DNA of 64,000 nt, from the NCBI RefSeq assembly GCF_011386835.1, contig NC_088798.1, positions 34,534,001-34,598,000 on the forward strand, given 5' to 3'. The stretch comes from Chrysemys picta bellii. Its lineage: Eukaryota. This document shows positions 1 through 64,000 of this stretch, in pieces. The notes below the pieces were generated by a model, which saw only the letters and a list, made by a program, of their open reading frames with translations, searched no databases and was not told the origin of the DNA. Numbering within the stretch: the first letter of the stretch is position 1; every line of letters starts with the position of its first letter. Position numbers and translations under genes: made by a program.

Positions 1-1059
1 AAAAAAAAAAAAAAAAAGATTAACAACAAACAAGACATTTCCACAGAAAATTACACCTTTAAAAGAGTCATATGAGTAATTCTGGCCTCAAATTCACAAG
101 CATTTTGACTTTTTAAATAACTGTCTAGAGAAAGTTAACCTGATGATATACATTTTGCATTATGCAACGCTTAGTACCACAACTAAGCGTTGGTGAAGAA
201 GCTCCATTATTCATCACTCATTTGCCTACCTATGCCTTTTGCAAACTAGCATCAGACTTTGCTTCCTCCTAGCAGAATCCTACTTCCTGAGATGTGTGCT
301 GTTGGAGGCCTCATACATATGCTTTTATGTCCAGCAACTGATTCCTAGGTTGTTGTTTTTCTGCTTTATACCTCTACACAGTCCTTTATTAAATCTGTCA
401 AAGTTAATTGTGATTTATTTATGTAACTGGACAGCTGAGAATGGCCTTAGTTCCAGCAATCTCCAGCTGCCAGAACAGCCTTATGGGCTGTCCTCTAGAA
501 CCACAAAGGTGGTATAAATCACTGTGAAGACACCAGATCCCACACCAACTGGAATTCTATCAGACCCAAGAATCAAGCTATCCTCTGGGCAAGCAACAAC
601 AACAACAAAAAACAAAACAAAAACAAAACCACACCACACCCAAAAAACACAAACTAAACCAAATGCTCTGAATCTAGTTCAATCTGGGTTTGGCAGGCTG
701 CCATAGGAAGCAGATTCCAAAGATGGAATTCCTTAACTCAGACAGCCATCCCTAGCTGCTGCCTGTTTAAGCCTAGGAACTGATCGCAAGAGCATCACAG
801 GGGATTGTAATTCCCACAATAAGGTACAGAGTCAACCTTTCAAAGAGCTTTGCCCCAGACCATTCATGGCTACACAGATTACCAACACCGTGAACTGGTA
901 CTAATAAATAAAAGTCAGTACAAAGACTTGGGTTCAAACATTATGTATTCATTGAAGCTTGTTCCACAGCAGGCAAATGCATTCTGCAATAGCAGGAACC
1001 TTCTGGCAGACAAAATATACTATGTTAAGGAGGCTACACTATCTAGAGTAGTCCTAAAC

Positions 1060-1484
1060 CAGTGGTCCCCAACGCGGTGCCCGTGGGTGCCCACCGGGGC
1101 ATTTATGTGCGCCCGCCTAATGCCCAGCAGGGGAGAGAAACCCGGCCCCGCACCTGACGGGGACAGAGAACTCAGGCTGCGGGCGCAGTGTTCTCTGTTC
1201 CTGGCAGGCGCGGGGCCCGCCTAGTGCCCAGCAGGGGAGAGAAGCTGGGGACTCCCGCCTGTTGGGGACAGAGTACTCCGGGGCTGCGGGGCCGGTGTTC
1301 TCTGTCCTCATGGCTTCTCTCTAGCTTCTCTCTTCATTCATATATTATGTAATATTAAATATGATGTTTTCCATATTATTTAATGTACAAATACAAAATA
1401 AGCCTTGAAAAATTGTTGGCGCCCGCTACACTCTTCTGAAAACATGAATGTGCTACTGGCCACAAAAAGGTTGGGGGACCACTA
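1060..1484. mobile_element. hAT-type MITE
   Basis: CAGTGGTCCCCAAC / GTTGGGGGACCACTA termini; 8-bp TSD TCCTAAAC. Confidence 0.85.
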
Positions 1485-2396
1485 TCCTAAACCTTCCTAA
1501 CCCAATGGTATCTATGCAACGATGCTTCAGCAGTCTAGCCTTGCAGTGCGAAGGCATGGATGACTGCTGCAAAGTCTGTATCGCATAGAAATACTTAAAA
1601 TCTCCTGGCTAGCACTAGATGATGAAAGGCACCGCAAGCCACTGCTGATATCTAAAAATTGATAATGAATCTAACAGAATTCGCCAGGCTCCGATTCCCA
1701 TTTGTCAACACACAGCCATTTTATTCTGAACAGCATGTGTCATACAGAGTGTATCCCAAAAGTCCCCCAATCAGTTAAATAGACAAAGAGTGAGAAAGCC
1801 ATGACAGAAGAAAGAAATGCAGAAGTGTGTCCAATTGTTTAAAACCCCCTCAGGTCCAGGGAGCCTTTCAACTGTTCCCTACCATAGTTTGGAGCTACAA
1901 CTAATACACAATACTTCACTTTCAAGCCGGTGGCGGCAGGCAATCGAACCGCTGGAGAAGGGGGCCAGCCCGCCTCAGCAACGCAGGCAGGAGAGCACCC
2001 ACCACCACCAGCATCTGCGGGGAAAACCAAGGGCCGGGGAGGGGGACACAGCACGGGCGGCTGCCACCCACCGGGACCACCCCAAGACGCCAGCGGGCCA
2101 TTCAGGCCCCCGTCAATCATTTCCAACAGGCCCATCAGCGGGGTATCTGGGCTGGGGTCACCCTCCGGGGGAGCGGTCAGGCGGAGCACCACTACCCGGC
2201 CCTGTGGCACAGCCCGCACCTCACCGCAGGCCCCCGGGGGCTCCAGGCCGTTCACCCGGGGTCGAGCTCTGGCCCTCTTAGGCAGAACGAGGGGAGTCGC
2301 TCGGCAGCCTCCGCCCGAGCCCGGCCCGCGGTGCGCACAGACCAGCCGGGCCCTGGCACGGGGCTTGCGGGCGCCTCCCGCTTCCTTCCTACCTAC

Positions 2397-2459
2397 CTCT
2401 GCCGCAGCCGGGGCAGCGGGCTCCGGCCCGCGCCGCGCAGCTCGCCGCGTGGCCACCAT
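2397..2459 (-). CDS. DNTTIP2: DNTTIP2 coding exon 1 (MVATRRAARRGPEPAAPAAAE); the rest of the gene lies left of the window
   Basis: ATG in good Kozak context (GAAGATGG) inside a CpG island; 63 nt exon followed by GAG|GTAGGT donor in phase 0; N-terminus resembles vertebrate MVVTR..; known synteny immediately downstream of GCLM on the same strand. Confidence 0.75.
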
Positions 2460-2560
2460 CTTCCCCCGCGTGCCGGAGTGTGCGCAGCGCCGCGCCCACC
2501 CGCCTCTTCCGGCCCCGGCCGCCGCGGAAAGAGCTCCGGCGGGACACAGCCGCCGCCGCG
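2460..2560 (-). promoter_or_regulatory. DNTTIP2 5'UTR/core promoter in a CpG island (about 1900-2560), with an ETS-type CCGGAAG motif
   Basis: GC/CpG-rich sequence; CTCTTCCGG near 2503 on + (CCGGAAGAG on -). Confidence 0.5.
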
Positions 2561-2647
2561 CAATGTGCTACTGGTAGCAGTTACTGATAAAAGTGCTGCC
2601 TGACGTAGCAAATGCCCACAGGTAGCAGTTTCTTGCACTACAATATG

Positions 2648-3470
2648 TAGGGTTACTATAAAAAAAAAAAACCCAAAAAAACAAAAAGAGGACACTCCAG
2701 GGGCCCCAACCCCGCCCCTTCCCCAAAGTCCCTGCCCTAACTCCGCCCCCTCCCCTGAACGCTCCGCCCCCGCTCCTTCCCCTCACCTGCTTCCCACGAA
2801 TCAAATGTTCGGGGCGGGAAACCTGAGGCAGGCAGGCAGCAGGTAGGCTGGGGCTGGGGTGCGGGCGTGGCCCAGTCCAGCCCCCCCCCCGGCTGAGCAG
2901 CTTCCTCTGGCGGCTGGTCCCAGCGTCTCCGGCCTGGCTCAGTTCTGGTCGAGCGGCTCCGGCCCTGGTTCCGGTTGAGCGGCTCCGGCCTGGCCCTGGC
3001 CGAGTGGTGCCGGCAGGCCTGCGGCCGAGCACCCCAGTCCCAGCGGCTCCGGCTCGGCTCGGCTCGGCCCTGGTTCTGGCCGAGCGACTCCGGCCCGGCC
3101 CTGGCCGAGTGGTGCCGGCCGGCGGCCGAGCACCCCCAGCGGCTCCAGCCCGGTTTGGGCCCCGGTTCCAGCCGAACGGCTCTGGCCCGGCCCCAGCCCT
3201 GGGCGAGCGGCGCTGGCCGGTGGGCGAGCACCTCCGACTCGGCTCGGGCCCTGGTTCTGTCTGAACAGCTCCGGCCCCGGCCCTGGCCGAGCAGCGCCGG
3301 CTGGCAGCCGAGCACCGCCAGCCCCAGCGGCTCTGGCTCCGGACCCAAGCCCCATGACCCCTCCCTATTTTCCCGGACATGTCCGGCTTTTTGGAATTTC
3401 CTCCCGGACGGGGATTTGAGGACCAAAAAGCTGGACATGTCTGGGAAAATCTGGACGTATGGTAACCCTA
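2648..3470. mobile_element. hAT (Blackjack-like TAGGG..CCCTA) non-autonomous element with GC-rich internal tandem repeats
   Basis: TAGGGTTAC / GTAACCCTA termini; flanking duplication CAATATG. Confidence 0.8.
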
Positions 3471-3578
3471 CAATATGTGTGAAATTGCTACGCATAGCAA
3501 TGTGCTATTGGTAGCAGTTATTCATACGTATAGCTTGTGAGAAACTGCTGCTGTAAAAAAATGCTACTTGATGTAGCA

Positions 3579-6160
3579 ACCTAAACCTCTCTTGCTGCAA
3601 TTTAAGCCCATTGCTTCTTGTCCTATCCTCAGAGGTTAAGGAGAACAATTCTTCTCCCTCTTCCTTGTGACAACCTTTTACGTACTTGAAAACTGTTATG
3701 TTTCAATCTTCCCTCATAGGTCATGTTTTCTAGACCATTTGTTGGTGTTGTTGCTCTTGGACTTTATCCAGTTTGTCCACATTTTCCTGAAATGTGGCAC
3801 CAAGAACTGGACACAATTCTCCAGTTGAGGCCTAATCAGTGCAGAGCAGAATAATTACTTCTTGTGCCTTGCTTACAATACTCTGCTAATACATCCCAGA
3901 ATCATAGTTGCCAACTCTGTCGGTGCTCCAGGGCTAGAGCACCCATGGGGAAAAATTAGTGGGTGCTCTGCACCCAACAGCAGCCAAGCTCCCCTCATCC
4001 GCCGCCCCACCTCCTCTTCCTCCCATGAGTGTGCCGCGTACCCGCTCCTCCGCCCACCTCCCAAGCGTTTCCCGCCTGGCGTTAGCATGCTCCGGGAAGG
4101 GGGAGAGGAGCGGGAATGTGGTGCGCTCAGGGGAGGAGGCGGGGCCAGGGTGGGGATTTGGGTAAGGGGTTGGAATGGGGGTGGGGAAGGGATGAGAAGA
4201 GGTGTGGCAAGGGTGGGGCCTCATGGAAGGGATGGAGTGGGGGTGTGGCCGGGGGCAAAGGGGGGGGTCGAGCAACCATGGGAAAGAGGGGAAGTCGTCG
4301 CCTATGCCCAGAATGATGTTCAGTTATTTTACAGCAGCGTTACACTGTTTACTCATATTCAGCTTGTGGTCCACTATGACCCCTAGATCTCTTTCCGCAG
4401 TACTCCTTCCTAGGAAGTCATTTCCTGTTTTGTATGCATGCAGCTGATTGTTCCTTCCTAAGTGGAGTACTTTGCATTAGTCCTTATTGAATTTTATCCT
4501 ATTTACTTCAGACTATTTCTCCAGTTTGTCCAGATCATTTTGAATTTTCATCCTATCCTCCCAAGCACTTGCAATCCCTTCCAGCTTGGTATCATCCACA
4601 AACATTATAAGTGTACTCTCTATGCCATTATTTAAATAATTGATTAAGATTTTGAATAGAAACATATCCAGAACCAATCCCTGCAGAACCGCACTTGTTA
4701 TGCCCTTCCAGCCTGACTGTGAACCACTGATAACTACTCTCTGGGAGCTGTTTTCCAACCAGTTTTGCACCCACCTTATTGAAGTTCCATCTAGGTTGCA
4801 TTTCCCTAGTTTATTTATGAGACGGTCATGGGAGACAGTATCAAAAACTTTACTAACGGCAAGATAGGTCATGTCGACCACTTCCTCACATCCACAAGGC
4901 TTCTTACCCTGTCAAAGAAAACTATCAGGTTGGTTTGACATGATTTGTTCTGGCAAATCCATGCTGGCTGTTACGTATCACCTTATTTTATTCTAGATGT
5001 TTGCAAACTGATTGCTTTATTATTTGCTCCATTATCTTTCCAGGTACACAAGTTAAGATGACTGGTCTGTAATTCCCCATGTTGTCCTTATTTCCCTTTT
5101 TATAGATGGGTACTATATTTGCCCTTTTCCAGTCTTCTGGAATCTCTCCCATCTTCCATGACTTTTCAAAGATAATTGCTAATGGCTAAGATATCTCCTC
5201 AGTCAGCTCCTTGAGTATTCTAGGACACATTTCATCAGGCCTTGGTGACTTGAAGACATCTAATTTGTATAAGTAATTTTTAACTTGTTCTTTTCCTATT
5301 TTTGCCTCTAGTCCTACCTCATTTTCACTATGGCATTCACTGTTGGGCATCCAATCGCCACCAACCTTCTTGGAGAAAACAGAAACAAAAAAGCCATTAA
5401 GCACCTCTTCCATTTTCACATTTTCTGTTATTGTTTTCCCCCCTCGTTGAGTAACAGGCCTACCCTGTCCTTGGTTTTCCTCTTGCTTCTAATGTATTTT
5501 AAGAATGTTTTCTTGTTTCCCTTTATGTCTCGAGCTAGTTTGATCTCACTGTGTGCCTTGGCCTTTCTAATTTTGTCCCTACATATTTGTGTTATTTGTT
5601 TATATTTATCCTTTGTAATTTATCCTAATTTCCACTTTTTGTAGGACTCTTTTGATTTTTAGATCATTGAAGATCTCCTGGTTAAGTCAGGGTGGTCTCT
5701 TGCCATACTTCCTATCTTTCCTACACACTGATATACTTTGCTCTTGCGCCCTTAATAATGTCTCTTTGAAAAACTGCCAGTGGTCTTCAGTTGCTTTTCC
5801 CCTTAGAATTGCTTCCCCTGGGAACTTACCTTCTAACTCCCTGAGTTTGCTAAAGTCTGCCTTCTTGAAATACATTGTCTTTATTTTGCTGTTCTCCCTC
5901 CTACCGTTCCCTAGAATCATGAACTCTATAATTTCATGATCACTGTCACCCAAGCTGCCTTCTGCTTTCAAATTCTCAACCAGTTCCTCACTATTTGTCA
6001 AAATCAAATCTAGAACAGCCTCTTCCCTAGTACCTTTCTCCACCTTCTGAAATAATTTTTTTCTCTAATACATTCCAAAAACTTGTTGGATAATCTGTGC
6101 CCTGCTGTGTTATTTTCTCAACAGATGTCTGGGTAGTTGAAGTCCCCCATCACCACCAAG
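3579..6160 (-). mobile_element. CR1 LINE ORF2 fragment (endonuclease to RT), degenerate, interrupted by a hAT MITE
   Basis: [31 protein letters not shown] and FVDDTKL motifs across broken frames; 3' tail missing. Confidence 0.9.
3903..4306. mobile_element. hAT-type MITE inside CR1
   Basis: CATAG..CTATG termini; 8-bp TSD CCCAGAAT. Confidence 0.85.
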
Positions 6161-6870
6161 AATATAAGGTTGTTCTTATTTGCTGACTTGTCCTAATTTG
6201 CTAAAAACTGCTATCAGATGTAGCTAATTCCTACAGATAGCAGTTTCTCACACTCTAAGGTGTGGGAAACTGCTACCTGTAGGAATTTGCTATCTGTAGT
6301 AGGTAGTGAATTGTTAAAATTAGCAGTTACTGGTACATATGGTTGTTTTTATGTGCCTACTTGTCCTAATTTGCTAAAACTTGACAGTGGTGTGGGATGG
6401 AAGCATAAAGAGTTCAGCTTCCAAACAACCCTGCCTGGATTCATTGTGGTGGGACACGGGACGTGTGGAGGATAATTTAAAATCTTAATTTCGTTAGGGT
6501 TCACCTTCAATATACTTCTATGCTGGTACAATCTCTGACCATTACAGTTCATCAACTCAGCAGGTAAGCACAGGCAGCAAAGTACCTGTCCTGTTGCCTT
6601 CTGATCTCAGAGGGTAGATTCCAGCAAACTCCTGGAGTAATCTCTCATTGGAGATATGGTGCATGTTTCTCATACCCCATTTTGTGTTTCTTACCATCAT
6701 GCCATCTTTATTTAATTAATTTATTTATTTATTTATTGCAAGTCACATAATTGCAGTATAAGCAGTAGTCCTCCATGCTCTCTGAAAAAAATCATTAAAA
6801 TGTTGTCAAATGATGGTTACATTCTGACCAAAACTGTAAGTAGAAATCTTGATTTATTCATTACTGTCAA

Positions 6871-7509
6871 TTACTCCAAAAAATTAACTTGTTTGAAATA
6901 CTTTTCCATTTTTGGAGGGGTCATCGTTTGGATTGGATCACTGCTTGGAACGTCTGCCAAAAAACAGTCCTCTTCGTCCGTGTCTGTGATCTCCACATTT
7001 ATCACTTGGCTGTTGTGAGGCTTGTGAGATACTTCGCCTCCTATTTCTCCTACCTCTTCTGAGGTGACTTTTTTCATAGTGTCATCCACAGCAGTTTCCA
7101 TTTCCATGTTTTCCTATCATCTGTTTTCAGCAGGTAATGTTGGAGGCTCTTCAAATAGTTTTAAGTGGGAGATACTGTACATAGATCCTAAAAGTTTCCC
7201 TGAGATGGTTTCTAATTTAACTCTTTTACCCTCCACAGCGGTGACTTTGTATGGTCCACGGTAGGTGGGTTGCAGCAGCCCTCCCTTTCTTCTTTTCCTT
7301 CTCGCATGCAGTAACATGACACTGTCCCCAACCTCGAATGTTATTTTCCCATGTTTACGAGTCTTAGTTTTGGCATACTGTATCTGTTGTTTTTCTTGTG
7401 CTTTAGAAATATTAGTAAGAGCCAGTTCAATGTCAGCAGCATGTCTAGATTCCATATTTATGATGTACTCTTTGTAGAATTGTTCACTGAGTTCCTCAAA
7501 ATCTGTTGG
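6871..7509 (-). pseudogene. Ginger/GIN integrase exon D with GPY/F module (FEVGDSV..YRGPYKV); the frame continues past TGA-TAG into an acidic tail
   Basis: aag acceptor at 7510; ORFs 7117-7551 and 6871-7107 are in the same frame. Confidence 0.8.
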
Positions 7510-7603
7510 CTTTGTAAACAAATGGAGGAGTTGTGTTTGTAAAATGAACAATCACAGAATGACATATGCACCTGAAAGCTGATGGTTCTTTAAAGACACC
7601 TAC

Positions 7604-7769
7604 CATGTCATTTTCTGAGACTTGGTCTGGGAATGTTGCTTCAAAGCCATACAGTAGTTGAAAGAGAGACATTTTGGTTGTGTTTGGTTTTGATTGCAAA
7701 GGAAATAAAATGTCACCAAGAAATTCATTCCAATTACTCCCAGTGTCATCAACCAACTTCTGCAATGCT
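7604..7769 (-). pseudogene. Ginger/GIN integrase exon C (RALQKLVDD..WNEFL..LLYGFEATFP)
   Basis: ttacag acceptor in phase 2 completes the Arg codon; GTAGGT donor. Confidence 0.85.
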
Positions 7770-8011
7770 CTGTAACAAATGGTGATGGATTATTTGTGGA
7801 GGGAGGGGAAAGGACTGTCTTTACTGAGAGAAATTGTACACAATCCAAAAGGCGTAAAGAGGCCATCCTAGTTTATTGGTACAATTACTTTTTCTTGAAA
7901 TAAAAGACAAGTAGACTTGCAATGTACTAAAATTTTGAAGCAGTTTGTAGCTTCTGTCATAGTGCATTCTCCTTGCTATTAACATTGTAATTTTCCCAGC
8001 TGTAAAATTAC

Positions 8012-8118
8012 CTTTTGATGGATTTGTTTGTGTTTTCAGCCAATCCATTGGTTTGTGGGTGGTATGGGCTGGTGAAGCTACGCTGTATTCCCAATTTTTT
8101 GCAAATGTCTAGGTTATA
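8012..8118 (-). pseudogene. Ginger/GIN integrase exon B (YNLDICKKLGIQRSFTSPYHPQTNGLAENTNKSIK)
   Basis: tttcag acceptor and GTAATT donor (phase 2); YHPQTNGLAE catalytic E motif. Confidence 0.9.
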
Positions 8119-8388
8119 CTGAAAGAAAAAAAATTATGCCATAAACTTACCTTTGGACAGGTTTGGTGGGTAAAAAGAACCCAAAGAATAAAATGTTATA
8201 GCAACCCGGCTGGGGTGACCACCAGTAATCCTTGCAAAGTTGAGTGGGAGTTCATAGAAACTTGTCAGCAAAAATGCCCATAAAGAAAAACTCACCAGGG
8301 CAATGAAGCCCATGTTCACTGTCAGCTATCTGTGATCTGAAAGTGGTTGAAAACATAGTCGAAAACAACCTCAGAAAAAAGTATTTAC

Positions 8389-8624
8389 CTCATTATTGAA
8401 TTCTGGCCCACGATCTGTCAGTATACGCTGTGGACATCCAAGTTGCTGTATAATTTTGTACATTTTTTTTTTGACACCTCAGACACCAACTTATTTCAAA
8501 GTGGAAATGCTTCAACCCATCTTGTAAGATAGTATGTGGCTGTCAGTATATACCAGTATCCCTCCTTTGTTGCCGGTAATGGCCCTATTAAATCCATTCC
8601 CACCAATTCAGAGGGCCGACTGAC
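8389..8624 (-). pseudogene. Ginger/GIN integrase exon A (..LVGMDLIGPLP..WVEAFPL*..ILTDRGPEFNNE)
   Basis: cag acceptor and GTAAAT donor; first two catalytic D residues; one TGA stop and a frameshift in the A10 run near 8463-8472. Confidence 0.85.
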
Positions 8625-8919
8625 CTGTATGCAAGGGAACTGGTTGGAGTCATACTTTGGATTTCTCTTATTTCATATTCTCAATAAGCCCAGGAAAAGT
8701 ATGAGGGTAGACTAAGATTCATTCGGGTGTTTAGGCTCCAGCTTTGGTGGAATTGGCCATACTGCACCCTAAAGGCTCAGGAACAAAGAGGCACATAAGA
8801 ACAAAATATCATTTATTTATTAAAATGTCTTGACAGCAGGGTGTATAACTCATGTTTTTAGAATTTTTGTGGTTGTCAAGGTATCTTGGGGTTGTAGATG
8901 TGTGTTCATTATGTTTTGA

Positions 8920-9190
8920 AAGCCAAAACTATGAATGGGTTCAACAAAGAATTAGATCGGTCCCTCAGGATAGGTGCATCAGCTATTAGCCAAGATAATC
9001 AGGGATGCAGCTCCATGCTCTGCGTCTCCCTAAACCGTCCTCTTACTGCCAGATGCTGGGAGTGGACAATGGGATGGTTCACTCAGTGATTGCCTGTTCT
9101 GTTCATTCCCTTAGAAGCACCTGGCACTGGCCGCTGCCAGAAGACAGGATACTGGACTAGACGGACTATTTGTCTGACCCACTATGGCAG
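8920..9190 (+). mobile_element. CR1 3'-end fragment
   Basis: CR1-type 3'UTR sequence ending ...ggcagttctaacgttc. Confidence 0.6.
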
Positions 9191-9523
9191 TTCTAACGTT
9201 CAGCAAAAATTACAATAGATTTTTGCCTTTGAGAAAGATGTTATAGGAGATAGTATACTGCCTTTATTGAATATTTGAGAATAAAGTTGTACACACAAGC
9301 AGTGGATTGAGAGGCAAAAGAGTGGAAGTCAGATGATCCAACAGAATAAACATCTGCTCTAAAAATAAGAAGAAAAAATTAGAATTAAAAATTCAGGGAA
9401 TCCCAGCAGCAGATAAGACAACTTGGGAAACTGCTGTGAGACTCTATGCAATCAGATACAGTGATAAGGGATTCTTTGTTTCTGAGGGTATATATGTAAA
9501 ATGTTTCACTGAATTAAGTCTCA

Positions 9524-9739
9524 GGGATTATCTACCCTGGCAAATTAAAGTGCTCTAGCTTGCTGGCTCAGGGGTGTGAAAAATCCTTCCCCCTGAGCGC
9601 AGCAAATTTGAGTGCTTTGAAGTGCTTGTGTGGACAGGCTCGGCTCCCAATGCTTGGAGCTAATCCCCTCGTCGAGGTGGATTACCAGAAGCATTGGCAC
9701 CTGCGGCAGCGCTTTGAACTTTGTAGTGTAGACATAGCC
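9524..9739. mobile_element. Harbinger-type MITE
   Basis: Right end TAGTGTAGACATAGCC followed by TTA; degenerate left TIR. Confidence 0.65.
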
Positions 9740-10584
9740 TTAGTGGGTTAGATCAGACAAAGAGGAGCAGCATTGACTAGGCATTGAGATGCCTGTGCCT
9801 TTAAGAACTCAGCCCTGGGAAGCCTATGCTGAGAGGTGCTGTCTGTGAGAGGGGAACTAAAAATGCCCCTTTGCCCCACACCATTTTTGCAAACTCTGGT
9901 GTCTCAGTCCCACTGGGGTAACTGTTAGTCCCTCTCCCCCTGCCTGTGCCTCACCCAAGCTTAACTCCTGCTTCTCCCCCCCCAGCCCTGATTTTGCCCT
10001 TCGACCCCTCTCCTAATCCTGCATCCAGCTGCTTGACACTCCTGACCAGTCAATTTTTGCCCCTGATCAGATCTTGACCACCCCCCTCATCCATTTTGTC
10101 CCCTTTGCCATCCCTGTAAAATGCAGTCAGCAGATTACTATGCACAGTTAGGGCAGGGTGAAGAGTGGTGGCTTCAGCAGATGAACTGAGCATGCTCAGT
10201 ACACCCTAAGTAGCACATTCCTAGAGGGAGCAATTTAATACACTGGAGATGTTGGGACACCTGGGGGCTTGGCCCCACCTCTGCCGACTACTCAGTGTCA
10301 GGGTGGGCCCATCCTCATGGAGTCTGGGGCCATATGGGAGCCTTAATCCGCAGCTGGGGGACTCCTGTTCACACAGATCACCTCAGCATCGTTCAGCACA
10401 TTTCAGGCGCCCCTGGCTGCAGGGAAAAGCCCAAGCAGGGGAGCCCCGAGTGGCCAGCGCCTGTGGTGCTGGTTTGCAAAGCCGCTCGCAGGGTGTTTGG
10501 AGTAGCCCCACAGCTGGTTCCTGATGGCCGGGGACTGGGCCTCTGAAGGTTCTACGGCAGCCCGCTCAGCCCAGCCAACGGGTG

Positions 10585-12372
10585 TCATAGAATCATAGAA
10601 AATTAGGGTTGGAAGAGACCTGAGGTGGTCATCTAGTCCAACCCCCTGCTCAAAGCAGGACCAACCCCAACTAAATCATCCCAGCCAGGGCTTTGTCAAG
10701 CCAGGCCTTAAAAACCTCTAAGAATGGAGATTCCACCACCTCCCTAGGTAACCCATTCCAGGGCTTCACCACCCTTCTAGTAAAATAGTGTTTCCTAATA
10801 TCCAACCTAGACCTCCCCCACTGCAACTTGAGACCATTACTCCTTGTTCTGCTATTGCCACCACAGAGAACAGCTGAGCTCCATCCTCTTTGGAATAAAG
10901 GCTGCTATCAAATCCTCCCTTCTCTTCTGCAGACTAAACAAGTCCAGTTCCCTCAGCCGCTCCTTGTAAGTCATGTGCCTCAGCCCCCTGATAATTTTCA
11001 TCAGTGCCGGGTCTACAATGGCACCAGTGAGCCAGGCCCATGCTCAGAAGGGGTCCCAGCCTTCTCTGCTTGCACTGCACCCTGAGACAGGGTGACCAGG
11101 TAGCAACTGTGAAAAAACAGAACAGGGGGTGGGGGGTAATAGGCACCTATATAAGAAAAAGTCCCCAAAAAGGGACTGTCCCTTTAAAAACAGGACATCT
11201 GGTTACCCTAGCCCTGAGACCCCACCAGCCCACTGGCTCCCCCCACCCTGCCCACCACTTGCTCCTCTCAGCCTGCCTGAAGAGGGCTCCTTTTCACTCC
11301 CTGGCTCTCTGCCCCCCTGGCCAGATCCCAGTGCACCTCCGGCTCCAGGCAGTCTCTGCTTTCCACCACCCGGGGCCCCACCTGACTCCCTAGAACTGAG
11401 CTGCTTGGGACTGGTGCAGAAGCCTGGCCAGTCTCAGCCAGTTGGGGGTGGGGGGAGACAGCATGGGAAGGCTTGGCTGGGCCCCTCCAGGCAAGTGGGT
11501 CCTGAGGGAGGCTGGCTGGGGCAGGCCCTGGCCTGGCTGATCGCACCACTCCCAGGGTCAGAGCGATTCCCTGGCTCGGGAACTACACTTGCAGCTCAGC
11601 CTGGCAGACAGTTGCCTCCCAGCAGGGTCGGTGAATGTGGCTGGGAGGCAGGGCATAGGGGATGGGGTGCTGGGCAGGGGTAGTGTTGTGCAGGGTGCTG
11701 TGCATTTGTGACAGGATCTGGGGGGGGGGGGCGCAGGGCAGAGTGGGTCCAGGGGGGGCTCTGTCCATAGGGTATCAGAGGGCTGTTCCAGTGTTGGATG
11801 GGGGGGGCGCGCCTCTGTGGCATGGCATATGCCCACCCGCAAGGGGAAGGGGCATGCTGGCAGCACAGGGCTGCGCAGGCCACTGTCCGTATGGCAGCTG
11901 CCAGTTTGTAAATAGTGCCCTCGCACTGGGTTGGGCGGAGGAGGTCTGCTCATGCCACGCTCCACTGCCCCCATGGGGGCCCACAAAAGGTTAATCCGAC
12001 CCTGATTTTCATTGCCCTCTGCTGGACTCTCTCCAATTTGTCCACATCCTTTCTGTAGTGGGGGGCCCAAAACTGGACGCAATACTCAAGATGTGGCCTC
12101 ACCAGCGAGGGGAATAATCACTTCCCTCAATCTGCTGGCAATGCTTCTACTCATGCATCCCAATATACCATTAACTGCCCTGGCAGCAAGGGCACACTGC
12201 TGACTCATATCCAGCTTCTCATCCACTGTAATCCCCAGCTCCTTTTCTGCAGAACTGCAGCTTTGCCAGTCGGTCCCCAGCCTGTAGTGGTGCATGGGAT
12301 TCTTTTGTCCTAAGTGCAGGACTCTGCACTTGTCCTTGTTGAACCTCATCAGATTTCTTTTGTCCCAATCCA
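10585..12372 (-). mobile_element. CR1 3' fragment split by a nested hAT element
   Basis: CATAGAAT tail repeat at 10585; RT C-terminal peptide RFNKDKCRVLHLG; sequence resumes after 12004. Confidence 0.85.
11002..12004. mobile_element. hAT-type element inside CR1, containing a smaller CAGGGTGACC..GGTTACCCTA MITE (about 11088-11210)
   Basis: 8-bp TSD ATTTTCAT at 10994-11001 and 12005-12012. Confidence 0.8.
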
Positions 12373-12949
12373 TGTTATCCAAGTACTCATGTTATAGGAG
12401 GAGAATTGACTTGCAGTATATGTCTGCACGGCCAGCAGAAACCCCATAGCGAGCCTCAGAGCCAGCAGGTAGTGCCAGGGTCTCGCTAGTGTCTCCTCAC
12501 TGCACTAGAACACCTGGGGGCAGCTGAGCAGAGTTCTGCGTGTCTAGGGCAGATGTCCCCTTATGGTGCACGTAGCCTAGGTACAGTAATTTTTACCTTA
12601 CAGCATCTTCTCCATTCCTCTAAGCCTAGCACAATCATTAGACTCCCTTGAGGAGCTGGTTATTCCTCTGCCTTTAGCATTAAAGCAAATCTAGAAATAA
12701 CCCCACATGTAACCTGAGTTCCATTCTGAGCTCACACACCAATACTCTTCGTCTACAATGCCACCAGCGATTTGACAGAACAGGTAGCACTGTTGGAAGG
12801 AGAAGAGGTTAGCAGTGACTAGATGGGAGTGTAGCAGTCAGGCAGAAGTGTACAGGACATGAAGAGCTAGCAAGTTACTAGGTCAAAAGTATGGGTTAAG
12901 CTTTGTGGCTAAAATTCGCCCCACGAGTTCTCGAACTCATACTCTAGTT

Positions 12950-13172
12950 CCGGGGTTCTTAAACTGGGGGTCGGGACCCCCTGGGGGGGGGTCACAAGGT
13001 TAGTAGATGGGGGTCATGAGCTGTCTGCCTCTACCCCAAACCCCACTTTTCATCCAGCATTTATAATGGTGTTAAATAGATAAACACATTTTTTTAATTT
13101 ATAAGGGGGGGGTCGCACTCAGAAGCTTGCTGTGTGAAAGGGGTCACCAGTACAAAAGTCTGAGAATCACTG
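12950..13172. mobile_element. hAT-type MITE
   Basis: 8-bp TSD CTCTAGTT on both sides. Confidence 0.8.
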
Positions 13173-13269
13173 CTCTAGTTAGTATTCTAGCATGCTGACT
13201 GCTATTTATGACAACTTGTTTGGGAAAGTTCTAGCTAGAAACCAATAATCCACCACTAGAGACTCAAAC

Positions 13270-16200
13270 AACTCATTTTATTTCAACACATTCAATTAAT
13301 AGGGAGCATTCAGCACTATAAATATTTTGTTAAAACAAATGCTTTGTTTTGTATTTGTTTCATACATTGCACCTCTAGCTAAACATTTTACCAACAAAAG
13401 AAAGCCAAGAAGAGAGGATTAAATAAAACCATGCAGGATTTAAAAAAAATTACACATTTTGCCTAATGATCTAAAATGACTAAGTCACACATTTTTATTG
13501 CATTTTCCAGAAGGCTTAATTAAGATTCTCCCTTTCACAATCTATTAGTGAAAAAACTTTAAGATTAGCTAGATTAGGCAGCTAATAATAAGGGAACAGT
13601 TAAGTGACCAGTACTAAATTTAATCATAAGCAAGTGTTTCTAGGTTTTTGAGGTGCTAGAAATAGGGCAGAATTTGGCTCAAAAAATCTAACTTGAAAAG
13701 AAAAAAGGTATTCCTGGCTATGTTCCTGGAATGTTGTGCACTACCAGATGGGAGAACAAGTTCAAGTCTCATTCCTAATGTACTACTCCTAGGGATCAGA
13801 TCTGAGAGGCGATTCATAGAGGGGGTGCTGCCTCTGTCACTCAAAATCAATTCCTAGTCAGTTAAAAAAAAAAAAAAAGTGGTGTCAATGTGCTACAAAG
13901 GAAGTTGTCTTGTACTTAGATTTGAAAAAAAAACAACATTTCTCCAAATATATTTGGCAAGATTTATATAATCTGTATTTTAGTAACAAACATTCAATTT
14001 ATGAAAGGGAATCTTTAGTAAGTGCAATACAGGGACTAGATAAAATTAATGAAATCTTGCAATTATCTTTGTCATTATTTGATCACAGGGATAAAACCAT
14101 GCCCACACCAAGCAGTCTAGTTTCAACATTAAAAACAAAATTGTACATAATTATGTATCTTCATTTAACCTAGTAATTTATTTTATTACACTGAAAAGCT
14201 TTTGAGAAAACCAAACAATATACAGCACAAAAACTACAATTTAACCTTTAAATTGTACAAATTAAAGAGGCTAGGCTACACCCCAGGATTAAATACATAA
14301 GCAATAGATCTAAACTTGCATAAAGCACACTTTCTGCAGAAAATAAGTTACATACAGTTAAAGGGTGCTTTGATTCCCCCCCTCCTCCTCCCTTCCCACA
14401 AACAGTTCATGTAGACCAATGACAGTTGCAGTGATACAACCCTGGAACTCCAACTCCCAAAAAGAAGAAATGAATGAGATTAGGAGGGAAATGGCACTAT
14501 CATGGTGGTTTAGGTTGAAGAATTTTGACTTGCTGTTACTTGTAAGTGGGATCTAGCATTCAGATTGGTGAAGGGCATACATGTTCTAAGTACCACCTAC
14601 TCCCCACTACGTCAATACACCGAGGCATATCTTGAGTGATCTGATGTTCACCATACATAATATATCATTTAATGATGGAAAAGCAGAGTCATTCCTGCTT
14701 GCCTCCCAGAGATACCAATGCAAGCAATGCTATAGAGAAATTTAGAATTCATACAAAGCATACACAAAAATGCAAATTTCAAAGAAGGACATATACTAGT
14801 AATACAGTAATGCCAATTTTCAAAATTTTCACTTCTTCAAATCTTAACGTTTATATTCCTCCTCTAGAAAGGAATTTCTGTCTCTCCTCCAACTTTAATT
14901 GCTATTTTGGTTAAATACAGTAATCACTAATCAGGTGATGACTTGAAAAAAAAATCACTGCCTGGTTGTAATACTGCTTGTAGAGCTAACAAATTACCAT
15001 GCCTATTCCAATTCATACAAAAGTTATTTCTCTCTCCACAAAAAAATTATTAATATGGTTCCCAATTAGGAACTAAACTGCTAGTGCAATCTGTGCACTA
15101 TTTAACTATGCTTAGCTCAATTGTCAGTTTTAATGTTTTTAGTCTTGTAGATTTAAACATATACATGTCAAGACAAGGATTCACGTTTACAACAGTCAGA
15201 CTGTGGTATGGTTTGGACACAAAGGAGAAATAAAATGATCACAAGTAGATGCTATACATCAGTACCAACCAGTAAGGAGCATACTTGGCACATAAGTTTT
15301 AAATAAGGTTCATTTTTTAAATTTTATACACAGATGACCCTCCATGGCCAAAATTCACTTTCTTCTGTCAAAAGAAAATGTTGCTAAAATTTTTGCCTCT
15401 GCATTATCAGTGCCCATTCTCTTCCTTGTCCACCCCATATTTATCAAGTAATTGAATAAGTCTAGAGTATTTCCTAGATATTTTAGTCACATATCTAAAT
15501 ATTTAAGGATTCAGAAGTTTACTACCAAACAACATTTATCAGTGTACCAAGTCTTTGAAAATAACGAAGACTAACTCAGTGGAATGGATTAAAAAGTTTA
15601 TACATCTGACCATGCAGAAAACATTGTGATTTTTCTATGACAAAAATACACAAATAGTTAGTGTAAATTCATTCCTTTAAACTACAAGCTCAAAGTCTAC
15701 ATAAAACTAAGTTAACAATTACCAGACTATGGCTTGATCCTGTTCCCACTGAAATCAATAGCAAAACACTTATTGACTTCACTGGACTACAGTGAGCTAC
15801 TGATAAGAATTGCACTGAAGAGATCTATACCATCTAAATCACATTAGGTAACAAAATGTTTTTGCAGTAGACAGACTGTATTTTTAAAATGCAAAAGTCT
15901 GTAGATATGTTCCAGGTCAGAAAAGAAACCAATAGCCTGTCTTAGGTCCAGCATTAGTTTCCTTTAGGTTTAGAAGCCAACAGTACTGCACATGTGAAGC
16001 TGGCAACACAAGGGAACAAGAACACAGGTTTAATGCTTGTTTGGTATTCTGTTCTCTGGATGACACCTGAACATCAGTTAATTCCCCAGGTAACCCAAAA
16101 TTAACAGACATTATATCTTTTGTACATGATTATACAATGTACATCCCATCAACATTTATATACTTATCTATTCTGATTTTAGTCACATTCTTAAAGTATC

Positions 16201-17056
16201 TGTGGCTCTTGAGCATCTAGTACATAGATTAGGACAAAACCAGGCACATTCTGACTACAGTTTAATTTGTTTTTGACCATGTAATTCCAGATCTTAGTTT
16301 AAATACACTATACAGTACATTTCACAATTTAAGACAGAAAATGGCATCACTCCTGTCCACATGCTAAACACAGTAAGAGCAATGTGGTACAGAAACAAAC
16401 AGGATGAGCTAATAGAATTAAAAAAATATTTTTTTTTAAATACAAAGGCCTTTTTGTACCAAAATGAAAAGAAAACCAGGTTTTCATTCATGTGAATTAA
16501 GCAGCTTACTTGCTATACCAATTAATCAGATTCCAATTAGTCTGTTTACTTAAGAGAATTTTCCTATGGATAAAAAAAACAAAGAAAACTACTTAAAAGT
16601 TACTCAACTGCTCAAATTCTATATAGCTACCTAACTAGTAGGAATAAGCACTTCAGAAGAAATTCAGAATGTTAAGTTTCTTTCTTGAAAACAAAAATAT
16701 ATAAATTTCTATATATTACCTTGATGGCAGCCAAAATATACTTAGTGATAATTTTATATTAGTCATAAAGAAAATATTTTGAATTTCTTTAGATAATCTC
16801 AATTAGAAAACAGTTTAATCAACACAAAATATTTCATATATTAGTAAACTGGTCTCTATGTTAGGAAAGAAATGTGCAGTATTTGACAATGCTGTCAGAG
16901 CACTGTGCCTCTGGACAACCCAGGCCTTACTGTCACCACTTTTGGTCTTCATTATAACTTGTGATGGTTTTCACCTCCGTGCAAAGTTTTTATGCAAAAA
17001 AGGTGGTATATTTCCAAAGCATTAAGACAGCAGGCTGTTGTCAAAAGAAAAATGTA
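13270..17056 (-). other. Probable long AT-rich GCLM 3'UTR; 3' end uncertain (several AATAAA candidates on -, e.g. near 14180, 13495, 13278)
   Basis: AT-rich, nearly repeat-free stretch following the stop codon. Confidence 0.35.
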
Positions 17057-17226
17057 TTAAGAGACATTTCTTTTCGCTTGCAAGATATAGCCTTTCGATT
17101 TGATAATTCCTCTGGTTTGAACAATGACTGAATACCGGAGAAGCCACAAGGGAGTCCATTCATGTGCTTGACTGTTCCGGATACTTTCCTGAAGAGCTTC
17201 TTGGAAACTTGCCTCACAAAGCAATT
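17057..17226 (-). CDS. GCLM: GCLM exon 7, terminal (ELLCEASFQEALQES...KGYILQAKRNVS*)
   Basis: 170 nt ending in TAA; the seven exons sum to 822 nt = 273 aa + stop. Confidence 0.97.
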
Positions 17227-17394
17227 CTAAAATTAGAAACAGATATTTACATTTTAACCAAACAAAAATGTAAATAATTCCTTTAACTGCAATTAGTGAG
17301 AGGTGATCTTTTTGTTTAAAATGTGTTAAATTGTAACTCAATAAGCAATGTGACAGCATGAAGTATATGGTCACATGGCTGGATAGATATAGAT

Positions 17395-17723
17395 CAGGGG
17401 TCGGCAACGTTCGGCACGCGGCTCGCCAGGGTAAGCACCCTGGCGGGCCGGGCCAGTTTTATTTACCTGCTTTCGTGGCAGGTTCGGCCGATCGCGGCTC
17501 CCACTGGCCGCGGTTCGCCATCCCGGGCCAATGGAGGCGGCGAGAAGCGGCGCGGGCGAGCGATGTGCTGGCCGCGGCTTCTCACCGCCCCCATTGGCCC
17601 GGGACGGCGAACCGCGGCCAGTGGGGGCCGCGATCGGCCGAACCTGCCACGTCAGCAGGTAAATAAAACTGGCCCGGCCCACCAGGGTGCTTACCCTGGC
17701 GAGCCGATCGTTGCCGACCCCTG
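17395..17723. mobile_element. Palindromic hAT MITE in GCLM intron 6
   Basis: CAGGGGTCGGCAAC / GTTGCCGACCCCTG TIRs with long internal inverted arms; 8-bp TSD ATATAGAT. Confidence 0.9.
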
Positions 17724-18229
17724 ATATAGATACACACACACGCACCTGAAGTTTCACGAGGCACAAACTCAAAAGTTAGAGAATTTATAGTATAAGAAAG
17801 TTTCAGACAATACTTCTTTCCTGCTCTAAGTAATCAACTGAACTGGCTTTACATACAGTGTTGATTGAAATGACATTAATCATTGAAACCATTAGTTGAA
17901 GATACCAAAAATAAGATCAAGAGGTAGCTATATATTTTGAAGGAGAGAATTAAATGACAGTCTCTTGTTTGACATTGATTTTAGTTTAAAAGATCTAGAT
18001 TCATATTTAGAAAAATGTAATATGTTTGACCAAATCCAGCAAGGTACTGAGCATTCTCAGTTCCCACTAAAGTCACAGTTAAGGGTGCTCAACACCTTGC
18101 AGACTGGGCCCTTAATAGTTATAAGTCTAAAGAGATAAGGTCATGTCCTGCACTGTAAATGTTTCCATTATCCTATAACTAAGGCACAATGTCCCTTATT
18201 AGCCAGCATAAGATTGTAGGGTAGGGAAC

Positions 18230-19097
18230 TGTCATAACTAGAAAGGGAAGGGTAACAACCCTCCCGTATACAATACTATAAAATCCCTCCTGGCCAGAGG
18301 CTCCAAAATCCTTTTACCTATAAAGGGTTAAGAAGCTCAGGTAACCTGGGTGACACCTGACCCAAAGGACCAATAAGGGGAAAAGATACTTTCAAATTGG
18401 GGGGTGGGGGGAAAAGAGGCTTTTGTTTGTGTGCTCTTTGTTTTTGGGTGTGTTCACTCTTGGGACTAAGAGGGACCAGACATCAATCCATGTTCTCCAA
18501 ATCTTTCTGCACAAGTCTCTCATATTTCAAACTTGTAAGTAACAGCCAGGCAAGGCGTGTTAGTTTTATCTTTGTTTTCTCAACTTGTAAATGTTCCTTT
18601 TCCTAGAGGGTTTACCTCTGTTTGCTGTAACTTTGAACCTAAGGCTAGAGGGAGTTCCTCTGGGTTCTTTGAATCTGATTACCCTGTAAAGTTATTTTCC
18701 ATCCTGATTTTACAGAGACGAATTTTACTTTTTCTTTTAATAAAATTCTTCTTTTAAGAACCTGATTGATTTTTCATTGTTTTAAGATCCAAGGTTTTGG
18801 ATCTGTGTTCACCAGGACTATTGCTGAAGGGATTACCAAGCCTTCCCAGGGAAAGGGGTGTAGGAGCTTGGGGGGATATTTCTCAAGCCTACCCAGCAAA
18901 AGGGATGTAAGGGCTTGGGGCGATATTTTGCGGGAAGAGGAACTCCAAGTGGTCCTTTCCCTGTTTCTTGTTAAAGCACTTGGTGGTGGCAGAGTATTAA
19001 AATTTAACCTAAGCTGGCAGAAATAAGCTTAAGGGGTCTTTAATGCGGGTCCCCACATCTGTACCCTAAAGTTCAGAGTGGGGAGGGAACCTTGACA
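18230..19097 (+). mobile_element. Solo LTR in GCLM intron 6
   Basis: TGTCA..TGACA ends; 5-bp TSD GGAAC; internal AATAAA near 18738 on +. Confidence 0.85.
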
Positions 19098-21138
19098 GGA
19101 ACAAATCCCACAAACCCCACCCTGCCTCCCCTCTCATGATAGTTATTGGTGTGTATTAATGAATTTTCAATTTGTTTTGGTCTGCAGGTTGCAGTTGGAG
19201 TTTCAGAGGATACTGTGATTCCAGCCAGCAATTTCCAAGGGTCACCTGGACTACAGCAACTTTGCCGATATGTGTTTCATCCCTGATGAAAGATTGGTGG
19301 ACCTGGAAATACGTCATGGGCATCCTGCTGCCTTTTGAAGTCGTATTCAGTTTGTTGGCATAGCCTCTTTAAGGACTTATGCGGTACGGTTTGTTGACAA
19401 AGCAGCATGAGTTTTACTTGGTTTAGTAATGAGTCATTTATTTTACAGTATCACAATTCTGGGTGCTAGCTTCTGGTAGCAGGGGTGTTAACTCCCCCCT
19501 TTTCAGTAGAGTAGATACTGGTTTGGTGGCCTTGGTTTAAGCAGGCTGCTAAGCCCTAGTACTGTGATGCTTGGAATTTGAGCATCAACAAGGGGAAGGC
19601 AGGTAACAGAGAGAGCATTGATGGTGCTGACCATTTTCACTGTTCCCAGGCCAGACTGCCTCAAGAGCTTACTCTAGTGTGGAATTACTAAATTTGCAGC
19701 CTCTTGCCCAAAAATTCAAGATATCTGTATTTGTCCTTACTGGTTCCTGCCATCCACAAATTTGCTTAAATAATTAAAACATATTTCTTTCAGCAGCAGA
19801 GGATGCCCAGGAGCTAAAGCATAGACCAAATGTAGCCCAGGTAGCTATAATTTTTCAACTCAGGCTCTGAATAAGAAGATGGGAGATTCCTTAAATAGTG
19901 GTGGAAACTATACCCTTTCTCCACCATCCTCCACATGTTGAACTTGCTACCTCTGCAAGTCCAACCTGCACCTGCATGAAAGCCAAGCTATTTGCAAAAA
20001 CAGGTTCCCTTGCAAGGCAACAAAAGAGAGCTGAAGATTTGTATTTTATAGTTTACATAAGCAATCAAACAAATTTAGAAGTGCAAGTATTAATTCTTAC
20101 TATTTAAAAATTAACTAATGAATAGCATCTTATGCTGGCATATCCATTGCTCAAAATGTACTGATACTTGTAAATGGCCAGGCAGTTTCTGAATTCCACT
20201 ACAAAGTCTCATTCACTCCCAAATCAAGCTTCATCCAGGTACAGTATAAAGTAATTTAGATCATATTTAATAAGACCTTAAAGTTTCATTCTACTAGACA
20301 CATTTTTGTTAACAAGATTTACCAGGTAATTACACACACAAATAAGTACCTTACTAGAGAGAATTGATCTCCACTACACTTTTGCCTACAGCCATTTTAG
20401 TTAAACTGAGGAAGTGAAACAAAATATCTTGTCCAAGTTATTTTAGTTTACAGTTCCAGCAATGTATTTGTTTAGACGCGAATAGGCTGAATTAGATTAG
20501 TCCAGATTCAAGAAGAACCAATTTAATATTTTAAGATTATTTTATAACAGCATTCTGAGGAGATGGCACCACAGGAGGATTTTGGAACTCAGAAGAGAAA
20601 CTGTGTGATTCTACTATAAATGTAGTAATTAAGTCACCATGTCATCACAGATATAAAAAAACACTGACAAACTTTACATTACAGGTTAAACAGGGCTCTC
20701 TCAGCCTCTACCTTCAAACATACTATTTCAGGTTAACCAGGGGTATGTTGCTACAAAGGCTTTTTCATTGCCAGCTTCTGTGTGACGCTCTTCCATGTCT
20801 TTCATTGTTCTGAAGGGTACAGAATGACACTTGAGAGACTATATGCTTTGCTGGAATTAATAAACCATAAATTTTAAACATGGTACAGTACACAATACTT
20901 TTAGATAAGGCATCCCTTCCCAGTGCTTTATTGTTTTCCTATTACAGTATCCTAGAAGTCCTGTTGTAGGATTGCTTCTCCCCCCCGCCCCCTTCTTAAG
21001 GCAAGCACATAAGAACTTGAAGTCAATAAATGATATAGAGGTATACATCTGAATCCAATGCACAGGGCTTTAAAGGTTAAAAAAAATTGCACTCAAATTG
21101 CTGTTAATTTTGTCAAGTAAGTTCAACTACAGCCTTAC

Positions 21139-21253
21139 CTTTTGGATCGTTATGAGTCAACAGCTGGATGTCAAATTGTTTTGCAAATGCTGTGAGGTCA
21201 GGTGGCATCACACAACAGGAAGCTAAATTTACCTGGTTACTATGTGGTTTCAC
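21139..21253 (-). CDS. GCLM: GCLM exon 6 (VKPHSNQVNLASCCVMPPDLTAFAKQFDIQLLTHNDPK)
   Basis: 115 nt; ttttcag acceptor and GTAAGG donor. Confidence 0.97.
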
Positions 21254-22284
21254 CTGAAAAAGAGAGAGATCCTTCAGATGGAAAGTCACATTAATAGGTT
21301 TCTTCTACTTTATACATGTATAAGCGTCCTTTACTGTTGAATAAAATCTGCTCTGTATGGTTATTTTGAGCAATTTGACTTTAATCTTGTTTTAGACTCC
21401 AAAAAACTGAACAGAGCACAAGCCTGATCCTGCAAGATGCTGTCAAGCACACAAGTCCTATTGGCTGTAGTGACTGAACTCATCTCCTTGCAACATAAGA
21501 CCCAGAATGATGACAGGGTCTCACTTCAGTAGACTATGCATAACGAATAATGTTTGGCTTCTTGTCTATTGTGGTCATTAATATCAGCAGCCCTTTGTTT
21601 CAGTAAAACAGGATGATAGTTCTAAAAGAAAAACACTAGACTACAAATAATGCAATACATAATTAATTTTCATTCTTCTTGTGGATAGAAATTTGCAGCT
21701 GTCCACACACCTAACTAGGGGCCTAATCCAAAACCCACTGAAGTGAAAGGGATTTTTCTCCAGTGAATTCAATGACTTCTGATCAGGTTCTCACAAACAA
21801 AGAATACACACATTCATCATGTCAGAACATTAGTGGCCAATACTGGCCAGAGTAAGATTTTTTCCCCCCTCCGCTTTACTTAAGTAGGACAGCAAAAACA
21901 GTACAAATCAAGACTCTTATCAGGACCCATAAGGATACATAGTTATGAATTTATATCACTTTTACAGATCTTGGAGGATTCTGAATAAACAAACAGTTAA
22001 CATATACTAATAGTAATATGATTAGAATGTAATCAGCTCAATAACAAGCACATGGTACAGATAAATGGAGACTTGCACGATTTGAATGTTATGGAAGTGA
22101 CACATTCAGTCTCTGGGAGAAGGTCAGTTACGTTCCACAAAGAACAGTTCCCATTGTTTGATCCATGTGCAGAAGGACACATAATTTGCCTAGCCTTTAC
22201 AGTTAAGCTTGGTATTCTAATGATATCTTCCTGAAAGGAACTGTATCCAAATAGAGGCTAAAAAATGTAAAAAGATTCAGGTAA

Positions 22285-23593
22285 TATTCCTGGGGGAATT
22301 CTGTGCCACTGCGCACGTGCAGAATTCACATCCCCTGCAGATTTCTTTACTTCCCACAGAAAAATGCTTTCTGACAGGAAAGCAAAGGGAAGCTGCAAGA
22401 GCGGTCACACGCCCCTCTCTAGCAGCACAGGGACACCATTTTGGGTTCCTAGAGCAGCTAGCAAAAAGGTAAATCACTGCGGGGGGAAAAGAAGGTGAGG
22501 TAGCTGAGGACTTCCCATCCGGTGGCTCCTACCCTGCTAGCAGCTCAGCTGCCAGTCTCTGCTGGTCTGGGCAGGACGGGACCGTCCTCTTCCTCTTCCA
22601 GGCTGAGTCAGACCGACCCCCAAAAACCTCCCCCAGCTGCAGGAAGCACCACCCACCCTACCTCCGCTGTCTGTCCTCATCACTCCTCTACCACAGGGTA
22701 AGGGGTCACTGTACAGGGAGCTGCTCCCACGTCTGCCCAACCCCCATACATCCAGAACCCCCCTGCACCCGGACCCTCCGAGCCCCACCCCTACACCCAG
22801 ACCATCCCCTGTTGAGCCCCCCCCACCTATATCCCCATCCCCTGGACTTGGACCACCCTGATGAGCCCCCTGAACCTGATCCCCACCCCACTGAGCCCCA
22901 AACCAGGTGCACCCGGACCTCCACCCCACAAAGCCCCACTGCCCCAGCACTCAGACCCCCACTGAGCCTGTCACACCAACCCCCCCACTGAACCCCATCC
23001 CCCTTCATGCAGACCCCTCCCCCACCATTGAGGCCCACACACCTTCACCTGGATTGCTCTGCAGTGTCCCATTCCCCCGGCATGCAGAACCCCCAACAAG
23101 CCCCTGTGCATCTAGATCCCCCCTGCATCCAGACCCCCTACCAAGCTGCCCGCAGCCAGATTGCCCCACACAGAACCCTCTCATCACACACTTGGATCCC
23201 CCTCCCCTCCTCCCACTTGGATCCAGCCAGGCCGAGCCTGCTTGCCCACACCTGGATCGGGCGCCAGGGTTGGGCGTGCGTGTGAAACACTGTCCCTCTG
23301 ACTTGCCATCTTGGTAAACCTGGCATGGAGGGGCAGGGCCCCGGGGTGTTTCTGGGGCAGGCCTGGTCCTTGTGCTGTGTCAGGGTTGGGTGCAGCCTCA
23401 TCGCTGAGTCCATGTTCGTGGGGAGGGGAGGGGGAAAGAAGAGAGGGGGGCTGCAGGGTGATCTCCCACCTCCGTGCTCCCCACTGCCATGCTGGAGCCT
23501 CCACATTTATTTATTGACCAATAAAATATGCAGAATTTTAAAATATTGTGTGCGGAATTTTTATTTTTTTGGTGCAGAATTCCCTCAGGAGTA
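22285..23593. mobile_element. Non-autonomous DNA transposon with C-rich internal repeats
   Basis: TATTCCTGGGGGAATTCTG / CAGAATTCCCTCAGGAGTA inverted termini; TSD not evident. Confidence 0.65.
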
Positions 23594-23865
23594 AGGGGAT
23601 TTCTTTTTTAAAAATTGGATTAAAATTGAAGAGTTTTAGTTAAAAAAATAGCACTATTTATACTTATAATTTGTAATCGATTACAAGAAGTTTCAAAACT
23701 CATCCTTTGCTTTCCAATATACCTTTGAGAAACACAGATTAGTGTAATCAATATTTTAATTTTAAAATGAAAGTCTTATTTTTCAAGCTGGATATGTGGC
23801 ATACCAAGAAAACAATAGTAAATACCATGCCTCAGAGTTACTATGGTTGAACAGTCTGTCCTTAC

Positions 23866-24068
23866 CTGTGACCACAGGTACAGTTGCTCTAACAGTGTTT
23901 TATCTAGATCAGAGGTACCTATGGCAACAATCTTTTTGTGTTGAACTAAGTTCTCAAGTTCTCCCCAGTAAGGCTGTAAATACGCCAAAGAAAGATTAAT
24001 TCCATCTTCAATAGGAGGTGGAGCAATGATCACAGAATCTAAGTGGGCAACCCCCAGGGCAGAACATG
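23866..24068 (-). CDS. GCLM: GCLM exon 5 (ACSALGVAHLDSVIIAPPP...EQLYLWSQ)
   Basis: 203 nt; long polypyrimidine tract and cag acceptor; GTAAGG donor. Confidence 0.97.
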
Positions 24069-24855
24069 CTGAGGAAAAAAAAAAAAAAAGAGAGAGAGAG
24101 AATTCACGCAGAGATAAGATGATAAACAGTAAGCACGACAAGATATCTTTCAAAAACATGAGCATATACTCAGCTTTACGCCACTTTCATTTCTGACTCA
24201 CCATTTTAGAGCCTCAAAGAATCTTTGTACCCAAGGACAGTAACTGAATGTCTGTATCTAGCTAAGAATCAAATATGGAGCTAAAAACTGAATTTCAGCT
24301 ACAATCTTGTGGTGAAAAACAACTTCTTGAACAGAGTCTGTATCTCTCTATTCCTTTTTCAATATTAACATCTTTGATTTTACATCAAGATTGGCTGATT
24401 TATATCATCCTTATTACTGGTTGCACTTTTGACCTCTTGTTCTAGTCTATGACCCTCCCCCTCCACAGTTGCCAAACACTGGTAAAGGACCATGAAGAAA
24501 CACTCAGAAGGGCTATTCACATGCCACTGTGACTGAGGACTTAATTGGAAACCAATACTGAACAGAATGGATCTGGACTTAACATGATTGTGATTAAAAG
24601 TAAGATTGTGGCAAAGTTTGGGACATCATATACACAGGAGAACTTTGTAAAGGTTATCCAAGTTATGGGAGGCTTCTGGGGTAAACATGAATGAAATTAA
24701 ATCAACTTAAACTGTCAGGCCACCCTCGCATCTCCCTGAATTATCTGTTAAGTGCATATCTGAAAGCCTTATAAATTACATAGTGAATTGAAGCATAAAG
24801 GTAAATCATTTTCCTTTTGTTGCTAACAAACTTATGGTCATCTGGCATGCTATCC

Positions 24856-25153
24856 GCGTACGTCTACACTATGAACTATGGGTGTGATTCTCAGCTCATG
24901 TAGACATACTTACGCTAGCTCCCATCGAACACACACTAAAAATAGTAGCGTAGCAGCATGACTAGCCATGCCAAGTACAAACCTGCTTGAACCCAGGGGT
25001 ATGTACTTGGCACATATAGCTTGTGACAATCCTCATTGCTGCCCGTGCTTTGCAGTTACACTTCTGTTTTTACTCCGCTAGCTCGAAGAGAGCTAGCACA
25101 AGCATGTCTACGTGAGTTGGGAATCACACCCCTAACTCAGTGTAGATGTACCC
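24856..25153. mobile_element. Harbinger-type MITE
   Basis: GTCTACACT / AGTGTAGATGTACCC termini. Confidence 0.7.
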
Positions 25154-25553
25154 TCAAAGTGATCTCTTTCCACCCTCTGCTGACTTACCCAAATTAAGAT
25201 AAATTTGGAAGAGGACAAGGTCCAACAAGAAAGGTGTAATTTGAATTAAATTCATTATGTACATTATTCTGGTTTACTTTGTACATTAGCAGAGCAGAAT
25301 CTGTCAATAGTTGAACTATAAAAATAAAACTATATTAAAACTGAAAGTGACTTTGAAATCTTGTTTACATAATTGACTAGAAGGAGCAACTGAAAAGAAT
25401 ACTATAATGGAATTAGAATATCTGTTCTTTACTCAATCAATTTCTGATTTGTAATTTTCATCTATACCTGGTCTCCAACCCCTTTAATGGTTTTCTATGA
25501 AACGCTATTTAACCGTCATTAGTCAGATTTTGATGCCTTTGAAAAAGAGTGTA

Positions 25554-25735
25554 CAGTAACTCCTCACTTAACGTTGTAGTTATGTTCCTGAAAAATGTGA
25601 CTTTAAGCGAAACGATGTTAAGCGAATCCAATTTCCCTATAAGAATTAATGTAAATGAGGGGGGTTAGATTCCAGGGAAATTTTTCTCACCAGACAAGAC
25701 ACACACACACATTATATATACACACACACATCACA

Positions 25736-25795
<60 letters not shown>

Positions 25796-26493
25796 AAGTT
25801 TGAAACAAACAATTTAATACTGGTACACAGTGATGATGATTGTGAAGCTTGGTTGAGGTGGAGGAGTCAGACGGTGGGATATTTCCCTTACTGCTAAATG
25901 TTGGACTCGCAATTGGCTGAGCCTTCAAGGGTTAACACTCTCTCTACATAAGGCAGCAGGAATGGAGGGAGATATGCGCATTTCCCTTAAGTACACTGCC
26001 TTGTTAATTAGATCAGCTTGCTGAGATGGCAGCTGCTGCAAGCTCCCTCCCTCCTCATGTGTCCCCCCTGCTCTATGGAAGATGGGGTAAGCGGGGTGCA
26101 GGAGGAGGGAGGGGGACACCCGGACATTAGCCCCCCCTTCCTTCCCGCCCCCCACACAGCAAGCAGGAGTATTGGGGAGCAGCTCCAAGGCAGAGGGCAG
26201 GAGCAGCACATGGCAGTGGGGGGAGGGACACAGCTGAACTGCAGGCAGCTGCTGCACAGGGAACTTAGGGGACTGGGGAGCTAATAGGGGGCTGCCGGTC
26301 CACCCTGGTTCCAAGCCCCCACCAGCTAGCTGCAATGGGCTGCTCTTCCTGCAAGCAGTAGACAAAGCAGGAGGCTGCCAAACAATGTTAGAAGGGAGCA
26401 TTGCACAACTTTAAACGAACATGTTCCCTAATTGATCAGCAACGTAACAACGAAACAACATTAACCGGGACAACTTTAAGTGAGGAGTTACTG
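25554..26493. mobile_element. Tc1/mariner (Tigger/pogo-like) non-autonomous element
   Basis: CAGTAACTCCTCACTTAA / TTAAGTGAGGAGTTACTG TIRs; TA duplication. Confidence 0.85.
25696..25790. repeat. (CA)n/(CT)n compound microsatellite
   Basis: Direct reading. Confidence 0.95.
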
Positions 26494-26866
26494 TATATAT
26501 CAATTTAATTTTCCTTATTGATACTAGGGATATCTTCAGGGAATTTAAAAGTCCTAAAGTTAAATTAAGTAAGAGATTTACCATCTGTAAGATGTCTATC
26601 CTTAAAAATCAATATGCTTTTATAAGTGATTCCAGGATTTTCACACACATTTGTTAAACAAATTTTAAGCATCAAAAGACAAGAGAACTACACATTTTCT
26701 GACCCTCAGGAATCCTTCAAACCCAATGAACTTTCAAGGTGGTAAAAAAGTCAGTGTTCTTGCTTACTTCCTTTAAGAATTTGCGGTACATGCTTAGCTC
26801 CTCTTTGGACAAACAAAACTTCAGACAGATGCTGTCAATATAACACCTTTTATTAGCATTATATTC

Positions 26867-27640
26867 TAGGGTTGCCATACATCTGTATTTTCCCAGACAT
26901 GTCTGGCTTTTTAGTTCTTAAATTGCCGTCCAGGAGGAATTTTTAAATATCTAAAAACGTCCGGGAAAATACGGATGTATGGTAACCCTAGATGGGAGCT
27001 GCTGGAGCCACGGAGCAGGGCTTGCAGGCACCGGCAGCGTGCAGAGAGCCCTCCACATACACCCTGACCCGACCCTAAGAGCCAGAGGGACCTGTCGGGG
27101 GGCGAGGTGGGGAGTCCCGGCAGTGCTTACCCGGGGTGGCAGGAGGGAGCTGATGCAGCATGTGGAGACCCCCTCTGCCTCTGTGCCTAGGGCTGCCCAC
27201 ACTGCAGGGTGAAGAGGCGAGCGGTGAGGGAGCCAGCAGTGGGCGGGAGGGTGAGGAGGCGGGCGGCAAGCCAGCGGCAGGCGGGGGTGGGGGTGAAAAG
27301 GGCAGCGGCCGTTGAAGAGGCGAGTGAGCAAGTGGCGGGTGGGTGGGTGGGCGGGAGTGACGAGCCAGCGGCAGGCGGGGGTTCTTGGGCCGGGCATGGG
27401 GACTTCTGGCAGGGGCGTGAGGAGGTGAGTGGCAGGAGGCAAGCGGTGGGTGGGGGACTGAGGAGGGCTGCAGCAAGCCAGCGGCAGACCAGGGGGTGAG
27501 GAGGGGTGCGGTGACGGGGCTGAGTGGGGAGGGGGCGGGACCTGGGGCAGAGTGTGGGAGGAGTGGGGGTGGACTGTGGGTGGGGCAGCCACCCTCCGTG
27601 GAGTGTCCTCTTTTTTGAATGTTCAAATATGGTAACCCTA
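26867..27640. mobile_element. Blackjack-like TAGGG..CCCTA element, same family as 2648-3470
   Basis: TAGGGTTGCCATA / TATGGTAACCCTA termini; flanking duplication TATATTC. Confidence 0.8.
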
Positions 27641-28246
27641 TATATTCGCTTTTAATAAAATAAATATTTTAAATTTGCTGTTGCAGCATTAATGTTACAT
27701 TGCTGAAACAAGCATCATATAGAATATGAGACATCAATATTGCAGTTTCTATAGTGTTCAGAAGTAGGCAAGGAACAAATTAAAATTGGAAAACATTTAC
27801 TGTTTCAACAATCACCTCAGCATCAGATAAGAGAATCAATTACACATCTTATGGCGAACAGTTTTTTTTTAAAATTAATCTGGTATAAGGCAACTTTATT
27901 CCTGCAATTAAATCAACAGAGATGGGCTCTTGTACTTACCAGAATAAGGGGCTGTGCACACAGATCCAGTTGAAGTTTGGGGATCTAAGAGTCTATATTA
28001 TATTTAATCCATTAATATGAACAGAACCAACATATAAATTAGAACTTAATTTAGTAATTTTGGCCATTTTACTTTTAAGAGTATTACAACTGCTAGAGAA
28101 ATTGCAGAATAAATCAAGGCAAATGTAAAATTCCCCTCTTCAGCACAGAGGAAGACAACCTAAAACCCAAGTATTACAAATTGAAGAATTTTTGTAACAA
28201 TCAGAAAGTAGAAAGCGTTGCATACAAGTTTCAGTTTTGCACTTAC

Positions 28247-28303
28247 CCATATCAACTGCATCTCTGATTGAAGAAGAGTTTGATCCTGCGATGAACAGTT
28301 TTG
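28247..28303 (-). CDS. GCLM: GCLM exon 4 (AKLFIAGSNSSSIRDAVDM)
   Basis: 57 nt; cag acceptor and GTAAGT donor; frame continuous with exons 3 and 5. Confidence 0.95.
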
Positions 28304-28794
28304 CTGCACACCAAAGAAATGTGAGTTAATACCTAAAACCAGCTCCAACTGTTAGAGAATATACAGCAAAATATACAGTGCAGTTACATTTCCAGCTATG
28401 TACTAGCATTGTATCAATCCTACATTTTGGCAAAATCTAATAAAGAGTGCTTAGGACACATGCCAGCCTCTTAAGGAACTGAGAGATGTTTAAAAGTGGT
28501 GTTCTAAAAGGTGAAACAGAACTGTAGTTATTATGTTTTGGAGATATCTTCAGAAGTCTCTTAAGACAGGAGGTTACCTAATAAGGGTAGTCTCTTGTAC
28601 AGGTGAAACAGAGATGTAAGTGTTTTGGTACTTTAAGCAACAATCATAATGACAAGTTTGTTTTTAAAACAGTTAACCTCATAGAACCAACAGTCCTCCC
28701 TCCCCAACTTACCGAGGCTCAAAATTTAACATTTCTCTCTATAGTTTGGCCTTCCCCCCTCAAATTCATCATATTCCACTGGATAGATCATTAA

Positions 28795-29085
28795 AAAAAA
28801 CAACGAGGAGTACTTGCAGACTTCACCTTATAGACTTCATCCCGTTTATAGCCCATTTCAATTGATTTGTCTTGACCCTCCACTGGGTAAGGCAACTCCC
28901 ATCTTTTCATGTACTGCTATATATATATATATATCTTCCTACTGTATTTTCCACTCCATGCATCTGATGAAGTGGGTTTAGCCTACGAAAGCTTATGTCC
29001 AAATAAATTTGTTAGGCTATAAGGTGCCACAACAACTCCTCGTTGTTTTTGCTGATACAGACTAACAGGACTACCATTCTGTAAC
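28795..29085. mobile_element. Penelope-like pseudo-LTR fragment with inverted ends, in GCLM intron 3
   Basis: AAAAACAACGAGGAGT and its reverse complement near 29035; shares the GTGGCACCTTA..CTAACAAA block with 60129. Confidence 0.75.
28960..28998 (+). ncRNA. Minimal type I hammerhead ribozyme motif, slightly degenerate
   Basis: GCAU-CUGAUGA-A-GUGGG UUUAG CCUAC-GAAA-GCUU-AUGU. Confidence 0.55.
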
Positions 29086-29769
29086 CTGGATAGATTATAA
29101 TAGAATTGTGCCTCCAGTATTAGTCTTTAATTACAGGATTTACTAGTCATTTTTTGGACAACCCTGGTGTTAAAGGAAAAAGGAGGCAAAGGTTTGCAAA
29201 AATGCAATTAAAATCTGCTTGGGGAAGGTGGAGTAATTAAAAGCTGTATAGAGTATCTAGACATGTTAATGCAGGTCTTAACAGCAGACAAATTCTGACT
29301 CATCCTGAATAAAGATATGAAAGTTTGTACTGCTGTCATCTGGCTTATCAGGCACTGAAGGGTAACATTTATGGATATTCTGCTTTTAACAACAGCACAT
29401 GGGTCCTTTCTATAACACTATCTGAAGATTTATTCTTGTACTGCCCATGAGGGTATCAATAGAAATATTAGGTGCACTCACACACTTTAAAAAAAAAAAA
29501 AGATACAGCCAGAACCTTGGGTCTAGCAAAGCCAGTTACAGAAGTCTTTGTGCCACCCTTATGCTCCCCAACAATTCTCAGAGATGCCAGGAGCCACTTC
29601 ATCCCCAATGCAATGTAGGGAAGCCTCAAAGCTTCCTTAAGAACTAGCTTATACAGTTTGAGCACCAATTTAACTAAATCCATTTAGAAACGGTTTTAAT
29701 TAAGTCAATGAAACTCACTGGTGTGGGCTCTCAAACTGGTCTAAGAGTGCCTTACTTTGATTTAGTGTA

Positions 29770-30624
29770 GGGCTTGTCTACACTACAAAAATTAGGTCGG
29801 CTTAATTTAGGTCGACCAACAACCACTGCGGTAATTCAATCAGCTGTTGGTGTCCACACAACCCTCCTTCTGCCGGCAGTGCACATCCTTACCAGGAGCA
29901 CCTGCACCAACTGAAGTGGGGCATTGCAGTACACCGACAGCTGAGTGTGGGGTTCACAGCTGGAGCCCCCCACCTACCTTGAGGTGACAGCCAGCACTGT
30001 GAGCCTGGCTGAGGCTCAATTTCACAGCATGGAGCCTGCCAAAAGTGAAATTTACATTCTTGCAATTTCATGGCTGCCTCAGATCAAAGCAGCAGGGGCT
30101 CCCAGCCAGAGCCCGGAAATTAACAAGAATGTCAATTTCATTGCTGATAGGCTTCCTGCTTTGAAATTGATCCCCAGGCTGGGCTCACAGCTCAAGCTAT
30201 CAGTCTGGGATGGGGATCCAGCTGAGAATCTGGCACTGGGCTGATAGCTGAGGGAGGGGCAGCTGTGAGCATGGTACCAGGCTCAATTTCACAACAGAGA
30301 GCCTACCAGCAGTGAAATTAACATTCTTGTCAATTTCAGGGCTCCAGCTGTGAGTCTCTTCCCCCTCCCAGAGTAGAGAGAATAGCAGCCATGAAACTGA
30401 GAAGAATGACAGCCAACCCCCGACGTGAGTGACAGCAGCCTCAACAGGGACACTGCGTCACCCTAACTATATCCACATAAACACTACATCTCTTGTGGAG
30501 GTGAAGTTATGATGTCAGTGTAGCAGGCCACTTACTTCAGCAGAAGCAGCATTCTAGACACTGACATAATTAGGTAGACATAAGCTGCCTTATGTCGCCC
30601 TAACTCTGTAGGGTAGACCAAGCC
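29770..30624. mobile_element. Harbinger-type non-autonomous element
   Basis: GGGCTTGTCTACACTA / TAGGGTAGACCAAGCC termini. Confidence 0.7.
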
Positions 30625-31777
30625 TCAGTTTTGTTAAAAACTAAGAGTATGTCTACATATAAACCTCTTCAGCTCCTCAGTGAAGACATTACCTACCCCA
30701 CCTGGGTGGGGGAAGGTGGAGGTCTCCCATCAGAGTAGGTACTCCACCACCACAAGAGACAGAATTCTCCCATCGACCTAGCACTGTCTGCACTGCATCA
30801 TTTCACACCCCTGAGCAAGAGTCATACCAACCTAACTTCCTAGCACAGACCAGACCTAAGGATTTAGTTCAACTGCTGCTCAAGCTACATGTATACCAGC
30901 CCCTTGCAGCAACAGACCCAAAGACTGTTCCAGCAGCTAAGGATTGCTGGAGCAGTGCTATCCCACATACCGTATATCAATTTAGTTACATGAATGCAAA
31001 TCTCACCAGCCTAAGAGTGTTTATCAGGAGGATTCACCCATTAACTAAATCCATTTCTAAACCAATTTTGTTAAATCAATACAATTTGCCCAAGTAGACA
31101 TGACCTGCCTGAGACAGAGAAATCAAATGACTTGACCAAAGTGAGTCAAAAAGATGGGAATGGAATTCTAGTATTTTGAATCTCACTGTATATCTACATG
31201 GGGATAAAAAGCCCTGGAGCATGGCTGCAGCTGGCCTGGGTCACTTGCAGGGCTTGAGCTCAGGGGACTAAAAATTGCTGTGTAGATGTTGGGTGGGAAC
31301 CCAAGCTTTCAGATCCTCCACCCTCTCAGGGACCCTGAGCTTAGGCTCTAGTCCGAGCCTGAACCTCTACACAGCAATTTTTCAGACACAGAACCCAAGC
31401 TCCACAAGCTCAAGTCAGCTGACCTGGGCCACCCACTGTTTTTCTTATCCTGTGCAGACATACTCTCAATCACATTTGAACAGTAGGGCACATGATGTCT
31501 CATCAGGTTACTCAGTATGTCCTTTTCCAGAATTTCTTTTCCTCTCTCATTTCCACTCTCCTCTTTTCCTCCTCGTCCCATCCCAGAAACACGCTTCTCT
31601 ATTTAATTAATATTCATGAAGAAACTTAAGACACAAGCCCTGCTCCCACTGAACAGATCCTGCTATAAAACCCAAGTAAACAAGCCTGCTAGCCAGAGCA
31701 AAGCTATTTAGTTCTTTTAAGTTCCCTAAATTTAAAGTATATTCTGCAAAGCAAGAGTACATTTTTTCATTCCTTAC

Positions 31778-31862
31778 CTGACACTTTCAATTCTTCCCTT
31801 TCTTCAGGATTTATCTTTTCCATTGCCTGATCTACATTACATTCCAGGACATCTGGCATTTC
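31778..31862 (-). CDS. GCLM: GCLM exon 3 (EMPDVLECNVDQAMEKINPEEREELKVS)
   Basis: 85 nt; cag acceptor and GTAAGG donor. Confidence 0.95.
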
Positions 31863-34202
31863 CTGAAGTAAATACATAACATTTAGGAGCAGTTTGTCAA
31901 TATTAGAAAGTTAATAATCCTCTGAAGAATGCATTAACTGTTACAACAAAAGCCTTATACCAGGATAAAAAAAAAAAAAAAATCAGCATAAAATACAATA
32001 AAGGAAGTAACTTAGTGCTTCCACACTTTAGAGGGGCCCAGCCTACTCCAACACCAGAGCAGAGAAGGAGTGGGTAACAGGTAAGAGAAAGGCCACATCT
32101 ACAGTACAGGCACTCCAGCAACACTGCTACAGCACTGCAGCTGTTCTGTTGTAGCACCTTAATGTAGATGTTTTCTATAGCAACTGAATGGGGTTTTTCC
32201 CAGTGGTTTTCAACCTGCGGCCCAATCAGCACACAGCTGCAGCTCATGTGACATCCTCAGAGCCATACAGGTAGTATTGGATGCATCCCGCTATGGTAAA
32301 TTGGTTGAGAACCACTGTTTTTTCCATTGCTATAGGTAATCCACCTCTCTGAGGGGTGGTAGCTAAGTTGACAGAAGAAATCTTCCATCAGCACAGCCAC
32401 ATCTGCCCTGAGGGTTGGGTTCCATAGCTGGGTCAACCTAATTTAAATGTAGACCAAGCCAGAGTTACATAACAAGGTCTATCTCTGCCCTCAAATACAG
32501 ACGTACTTTTGAGGCTGTTAGTAAAGTAGCATATGGCTTCTTGAAAGCCATTCATGTTCTTTCAGCTCCCACAGGGGTCTTTAATATGAAGCTAACCATA
32601 GGAGAAGCTCACACATACAGGGCTGCAGGCTCATGCAGCAGCCAACTGGCCAAGATTCTCTTCTCTCCTCCCATAACGCTGAGCTAAGCTACAAGAAATG
32701 TCTAACTGGGCTCATCGGGGGACATCATCCCTTCACCTACCATGCTGCTGTCCTCAAGTCAAGGGAGAGGGAGCCAAGAGCAAAATCCCCAGAAGAAAAA
32801 TTAGAAATAAAATATTTTGGAAGCCCTACGTATGGTTCCACAGTTAAGGTTTATCTGAGCTTTGAACTTAAAGCAACAAATGCAACATATCCCCTGCAAT
32901 TTACAGAACTTCCTTGGAACATGAAGTTTCTGAGAGTTCACTAGTAAATTAATTTTTTTATTACTTAAAATTAAAATTAACCTTAACTTAAAAATAAATC
33001 CTTTAAAACAACTGTGCACCAGGTGCTAGACCATGTTTTGGGAAACAAAATACTGGGAAACTTTCCATACAGTTAAAACTTACTGAAACTTAATATATCA
33101 ACTACATTTGAAGAAAGGAAGAGGGGGATTAGTTTTTTTCCCTCCAGTTATACTTCATAACTGAAAGTTTCTCCTTTAGCACAGGATGAATAATGTTCTT
33201 CTGGAGAATTCGACAAACTGCTCTCTTTCAAATGGCTGCCATTTTTCATTGTTCTAAATGGGACTGACACCAAAGCTGCTCTCAGTTGATGGCCATTTTG
33301 ATAAAGCCATATCTCTCTCTCATCATTCTCAATGGGACAGAGTTTCACTGCCTCCTGACAGTACAGGCCACTAACACAAGGACAGCTTGGCTCTACTCTC
33401 ATTGAGAGCAATGGGAAATGACAGTTATTTTGAGAGAGAAATCAACTCTTCGTGAGCTTTGATGAACTAGACAATTTCATGACCTAGCCTCTGATGAGAC
33501 TGACACCTTCAGTTATGAAAAATGACAAATATAATTAACCATAAATATTTATTTTCAATTCAATTAATTGCTCCACATCTACTCGAGAATGGGCAGGAGA
33601 AAGGGAAAACTAAGAGTGTGTGTACAGGGAAACGTAGGAAGGTGCAAGACGGTATCATTAGCGAGAGAAGAGATTTTCTATCCCAAACTCAGAGTAATCT
33701 TTGTTAAAAAATTGCAGGGAACATTTTAATTTTTTAACCAGGATCTTGGTTTCATGTGTTATCTGAAAGTTGGCACCTCAAACGAAAAGTGTCACTTCTG
33801 AATCAACAACACCACGTCCTGTAGTATTCTAACATTTCACTTAGAGAGAACTCCCTTACAAATAGTGGCCAGGCCTAATTGTTTAGTCTGCATGATCTTA
33901 CAAAACAGATCTATAACTCAGAAACTCCACCATGTTTGCATATACAGGTGCTGCAATTCATTTTCAAGATGAGCTATACTATCTGAGATTTGCCCCAGTA
34001 TGTAATGACAAATCTTGTTTATTAGCCAGGAATTTATGCTGATTAAGTCTTATTTCTGTTGAACAACATAGATTAAACTATCAAAAGCAATATTTGTCTT
34101 TCCAGTAACCTATTTAATTTCACAAGTATTGAACCAAGCTGTGACAAAGGGAAAATATTTGATCAGTTAATTCTATTTGCAAAGAAACTGTAGACCCCTC
34201 AC

Positions 34203-34268
34203 CTGGTTTAGATCGAGGTTGATCTTTGAGCTCCATTCATTCAGCGTTTTTTGAATGCAGTCGCGTAG
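34203..34268 (-). CDS. GCLM: GCLM exon 2 (LRDCIQKTLNEWSSKINLDLNQ)
   Basis: 66 nt; tag acceptor and GTGAGG donor; phase 0/0. Confidence 0.95.
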
Positions 34269-37200
34269 CTATAAAATAACATTTCATTATATTACTAATT
34301 CATTTTTAAGAGTTATGCCACAATTGCACAGGCAAAACAGGTTTATATGAACTTTATATGAAAGTTACAGGAGCTGATTGAGAGAAAAGAGCCAAGGATG
34401 CTATCCACAAAGGCACAGAAAAGATTTTTACTTCAAAGTACTATTTGTTGCTTGTACAAATTAGTTCGGTTCTGCTTATATATCCTATTCTCACTCCTCT
34501 TTTACCAAGAGTTGGTCAGTAGTGGAGGGTACTGCACTTCATAAACTTCTCAGGTCAGTACTGCCTTCACCTAAAAGCACTCCTGAAATCTCAATCTTTC
34601 AGCAAAGAAAGAGCATCTTCCTCTAAGACAATAAAAATCTTGTGTAAGGTAACAATTTAATCAGACATTAGAAGAGCATTATATCTTAACACTGGCATCA
34701 GAGCTTCAAGAACAGTCATAAACCATTCATTAGGTGTCCATCTCCTCAAAGGAAGTGTCTTCTTCCTCTCTTCTAGCGTTTACTAACTGCATTTTTTATT
34801 TATTTTTTTGTACTGTCAGTGCCCCCAGATCATCTATCACCAAAGAGACTAGAATTAGGATCCTATCTTTCAGTAACACTTTCCCTGAGGTCACAGATGC
34901 AGAATTGAACTTACTAGGATTGTGATCATACAACTACACGGATCATATATCATTACTACACATTATTTTATACTGCAGGCTTTGCTTTAGTAAACACATT
35001 ACTAAACAAGAATGTTCTATGGGGCCAGTTATTCTGTGGAGAGCTGGAAAGACAGTAATCGGACATATACAGTACACAACTGATTTGTAAGCCATTGCCC
35101 CATTTTTCTTTTTCGGTTATTTTTAAATCTGTATGGATACTCATACATTTACTACCATTCTATGAACAATTTGCTTCCTGTCTCCCAGGGCAACTTACTC
35201 AAACACAAAGGGCCCAATCTTACCAACAGTTGCATGCTTGAATAGCCAGGGTTTAGGAAAAAAGGCCTACATTAGATTTGGATGAATGATGATTTTAAAT
35301 TGAGTTGGGATATTAGCATGAGCAATAGGCCTAAAGCATGTGACCAAATAGAAAGCCATCATGAGAAAGAGTTGTGGTGTTAAACTTGTAGTAACCCTTC
35401 TAAATACCAGTGTTAACTTATTTAAGGTTTGGGCTGAAGTAACAGAAATAAAATAATGGTTGACTGGGTACCAGGTGCAATAATTGGTTTCATGTATTAT
35501 AAAACACTGCTTCATCTGACCTTAGTTAAGGTCCAATAATTGGCAATGACTTCACTTGTTTATTGAAGGGTATAAAAAAGTTAACTCTTAAAGGGTTCAC
35601 TGTAGAAGCGGATTTACAGTGAAACACAGGGTGCCCTGGCACGGGGCCTCAGGGCCAGGCAGCTGCGGGGGCAGAAGCTTGGTCCTGACGGCTCCTGGGG
35701 CTCCTGCTGCAGGCTCCGCCCCCAACAGCAGCCAAGCTCCTCTGCCTCTTTCCACCCCTCCCCTCAGTGCTTCCCCCACCACCAAACAGCTGTTTGCCGG
35801 CACTCAGGTCACTCGGGGAGGGAGGGGGAGGAGCGGGTCCACACTGCAGTCGGGAGAGGAGGCAGGAAGAGGCAAGGGTGGGGCCTTGGGGAAGGGGGTG
35901 GAATCGGAGCAGGACAGAGCAAAGGAGGGACCCCTGCACTCACCCCCCCCCAGCTCCCTGCCTTGAGACACTCAGGGCAGGGGGCTGGGAGCACCTCCAC
36001 GACCCCAGCCCACATCCCCAGTCCCCTGTCCTGACTCCTGCACCCCCCCACACACTCCCTGCCCTCCCTGACACCTGCACCCCCGCCTCCACATTCCCAC
36101 CTGCACCCCTCGCACCAAATGGGGGCTGCCCCAGGCAAGCACTCCACACCCCAACCCTGAGCCCCCTCCCGCAACATAAGTCCTGGCCAGACCCTGCACC
36201 CCAACGCTTTTTTACATTTTTTTTTTTTTAATTAAGCGCTCTTATCCAAAGCGCTTTACAATAGTTAACTAACGGTACAAACAATATTTGGAAAGATCAT
36301 TAATATTTGGAAAGATCTTGACCGCGTTATATCTGAATTCGTGTTATATCGGGTCGCTTTCTATTGTGGTAGAAATGTACCTGCTAATACCTGCCAGACA
36401 AAGTTGGAGCCAATCAATATGGATTTAAGAACCCCTGGGCTTAGCCTGTTTGTAAGTAATTTGATTAAATACTTGTAAGTGTTGTTACTGTTTGCATGTA
36501 GTAAATAGCTTATTATTTAGGCTGTTTAGAGCAATTGTATAAATACCATTTGTTCTTTGGATTTAATAAAGGAATTTGTGGTTAAATCAGTTTGTGATAA
36601 TACCCTGCATAAATAATAACTCCAACACAGGCCCCAAAAATATAAGTGGGTATCCACAAATGTAAAAGTTTAATATAAGAGACAAGAATATTTGTGAATG
36701 TTAGAGTCTAAAGATTGTTTTATAACCATCTGAAATAGTAAAGAAAGGATAAAAATTCTGCACTAGGTAGACTGCACACAAGTCTCAATAGGTAGGAATT
36801 AGTGCCTCCGGGCGATTACAAAAGAGATGAGGCTGCATTGAGACTGTTCGGGCACAACTTAGGGGAGTGACCCAGGATCCATTTACTTCAGGCGAAGAAA
36901 ACGTACTGCTGAAGGTGTACATTACAAATATTGCTCATTAACAACTCTTCCACCTTCTCACATCCACCAAATAAAATTGGGATTAAGAAAAAACATTTTA
37001 TCCAAGAAATATAGAAATATACCGTGTTTTGTTTACTTTGGCCATCACCTTTGTAAGCGGGTTCTTAAAGTTGGGTTCCTCAGGTCATAACTTGAGGCTC
37101 ACATTTTGTAAAACCTGGGTCAAGTTCTTATCCGAATCAATAAACACCTTCGAATATTAAAGTAGCATTGTTAAAATTTAACTTAATTTTCCACAGTTAA

Positions 37201-39608
37201 TGTTGTTTGTTCATTTTTTGGATTTCAGTCACCTGGAACAGTTAATTCTTATAAACAAAAATAAAAATATTTTCTCTCTCAGGAATTAATAGTAACCTTT
37301 ATCTAACCACAGGTTATGTAAAATGTTGTTGATAAAAGCTAACTCTTCAGCTTAAATTGACCCAATAGCAATGTTAGTTTGCAACTTCAATGAACTGGGT
37401 CCCCTTTTTTGGTGTCAGTTCCGCATTACCTGGGCTTTATCCATAGACTAGACACAACCAGGGCAGCAGCTATACAAACTCCCCCCGAGCTAATTTCTTT
37501 TCTGGAGGGCTCACTCCTGGAATGAGAAGATCATTTGATCTCTATGCTTATTCAGTTCTTAAGCTTTCTATTGAGACTGACAACAAGCATGCCATCTGTG
37601 ATGCAGAAACTTGTCCATTAGGAATTGGTCTGAGACCTCGGACTCACTTCATCGAGGCCACTGAACAGGTGTCATACAGCAACAACTAAATTAGTCACTA
37701 ACTTTAAAAATAAATGTTTCATAATCTCATTACCCACAGTCTGTGCCAGCCAATCACCCTTTTCAGCATTTATCCGTAAGTCTACTCCATTGTACCTCAT
37801 CTTAATAGTTATGAAAAATAACACTTTAGATCAATTAAGGTGCCAATGCTGCTTTCATACAACTATTCTAAAAATCACAATCCCTGTAGTTACTGAACAA
37901 GTCTCAAATTGCTAGATAGCTGCTACCACTACTATTTCTTGTGATAATGCGGAGATAATTTTAATGTATTTCATAGCACACATAAGATCTAAAACCCATG
38001 GCGCTATGCACACCACCTCTAAAGGGTGGCATTCCTACAGTAATCTAATGGGATTAGTTTGGTGCCAAATACATACCACCAAAGGTTATTAAATAGCCCT
38101 GGAGAAACATGGCATACAACAGCTTTAAAATAGTCTGAAGAGTGTTCAAAATTTTAACAAGTGTCAGAAGCTTCTAGTCTTCGAACAGCACAGCAATGAT
38201 TGTAATATTAAGAGGAGTCTCAAAACTAAAACACACATCAAAGTTTCCTAAGAGCTATCACCATCATCATACTGTGCACTATTGCATCATCTTATAATGC
38301 ACAAGGCACAAAGGAATGGTCCTATTTACTTTATAGCCAAAAATATACAACTAAAACTACTCCCTGTGTGAATTCTAGTGTTGTTGCTTGAGCCCCTTTA
38401 TACACATTTTAAAATCCATTAGCACCTTTCCAGAGAACCATGTTTCACTATGGCTCTTATTAGAAAGGTAACACCCTTCTTTCTTGAAACAGATATTAGA
38501 GCAAGGCTGGATACTCTTTGATCCATATCAGTAAAGACCAGAGCTGTAATAGGATTCCATAGCACAATCATGAGGCACATCACAGGCAAAACCAGAACAC
38601 AACATGGTGGCAAATTTTTTATAGTAGATGGATTGTCCTGGAGTCACAGAGTTTGGTCTCCCAGCCTGAAACCAGTCTCCTGGGAGTGACCCTTTTAGTG
38701 TGCCAAACCCTAAGGACCCACACATTTCCACAGTAGCAAGCGCATGGCCTCTATGACTGAGCCTTCAGCACCAACACTCCCTGCAGTAAATCCTGCCAAG
38801 CCAAATTCCTGTGGGAGGCTTGTACTATGCCCCTTAGGGTGCAATGCTCTCAGTGAGTATTTGCTGCATTTTATGTACCATAAGCTAATATCCACAATAG
38901 ACCAAATTCAAAACTAACCTAGGCAACTACAGGTCCACTGAGGTTCACTCACTTATTCAGGAGTCTAGTGTCCTTGGTTGGTAAAGAGGAACCAAATCCT
39001 ACTACTTTACTCAGGTAAGTACTCCTTCCTCTGTCAATAATTAGCTCCTGATGAGGTATGGGGTACTGGTACAAGAAAGGTAGCTGAATTTAGCCCTCCC
39101 TTAACAATTATTAGAGCTGTCCAGAGGGCAACAATTCCTTTCTGCAGCAACTGTTTTAGGTTTCAAAAATTCTGAAACCTTTGGAACATTTTCACCAAAG
39201 GGAGCTGTGCCTGGATGTCTGTTACCAGCTTGTAACCTAAGCACCTGGGATGAGGGAGACCCAGGTTCCAGCCCCTCCTCCAGCCTTAGTCAGGGTGATG
39301 TGGTATGAAGACTCTGCTCTGCAGCAGGGACTTGAGCCATCCGAGGCTAGAGCCCCGATCCTAAAGCTACAGAAGGTGAGTCATCCCCCCTCCTCCCCGG
39401 AAGTGACTGCTCGCAGCACCTCTACCCCAGTGACTGCCACACCTCAAACCCTAGTGGAGAGGGGTGGCAGCGGCTTCATACCCCAGTCACCTCCTCTCCG
39501 TGCGGGCGAGGGGGGTATTTCACAGACACTTCCCCACCCGCCCAGAGCCGCAGCCTGTGTCTGGCCGGCGGCCGGGAGACTTTAGGCCGGCCGGGGGCAG
39601 CCTCTCAC

Positions 39609-39734
39609 CTCCTCGCTGGGGGTGGACGGGCACTTCTTGCGCAGCCGGCCCCAGTTGAGCAGGTTGCCCGTCTGCAGGTTGAGGGTGGCCGCGTGGTCCA
39701 GGAGGATCCTGGCTCTGCCGCTGTCCGTCCCCAT
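39609..39734 (-). CDS. GCLM: GCLM exon 1 (MGTDSGRARILLDHAATLNLQTGNLLNWGRLRKKCPSTPSEE), glutamate-cysteine ligase modifier subunit
   Basis: 126 nt; hallmark LQTGNLLNWGRLRKKCP; donor GAG|GTGAG. Confidence 0.97.
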
Positions 39735-40350
39735 GGGAGCCCGCACTCCGCCCGCCTGTCTCCTTCGCTGGGGTCGGCAGGTTCCCGCGGCCCGGCTCTA
39801 AGGACTCGGAGCCGGCAGCGACTGCTTACGAGGGGGCTCCGGACGACCGGGGCAGGAGGAGCCGGCGGGCTGTGTGCTGGCGGCGGCTGGGGCAGGCTGC
39901 GATTGCCGCTGCCGGCGGCGGTCTCGGCTCCGAGCTCCGGAGGGCGATGACTAAGGAGAAAAAGTGCTTTGTAACCGCGGCTGGTCACATGGCGCTGGGA
40001 CAATGGAGCGGGGCGGGGAGCAGGTGATAGAGCCGCAGGGGAGGGTGTTCGAGCTGCTGCTGGACGGGAGCCGGGAGGCGGAGTCCGGGAGCGAGGGCAG
40101 GCTGGGGCCAGCTGCTCAGGCGCGGCCCTGCTGGCACCAGGAGAGCGGGCGAGAGGCAGAACCAGCCCGCCACCGGTAGGCCTTTGCGGTTAGTGCGCAT
40201 GTCCGAAACATCAGAGCATGCGCAGCCGCGCCATGAAACTTTTGCCCTCATCTGGGCTCTTGTGCCGCTGTCTAGCTGCGTGGGCAGCGCCCTCTGGCTA
40301 CAGTCAGTGCCAGGGGCTGAGCGCTCGCGCCCCGGGCGTCTTCCCAGCCG
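39735..40350 (-). promoter_or_regulatory. GCLM CpG-island promoter/5'UTR with NRF1-like GCGCATG motifs near 40194 and 40216
   Basis: High CpG density directly upstream of exon 1. Confidence 0.7.
39947..39975. promoter_or_regulatory. Antioxidant response element pair: variant ARE GTTACAAAGCA (minus, 39975-39965) and degenerate ARE ATGACTAAGGA (plus, 39947-39957)
   Basis: The first fits RTKAYnnnGCR; the arrangement matches the human GCLM ARE module as I recall it. Confidence 0.65.
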
Positions 40351-41833
40351 CGCGTGCTAAGGATTGCTACTGCCAACTAATGTATTTAATCAGCATGTTT
40401 CTGGATAAACATCTCTGTGGATGGGTAAAAAACAGGGAGACGATGTTATGCCGTAAACATTATTAGATAAAAAATAAAATATCCACTAACAGCATTTCAC
40501 TCCAGAGGTGTCTGCAATTTAGCAGTGGATGAAAAGATCCCTCTATGTAGGGGTCAGATTAGCTCCCAGTGAAGTTTTGGGGAGTTTTACCCTTTACTTC
40601 AAAGTGAGCAGGAGCAAATTGTAAACGCCCAGTAGTCCTGCAAGGTGCAGAATACTCCCAATACTCAGCACCCTGCAGGCTCAAGCCCTATGGCCCAACC
40701 TTACAATGAGTCTGGACAGGTACAGTGGTCAACCTGCTATAAGCATTCTGCAGTCTTTGTAGATGAAAGGTGCTATAAAACTGTAAAATAATATTTTTGT
40801 AAAATTCCACCAAAGTCGAACAAATCTTCAGTATTGTTAAATGTAAACATTATAAACACAACAGGCCTGCTCCGTTACCACTCAGTATAAAAATCCAGAA
40901 TAACCTTATTGACTTCAGTGGAAGTACTCCAGATTTAAACCCAGAATTTTGCCCAATTGAACTATATATGATCTAAAGTAGAAGAGGATTCTTCTTTTGT
41001 TGTCTGCAGCTGGTACTTGGGAAGGAAACCTGCCCCATAAGACAAACCTCTAACAAAAATATATTTTAAATAACCAGCTAAATGAATAAACATAAAAGAC
41101 AAATGTAAAAGAAAGTGTCAGCATATCAGGAAACAGAAATGATAAATCAGTTGTTATAAAAACAGAATTCCTGATTATCACAATCAACACTAATCTGTTT
41201 TTCTCATGTGTGGAATAATAAATCCTTCCCTTTATGTGTACACGAGGGAGGGATATAACCCTGTCTGTTATCTGGAATTTGCTGCAGCAAGCTGATATTT
41301 ATCACTGTCTGTTTGTCTCCAATAATATTTAACAAAAGACTTGGAATGATTCCAATGGGCTGCAGCTAGAATGGAGGAAACGCAGTTAATGTTGTTAGAT
41401 GGCTAAACACCTCTTACTGATGCACCAGATCTGGTTACATCAGTACTTGCTTGTTTCCAGTGGCCTATAGCCATGATTTAATCACATTATCCTTTCAGGC
41501 CTATGATGGCCAGCAGAAGAGAGCTTAGTTGCTCATTTACGGTCTGAAGAACAGCAAACTAGGAACGACACTTTACAGATTGAACCAAACCCGGTACAGC
41601 CACTTGAAACATAAATTACAAATACTTTTGCTGAATCTAGATCACACATTGCTCTAACTAGGTAATAATCTATCATCCCTTATCCTCAAGGGTTTGTTTC
41701 TCAGCATTTGAGATCAGAAGACTCCGGAATCATCAGTCTATAAGCAATTCTAATGTGGGCAGTTTGTTGCTTTTACATTTTAGAATCAGGCTTCTTTTTC
41801 TTGGCTTTTCTTTCTTTCTCTGGGTAACCATAA

Positions 41834-44378
41834 CACTGGTCTACAATTTTTGAGAAGTCGTCTGCTTCAGAGATAAAATGTGCTATTTATTGTGTATTTT
41901 GATGTGCTGAATTCAAATATGACAATTAAAACAACTGATTGGCTACTGTTTCTAAGATATTTAAGTTTTTACATTTTATGTCTACGTATATTGTGTAGAT
42001 AGTAGAGTTTTAATCATAAATTGTAAACCTAGGTCTTTTCATGTGTTTATGGTTGCTTTACATGATAATATTTCACCTGTCCTGTTTATGTAACACTTTA
42101 AAAATCAGCAAAAGGGTTACATAAATAAACTTTATTAGGAAACAAAAGGCAAAAAACTATTATGTACATAGTTTAGTCCTATTCAGTGTCTACTCGGCGC
42201 TTCTTGGCTTGTCTCTTGTATTCATTAAATGGAGCATCTCTTGCCACTGTCCAGCAATAGTCTGCAAGCATTGATGGGCTCCATTTGCCCTGATAGCGTT
42301 TCTCCATTGTTGCAATGTCCTGGTGAAATCGCTCACCGTGCTCGTCGCTCACTGCTCCGCAGTTCGGTGGAAAAAAATCTAGATGAGAGTGCAAAAAATG
42401 TATCTTTAGTGACATGTTGCAACCAAAGCTTTTGTATGCCTTGAGGAGGTTTTCCACCAACAACCTGTAGTTGTCTGCTTTGTTGTTTCCGAGAAAATTT
42501 ATTGCCACTAACTGGAAGGCTTTCCATGCCGTCTTTTCCTTGCCACGCAGTGCATGGTCAAATGCATCATCTCGAAGAAGTTCACGAATCTGAGGACCAA
42601 CAAAGAAACCTTCCTTTATCTTAGCTTCACTTAACCTTGGAAATTTTCCATGGAGGTACTTGAAAGCTGCTTGTGTTTTGTCAATGGCCTTGACAAAGTT
42701 CTTCATCAGACCCAGCTTGATGTGTAAGGGTGGTAACAAAATCTTCCTTGATTCAACAAGTGGTGGATGCTGAACACTTTTCCTCCCAGGCTCCAATGAC
42801 TGTTGGAGTGGCCAATCTTTCTTGATGTAGTGGGAATCTCTTGCACGACTATCCCATTTGCAGAGAAAACAGCAGTACTTTGTGTATCCAGTCTGCAGAC
42901 CAAGCAAGAGAGCAACAACCTTCAAATTGCCACAAAGCTGCCACTGATGTTGGTCATAGTTTATGCACCTCAAAAGTTGTTTCATGTTGTCATAGGTTTC
43001 CTTCATATGGACTGCATGACCAACTGGAATTGATGGCAAAACATTACCATTATGCAGTAAAACAGCTTTAAGACTCGTCTTCGATGAATCAATGAACAGT
43101 CTCCACTCATCTGGATCGTGAACGATGTTGAGGGCTGCCGTCACACCATCGATGTTGTTGCAGGCTACAAGATCACCTTCCATGAAGAAGAATGGGACAA
43201 GATCCTTTTGACGGTCACGGAACATGGAAACCCTAACATCACCTGCCAGGAGATTCCACTGCTGTAGTCTGGAGCCCAACAGCTCTGCCTTACTCTTGGG
43301 TAATTCCAAATCCCTGACAAGGTCATTCAGTTCACCTTGTGTTATGAGGTGTGGTTCAGAGGGGGAGGATGGGAAAAAATGTGGGTCCTGTGACATTGAT
43401 GGTTCAGGACCAGAAGTTTCATCCTCTTCCTCTTCCTCGTCTGACTCAAGTGAGAATGATTCTGATGCATCAGGAACCGGCAGTCCTTCTCCGTGGGGTA
43501 CTGGGCATATAGCTGATGGAATGTTTGGATAATGCACAGTCCACTTTTTCTTCTTTGACACACCTTTCCCAACTGGAGGCACCATGCAGAAGTAACAATT
43601 GCTGGTATGATCTGTTGGCTCTCTCCAAATCATTGGCACTGCAAAAGGCATAGATTTCCTTTTCCTGTTCATCCACTGACGAAGATTTGTTACACAAGTG
43701 TTGCAGCATATGTGTGGGGCCCTTGTCCTGATCCCCAATTTTGCAGCCAAAATAAAGGTGATAGGCTTTCTTAACCATAGTGGTTATACTGCGCTTTTGT
43801 GATGCAAAAGTCACTTCACCACAAACATAGCAGAAGTTATCTGCACTGTTCACACAAGTACGAGGCATCTCTGCTCACTTTGGCTAAACAGAAATGTGTC
43901 CCTTTGCAAAATCAAACACTGACAAATAAGAGAGCATGACACTGTATGATTTCTCGAGCTGATATAGGGCAATTTGTTCAGCAGAGTGATGTAAGCTTTG
44001 TTATGATTGCATCATCCATGACTTCTAGGAATAACATGATGCAATTCATATCATGTATGACGCAATACCAGCTTCAGATTGCATCATTCATTGTTTTGCC
44101 TAAAAAGCAAGTATTGTCCAAACCCAGTCATAGATTTATTCATAGATCCAGTCAAAGATGTATTTTAGTCATTTCTGGTTTAAATTGAGATCCCTTCCCT
44201 TTATAACTCACTTATCCTCCGCCATTCCCAAGTCAATGGTCGTATATACTGACCCAATAGCATATCTTGAAAACTAGAGCCAATCAACAATTTTAAGCAT
44301 CATTTTTGTTCTCAGTGACCCAGAATTAGTAAAGTTTGACTACATTTATTTCAGAAGCATTTTGGCTGTAGAGCAGTG
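41834..44378 (-). mobile_element. Full-length Chapaev3-like (CMC/EnSpm group) DNA transposon
   Basis: Termini CACTGGTCTACA / TGTAGAGCAGTG; 3-bp TAA duplication on both sides; single transposase gene. Confidence 0.85.
42179..43868 (-). pseudogene. Chapaev-type transposase with a frameshift near 43722 and a CGD->CGN substitution
   Basis: N-terminal Cys/His finger (FCYVCG..PHICCNTC..NCYFC), FIDSS, LPPLHIKLGLMK and SDEHGERFHQD motifs; split between ORFs 43470-43868 and 42179-43750. Confidence 0.85.
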
Positions 44379-46185
44379 TAATTGAAGGAAACCTAGAGCT
44401 ATAAATTGTAGTTTTGCTATCACCAATGGAATTTTAATTGTGTATGTTTAGTAGGAATTTCCTTCTCTGACCTGTGTATTGTGTTAAAATGGAATTGAAT
44501 TAATTTGCATAATCTCTCCACATTCCACAACATTGGGCATGGACTGTTTCTAATCTAGAAGAACAGCTTAAAACATTTTTATATTCTCTAATATTTTTGT
44601 TTTGACTACTTTTACAAGTTTGAGTTATATTCTTCTATATGCACACATACACAGTACGTCCAGAAGTAGCCCTTATCAGGGGAAATGTTAACTAATTTTG
44701 AAGTGCAACAATAAAATGATTTTTTCTTTTGTCCCAATATAAAAATAGAACATTTCGCCTGGCCAAGACAAGGGACCAAATTCACCGCTGGCTCAAGTGG
44801 ACGCAATTCCATAGACTTCAATGGAGTTGCATCTATTTGCACGGGCAGTGAATTTTGTCCCATAGGTCCTTTTAATCCTTTGCCTTTCTGGTAGGAACCT
44901 CTCTTTCTCAGAAGAGCTATCCTTTGATATTTTTTAAAATAAAGTTTCCATGCTTTGAATTCTACACATACCATGCTAAATTCTGGGGTTGCATAGGGTT
45001 GTAAATCAATGCAGAATACAGCCCCCCTGTCTACTCTAGAGGGAAATATTCAATAATGAAAAAGTCATATTCTTGTAATGCATTCAAAATTTACAAAAAT
45101 TGCATTTATTATTAAAATCTCATTACACCTCAGAGCCAGCTTTGTGATTTCATTAACTGACTAATGTCAGCTAGAAATCAAGATTTTCTTTTTCCTTTGA
45201 GTAGTCTTTAATTATTCCACTAAAGTCTAAATTGTCTATTATATAATTGTCAGCAGATAACAGAGCAGTGTTTCCATAGGCCTTCCTGAGATTGATAGCA
45301 ATGATCTGGCTGAGTATTTGGTTTTGTGAAATCCATTCTCCTCTCAGTATATGTTTCAGTACCCACTGTGAAGTACCAAGCCTCACAGAAATAGTTCAGA
45401 ATATTGCAGTTGATATTAATTTTTCAGGTCTAAAAAAACATTCTATCATGTAATAAGTACTGGAGATAAGAAAAAAACAGCTTTTTCTACCAAACTGTTT
45501 CTGATGATTTCCACAAAGTCTATCCCTCCTCTTCTTTGAGAGAGATAGAAGGCAGGGAGGGGAGGCAGTCTGTGGTGATTACTGCTGTCCCAGCAGCCGT
45601 GGCTTCAGAGCAGATATGCATGAAAAAATCCTTTGGCTAGGCAGGGGAACGTGCTGTGGAGGACAACCATAATCTGGCTTTGTATTCTCCCTGCTGAAGC
45701 TGCAGAGCCCCAACCTGTGAAGGGGGAGCAGCAGGGCCTCTGCCATCTCTAGATGCAGGAAGTAGAGCACTGCTCTTTTCCTTCTACCTGCCACAGGGCT
45801 TTTCAACCTGGGGTTGCTACCCTCCTCAGCACATAATGGAAAGTAGTGTAAGAAAAATCTCATGGTACAAATATGGGAGAGACCCAGGCTTTGCTTTTGG
45901 CTGTTACAGCCCTGATCATGCCAATCTAAATGTTTGCAGAAGCCTGAGCATATTCAGACTGTTCTGAGTGCTGTTGTGAGTAATAAAAGTGCTGCTCCTT
46001 CTCTCCTGACAAACCCATTACTTGTGGAAAATGCCTAGCATGCTTCTGGGCAATGTACAAATAAAACAAATACAGATTCATGCTAAGAAACCAGGCTTTA
46101 CTAATCATGTGCCCCTTAATTTTACCAGGAAGAGAAAAGAAGAGAGGAACCCAGGGAGATTTTGGAGAGATGGGATTGAAACAAA

Positions 46186-46481
46186 GGCCTAGTTTTCACT
46201 TACCGGCTGGTCCGGCAGCACGCCATCGATGTTCTGGGATCGATTTATCGCGTCTGGTTAAGACGCGATACATCGATCCCGGATCGATCCCGGAAGTGCT
46301 CACAGTCGGCGCCGGTACTCCAGCTCGCCGAGAGGAGTACGCAGCGTCGACGGGGGGAGACTTCCGGCCGCGTCTGGACCGCGGTAAGTTCGGACTAAGG
46401 TACTTCGAATTCAGCTACGTTATTAACGTAGCTGAATTTGCGTACCTTAGTCCGAAGTCCGGACTAAGTGGGGACCAGGCC
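46186..46481. mobile_element. Harbinger-type MITE, CpG-rich
   Basis: GGCCTAGTTTTCACTTA / TAAGTGGGGACCAGGCC termini; internal TCGA palindromes. Confidence 0.65.
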
Positions 46482-46544
46482 TCTGTCAAAGCACTGCCAG
46501 ACTGCTGGTGTCTGCTATAAACAGTTCCAGCCATGAGCTCTGCA

Positions 46545-47232
46545 TGCTAAGGGATAAAGGAGTTCAGGAGACCTGGCAATTTCTCAAGGAGACAATATTA
46601 AAGGCACAACTGCCAACTATTGCGATGCAAAGGAAAGAGGGAGAATAGTAAAAGGCCAATATGGCTCCATCAGAAGCTCTTTAATGACCTGGAAATGAAA
46701 ACGGAATCCTACAAAAAGTGGGAATGTGGACAAATGGCTAAGGAGGAGTACAAAAGAATAACACAAGCATGTAAGGACAAAATCAGAAAGACTAAGGCAC
46801 AAAATGAGTTACACCTAGCAAGGGAAATAAGAGGTTCTTTAAATGCATTAATAGTAAGAAAAAGACAAAGGAAAGGGTAGAAAAAGACAAAGGAAAGGGT
46901 AGGTTCTCTTCTTAGCAGGCAAGTAGAACTAATAACTTTTTAGTAAAGACTGAAGCAAAATAGGCAACACCTCAGCCTTCTTGCTGTCACCAGTTAATAG
47001 TGATTAGATACTCAACACACTTAATACTAATAACCAAGGGGAAGCTATTCAAACCAAAATAGGGAAAGAATATGTTAAAGAACATTTAGATAAATTAGAT
47101 ATACTGTATTCAAGTTGGCAGGGCCAAGATGAAATTCATCTTAGAGTATTTAAGAAACTAGCTGAAGCAATCTTGGAACCATTATTAGCAATTATCTTTA
47201 AGAACTTGTGGAGGATAGATGAGGTCCCAGAG
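46545..47232 (+). mobile_element. CR1 ORF2 fragment, degenerate, with a 22-bp tandem duplication near 46857-46900
   Basis: KRPIWLHQKLFNDL..YKKW..EEYK..CKDKIRKTKAQNEL motif. Confidence 0.8.
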
Positions 47233-48991
47233 GGAGATAAATGTCACTGGCAATGTTCATCTCTAGCTTCTTGGAAGACCCTTGTTAAATGCTGCATGTT
47301 GCAATGCTGTACATAGTAGGAGCCTTTTTAAAACATAGCATGAAAGCTTAAAAGCATATGCACGGTATGATGAATTAATTCCTGAGGTATTTCAGTACAA
47401 AAGCACTGAACCCCTAACACCTGTTGTGAGTTTCTTTCATCAAATGAGATGACTTCTTTATTTATAAAGGCATTTGCACATTCTACCGTTACATGCTCTG
47501 TGTTTGCAGTAGGCATGCGATGCTGTTCAGCCTGCAAATAGCAAACAGCAGTCCTGGACGTGCTCCTAAGGCAGTAGAAGCTGCATCCTGGCTTGCGTGT
47601 GGCCGGATCTTCCTTCCTTCCCTTGCTGTGGGGATGCTGAGCTCAGCGCAGCCTGGCTGCAGACAGCACGTGGGGATGGGGGAGGGAGTGATGCACGGGA
47701 CAGGGGATGGCAGCGCTGCCCTGAACCGCATGCAGCCCTCGCGGTAGGATTTCTGAACCCAAGGGAAGGAAGGGGAGGGCAGTGGACATCTCCTGATTGG
47801 CCGGCGCGCCGGGGACCCGAGTTAAAGTGCAGCAGCTCTAGGAAGAGGAGGCGGCGGCGGCTCCGCTCCCTGCCCCAGCAGCCAGAGCCGGGCACAACGT
47901 TCGCAATCAGCACCTAGGATGGGCAGCAGAGTCACTTTCTTTGAGGTGGGTGCCTGGCACCGAGGATCATTCAGGGCAGCGGAGCGGGCGCACGGCTGAC
48001 ATCGTAGCAAACTTGGGTGGGGTTCTAAAGAACGGGCAGTGAAGGACGCGCGGAGCCCTGCGCTGCTGGGAGCAGCCCGATCCCTGGAGCTGCACAGGAG
48101 GGAGGCTGGAGGCTAAAAGTGACCGAGGGGTTTCTGGTGCATTCCTAGCAGTGAGCAGGGTGGGCTGCCGACTAGGCTCCTCCCCGGGGCAGCAGTGTCC
48201 CCATCTCATCTGCAGGGAAGCTAAAGGCTACCAGCAACTCAGCTTACTGGGATTTTCAAAAGCAGTTTTAAGTTGCAGGCTTTTGAAGCAGGGGGCTTTG
48301 ATGTACTTGACTTTCATAAAATGTAAGCACAAGGCCAAACCATCTGTGGCTTTCCCTGAGTGAGTGGGGAGAAGCTAGGCCACAGAGACCCATGGTTCAG
48401 AGCCTGAATCCAAAATGACACTAGACCCCCGAGAGTTGTTGTCTGTCTCATCCACGTATCTCTTCCAAGGCAGCTGTTTTTCTAGTGTCCCTCTCTTCTG
48501 GGGCTGATCACTCCAACTTGGCATTTTTGAGTGGCCAGGTGAAGTGTTCAGGGTCAGATGGCCAGGCACTGGAGAGGAGGAGGATCTCTGTAGCCTGCTG
48601 TGGATAGTTTCACAGGGTTACTTGTGATTTGGGGAGGACTGGGATCAATGGCACTCATCTCTTTTTACAGCCCTTCCTAATCCCTCTGTTATGTTCACTG
48701 TGCCCTGGGTATATATATCCTTGCTGTATGAAAAAACAGAGGGAGATAAATGTCACTGGCAATGTTCATCTCTAGCTTCTTGGAAGACCCTTGTTAAATG
48801 CTGCATGTTGCAATGCTGTACATAGTAGGAGCCTTTTTAAAACATAGCATGAAAGCTTAAAAGCATATGCATGGTATGATGAATTAATTCCTGAGGTATT
48901 TCAGTACAAAAGCACTGAACCCCTAACACCTGTTGTGAGTTTCTTTCATCAAAGGAGATGACTTATTTATTTATAAAGGCATTTGCACATT
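47228..48991 (+). repeat. Near-identical 255-bp direct repeats (47228-47482 and 48737-48991) around a 1.25-kb spacer
   Basis: Direct comparison shows only a few substitutions or indels. Confidence 0.95.
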
Positions 48992-51318
48992 ACAGTCATT
49001 TGCATACAGTGTCTGCTATGCTTTGGGGCATTGCATAAACTATAATAATGGTCACTGATTAATAGAGCTGTATTTTCTGGTTCTAAGGAACAGGTGGGAA
49101 AAGTTGTTTGAAATATTCTTGGCCATTTGTAAATGTCATTGGCTATAGATTTTAATGATGTACTTGATTCTTGCATTAATATGTATCGAATAAAAAAGTA
49201 ATCAAGAAAGATTTTAATACATTCAGCTTTTTCTGTGTGTATACTAAACACAGCATCACAAAAAGGCCTATCTATCTTACCTTTTGGCATAACTCAAATA
49301 ATCTACATTTAATCAGCTACATTAAGCTCTAATGGAGGGAGTGTGTCCATATCAGCTAAGAGAAAGTTCTGAAGACTGGTTCATGTCAAAGCAGGGGGGT
49401 TGGAATTTCAAAATAATACTAATTAGCAGCTATCCTTCTAGATAACTCTTTCATTTTTGTAATCTCTCATTTCAGATTCTCCACCATGAGACTCTCCCAT
49501 ATTAACCTAAAAGTAAATGCAAAAGCCTCTTTAATTAAAACAAACCCCTGTAAAATGCAAAATTATCAATAAAATATCTGCACATTTAAAAATTAACAGG
49601 GCTTTAAACCAAATGTCTAAAAAGCAGCTCCTCCTCTATTTACTCATCGAGTCCTAAGGTCCATGATTCTGTCTTTTACCAAAACTTAGAAAACACTTTA
49701 GGTATCTCTAGCACCTAAACAGGATGAGCTAGATTATCTCTGGTCCTTGCATGGGTGAATAAATTAGAGAAGATGCACAGAGCCTTCCTCCTACGGCCCT
49801 ATCTATCTTACCCTAAGGAATTTTAAGAAGAAATTCCCATTGGTATTACCAATGTTTCTGCTGCATCCATGTTAGCTTCATTAGCCCTAGCATAGACAAG
49901 CACCTGGCAGCTTCTTGCATTTTTAGCACAGTGTCAATTATTCCTCAGTAGCCCAGACTAAAGGGGCCAGACACAACTACAAACTCCGCTAGTTCTCCCT
50001 GAGAAACAATCCACTCTATGCTTCACACTTGCCAGTAGAGTAGAGCTGAGCTGGCTGGCCATGAAGGGGTTGTAGACTCCATCTTCTTAAGGGGTGGTGC
50101 AGTGGCTGCATTCCCTAGGAGATTTGAGAGGCCTTAGACCAGATCATCAAGTCTGTCTGAGATGCACTTCATGCCAGATTCAAGGTGTGGGTGATGGCAC
50201 AACAAAGATGGCTTTGTATTCCTCGGGTCTGAGGGCAGCAGCATACGTTAGGCTGCTCTAACTTACTGACAATAGCCCCACAGGGTCTGTTATCCTGTTG
50301 AGGCTCATCAGAGTGCAAAGTGCTTCTGCCACAGGCCCTGTATATTATTTCATCTTACCACAGAGGACAGTGTAGGTCTGGTATAGCTGGCTTTGTGCGA
50401 GCTGAGGATTCCCCAAGAGGAATCCTCACCTTACCTGTGTGACATGGAGCAGTGCAAAAGGACATATTGGAGGCCGAGGACCTGGCCAATGTATCTCTCT
50501 CAGGCAAAATGCTCCCCAGAGACCTTGCTGGGTTGGTGCAGTTCTGCATTAGGCTGTGCCTAAAACATTATCTGGCCCACTATCAGTTTTGCTGCTAAAT
50601 GTTACTGATGTCAGCAATCTTTTCAGAGGAAGTAAGGAATCCTGAACTCAAGTCTAATTAGGTCAGGAAAAAAAAGAAAAAAATCTAATACTTTAAGAGC
50701 GCCATCCTGAATCCACTGATATCAGTGGGACTTTTGCCAATAACTTCGGTGGGCACAGGGCCTGGCAAATATGTTCTCACCATGTTTGGGGATCATAAAT
50801 AGTCTGTTTTTGGTTCAAGAAGCTTTCTCATTCACCTATAAGCTGACTCTGTAGGTCAAGCAGCCATTTTTTCTATTGGCCAATACTACTGCCAGGAAAC
50901 TCAACAATTTTTTTGTTTCTTAGGCCTGGTCTACACTAGGCGTTTATGTCGAAGTTAGCGCCGTTAAATCGAATTAACCCTGCACCCGTCCACACTGCGA
51001 TGCTATTTAGTTCGACATAGAGGTCTCTTTAATTCGACTTCTGTACTCCTCCCCGACGAGGGGAGTAGCGCTAAATTCGACATGGCCATGTCGAATTAGG
51101 CTAGGTGTGGATGGAAATCGACGCTAATAGCTCCGGGAGCTATCCCACAGTGCACCACTCTGTTGACGCTCTGGACAGCAGTGCGAGCTCGGATGCTCTG
51201 ACCAGCCACACAGGAAAAGCCCCGGGAAAATTTGAATTTGAATTCCTTTTCCTGTCTGGCCAGTTTGAATCTCATTTCCTGTCTGGACATCGTGGCGAGC
51301 ACAGCAGCACTGGCAACG

Positions 51319-51895
51319 ATGCAGAGCTCTCCAGCAGTGATGGCCATGCAGTCTGTGAATAGAAAGAGAGCCCCAGCATGGACTGATCGTGAAGTCTTGG
51401 ATCTCATCGCTGTGTGGGGCGATGAGTCCGTGCTTTCCGAGCTGCGATCCAAAAGAAGGAATGCAAAGATCTACGAGAAGATCTCTAAAGACATGGCAGA
51501 GAGAGGATACAGCCGGGATGCAACGCAGTGCCGCGTGAAAATCAAGGAGCTGAGACAAGGCTACCAGAAGACCAAAGAGGCAAACGGACGCTCCGGATCC
51601 CATCCCCAGACATCCCGTTTCTACGAGGCACTGCATTCCATCCTCGGTGCTGCCGCCACCACTACCCCACCAGTGACCGTGGACTCTGAGGATGGGATAC
51701 TGTCCACGGCCGGTTCCTCAGACATGTTAGGGGACGGGGAAGATGAGGAAGGAGATGAGGAGGGCGAGGCAGTTGGCAGCTCTCACAACGCTGATTTCCC
51801 CGACAGCCAGGATCTCTTCATCACCCTTACAGAGATCCCCTACGAAGCGTCCCCAGCCATTACCCCGGACACAGAATCTGGTGAAGGATCAGCCA
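51319..51895 (+). CDS. Harbinger Myb/SANT-like DNA-binding protein, exon 1
   Basis: WTDREVLDLIAVW...RDATQCRVKIKELRQGY trihelix motif followed by an acidic tract; donor A|GTAAGT at 51895/6 (phase 1). Confidence 0.9.
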
Positions 51896-52102
51896 GTAAG
51901 TGTTGTAAACATCTAAACATTTATTTTTAACAAAACAGGAATATTAACAATTAAAAGAATGGGTTGTTCATGATTAGTGTGCCCTAGGCGCTTAACGGTT
52001 TAGTAAGGGGCAGTGCAAGTTTTGAAAAGAAATCTAGCAATGTCCGGTTTTCAGTGATTGTCCTGCACAAGCCGCTCTACTGTGTATTCCCTGCTACTGC
52101 AG

Positions 52103-52399
52103 CTACAGTAAAATGCGGTCTATATGTGCGGGGATAGAGCAGTAATCCTCCTGGGACATCTCGATGAAGCTCTCCTGGAGGTAACTTGAAAGCCGTTGCA
52201 TGAGGTTCTTGGGGAGAGCGGCCTTATTGGGTCCTCCGAAGTACGACACGTTGCCGCGCCACGAGATTATCAGGTACTCGGGGATCATTGCTCTGCACAG
52301 CAGGGCGGCATACGGCCCTGGTCTTTGGAGGCTTTCCCGGAGCATTCTCTCTTTGTCGCTCTCGGAGATCCTCATCAGGGTGATGTCGGCCATGGTGAC
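52103..52399 (-). CDS. Candidate third Harbinger gene (96-99 aa, BEN-domain-like), nested antisense in the Myb-gene intron
   Basis: Open ORF; Kozak GTCACCATGG; cag acceptor at 52401-52400 with CTAAC branch point at 52428-24; upstream ATG|GTAAGC donor at 52670-52668 joins in frame; AATAAA on - at 51925-51920; BEN-like residue pattern seen by eye only. Confidence 0.5.
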   Translation of the reverse strand, partial: VTMADITLMRISESDKERMLRESLQRPGPYAALLCRAMIPEYLIISWRGNVSYFGGPNKAALPKNLMQRLSSYLQESFIEMSQEDYCSIPAHIDRILL

Positions 52400-52889
52400 C
52401 TGCTTTTAATTAGGTAGGGGAATGTTAGTGTTGGGACTGCTTTCCCGTTCCTTTACAGAACTGTCACCGCTGGTTTGCAGCCACGCGGTGGAGGCGGGAG
52501 AGGGGCAGCCGAAAGGGATCGTTCCCGGGGACAGCCGCGAGGGGGTGGGACAGGGGCAGAGTTCCCGCTTGCCGGATTGCTGGCAGCAGGGACTGACATT
52601 GATTTAAATGTGAAATGAGGCCAGTGGTAATATAAAAGTTTTAAACTGCCACAAGTGTACGGCTTACCATGTCTGCCTGCAACAGAAATTCCGTTGTGCT
52701 GCCTCGCTTCTCAAATGTGCTGTTCAAGACCCCAGGCACAGAATGCGAAGGCCGAGAATTCGACCTTGTGCTGAGTGCGCATGTGAAAGGTGCTGTGCAT
52801 GGTCTTGTTCACAGAGAAAGACTATGTTCTTTGTTCACAACTACATTTATCTTTCAGAGGAATTCACTCCCTTTTTCCCATTTCCACAG

Positions 52890-53365
52890 CCCCGTCTGCG
52901 ACTGTCTCACAACCTAGCCTGGAATCACACTCCCAGAGGCTAGCGCGGATTAGGCGTAGGAAGAAGAGGACACGGGAGGACATGTTCTCTGAGCTTATGG
53001 CCTCTTCCCAAGCCCAGGCAGCACAGCAGACCCAGTGGCGGGAGAACTTGACCCGAATGCACCAAGCCAACATGGATCGGGAGGAGAGGTGGCGGCAGGA
53101 AGACCAGCAGGCGACTCTAACGCTGCTTGGACTACTGAGGGAGCAAACGGACACACTCCGGCGCCTTGTGGATGTTCTGCAGGAACGGAGGCAGGAGGAC
53201 AGAGCCCCGCTGCAGTCCATCTCTAACCGCCCTCCCCCGCCACCAAGTCCCATACCCACCTCACCCAAAGTGCAAAGAAGGAGAGGCGGCAGAGTCCCTG
53301 CTAACTCTCACTCCACCCCTGCAGAGAGCTCTAGTAGCAGAAGGCTCTCATTTCCCAAAATTTGA
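52890..53365 (+). CDS. Harbinger Myb/SANT-like protein, exon 2 (basic NLS RRRKKR and coiled coil); spliced product about 350 aa
   Basis: Pyrimidine tract and cag acceptor at 52889; the phase-1 join keeps frame; AATAAA at 53437-53442. Confidence 0.85.
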
Positions 53366-54114
53366 AAAGTTCTTTCCTTCCCGCCTGACACAAGCCCACG
53401 TCCAAGTTTCACCTCCCAATGCCATGTGTAGTTGATAATAAAAAATTCGTTTCTGTTAACTACTGTTTCAATCATGTTCTTTTGGAGGAGGAGGGGAAAG
53501 GGGGTTGGAAATTGGACAGGACAGTCTCCTTTGGCAGGGTACATAGTCGGGGGCAGGCACAGCAGCAGGGCACATACACAGTGCAGTGATGCAGTGACTA
53601 GTTGCCCCGGTTAGTCTGGGAGGTTGTTTTGATGTAATGTTGGGGGGGGTGGGTTGCTCTGTGACTTTGTGGCGGGGGAGGGCAGTTACAGATCTTAAGC
53701 GCCGGTCCTTAGACAGGATCACAGAGCCACACAGCATGGGATCTGTAACCGTCCTCCCCCTGCCACAAAGTCAAATAGACCTCCCATACACACAGTCCCG
53801 ATCAGGAGGGGTGACAGGCTCCGTTGAAACAAGCATCCCACCGCAGCGGAGCCTGTCAATCCTTGAGTTTAGAAGCTGCATTCGCATCACAACACTAGAC
53901 CCGCCCCGCACCACAGTCTGCGTCCCAGTTTTAAAAAATTCCCGCTAAAACAGTATTAAAGAAAACGGTGTGCTTTAACAAAGTAGAACTATTTTTATTT
54001 CGACACCTGTGTTGGAGGGGGGGTGAAGGGGGTATGTAACTGGATAGGATAGTCAACATTACCTGGGTAAAGAAACGGGGGCAGGTTTAGCTTCTCAGTA
54101 CACAAACTATAAAA

Positions 54115-55398
54115 TCACAGGTTACCCTGCTCACTCAGGAACTTTGCTTTCAAAGCCTCCCGGATGCACAGCGCTTCCCGCTGGTCTCTTCTAATCGCCC
54201 GGCTGTCTGGCTGTGAGTAATCACCAGCCAGGCTATTTTCCTCAACCTCCCACCCCGCCATAAAGGTCTCCCCCTTGCTCTCACAGAGATTGTGGAGCAC
54301 ACAGCAAGCTGCTATAACAATGGGGATATTGGTTTCGCTGAGATCACAGCGAGTCAGTAAGCTTCTCCATCTCCCCTTGAGACGGCCAAAAGCACACTCC
54401 ACCACCATTCTGCACTTGCTCAGCCGGTAGTTGAAGAGTTCTTTTTCAGTGTCCAGGGCGCCAGTATAGGGCTTCATGAGCCAGGGCATTAGCGGGTAGG
54501 CTGGGTCCCCGAGGATGACTATAGGCATCTCCACATCCCCAACAGTTATTTTGTGGTCCGGGAAGTAAATACCTTGTTGCAGCCGTCTAAACAGACCAGA
54601 GTTCCTGAAAACACGAGCGTCATGAACCTTGCCCGGCCATCCCACGTAGATGTTGGTAAAACGTCCCCTGTGGTCCACCAGTGCTTGCAGCACCATGGAA
54701 AAGTATCCCTTTCGGTTAATGTACTGGGTGGCCTGGTGGTCCGGTGCCAGGATAGGGATGTGAGTTCCATCTATGGCCCCACCGCAGTTTGGGAATCCCA
54801 TCGCTGCGAAGCCATCTATGATCGCCTCCACGTTTCCCAGGGTCACTACCTTTGGCAGCAGTACATCAACGATTGCCTTCGCTACTTGCATCACAACAAC
54901 CCCCACGGTAGATTTGCCCACCCCAAACTGGTTCGCGACTGACCGGTAGCTGTCTGGCGTTGCAAGCTTCCACAGGGCTATGGCCACTCGCTTCTGTACA
55001 CTCAGTGCAGCTCGCAACCGGGTGTCACTGCGCTTCAGGGCAGGGGACAGCAACTCACAAAGTTCCAGGAAAGTTCCCTTCCGCATGCGAAAGTTTCGCA
55101 GCCACTGGGATTCATCCCAGACCTGCAGTACTATGCGGTCCCACCACTCAGTGCTTGTTTCCCGTGCCCAGAATCGCCGTTCCACGGCATCAACATGACC
55201 CATTGCCACTGTGATGTCCTCGGCGCTGGGTCGCCTGCTTTCTGACAGGTCTGTGCTACTCTCAGACTTCAGGACATCACCGCGGTGCCGTAGCCTCCTT
55301 GCCTGACTTTTCTGCATCTGCCTCAGGGAAACCTTTATGATAAGCTGCGAGACGTTGAGAGCGGCCACAACTGCAGCGATGGTCGCAGCGGGCTCCAT
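54115..55398 (-). CDS. Harbinger DDE transposase (HARBI1-like, DDE_Tnp_4 type), 427 aa, uninterrupted
   Basis: Motifs GAIDGTHIPI, ILGDPAYPL and VVECAFGRLK give an intact D-D-E triad; AATAAA on - at 53999-53994. Confidence 0.95.
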   Translation of the reverse strand: MEPAATIAAVVAALNVSQLIIKVSLRQMQKSQARRLRHRGDVLKSESSTDLSESRRPSAEDITVAMGHVDAVERRFWARETSTEWWDRIVLQVWDESQWLRNFRMRKGTFLELCELLSPALKRSDTRLRAALSVQKRVAIALWKLATPDSYRSVANQFGVGKSTVGVVVMQVAKAIVDVLLPKVVTLGNVEAIIDGFAAMGFPNCGGAIDGTHIPILAPDHQATQYINRKGYFSMVLQALVDHRGRFTNIYVGWPGKVHDARVFRNSGLFRRLQQGIYFPDHKITVGDVEMPIVILGDPAYPLMPWLMKPYTGALDTEKELFNYRLSKCRMVVECAFGRLKGRWRSLLTRCDLSETNIPIVIAACCVLHNLCESKGETFMAGWEVEENSLAGDYSQPDSRAIRRDQREALCIREALKAKFLSEQGNL

Positions 55399-56490
55399 GC
55401 TCGGAGTACAGTGGCGTCCGCGCTGTCAATGACTGGAAAAGCGCGCGAACTGTTTTCCCGCCGGCGCTTTCAGGGAGGGAGGGCGGGAGTGATGGACGGA
55501 TGACGACAGTTTCCCAAAAGCACCCTCGACTCATTTTGTTACCCAGAAGGCATTGCCGGCTACACCCAGAATTCCAATGGGCAGAGGGGACTGCGGGAAC
55601 TGTGGGATAGCTGACCACAGTGCACCGCTTCGAATGTCGACGCTATCACCGTTAGTGTGGACGCACAAAGTCGAATTACTGTCCTTAGTGTGGACACACA
55701 CGTTCGACTTTGCAATATCGATTACAAAAATTCGATGCAAGTAAAATCGAACTACTCTCGTAGTGTAGACAAGGCCTTAAACTGGTAGAGATCCAGCAAA
55801 CAACCATTAGGGTCATTTTTGTTGATCGCTTATGTTCCCTTCTCACCTATCTTTTGTCAAGAGGCTTTATATGCAACAATTCCCAGTTTCAACCAGGGTC
55901 CACAGTGAGGCAGGGAGTGTCACGCAGTGGCACTCTTCTAAACTCTGCCTACAAAATAAGCTCTGCCCCATGTGAGTTGCCAAAATGAGATGCTACTGTA
56001 GCTTATGTGGATGTATAAGATCATGATTGTTCTGTGAGCTCCACTGGCTACCTCAAACGCTGCTTGAATGTGCCCACTGGCTCTGCTAGGCTCCTTGGGC
56101 TTGATTCCTTCTTCAGTGGTGAAAAAATTGAAGTAGTGAGACTCTCCCAATTGCCACACACATGTGGCAGCAAAATGACACAGTAAATTGTGTAGATCCA
56201 TGATCTTCCCTCTCTTTTCTTACATGAGGAATGAAATAGATAACAATGTTGGCATTTAAATCATCACTAGGCATCTGAGCTAATGCCTAAATGAGCTGAA
56301 CAGGGCAGAATTCAATAGCTCAGAGCTATCAGGTCTCTCTGCAGACTCAAGTAGATGTCTGGTTTCAGTTCACCTTTTTGAGATTTTCTTCACAACCATA
56401 ACAGCTAGATCCTTTTTAAAAAAATTAAAGCTGAGATTCTGGAGAACTAGATAGCAGCTTTAAAGATTTTTTGCTGCTTTCTGATCAGTT

Positions 56491-56886
<396 letters not shown>

Positions 56887-58954
56887 TCACGAAACAGAAA
56901 CTGCTATGATAGTCGGCAAAAGAGGGGCAAGCATACCACACCACCACATACTGGCCCAATCTGAGCGCTACTGGTAGCAGTGAGAAAGGCTGGAGTGAAT
57001 AACTGCCTATACAGCTCACCCCACCAATTTGATTACACATACATGGATAAAATCAAAATATTTTAGTATTTAAAATAATACTTCTTTGCATAAATTCAAA
57101 ATTGAGTTAAGTAAAGAGAAGATAAGTATCTAAGTTGTAGGCCAGTATTGTTTATTATACACTCTGAAACCCTTGTTATACTTTGCAATTCTGAAGCATC
57201 TTCCACTTGAGAATCACTAAGCACTTTACGAACATTAAAATCACACTCTGAATATTTGTACCTACTATTGTTATTGGCTAAATTTAGGATTGTTGTTACT
57301 GAAAGATTTTTTTTTCCAGCTTATTTCATGCATTTGACTGATTTGGGACACAGTCAGTTTCACTTTTTTTTGTTTTGGTATAGCTACAAGGGGACTATAC
57401 ATGGCCCATATGAGTTAAGGGTCCCGTGGGCATAGCCCCTTTGCCCTGTTAACCCCAAGCACAAAATTGAAAGTGAGGTCCCTATTCACTAGGAATATAA
57501 ATAATATTTCTACAATTAATATAAGGGGGGATTAATTCCTGCAATGTAGCTGTAACACCACCCCACACCCCAGGAAATACTCCTAGTGTGTGGGGTCCTC
57601 CCTTGCGCACACACAGAACCATCATAGCTAGCTGCATATCACCTCCACTGCTCAAGGCTTGCTGGGAGAAGGGAGGATGTGGCCAAGATGTCCCTTTGTC
57701 TTGGCTAGCACCAGCTACTGGAAATAGTTCACATGGGACATTGCAGTTGGGGTGTAAATTCGAGCAGCCTTCGGAGCTACTCTAACCTGAGCTGCAGTAG
57801 ATTGTCTCCTAGCAGTGCCAGGACAGGGGAGACATACTGCCTTTCCATTCATTCTCTGGCTGGGCTCAGGACTGGTGTAGGTATGAAGCAGGCCAAAGGG
57901 AGGGTCCATTCTAGCCTGAATAAATTAATGTAACTCCATAGCTATTCTGAGACTCATGAGATTACCAAATACAGGAATGTAACCAAGAAGAGAAGTTTAA
58001 TACTTATCCTACTAGTGACTACTACAAAGAGGGGAAACTGTTCAGTTCATGAGAGACTTAGGGGTCCTCTCAGTTTCAAACAACTTATGGAGTATTTTGT
58101 AAAACAGTAGTGGATCAAAAGTAGGCAATTCCAGCGCTTATTGATCATGTTGAACTTTAGTCAGGATTGTACTCACAACACAAATCTAACGGTACCACAC
58201 ATTGAAGAAGTATTTCACAAGAACATCTCTCTGTACAGAAAATCAAAAACAGTCAAATGAATATGAAAAGCACTGCATGTTCTTTCATCAAATGGCAAAC
58301 ATTTATTATGCTATGGAAAGTATAGGCACATAAGCTCAGAAATGCACTTCTCTGGCATGATGTATCTATATTTTTTACTGTAAATGAACAAACTGAACAC
58401 TTACATTCTGAATAATTTATATTTTTTCCCTAGCCTCTGATGTTAGTGTGTTCAGATTTGCTGAGTTCTTTAGAAATTCTTACATAGTCATTATGGGTTA
58501 TATTTGGTAGAGACATGGCCATTTAAGAAGTGACAGCTTTGCTGAGCTGTGTGGGTTTTAGAACAAATTACATCCTTCAGTTGCTCTAGGTAGAGATCGG
58601 GAAACGTTTTTAAAACAATACCTAATGAAGAGATTCTTGTAAAAAGAGTGCCACTTTGAGAAATAGGCTTCGCATGACATTGCAAAGCACAGCCCATCAT
58701 GTTACTTGATGCAGGGTCCCAATTCTGCAATGAGCTCCATTGCAAGATTGAGGCCTAAGGGTGGGATCCACAAAGGGGCTTAGGCATTACAACACTGCCT
58801 AGAAAATCACAGAAACAACACTGCAATCCACAATGCCTGAGTTAGGTGCCAAAGGCTCCCTATACAATGAATGGGGAGAGATAGGCACCTTAGATTGAGA
58901 TCCACAAAGCCTGCATGCTAGGTGAGGAGCTGCCTAAACTAGCTTATGGAATCA

Positions 58955-59130
58955 AGTATCAGAGGGGTAGCCGTGTTAGTCTGGATCTGTTAAAAGTGAC
59001 AGAGACTCCTGTGGCACCTTATAGACTAACAAATGTATTGCAGCATAAGCTTTCGTGGGTGAATACCCACTTCATCAGACGCATGCTTATGCTCCAATAC
59101 GTCTGTTAGCCTATAAGGTGCCACGGAACT
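58955..59130. mobile_element. Penelope-like pseudo-LTR fragment with an inverted duplication
   Basis: Two inverted arms of about 50 bp (GTGGCACCTTATAG..AGCATAAGC) flank a central core. Confidence 0.75.
59043..59082 (-). ncRNA. Minimal type I hammerhead ribozyme motif
   Basis: GCGU-CUGAUGA-A-GUGGG UAUUCA CCCAC-GAAA-GCUU-AUGC: intact core, stems I and II pair, palindromic stem III. Confidence 0.65.
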
Positions 59131-59338
59131 CTTTATAGCTTATGGAAGACGCCAACAACAGAGGTGTGTGTAAGTCCTGGTCCTCTATTGGAAATAAGCA
59201 CCTGAGTCTGGGCTGCATGGAGGCACCTAGCTTTGCTTGTGATCCATGAACTGGGGGAAGATAAGTGCACCCAAGCTAGGTACTTGGCTGCCTAGTTGCA
59301 TGCGAGACCCAAAACAAAACATCGAGAGAGGGAAAGAG

Positions 59339-60115
59339 GTAGGGTTGCCAGGCGTCCGGTTCTCGACTGGAACGTCTGGTCGAAAAGGGACCCTGGTGGC
59401 TCCGGTCAGCAGAGTCTGGTCGGTGGCACAGTGTGGGCCCCAGGCTAAAGCAGGCCCCTGCCTGTCCTGGCTCTGCGCGGCTCCTGGAAGCGGCTTCCAG
59501 GGCCCTGCAGCCCTTAGGCGCCTGGACGGCCAGGGAGGCTCTACGCACTGCTCCCACCCCCAGCGCTGGCTCCACAGCTCCCATTGGCCAGGAACTGCGA
59601 CCAATAGGAGCTGCAGCCGGCACGAGGGCAGTACGCAGAGCCTCTCTGTCCGCTTTCGGGAGCCGCCTGAGGTAAACGCCATCCAGAACCTGCACCCTGA
59701 ACGCCCTCCCATGCCCTAACCCCCTACCCCAGCCCTGAGCCCCCCCTTGCACCCAAACTCCCTCCCAGAGCTTGCACCCCCTCCTGCACCCCAAACTCCC
59801 TCCCACACACCAACCCCCAGCCTCAAGTCCCCTTCCACACCCAAACTCCTTCCTGGAGCCTGCACCCCCCCTACCCCAGCCCTGAGCCCTCTCCTGCACC
59901 CCAAACCCGTCATCCCTGACCCCACCCCAGAGCCCACACCCCTTCCACACCCAAACTCCTTCCTGTAGCCTGCACCCCCCCTACCCCAGCCCTGAGCCCT
60001 CTCCTGCACCCCAAACCCATTATCCCTGGCCCCACCCCAGAGCCCACACCCCTAGCCGGGCCTTCACCCCAACCCCAACCCTGGAGCCCTCTTCCACACC
60101 CCAAACCCCTCATTT
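59339..60115. mobile_element. Blackjack-like hAT element, right end missing (abuts the Penelope fragment)
   Basis: TAGGGTTGCCAGG left terminus; C-rich tandem internal repeats. Confidence 0.65.
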
Positions 60116-60128
60116 ACTGATTTTTCTC

Positions 60129-60825
60129 AAAAAGAACAGGAGTACTTGTGGCACCTTAGAGACTAACAAATTTATTAGAGCATAAGCTTTCATGGACTAC
60201 AGCCCACTTCTTTGGATGCATATAGAGTGGAATATATATTGAGGAGATATATATACACACATACAGAGAGCATGAACAGGTGGGAGTTGTCTTACCAACT
60301 CTGAGAGGCCAATTAAGTAAGAGGAAAAAAACTTTTGAAGTGATAATCGAGAGCCCAGTACAGACAGTTTGATAAGAAGTGTGAGAATACTTACAAGGAG
60401 AGATAAATTCAATGTTTGTAATGGCTCAGCCATTCCCAGTCCTTATTCAATCCTGAGTTGATTTTATCTAGTTTGCATATCAATTCCAGCTCAGCAGTCT
60501 CTCCTTGGAGTCTGTTTTTGAAGTTTTTCTGTTGTAAGATAGCCACCCGCAGGTCTGTCATTGAATGGCCAGACAGGTTAAAGTGTTCTCCCACTGGTTT
60601 TTGAGTATTATGATTCCTGATGTCAGATTTGTGTCCATTAATTCTTTTGCGTAGAGACTGTCCGGTTTGGCCAATGTACATGGCAGAGGGGCATTGCTGG
60701 CACATGATGGCATATATCACATTGGTAGATGTGCAGGTGAACGAGCCCCTGATGGTATGGCTGATGTGATTAGGTCCTATGATGATGTCACTTGAATAGA
60801 TATGTGGACAGAGTTGGCATCGGGT
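60129..60825 (-). mobile_element. Penelope-like retroelement 3' fragment: GIY-YIG endonuclease C-terminus plus pseudo-LTR
   Basis: NVIYAIMCQQC..MYIGQTGQSLRKRINGH..AELELI..GLN (ORF 60409-60846). Confidence 0.9.
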
Positions 60826-62538
60826 TTTTTCTCTACTCTCTTTCAAATATAGTAATCTTAGGTATTTCTTGTAAATATAGTAGAAAAATGTTCAGACAGA
60901 AGTGCATTCAGTTTACATGTCCCTTTAAGATTCTTATATTATATAATCAGTAAACAAATTACACTTAATATACCAGTGTTTGGAGTAGAATTATCTGGGG
61001 CCTTATCCTGCAAACCTTTATTCATCCTTACATGAAATAATAATCCCATTGATACCAACAGAATTACTTGCATAAGGACTACTTATGTGAGTAAGGGTTT
61101 GCATGATTGGGCCTTTGGTTTTCTGAGCCAGATGTGTTTGTAAATCATCAGTTAGGCAGATTTAGTCATAATTAGTTCTCGATTAATTCATTGCATTTAG
61201 GGAATGTCTTAGGTGAAAGATTTTTCAAACTGAAAATGACTGGATAAACAGAGATATGGTGTCTCTCTCCAGTGATGCCAAATTATTTAAGTGCTACGAC
61301 AGTTTTCCCCATCTCTTCTTGAGGATAGACAGAGTTTTTTATTTGTTTTCATGGGCAACGGAGAAGCGCATTTAAAGTTTACTGATGGTGGCTAGGTTGG
61401 TTTGTTTGGTTTTTTGAAAAAGAGCTGGAAGGTAATTTTCAAAGGTACAAAAGGCAGCTGGGTGTCCAACTCCCCTTAAAAGTCCAATAAGAATTGAGTG
61501 CCTAGCTCTCATCTGTGTTCTTGAAAACCTTCACGCCCGATCCACCCATCTCCCTGAAAATGCTGGGTTATCCTCTCTTGTATTTTCTTCATGTGTTTTG
61601 TCTAACCTAGCCAGGTGATGATTCCTTATGTTACCCCAGTGGTTATATGTGGTTTGAGGATCATGTGCAATTCAGCTACAGAAGTGTATGGTCTGATCCT
61701 GAGCATCTGCTATTCCAGGTGACTTCAGTAGTAGTTATAGGTGCTTGACACCTCTCAGGATCAGGCCCAGTGTGAGGATCCCTGTTTCTGGGAGGTTTGC
61801 AGACATTGCAGCACTTACAGATTTGGGCTCTGACCTCACTGTGTTTGAAATCATGCTGGAACTTACTGTTGCTAATAACATGGTTCTAGCATGATTTCCC
61901 TAACTGGTTTGGATAGGGAGCTGTTCTTGAGAACAATGTTAGCAAAACTTCATCTTGACTAGGGGTGGATTGAGTTGGTACAGTCTACTCCAGGTGTCCC
62001 TTCAGTTTCCGCTGAACTGAAGCGGTCACTGAAAACAATTAAGTTACTAGCCCTTCTGGGTGTGAAGATAACCCTCTTAATGAGAGCTGGTGTGGTGCTG
62101 CCTGCCTAGAGCATTGTTGGGATGTTGCAGGTCCTATTACAAAGATTTCCCTTGTTCTACTGATCTCTAGACTGCATGGCTAGTGTAAGAATGCTGAGTT
62201 TAAATGCCCGGGGCAGGGTTGCTTGGACTGCAAAGAAAATTAGGTTTAGGATTCTCTGTTTTAAGAGCACTCCTTTGTGCATGACAAAGGTAAGGAAGCT
62301 ATGCATAAGATTTTTGAATGATCTGGGAACATTTGAAGGGACACAACCAATCTAAACGCCCTGCTGCTGACTGAAAATGTTTTTTTATTGTTCAATCAAC
62401 ACTTAAGATTTACAGGAAAAAAGGTTTCCCTCTAGTTTCTTTACATTGTGCATTTGACAACACTTTGTATACAAGCAGTTTCACTGCTTCCCCTTTAAGA
62501 CAGTTATTCAAGCTGTTCCTCTGTTTGTGTGAGTCTGA

Positions 62539-62806
62539 GGCCTTGGCTATACTGGCGCTGTACAGCGCTGCAAATTGCTGCGCTCAGGGGTGTGAAAACG
62601 CCTCCCCCGAGCGCAGTGAATGCAGCGCTGTAAAGCACCAGTGTAATCAGCGCCTGCAGCGCTGCACGCTCGCTCACAGCGCTGCAAGCTATTCCCCCTC
62701 GGAGAGGTGGAGTACTTGCAGTGCTGCGAGAGAGCTCTCGCAGTGCTGGCGACGTGACTACACTCGTTCTTCACAGCGCTGTGAATTCTCAAGTGTAGCC
62801 AAGGCC
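62539..62806. mobile_element. Harbinger-type MITE with CAGCGCTG repeats
   Basis: GGCCTTGGCTATACT / AGTGTAGCCAAGGCC TIRs; flanked by TGA and TTA. Confidence 0.85.
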
Positions 62807-63331
62807 TTAGGAGAGAAAATCATTTTTAAAAACAGGAAAATGTGATTGTAAAGAAACACCACTTGGCAGGAAGACTCAGTGTTGAAACTGACTGAATTTC
62901 AAGTTCACCGTGTTCCTTCAAGAGAACAAACATGTTTGTTTGTCTATTACTATTATAAATATATGTTTTCAGACATAAGTTTCAAAGAATTTTTGGTAAG
63001 TAGGAGTTTTGCATGTTGAGCCCTAGGTAACCCCTCTGCACTGAAGTCTAAGCCCAGAAGCAAAAAAATTTGGAGGGGCTCTTTTCCCTTGTATTATATC
63101 CATTGTTGCCTTTGTCCCATGAACTTTGCTAAGTAAATGTCTGTGCTGTCAAAACTGCTTCAAGCACCTGTCCATATTGCCTCATAAGACCCCTGAGCTA
63201 ATCCTGCTCCTTAGCAACAGAAAATCACAAAGAACAAGAATCCTAGAGGCTTCAAAGTCCTCTACTGCCATCTTCAGCCCCAAAGATTTTAGACATTATC
63301 TTTACACTGCAGTTGGGAACAGGCCTCCCAG

Positions 63332-64000
63332 CTAGGGTTGCCAACTTTCGGATTGCAGAAAACTGAACACTCCTGCTCCGCCCCTTCCCGAGGCCGTGCC
63401 CCTTCCCCATCCCTTCTCTAAAGCCCCACCGCCGCTCACTCCATCCCTCCTCCCACCGTCGCTCGCTCTCCCCCACCCTCGCTCATTTTCACTGGGCTGA
63501 GTAGGGGGTTGGGGTGTGGAAGGGGGTGAGGGCTCGAGGGTGGGTCCAGAAATGAGGGGTTTGGAGTGTGGGAGGGGGCTCCGGGCTGGGGCAGCAGAAT
63601 AGAGTGTGGGAGAGGGTACGAACTCTGGGCTGGGGGTTTGGGCTCTGGAGTGGGGCCAGAAATGAGGGGTTCAGGGTGCGGTGTGGGCTCTGGGCTCGGG
63701 CGGGGGTTGGCAGACGGGGGGGGGGGGTGAGGGCTCCAGCTGGGGGTGCGGGCTCTGGTGTGGGGCCGGGGCTGAGGGGTTCGAAGTGCGGGAGGGGGGT
63801 GCAAGCTCTGGGAGGGAGTTTGGGTACGGGAGGGGCTCAGGGCTGGGGAAGGGGATTGGGGGCACGGGACGGGGTACAGGGTGTGGACTCCGGGCAGCAC
63901 TTACCTCAGGTGGCTCCCGGAAGCAGCCAGCATTTCCCCCCGGCTCCTCGGTGGAGGCGTGGCCCGGCAGCTCTTTGCGCTGCCCCTATCTGCAGACGCT
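63332..64000. mobile_element. Blackjack-like hAT element running off the window
   Basis: TAGGGTTGCCAAC left terminus; G-rich internal repeats. Confidence 0.6.

What the first reader, a model, noticed from the sequence alone, without database searches (positions are those of the whole stretch)
6161..8810. Intron-containing Gypsy-like integrase (Ginger/GIN DNA transposon) fossil that the ORF track fragments
Seen in sequence: four minus-strand exons (8624-8389, 8118-8012, 7769-7604, 7509->) with GT-AG introns of 270, 242 and 94 nt and compatible phases. Splicing gives GMD..LTD-x35-E (LTDRGPEFNNE|YNL..HPQTNGLAE), exactly D,D(35)E, followed by a GPY/F module. No RT, RNase H, gag or LTR sequence lies nearby, and related inverted repeats flank it. 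Established: LTR retrotransposon integrases lack introns, whereas Ginger/GIN transposons and the domesticated GIN1/GIN2 genes have them. Inference: this is a dead copy (TGA, frameshift, TGA-TAG) of a Ginger-like family once active in this lineage. Such elements are mostly described from invertebrates, and this locus does not match the GIN1 or GIN2 synteny as I recall it.
Basis: partly seen in the sequence, partly recalled or inferred. Interest (0 to 1): 0.72.

Follow-up and report, generated by a model that had tools for sequence, protein, structure and literature searches.

The report
Dead turtle Ginger1 DNA transposon

Summary
Confirmed in substance. Four minus-strand exons with GT-AG introns of 270, 242 and 94 nt (phases 0, 2, 0) give D,D(35)E plus GPY. 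The gene is broken by a TGA, a frameshift and TGA-TAG. Relatives are 24 named proteins from 12 turtle genera, several loci per species, then teleost and axolotl proteins. Across these proteins the architecture is YPYY-like, H2C2, DDE, GPY, Ulp1, PHD, which is Ginger1. In a tree the copy sits in a clade (99/95) with 0 of 16 RT-bearing integrases.

Corrections:
(1) The element is larger than reported. A fifth (PHD) exon start lies at 6781-6732. A 35-bp TGT-starting arm at 10242 is inverted to an arm ending ACA at 6261, giving candidate TIRs about 4 kb apart; the TSD is unresolved.
(2) The N-terminal and Ulp1 exons are missing from the window.
(3) 6161 is a CR1 LINE junction, so a non-LTR RT is nearby.
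(4) The 22-nt inverted repeat near 8800 is not significant.

Ginger1 relics in turtles are already reported, but I found no description of this family. GIN1 and GIN2 could not be placed in the tree.

The parts
10208..10242 (-). Candidate left terminal inverted repeat: 35-bp arm starting TGT
   Evidence: Not in the training set; scores 30.7 bits with a matrix from three other arms; best score in 100 shuffled windows 22.3. Flank ccag. That it is the element's end is inferred.
8625..10207 (-). Interval where the promoter and YPYY/H2C2 exons would lie; no coding trace; holds nested repeats (9517-9602 recurs at 62532-62616)
   Evidence: HMM and frameshift-aware searches at null level; self-blast
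8389..8624 (-). Exon A: first catalytic D (8594-8592) and second D (8415-8413); TGA at 8498-8496; frameshift in A10 run 8472-8463
8119..8388 (-). Intron 1, 270 nt, GT-AG, phase 0
8012..8118 (-). Exon B: catalytic E (8037-8035); Pfam rve_3 E 1.3e-4
7770..8011 (-). Intron 2, 242 nt, GT-AG, phase 2
7604..7769 (-). Exon C: end of the integrase core
7510..7603 (-). Intron 3, 94 nt, GT-AG, phase 0; the homologous intron is read through as 32 residues in 5 turtle gene models
6934..7509 (-). Exon D: coiled region, GPY (7257-7249), acidic linker; TGA-TAG at 7119-7114; homology to the closest relatives ends at about 6934 (inferred deletion that removed Ulp1)
6732..6781 (-). Start of a fifth exon (PHD finger start, CxxC), acceptor AG at 6783-6782; ends in a (TTTA)n array at 6707-6737
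   Evidence: Score 51-78 against shuffled maxima 38-48, 0 of 30 shuffles for each of 3 queries
6261..6295 (-). Candidate right terminal inverted repeat: arm ending ACA at 6261 in the element's sense; flank cctt
6164..6379 (.). Subterminal repeat block: 43-nt direct repeats (6164-6206, 6337-6379) and a back-to-back arm pair with an 8-nt spacer (6253-6260); strong hairpin
   Evidence: fold z-score -6.9
3583..6160 (-).
   Evidence: Pfam RVT_1 E 6.6e-9 and Exo_endo_phos_2 E 0.039; junction; the name CR1 is recalled
3476..3582 (.). Further arm copies (3526 minus, 3476 plus) beyond the LINE
2556..2637 (-). Last arm copies (2637, 2589), separated from 3476 by a TIR-bounded insert (about 2645-3475) with a 7-8-bp duplication; they end in the GC-rich promoter-like region

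Best explanation
A dead, internally deleted copy of a turtle Ginger1 cut-and-paste DNA transposon. The intact element was transcribed and spliced into one transposase (YPYY-like, H2C2, D,D(35)E, GPY, Ulp1 protease, PHD). That enzyme bound the TGT...ACA terminal arms, excised the element as DNA and re-inserted it. No reverse-transcription step is involved, so the introns travel with every copy. This copy later lost the N-terminal exons and the Ulp1 exons, gained stops and a frameshift, and received LINE and MITE insertions. Shown: introns, catalytic triad, multicopy turtle relatives, domain architecture across relatives, tree position apart from RT-bearing integrases, and arms clustered around the gene. 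Inferred: that the 10242/6261 arms are the termini, the deletions, and the cut-and-paste chemistry (from Bao et al. 2010, PMC2836005, who note that the excision mechanism is unknown).
For: Splicing and DDE. All 16 hits of the exon-D search are turtle (15 named) or unnamed (1), at 63-72% identity. Paralogs within a species are 54-60% (Trachemys, Lepidochelys) or 90-94% (three Gopherus evgoodei loci) identical over exon D. Ulp1 (PF02902) and PHD occur in turtle, fish and axolotl relatives. Core identity is 64-77% to turtle-clade proteins covering at least 150 columns, 47-58% to 4 fish-type proteins, and 38-43% to 4 of 4 RT-bearing polyproteins tested. Careful tree of 45 rows: turtle clade 100/99 inside a 21-row clade 99/95 holding 0 of 16 RT-bearing rows. 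Quick tree of 97 of 164 rows: 30-row clade, SH 97, holding 0 of 40 RT/RNase-H rows. By eye, P0069 in that clade resembles Repbase Ginger1-2_DR, and P0083/P0079 resemble Ginger1-5 to 8_HM. Five strong arms all lie within 2.6-10.2 kb, none in the other 54 kb. No LTR-type RT or RNase H in the window.
Against: The TSD is not shown: flanks ccag and cctt match at 2 of 4 positions, and only ccag resembles the CCGG preference. The 10242 arm reads TGTAT, not TGTNR. The arms are about 35 bp, against 40-270 bp for described TIRs, and also occur as back-to-back pairs beyond 6261, so the true ends are uncertain. No single turtle protein among the 24 named carries all domains. No DNA of other copies was available. 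Deep nodes of the tree are unresolved: other Ulp1/OTU-bearing rows sit in a polytomy with RT rows. The Repbase anchoring is by eye only.
Confidence: 0.88

Rival explanations
1. A decayed duplicate of a domesticated host gene: GIN1, GIN2 or a turtle-specific Ginger-derived gene, spread by segmental duplication rather than transposition.
For: Relatives are annotated as gene models, some labelled 'Gypsy retrotransposon integrase-like protein 1'. Some cross-species pairs are 97-98% identical, as orthologous loci would be. An unnamed 1.9-kb contig encodes a continuous intron-free ORF (P0012), which suggests transcription. GIN1/GIN2 were not in my trees.
Against: Several divergent loci per genome (54-60% identity). 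Catalytic residues are decayed differently in different copies (H-D-H, D-G-E). Ulp1/PHD tails and TGT/ACA arms are transposon features. GIN2 lies between OGFOD2 and ABCB9 (PMC3424704), whereas the neighbours here look like DNTTIP2 and GCLM (recalled, not confirmed by a tool). Canonical DDE is not conserved in GIN2 but is intact here.
Confidence: 0.07
2. A Gypsy (Metaviridae) LTR-retrotransposon integrase fragment whose 'introns' are later insertions or chance GT-AG pairs.
For: Integrase-type Pfam hits. Gmr1 and other Gypsy clades exist in reptiles (PMC3670739). RT-bearing polyproteins are 38-43% identical.
Against: Three independent gaps fall exactly at GT-AG junctions in frame. Exon-skipping gene models in other turtles join at the same positions (P0001, P0026, P0036, P0038). 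The intron-3 sequence is itself homologous between copies. No LTR, LTR-type RT or RNase H. The tree separates it from all RT-bearing rows.
Confidence: 0.02
3. The coding part is Ginger1, but the palindromic arms belong to a separate non-autonomous element or hairpin repeat that captured or neighbours it, so the real Ginger ends are lost.
For: Arms occur in an array of alternating orientation (6335, 6261, 6252, 3526, 3476, 2637, 2589), unlike a simple TIR pair. There is no clean TSD, and 1.6 kb between 10242 and exon A has no recognisable Ginger sequence.
Against: The arms start TG(T) like Ginger termini, bracket the gene in inverted orientation, and are absent from the remaining 54 kb.
Confidence: 0.25

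Closest known systems
Ginger1 DNA transposons (Bao, Kapitonov and Jurka 2010, PMC2836005), especially Ulp1-bearing Ginger1-5 to 9_HM and zebrafish Ginger1-1_DR/Ginger1-2_DR
   Same: Gypsy-like D,D(35)E transposase with GPY and GT-AG introns; H2C2, Ulp1 and PHD in relatives (Ginger1-9_HM has Ulp1 plus PHD); no RT; TGT...ACA-type ends; multicopy.
   Different: Amniote host. Relatives' gene models imply more introns than the 0-4 listed for described families. Arms of about 35 bp occur in a back-to-back array. The CCGG TSD is not demonstrable. The turtle proteins form their own clade (100/99), apart from the clade resembling Ginger1-DR.
GIN1 and GIN2 host genes (PMC3424704, PMC2836005)
   Same: Intron-containing Ginger1-derived integrase with GPY/F.
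   Different: These are single-copy genes at fixed loci without TIRs; GIN2 lacks a canonical DDE. Here the family is multicopy, decaying, carries Ulp1/PHD and lies at another locus. Not compared by sequence: no named GIN1/GIN2 came from the searches.
Ginger1 relics in turtle, alligator, coelacanth and frog (Frith 2022, PMC9004415)
   Same: Ginger1 protein fossils in a turtle genome.
   Different: The passages I saw give no family, exon structure, domain content, ends or copy number.
Ginger2/Tdd and IS3EU/GingerRoot
   Same: Integrase-like DDE DNA transposons with TG-type ends.
   Different: Ginger2 lacks GPY/F and YPYY; GingerRoot lacks YPYY, HHCC and GPY and has 6-bp TSDs. GPY is present here.
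Gypsy/Metaviridae integrases
   Same: H2C2, D,D(35)E and GPY/F fold; 38-43% core identity.
   Different: Intronless, fused to RT/RNase H, LTR-bounded; none of this applies here.

Membership tests
Ginger1 | Gypsy-like DDE core | tested here: met
   D,D(35)E; Pfam rve_3/rve
Ginger1 | GPY/F motif | tested here: met
   GPY at 7257-7249; weak SH3_Tf2-1 match E 0.06
Ginger1 | YPYY motif and H2C2 zinc finger | tested here: inconclusive
   Absent from this copy. H2C2 is present in clade relatives (Pfam E 1.6e-19) and a YPYY-like stretch is seen by eye.
Ginger1 | C-terminal Ulp1 or OTU protease, optional PHD | tested here: inconclusive
   PHD exon start present. Ulp1 is absent from this copy but present in turtle, fish and axolotl relatives.
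Ginger1 | No RT/RNase H/gag of its own; GT-AG introns allowed | tested here: met
   the nearby RT is a separate LINE; gag was not searched separately
Ginger1 | 40-270 bp TIRs starting TGTNR | tested here: inconclusive
   Inverted arms of about 35 bp at 10242 (TGTAT) and 6261 (TGTGG), 26 of 35 identical by eye; further arms nearby
Ginger1 | 4-bp TSD, CCGG or CCGT | tested here: inconclusive
   Flanks ccag and cctt, 2 of 4 identical; old copy, ends uncertain
Ginger1 | Dispersed multiple copies | tested here: met
Ginger1 | Phylogenetic grouping with named Ginger1 transposases | tested here: inconclusive
   RT-free clade 99/95; named Repbase sequences could only be compared by eye
GIN1/GIN2 host genes | Single copy at a conserved locus | tested here: not met
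   Multicopy relatives; neighbours are not OGFOD2/ABCB9 by my recalled reading of the flanking exons
GIN1/GIN2 host genes | Three universally conserved intron positions (Bao 2010 Fig. 3b) | not testable with these tools
   Figure not held; FASTA supplements unreadable
Gypsy LTR retrotransposon | Integrase fused to RT/RNase H, LTRs, no introns | tested here: not met
Ginger2/Tdd or IS3EU/GingerRoot | Absence of GPY/F (and YPYY) | tested here: not met
   GPY present; definitions

The most novel reading that the evidence does not exclude
Turtles carry a long-lived Ginger1 lineage, possibly the first characterised multicopy Ginger1 family in an amniote. It amplified in several waves, the latest leaving loci 90-94% identical in one tortoise. 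It is still transcribed and spliced at some loci and donates its N-terminal exons to host genes (QPRT isoforms in Gopherus). The repeated ACA-(8-9 nt)-TGT junctions at its end would be fossil end-to-end joints from a circular or end-targeting transposition intermediate, which would bear directly on how an integrase-type enzyme excises a DNA element.
Probability: 0.15. Interest if true: 0.75.

Novelty: new member of a known kind. Interest (0 to 1): 0.42.

Why it matters
Ginger1 links LTR-retrotransposon integrases to DNA transposons and is the proposed source of GIN1 and GIN2. The 21 Repbase Ginger1 rows I saw come from Hydra, Aplysia, aphid, lancelet, entries tagged OT, and zebrafish; none is amniote. 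A well-preserved, intron-bearing, multicopy turtle family gives material for dating Ginger1 activity in amniotes, testing vertical inheritance against transfer from fish or amphibians, comparing intron positions with GIN1/GIN2, and correcting gene models now mislabelled as GIN1-like. This particular copy is dead and has no evident function.

Tried and rejected
Looked for the N-terminal YPYY/H2C2 exons between 8625 and 10250, and for Ulp1 between 6940 and 6782, by tblastn, HMM and frameshift-aware alignment: all at shuffle level. An apparent degraded H2C2 reading at 8770-8660 was rejected for that reason. The rest of the PHD finger after 6731 was not found. The 22-nt inverted repeat at 8783-8804/6343-6364 was rejected as the TIR (E 0.27-0.47). 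Rfam on 1-20000 gave 0 hits. PDB and Pfam searches of flanking host exons gave nothing useful, so the DNTTIP2 and GCLM names are recalled only. The degenerate pattern search is circular because the pattern included the 10242 arm; one search is the valid test. The larger tree did not finish in careful mode (quick tree used); a 45-row careful tree was built instead. The Atlas search of P0017 returned only generic integrase clusters. 'Ginger' hits in three turtle genome papers were author names. GingerRoot and Ginger2 were rejected because GPY is present. Cluster membership and accession look-ups for the relatives stayed unchecked. No eukaryotic DNA collection was available, so copy number, TIR and TSD in other copies stayed unchecked.

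Full report
OBSERVATION. On the minus strand the three stated introns are real GT-AG intervals of 270, 242 and 94 nt with pyrimidine-rich acceptors, and their phases (0, 2, 0) preserve the frame. An acceptor AG precedes 8624, so exon A is an internal exon. The spliced core has D (8594), D (8415) and E (8037), with 35 residues between the last two, and exon D has GPY at 7257. The TGA (8498), the frameshift in a ten-A run (8472-8463) and the TGA-TAG (7119-7114) are as described. The A-run frameshift alone could be a sequencing error, but the other lesions make the copy dead regardless.

THE INTRONS ARE NOT CHANCE. The exon pieces align in order to relatives with the intervening DNA skipped. Among 35 relatives examined (34 named, plus P0012), those scored across each junction were contiguous in 9 of 9, 17 of 17 and 11 of 16 cases. 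At J1 the 26 unscored rows include one fish model with a gap of -5, and one of the 9 counted has a 2-residue donor read-through. The 5 exceptions at J3 insert 32 residues beginning with V exactly at the junction, as a retained GT intron would, and that insert is homologous to the window's intron 3. Other turtle gene models skip whole exons at the same boundaries (P0001, P0026, P0036, P0038). Caveat: these are predicted gene models; only P0012, an unnamed 1.9-kb contig with a continuous ORF, may be a real spliced transcript or a retrocopy.

WHAT THE FAMILY IS. The exon-D search returned 16 proteins among 292 candidates: 15 from named turtles and one unnamed, at 63-72% identity. Three searches together gave 24 named turtle proteins from 12 genera, then teleost proteins (36-48% to P0012) and one axolotl protein. 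None came from crocodilians, birds or squamates, but these word-indexed searches have limited sensitivity. The host is therefore inferred to be a turtle. Copies are multiple per species: two Lepidochelys olivacea proteins are 60% identical over exon D, two Trachemys proteins 54%, and three Gopherus evgoodei loci 90-94%; the last could include duplications or assembly redundancy. Taken together, the relatives carry a YPYY-like stretch, H2C2, rve, GPY, Ulp1 (PF02902) and PHD. No single named turtle protein has all of them, and catalytic residues are decayed differently in different copies. A profile search of 1.84 billion representatives supplied unnamed integrases, which I labelled for RT, RNase H, Ulp1 or OTU. 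In a careful tree of 45 selected rows the window lies in a turtle clade (100/99), within 17 RT-free fish-type and turtle rows (95/95), within a 21-row clade (99/95) with 0 of 16 RT-bearing rows. A quick tree of 97 of 164 rows agrees, with 0 of 40 RT/RNase-H rows in the clade. Deeper nodes are unresolved. By eye, members of this clade resemble Repbase Ginger1-2_DR and Ginger1-5 to 8_HM as printed in a supplement. GIN1 and GIN2 were not retrieved by name and are not in the trees.

(a) A fifth exon start at 6781-6732 matches the PHD exon of relatives, with 0 of 30 shuffles reaching the score for each of 3 queries. (b) The N-terminal exons and the Ulp1 exons are not detectable in the window, so two internal deletions are inferred. 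(c) A 35-bp arm occurs at 6261 (+), 6252 (-) and 3476 (+). A matrix from these three finds 2637 (-; 31.3 bits) and 10242 (-; 30.7 bits), against a best of 22.3 in 100 shuffled windows, and nothing comparable in the other 54 kb. The 10242 arm begins TGT and is inverted to the arm ending ACA at 6261, bracketing the gene over 3982 bp. These are the best TIR candidates. The flanks (ccag, cctt) do not establish a 4-bp TSD, though ccag is what CCGG decays to. (d) Beyond 6261 the arms continue as back-to-back pairs with 8-9-nt spacers (6261/6252, about 3536/3526, 3476/2637 once an insert is removed), forming a strong hairpin (z -6.9). The array is interrupted by a LINE ORF2 fragment from 6160 to about 3583 (Pfam RT E 6.6e-9; CR1 by recall) and by a TIR-bounded insert at about 3475-2645. 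(e) The 22-nt inverted repeat near 8800 is not significant. (f) The flanking exons read like the last exon of GCLM (about 17200-17057) and the first exon of DNTTIP2 (about 2460), from recall; tools did not confirm this.

MECHANISM. Most likely (0.88) a Ginger1 cut-and-paste element. A spliced integrase-type transposase recognised the terminal arms and moved the element as DNA, so the introns were kept. Ulp1 and PHD were accessory; Bao et al. propose a role in SUMO/ubiquitin-linked repair and state that the excision chemistry is unknown. The chemistry is taken from the literature, not shown here. The rivals are a decayed domesticated gene (0.07) and a Gypsy fragment (0.02). A partly independent doubt (0.25) is that the arms belong to a different small element.

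LITERATURE SEEN. Bao 2010 (PMC2836005): abstract and parts 1-3 of 4 of the body; its FASTA supplements and Fig. 3b could not be read and bear on the intron and tree comparison. Chalopin 2012 (PMC3424704): passages and section 4. Frith 2022 (PMC9004415): passages, which state that Ginger1 relics are found in alligator, turtle, coelacanth and frog; supplement search empty. Kojima 2018 (PMC5753468): passages. PMC10045372: passages and supplement part 11 of 18, with 21 Ginger1 rows, none amniote; the text says 23 entries and the file has 36 mentions, so some were unseen. Hao 2026 (PMC12863088): passages, one section and supplement part 3 of 5, with no turtle Ginger1 in its list. Cerbin 2019 (PMC6839031): parts 1-3 of 7. 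PMC3670739: passages. Three turtle genome papers: term search only. Marin 2010 was not seen. Seven full-text searches found no description of a turtle Ginger1 family. Current Repbase, Dfam and subscription journals were not searchable, so it may be catalogued there.

VERDICT. It is a new member of a known kind. Presence in turtles was already noted in outline, but the family's structure, multiplicity and ends appear undescribed in what I could search. Interest 0.42.

Noticed in passing
proteins P0028, P0029 (Gopherus evgoodei, G. flavomarginatus): Isoforms annotated as nicotinate-nucleotide pyrophosphorylase (QPRT) begin with this family's YPYY-like/H2C2 region (65% identical over 136 aa to P0017): possible exon donation to a host gene in two tortoise species, or a gene-model fusion.
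   Followed up: partly
protein P0026 (Pelodiscus LOC102456264): 616-aa model with H2C2, GPY, Ulp1 and PHD but skipping all DDE exons; a candidate exapted or alternatively spliced derivative.
   Followed up: no
proteins P0021, P0058, P0059, P0068: Fish-type Ginger cores joined to unrelated C-termini (finTRIM67 isoform in Cololabis; a Flavoprotein domain in P0059): more possible transposase-host fusions or annotation artefacts.
   Followed up: no
window 6164-6379, 3476-3582, 2556-2637: Three back-to-back arm junctions (ACA, 8-9-nt spacer, TGT-like) with different spacers; unexplained.
   Followed up: partly
window 42179-43783 (-): Uninterrupted 534-codon frame with no Pfam match; it looks like a DNA-transposon transposase (Chapaev3-like by recall) and may be young.
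   Followed up: no
window 51202-55425: Convergent Myb/SANT (51202-51930, +) and DDE_Tnp_4 (54115-55425, -) frames: a largely intact PIF/Harbinger element.
   Followed up: partly
window 56491-56886 (-): Isolated histone H2A reading frame (Pfam E 3.6e-18) with a few substitutions: an orphan or processed copy.
   Followed up: no
window 60409-60891 (-): GIY-YIG endonuclease fragment (E 1.5e-6), probably from a Penelope-like element (recalled).
   Followed up: no
window 17387-17731: Near-perfect hairpin MITE: 134-nt arms 94% complementary, with an apparent direct duplication at its ends.
   Followed up: no
window about 39650, 24070-23860, 17200-17057 (-) and about 2460 (-): Exons that read like GCLM and the first exon of DNTTIP2 (recalled). 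The Ginger fossil is intergenic, and its last arms end about 95 bp upstream of the second gene's apparent start codon in a GC-rich region.
   Followed up: partly
window 2645-3475 and about 3905-4310: TIR-bounded inserts: the first has a 7-8-bp duplication and an internal GC-rich tandem array of about 26-bp period; the second lies inside the LINE fragment.
   Followed up: partly
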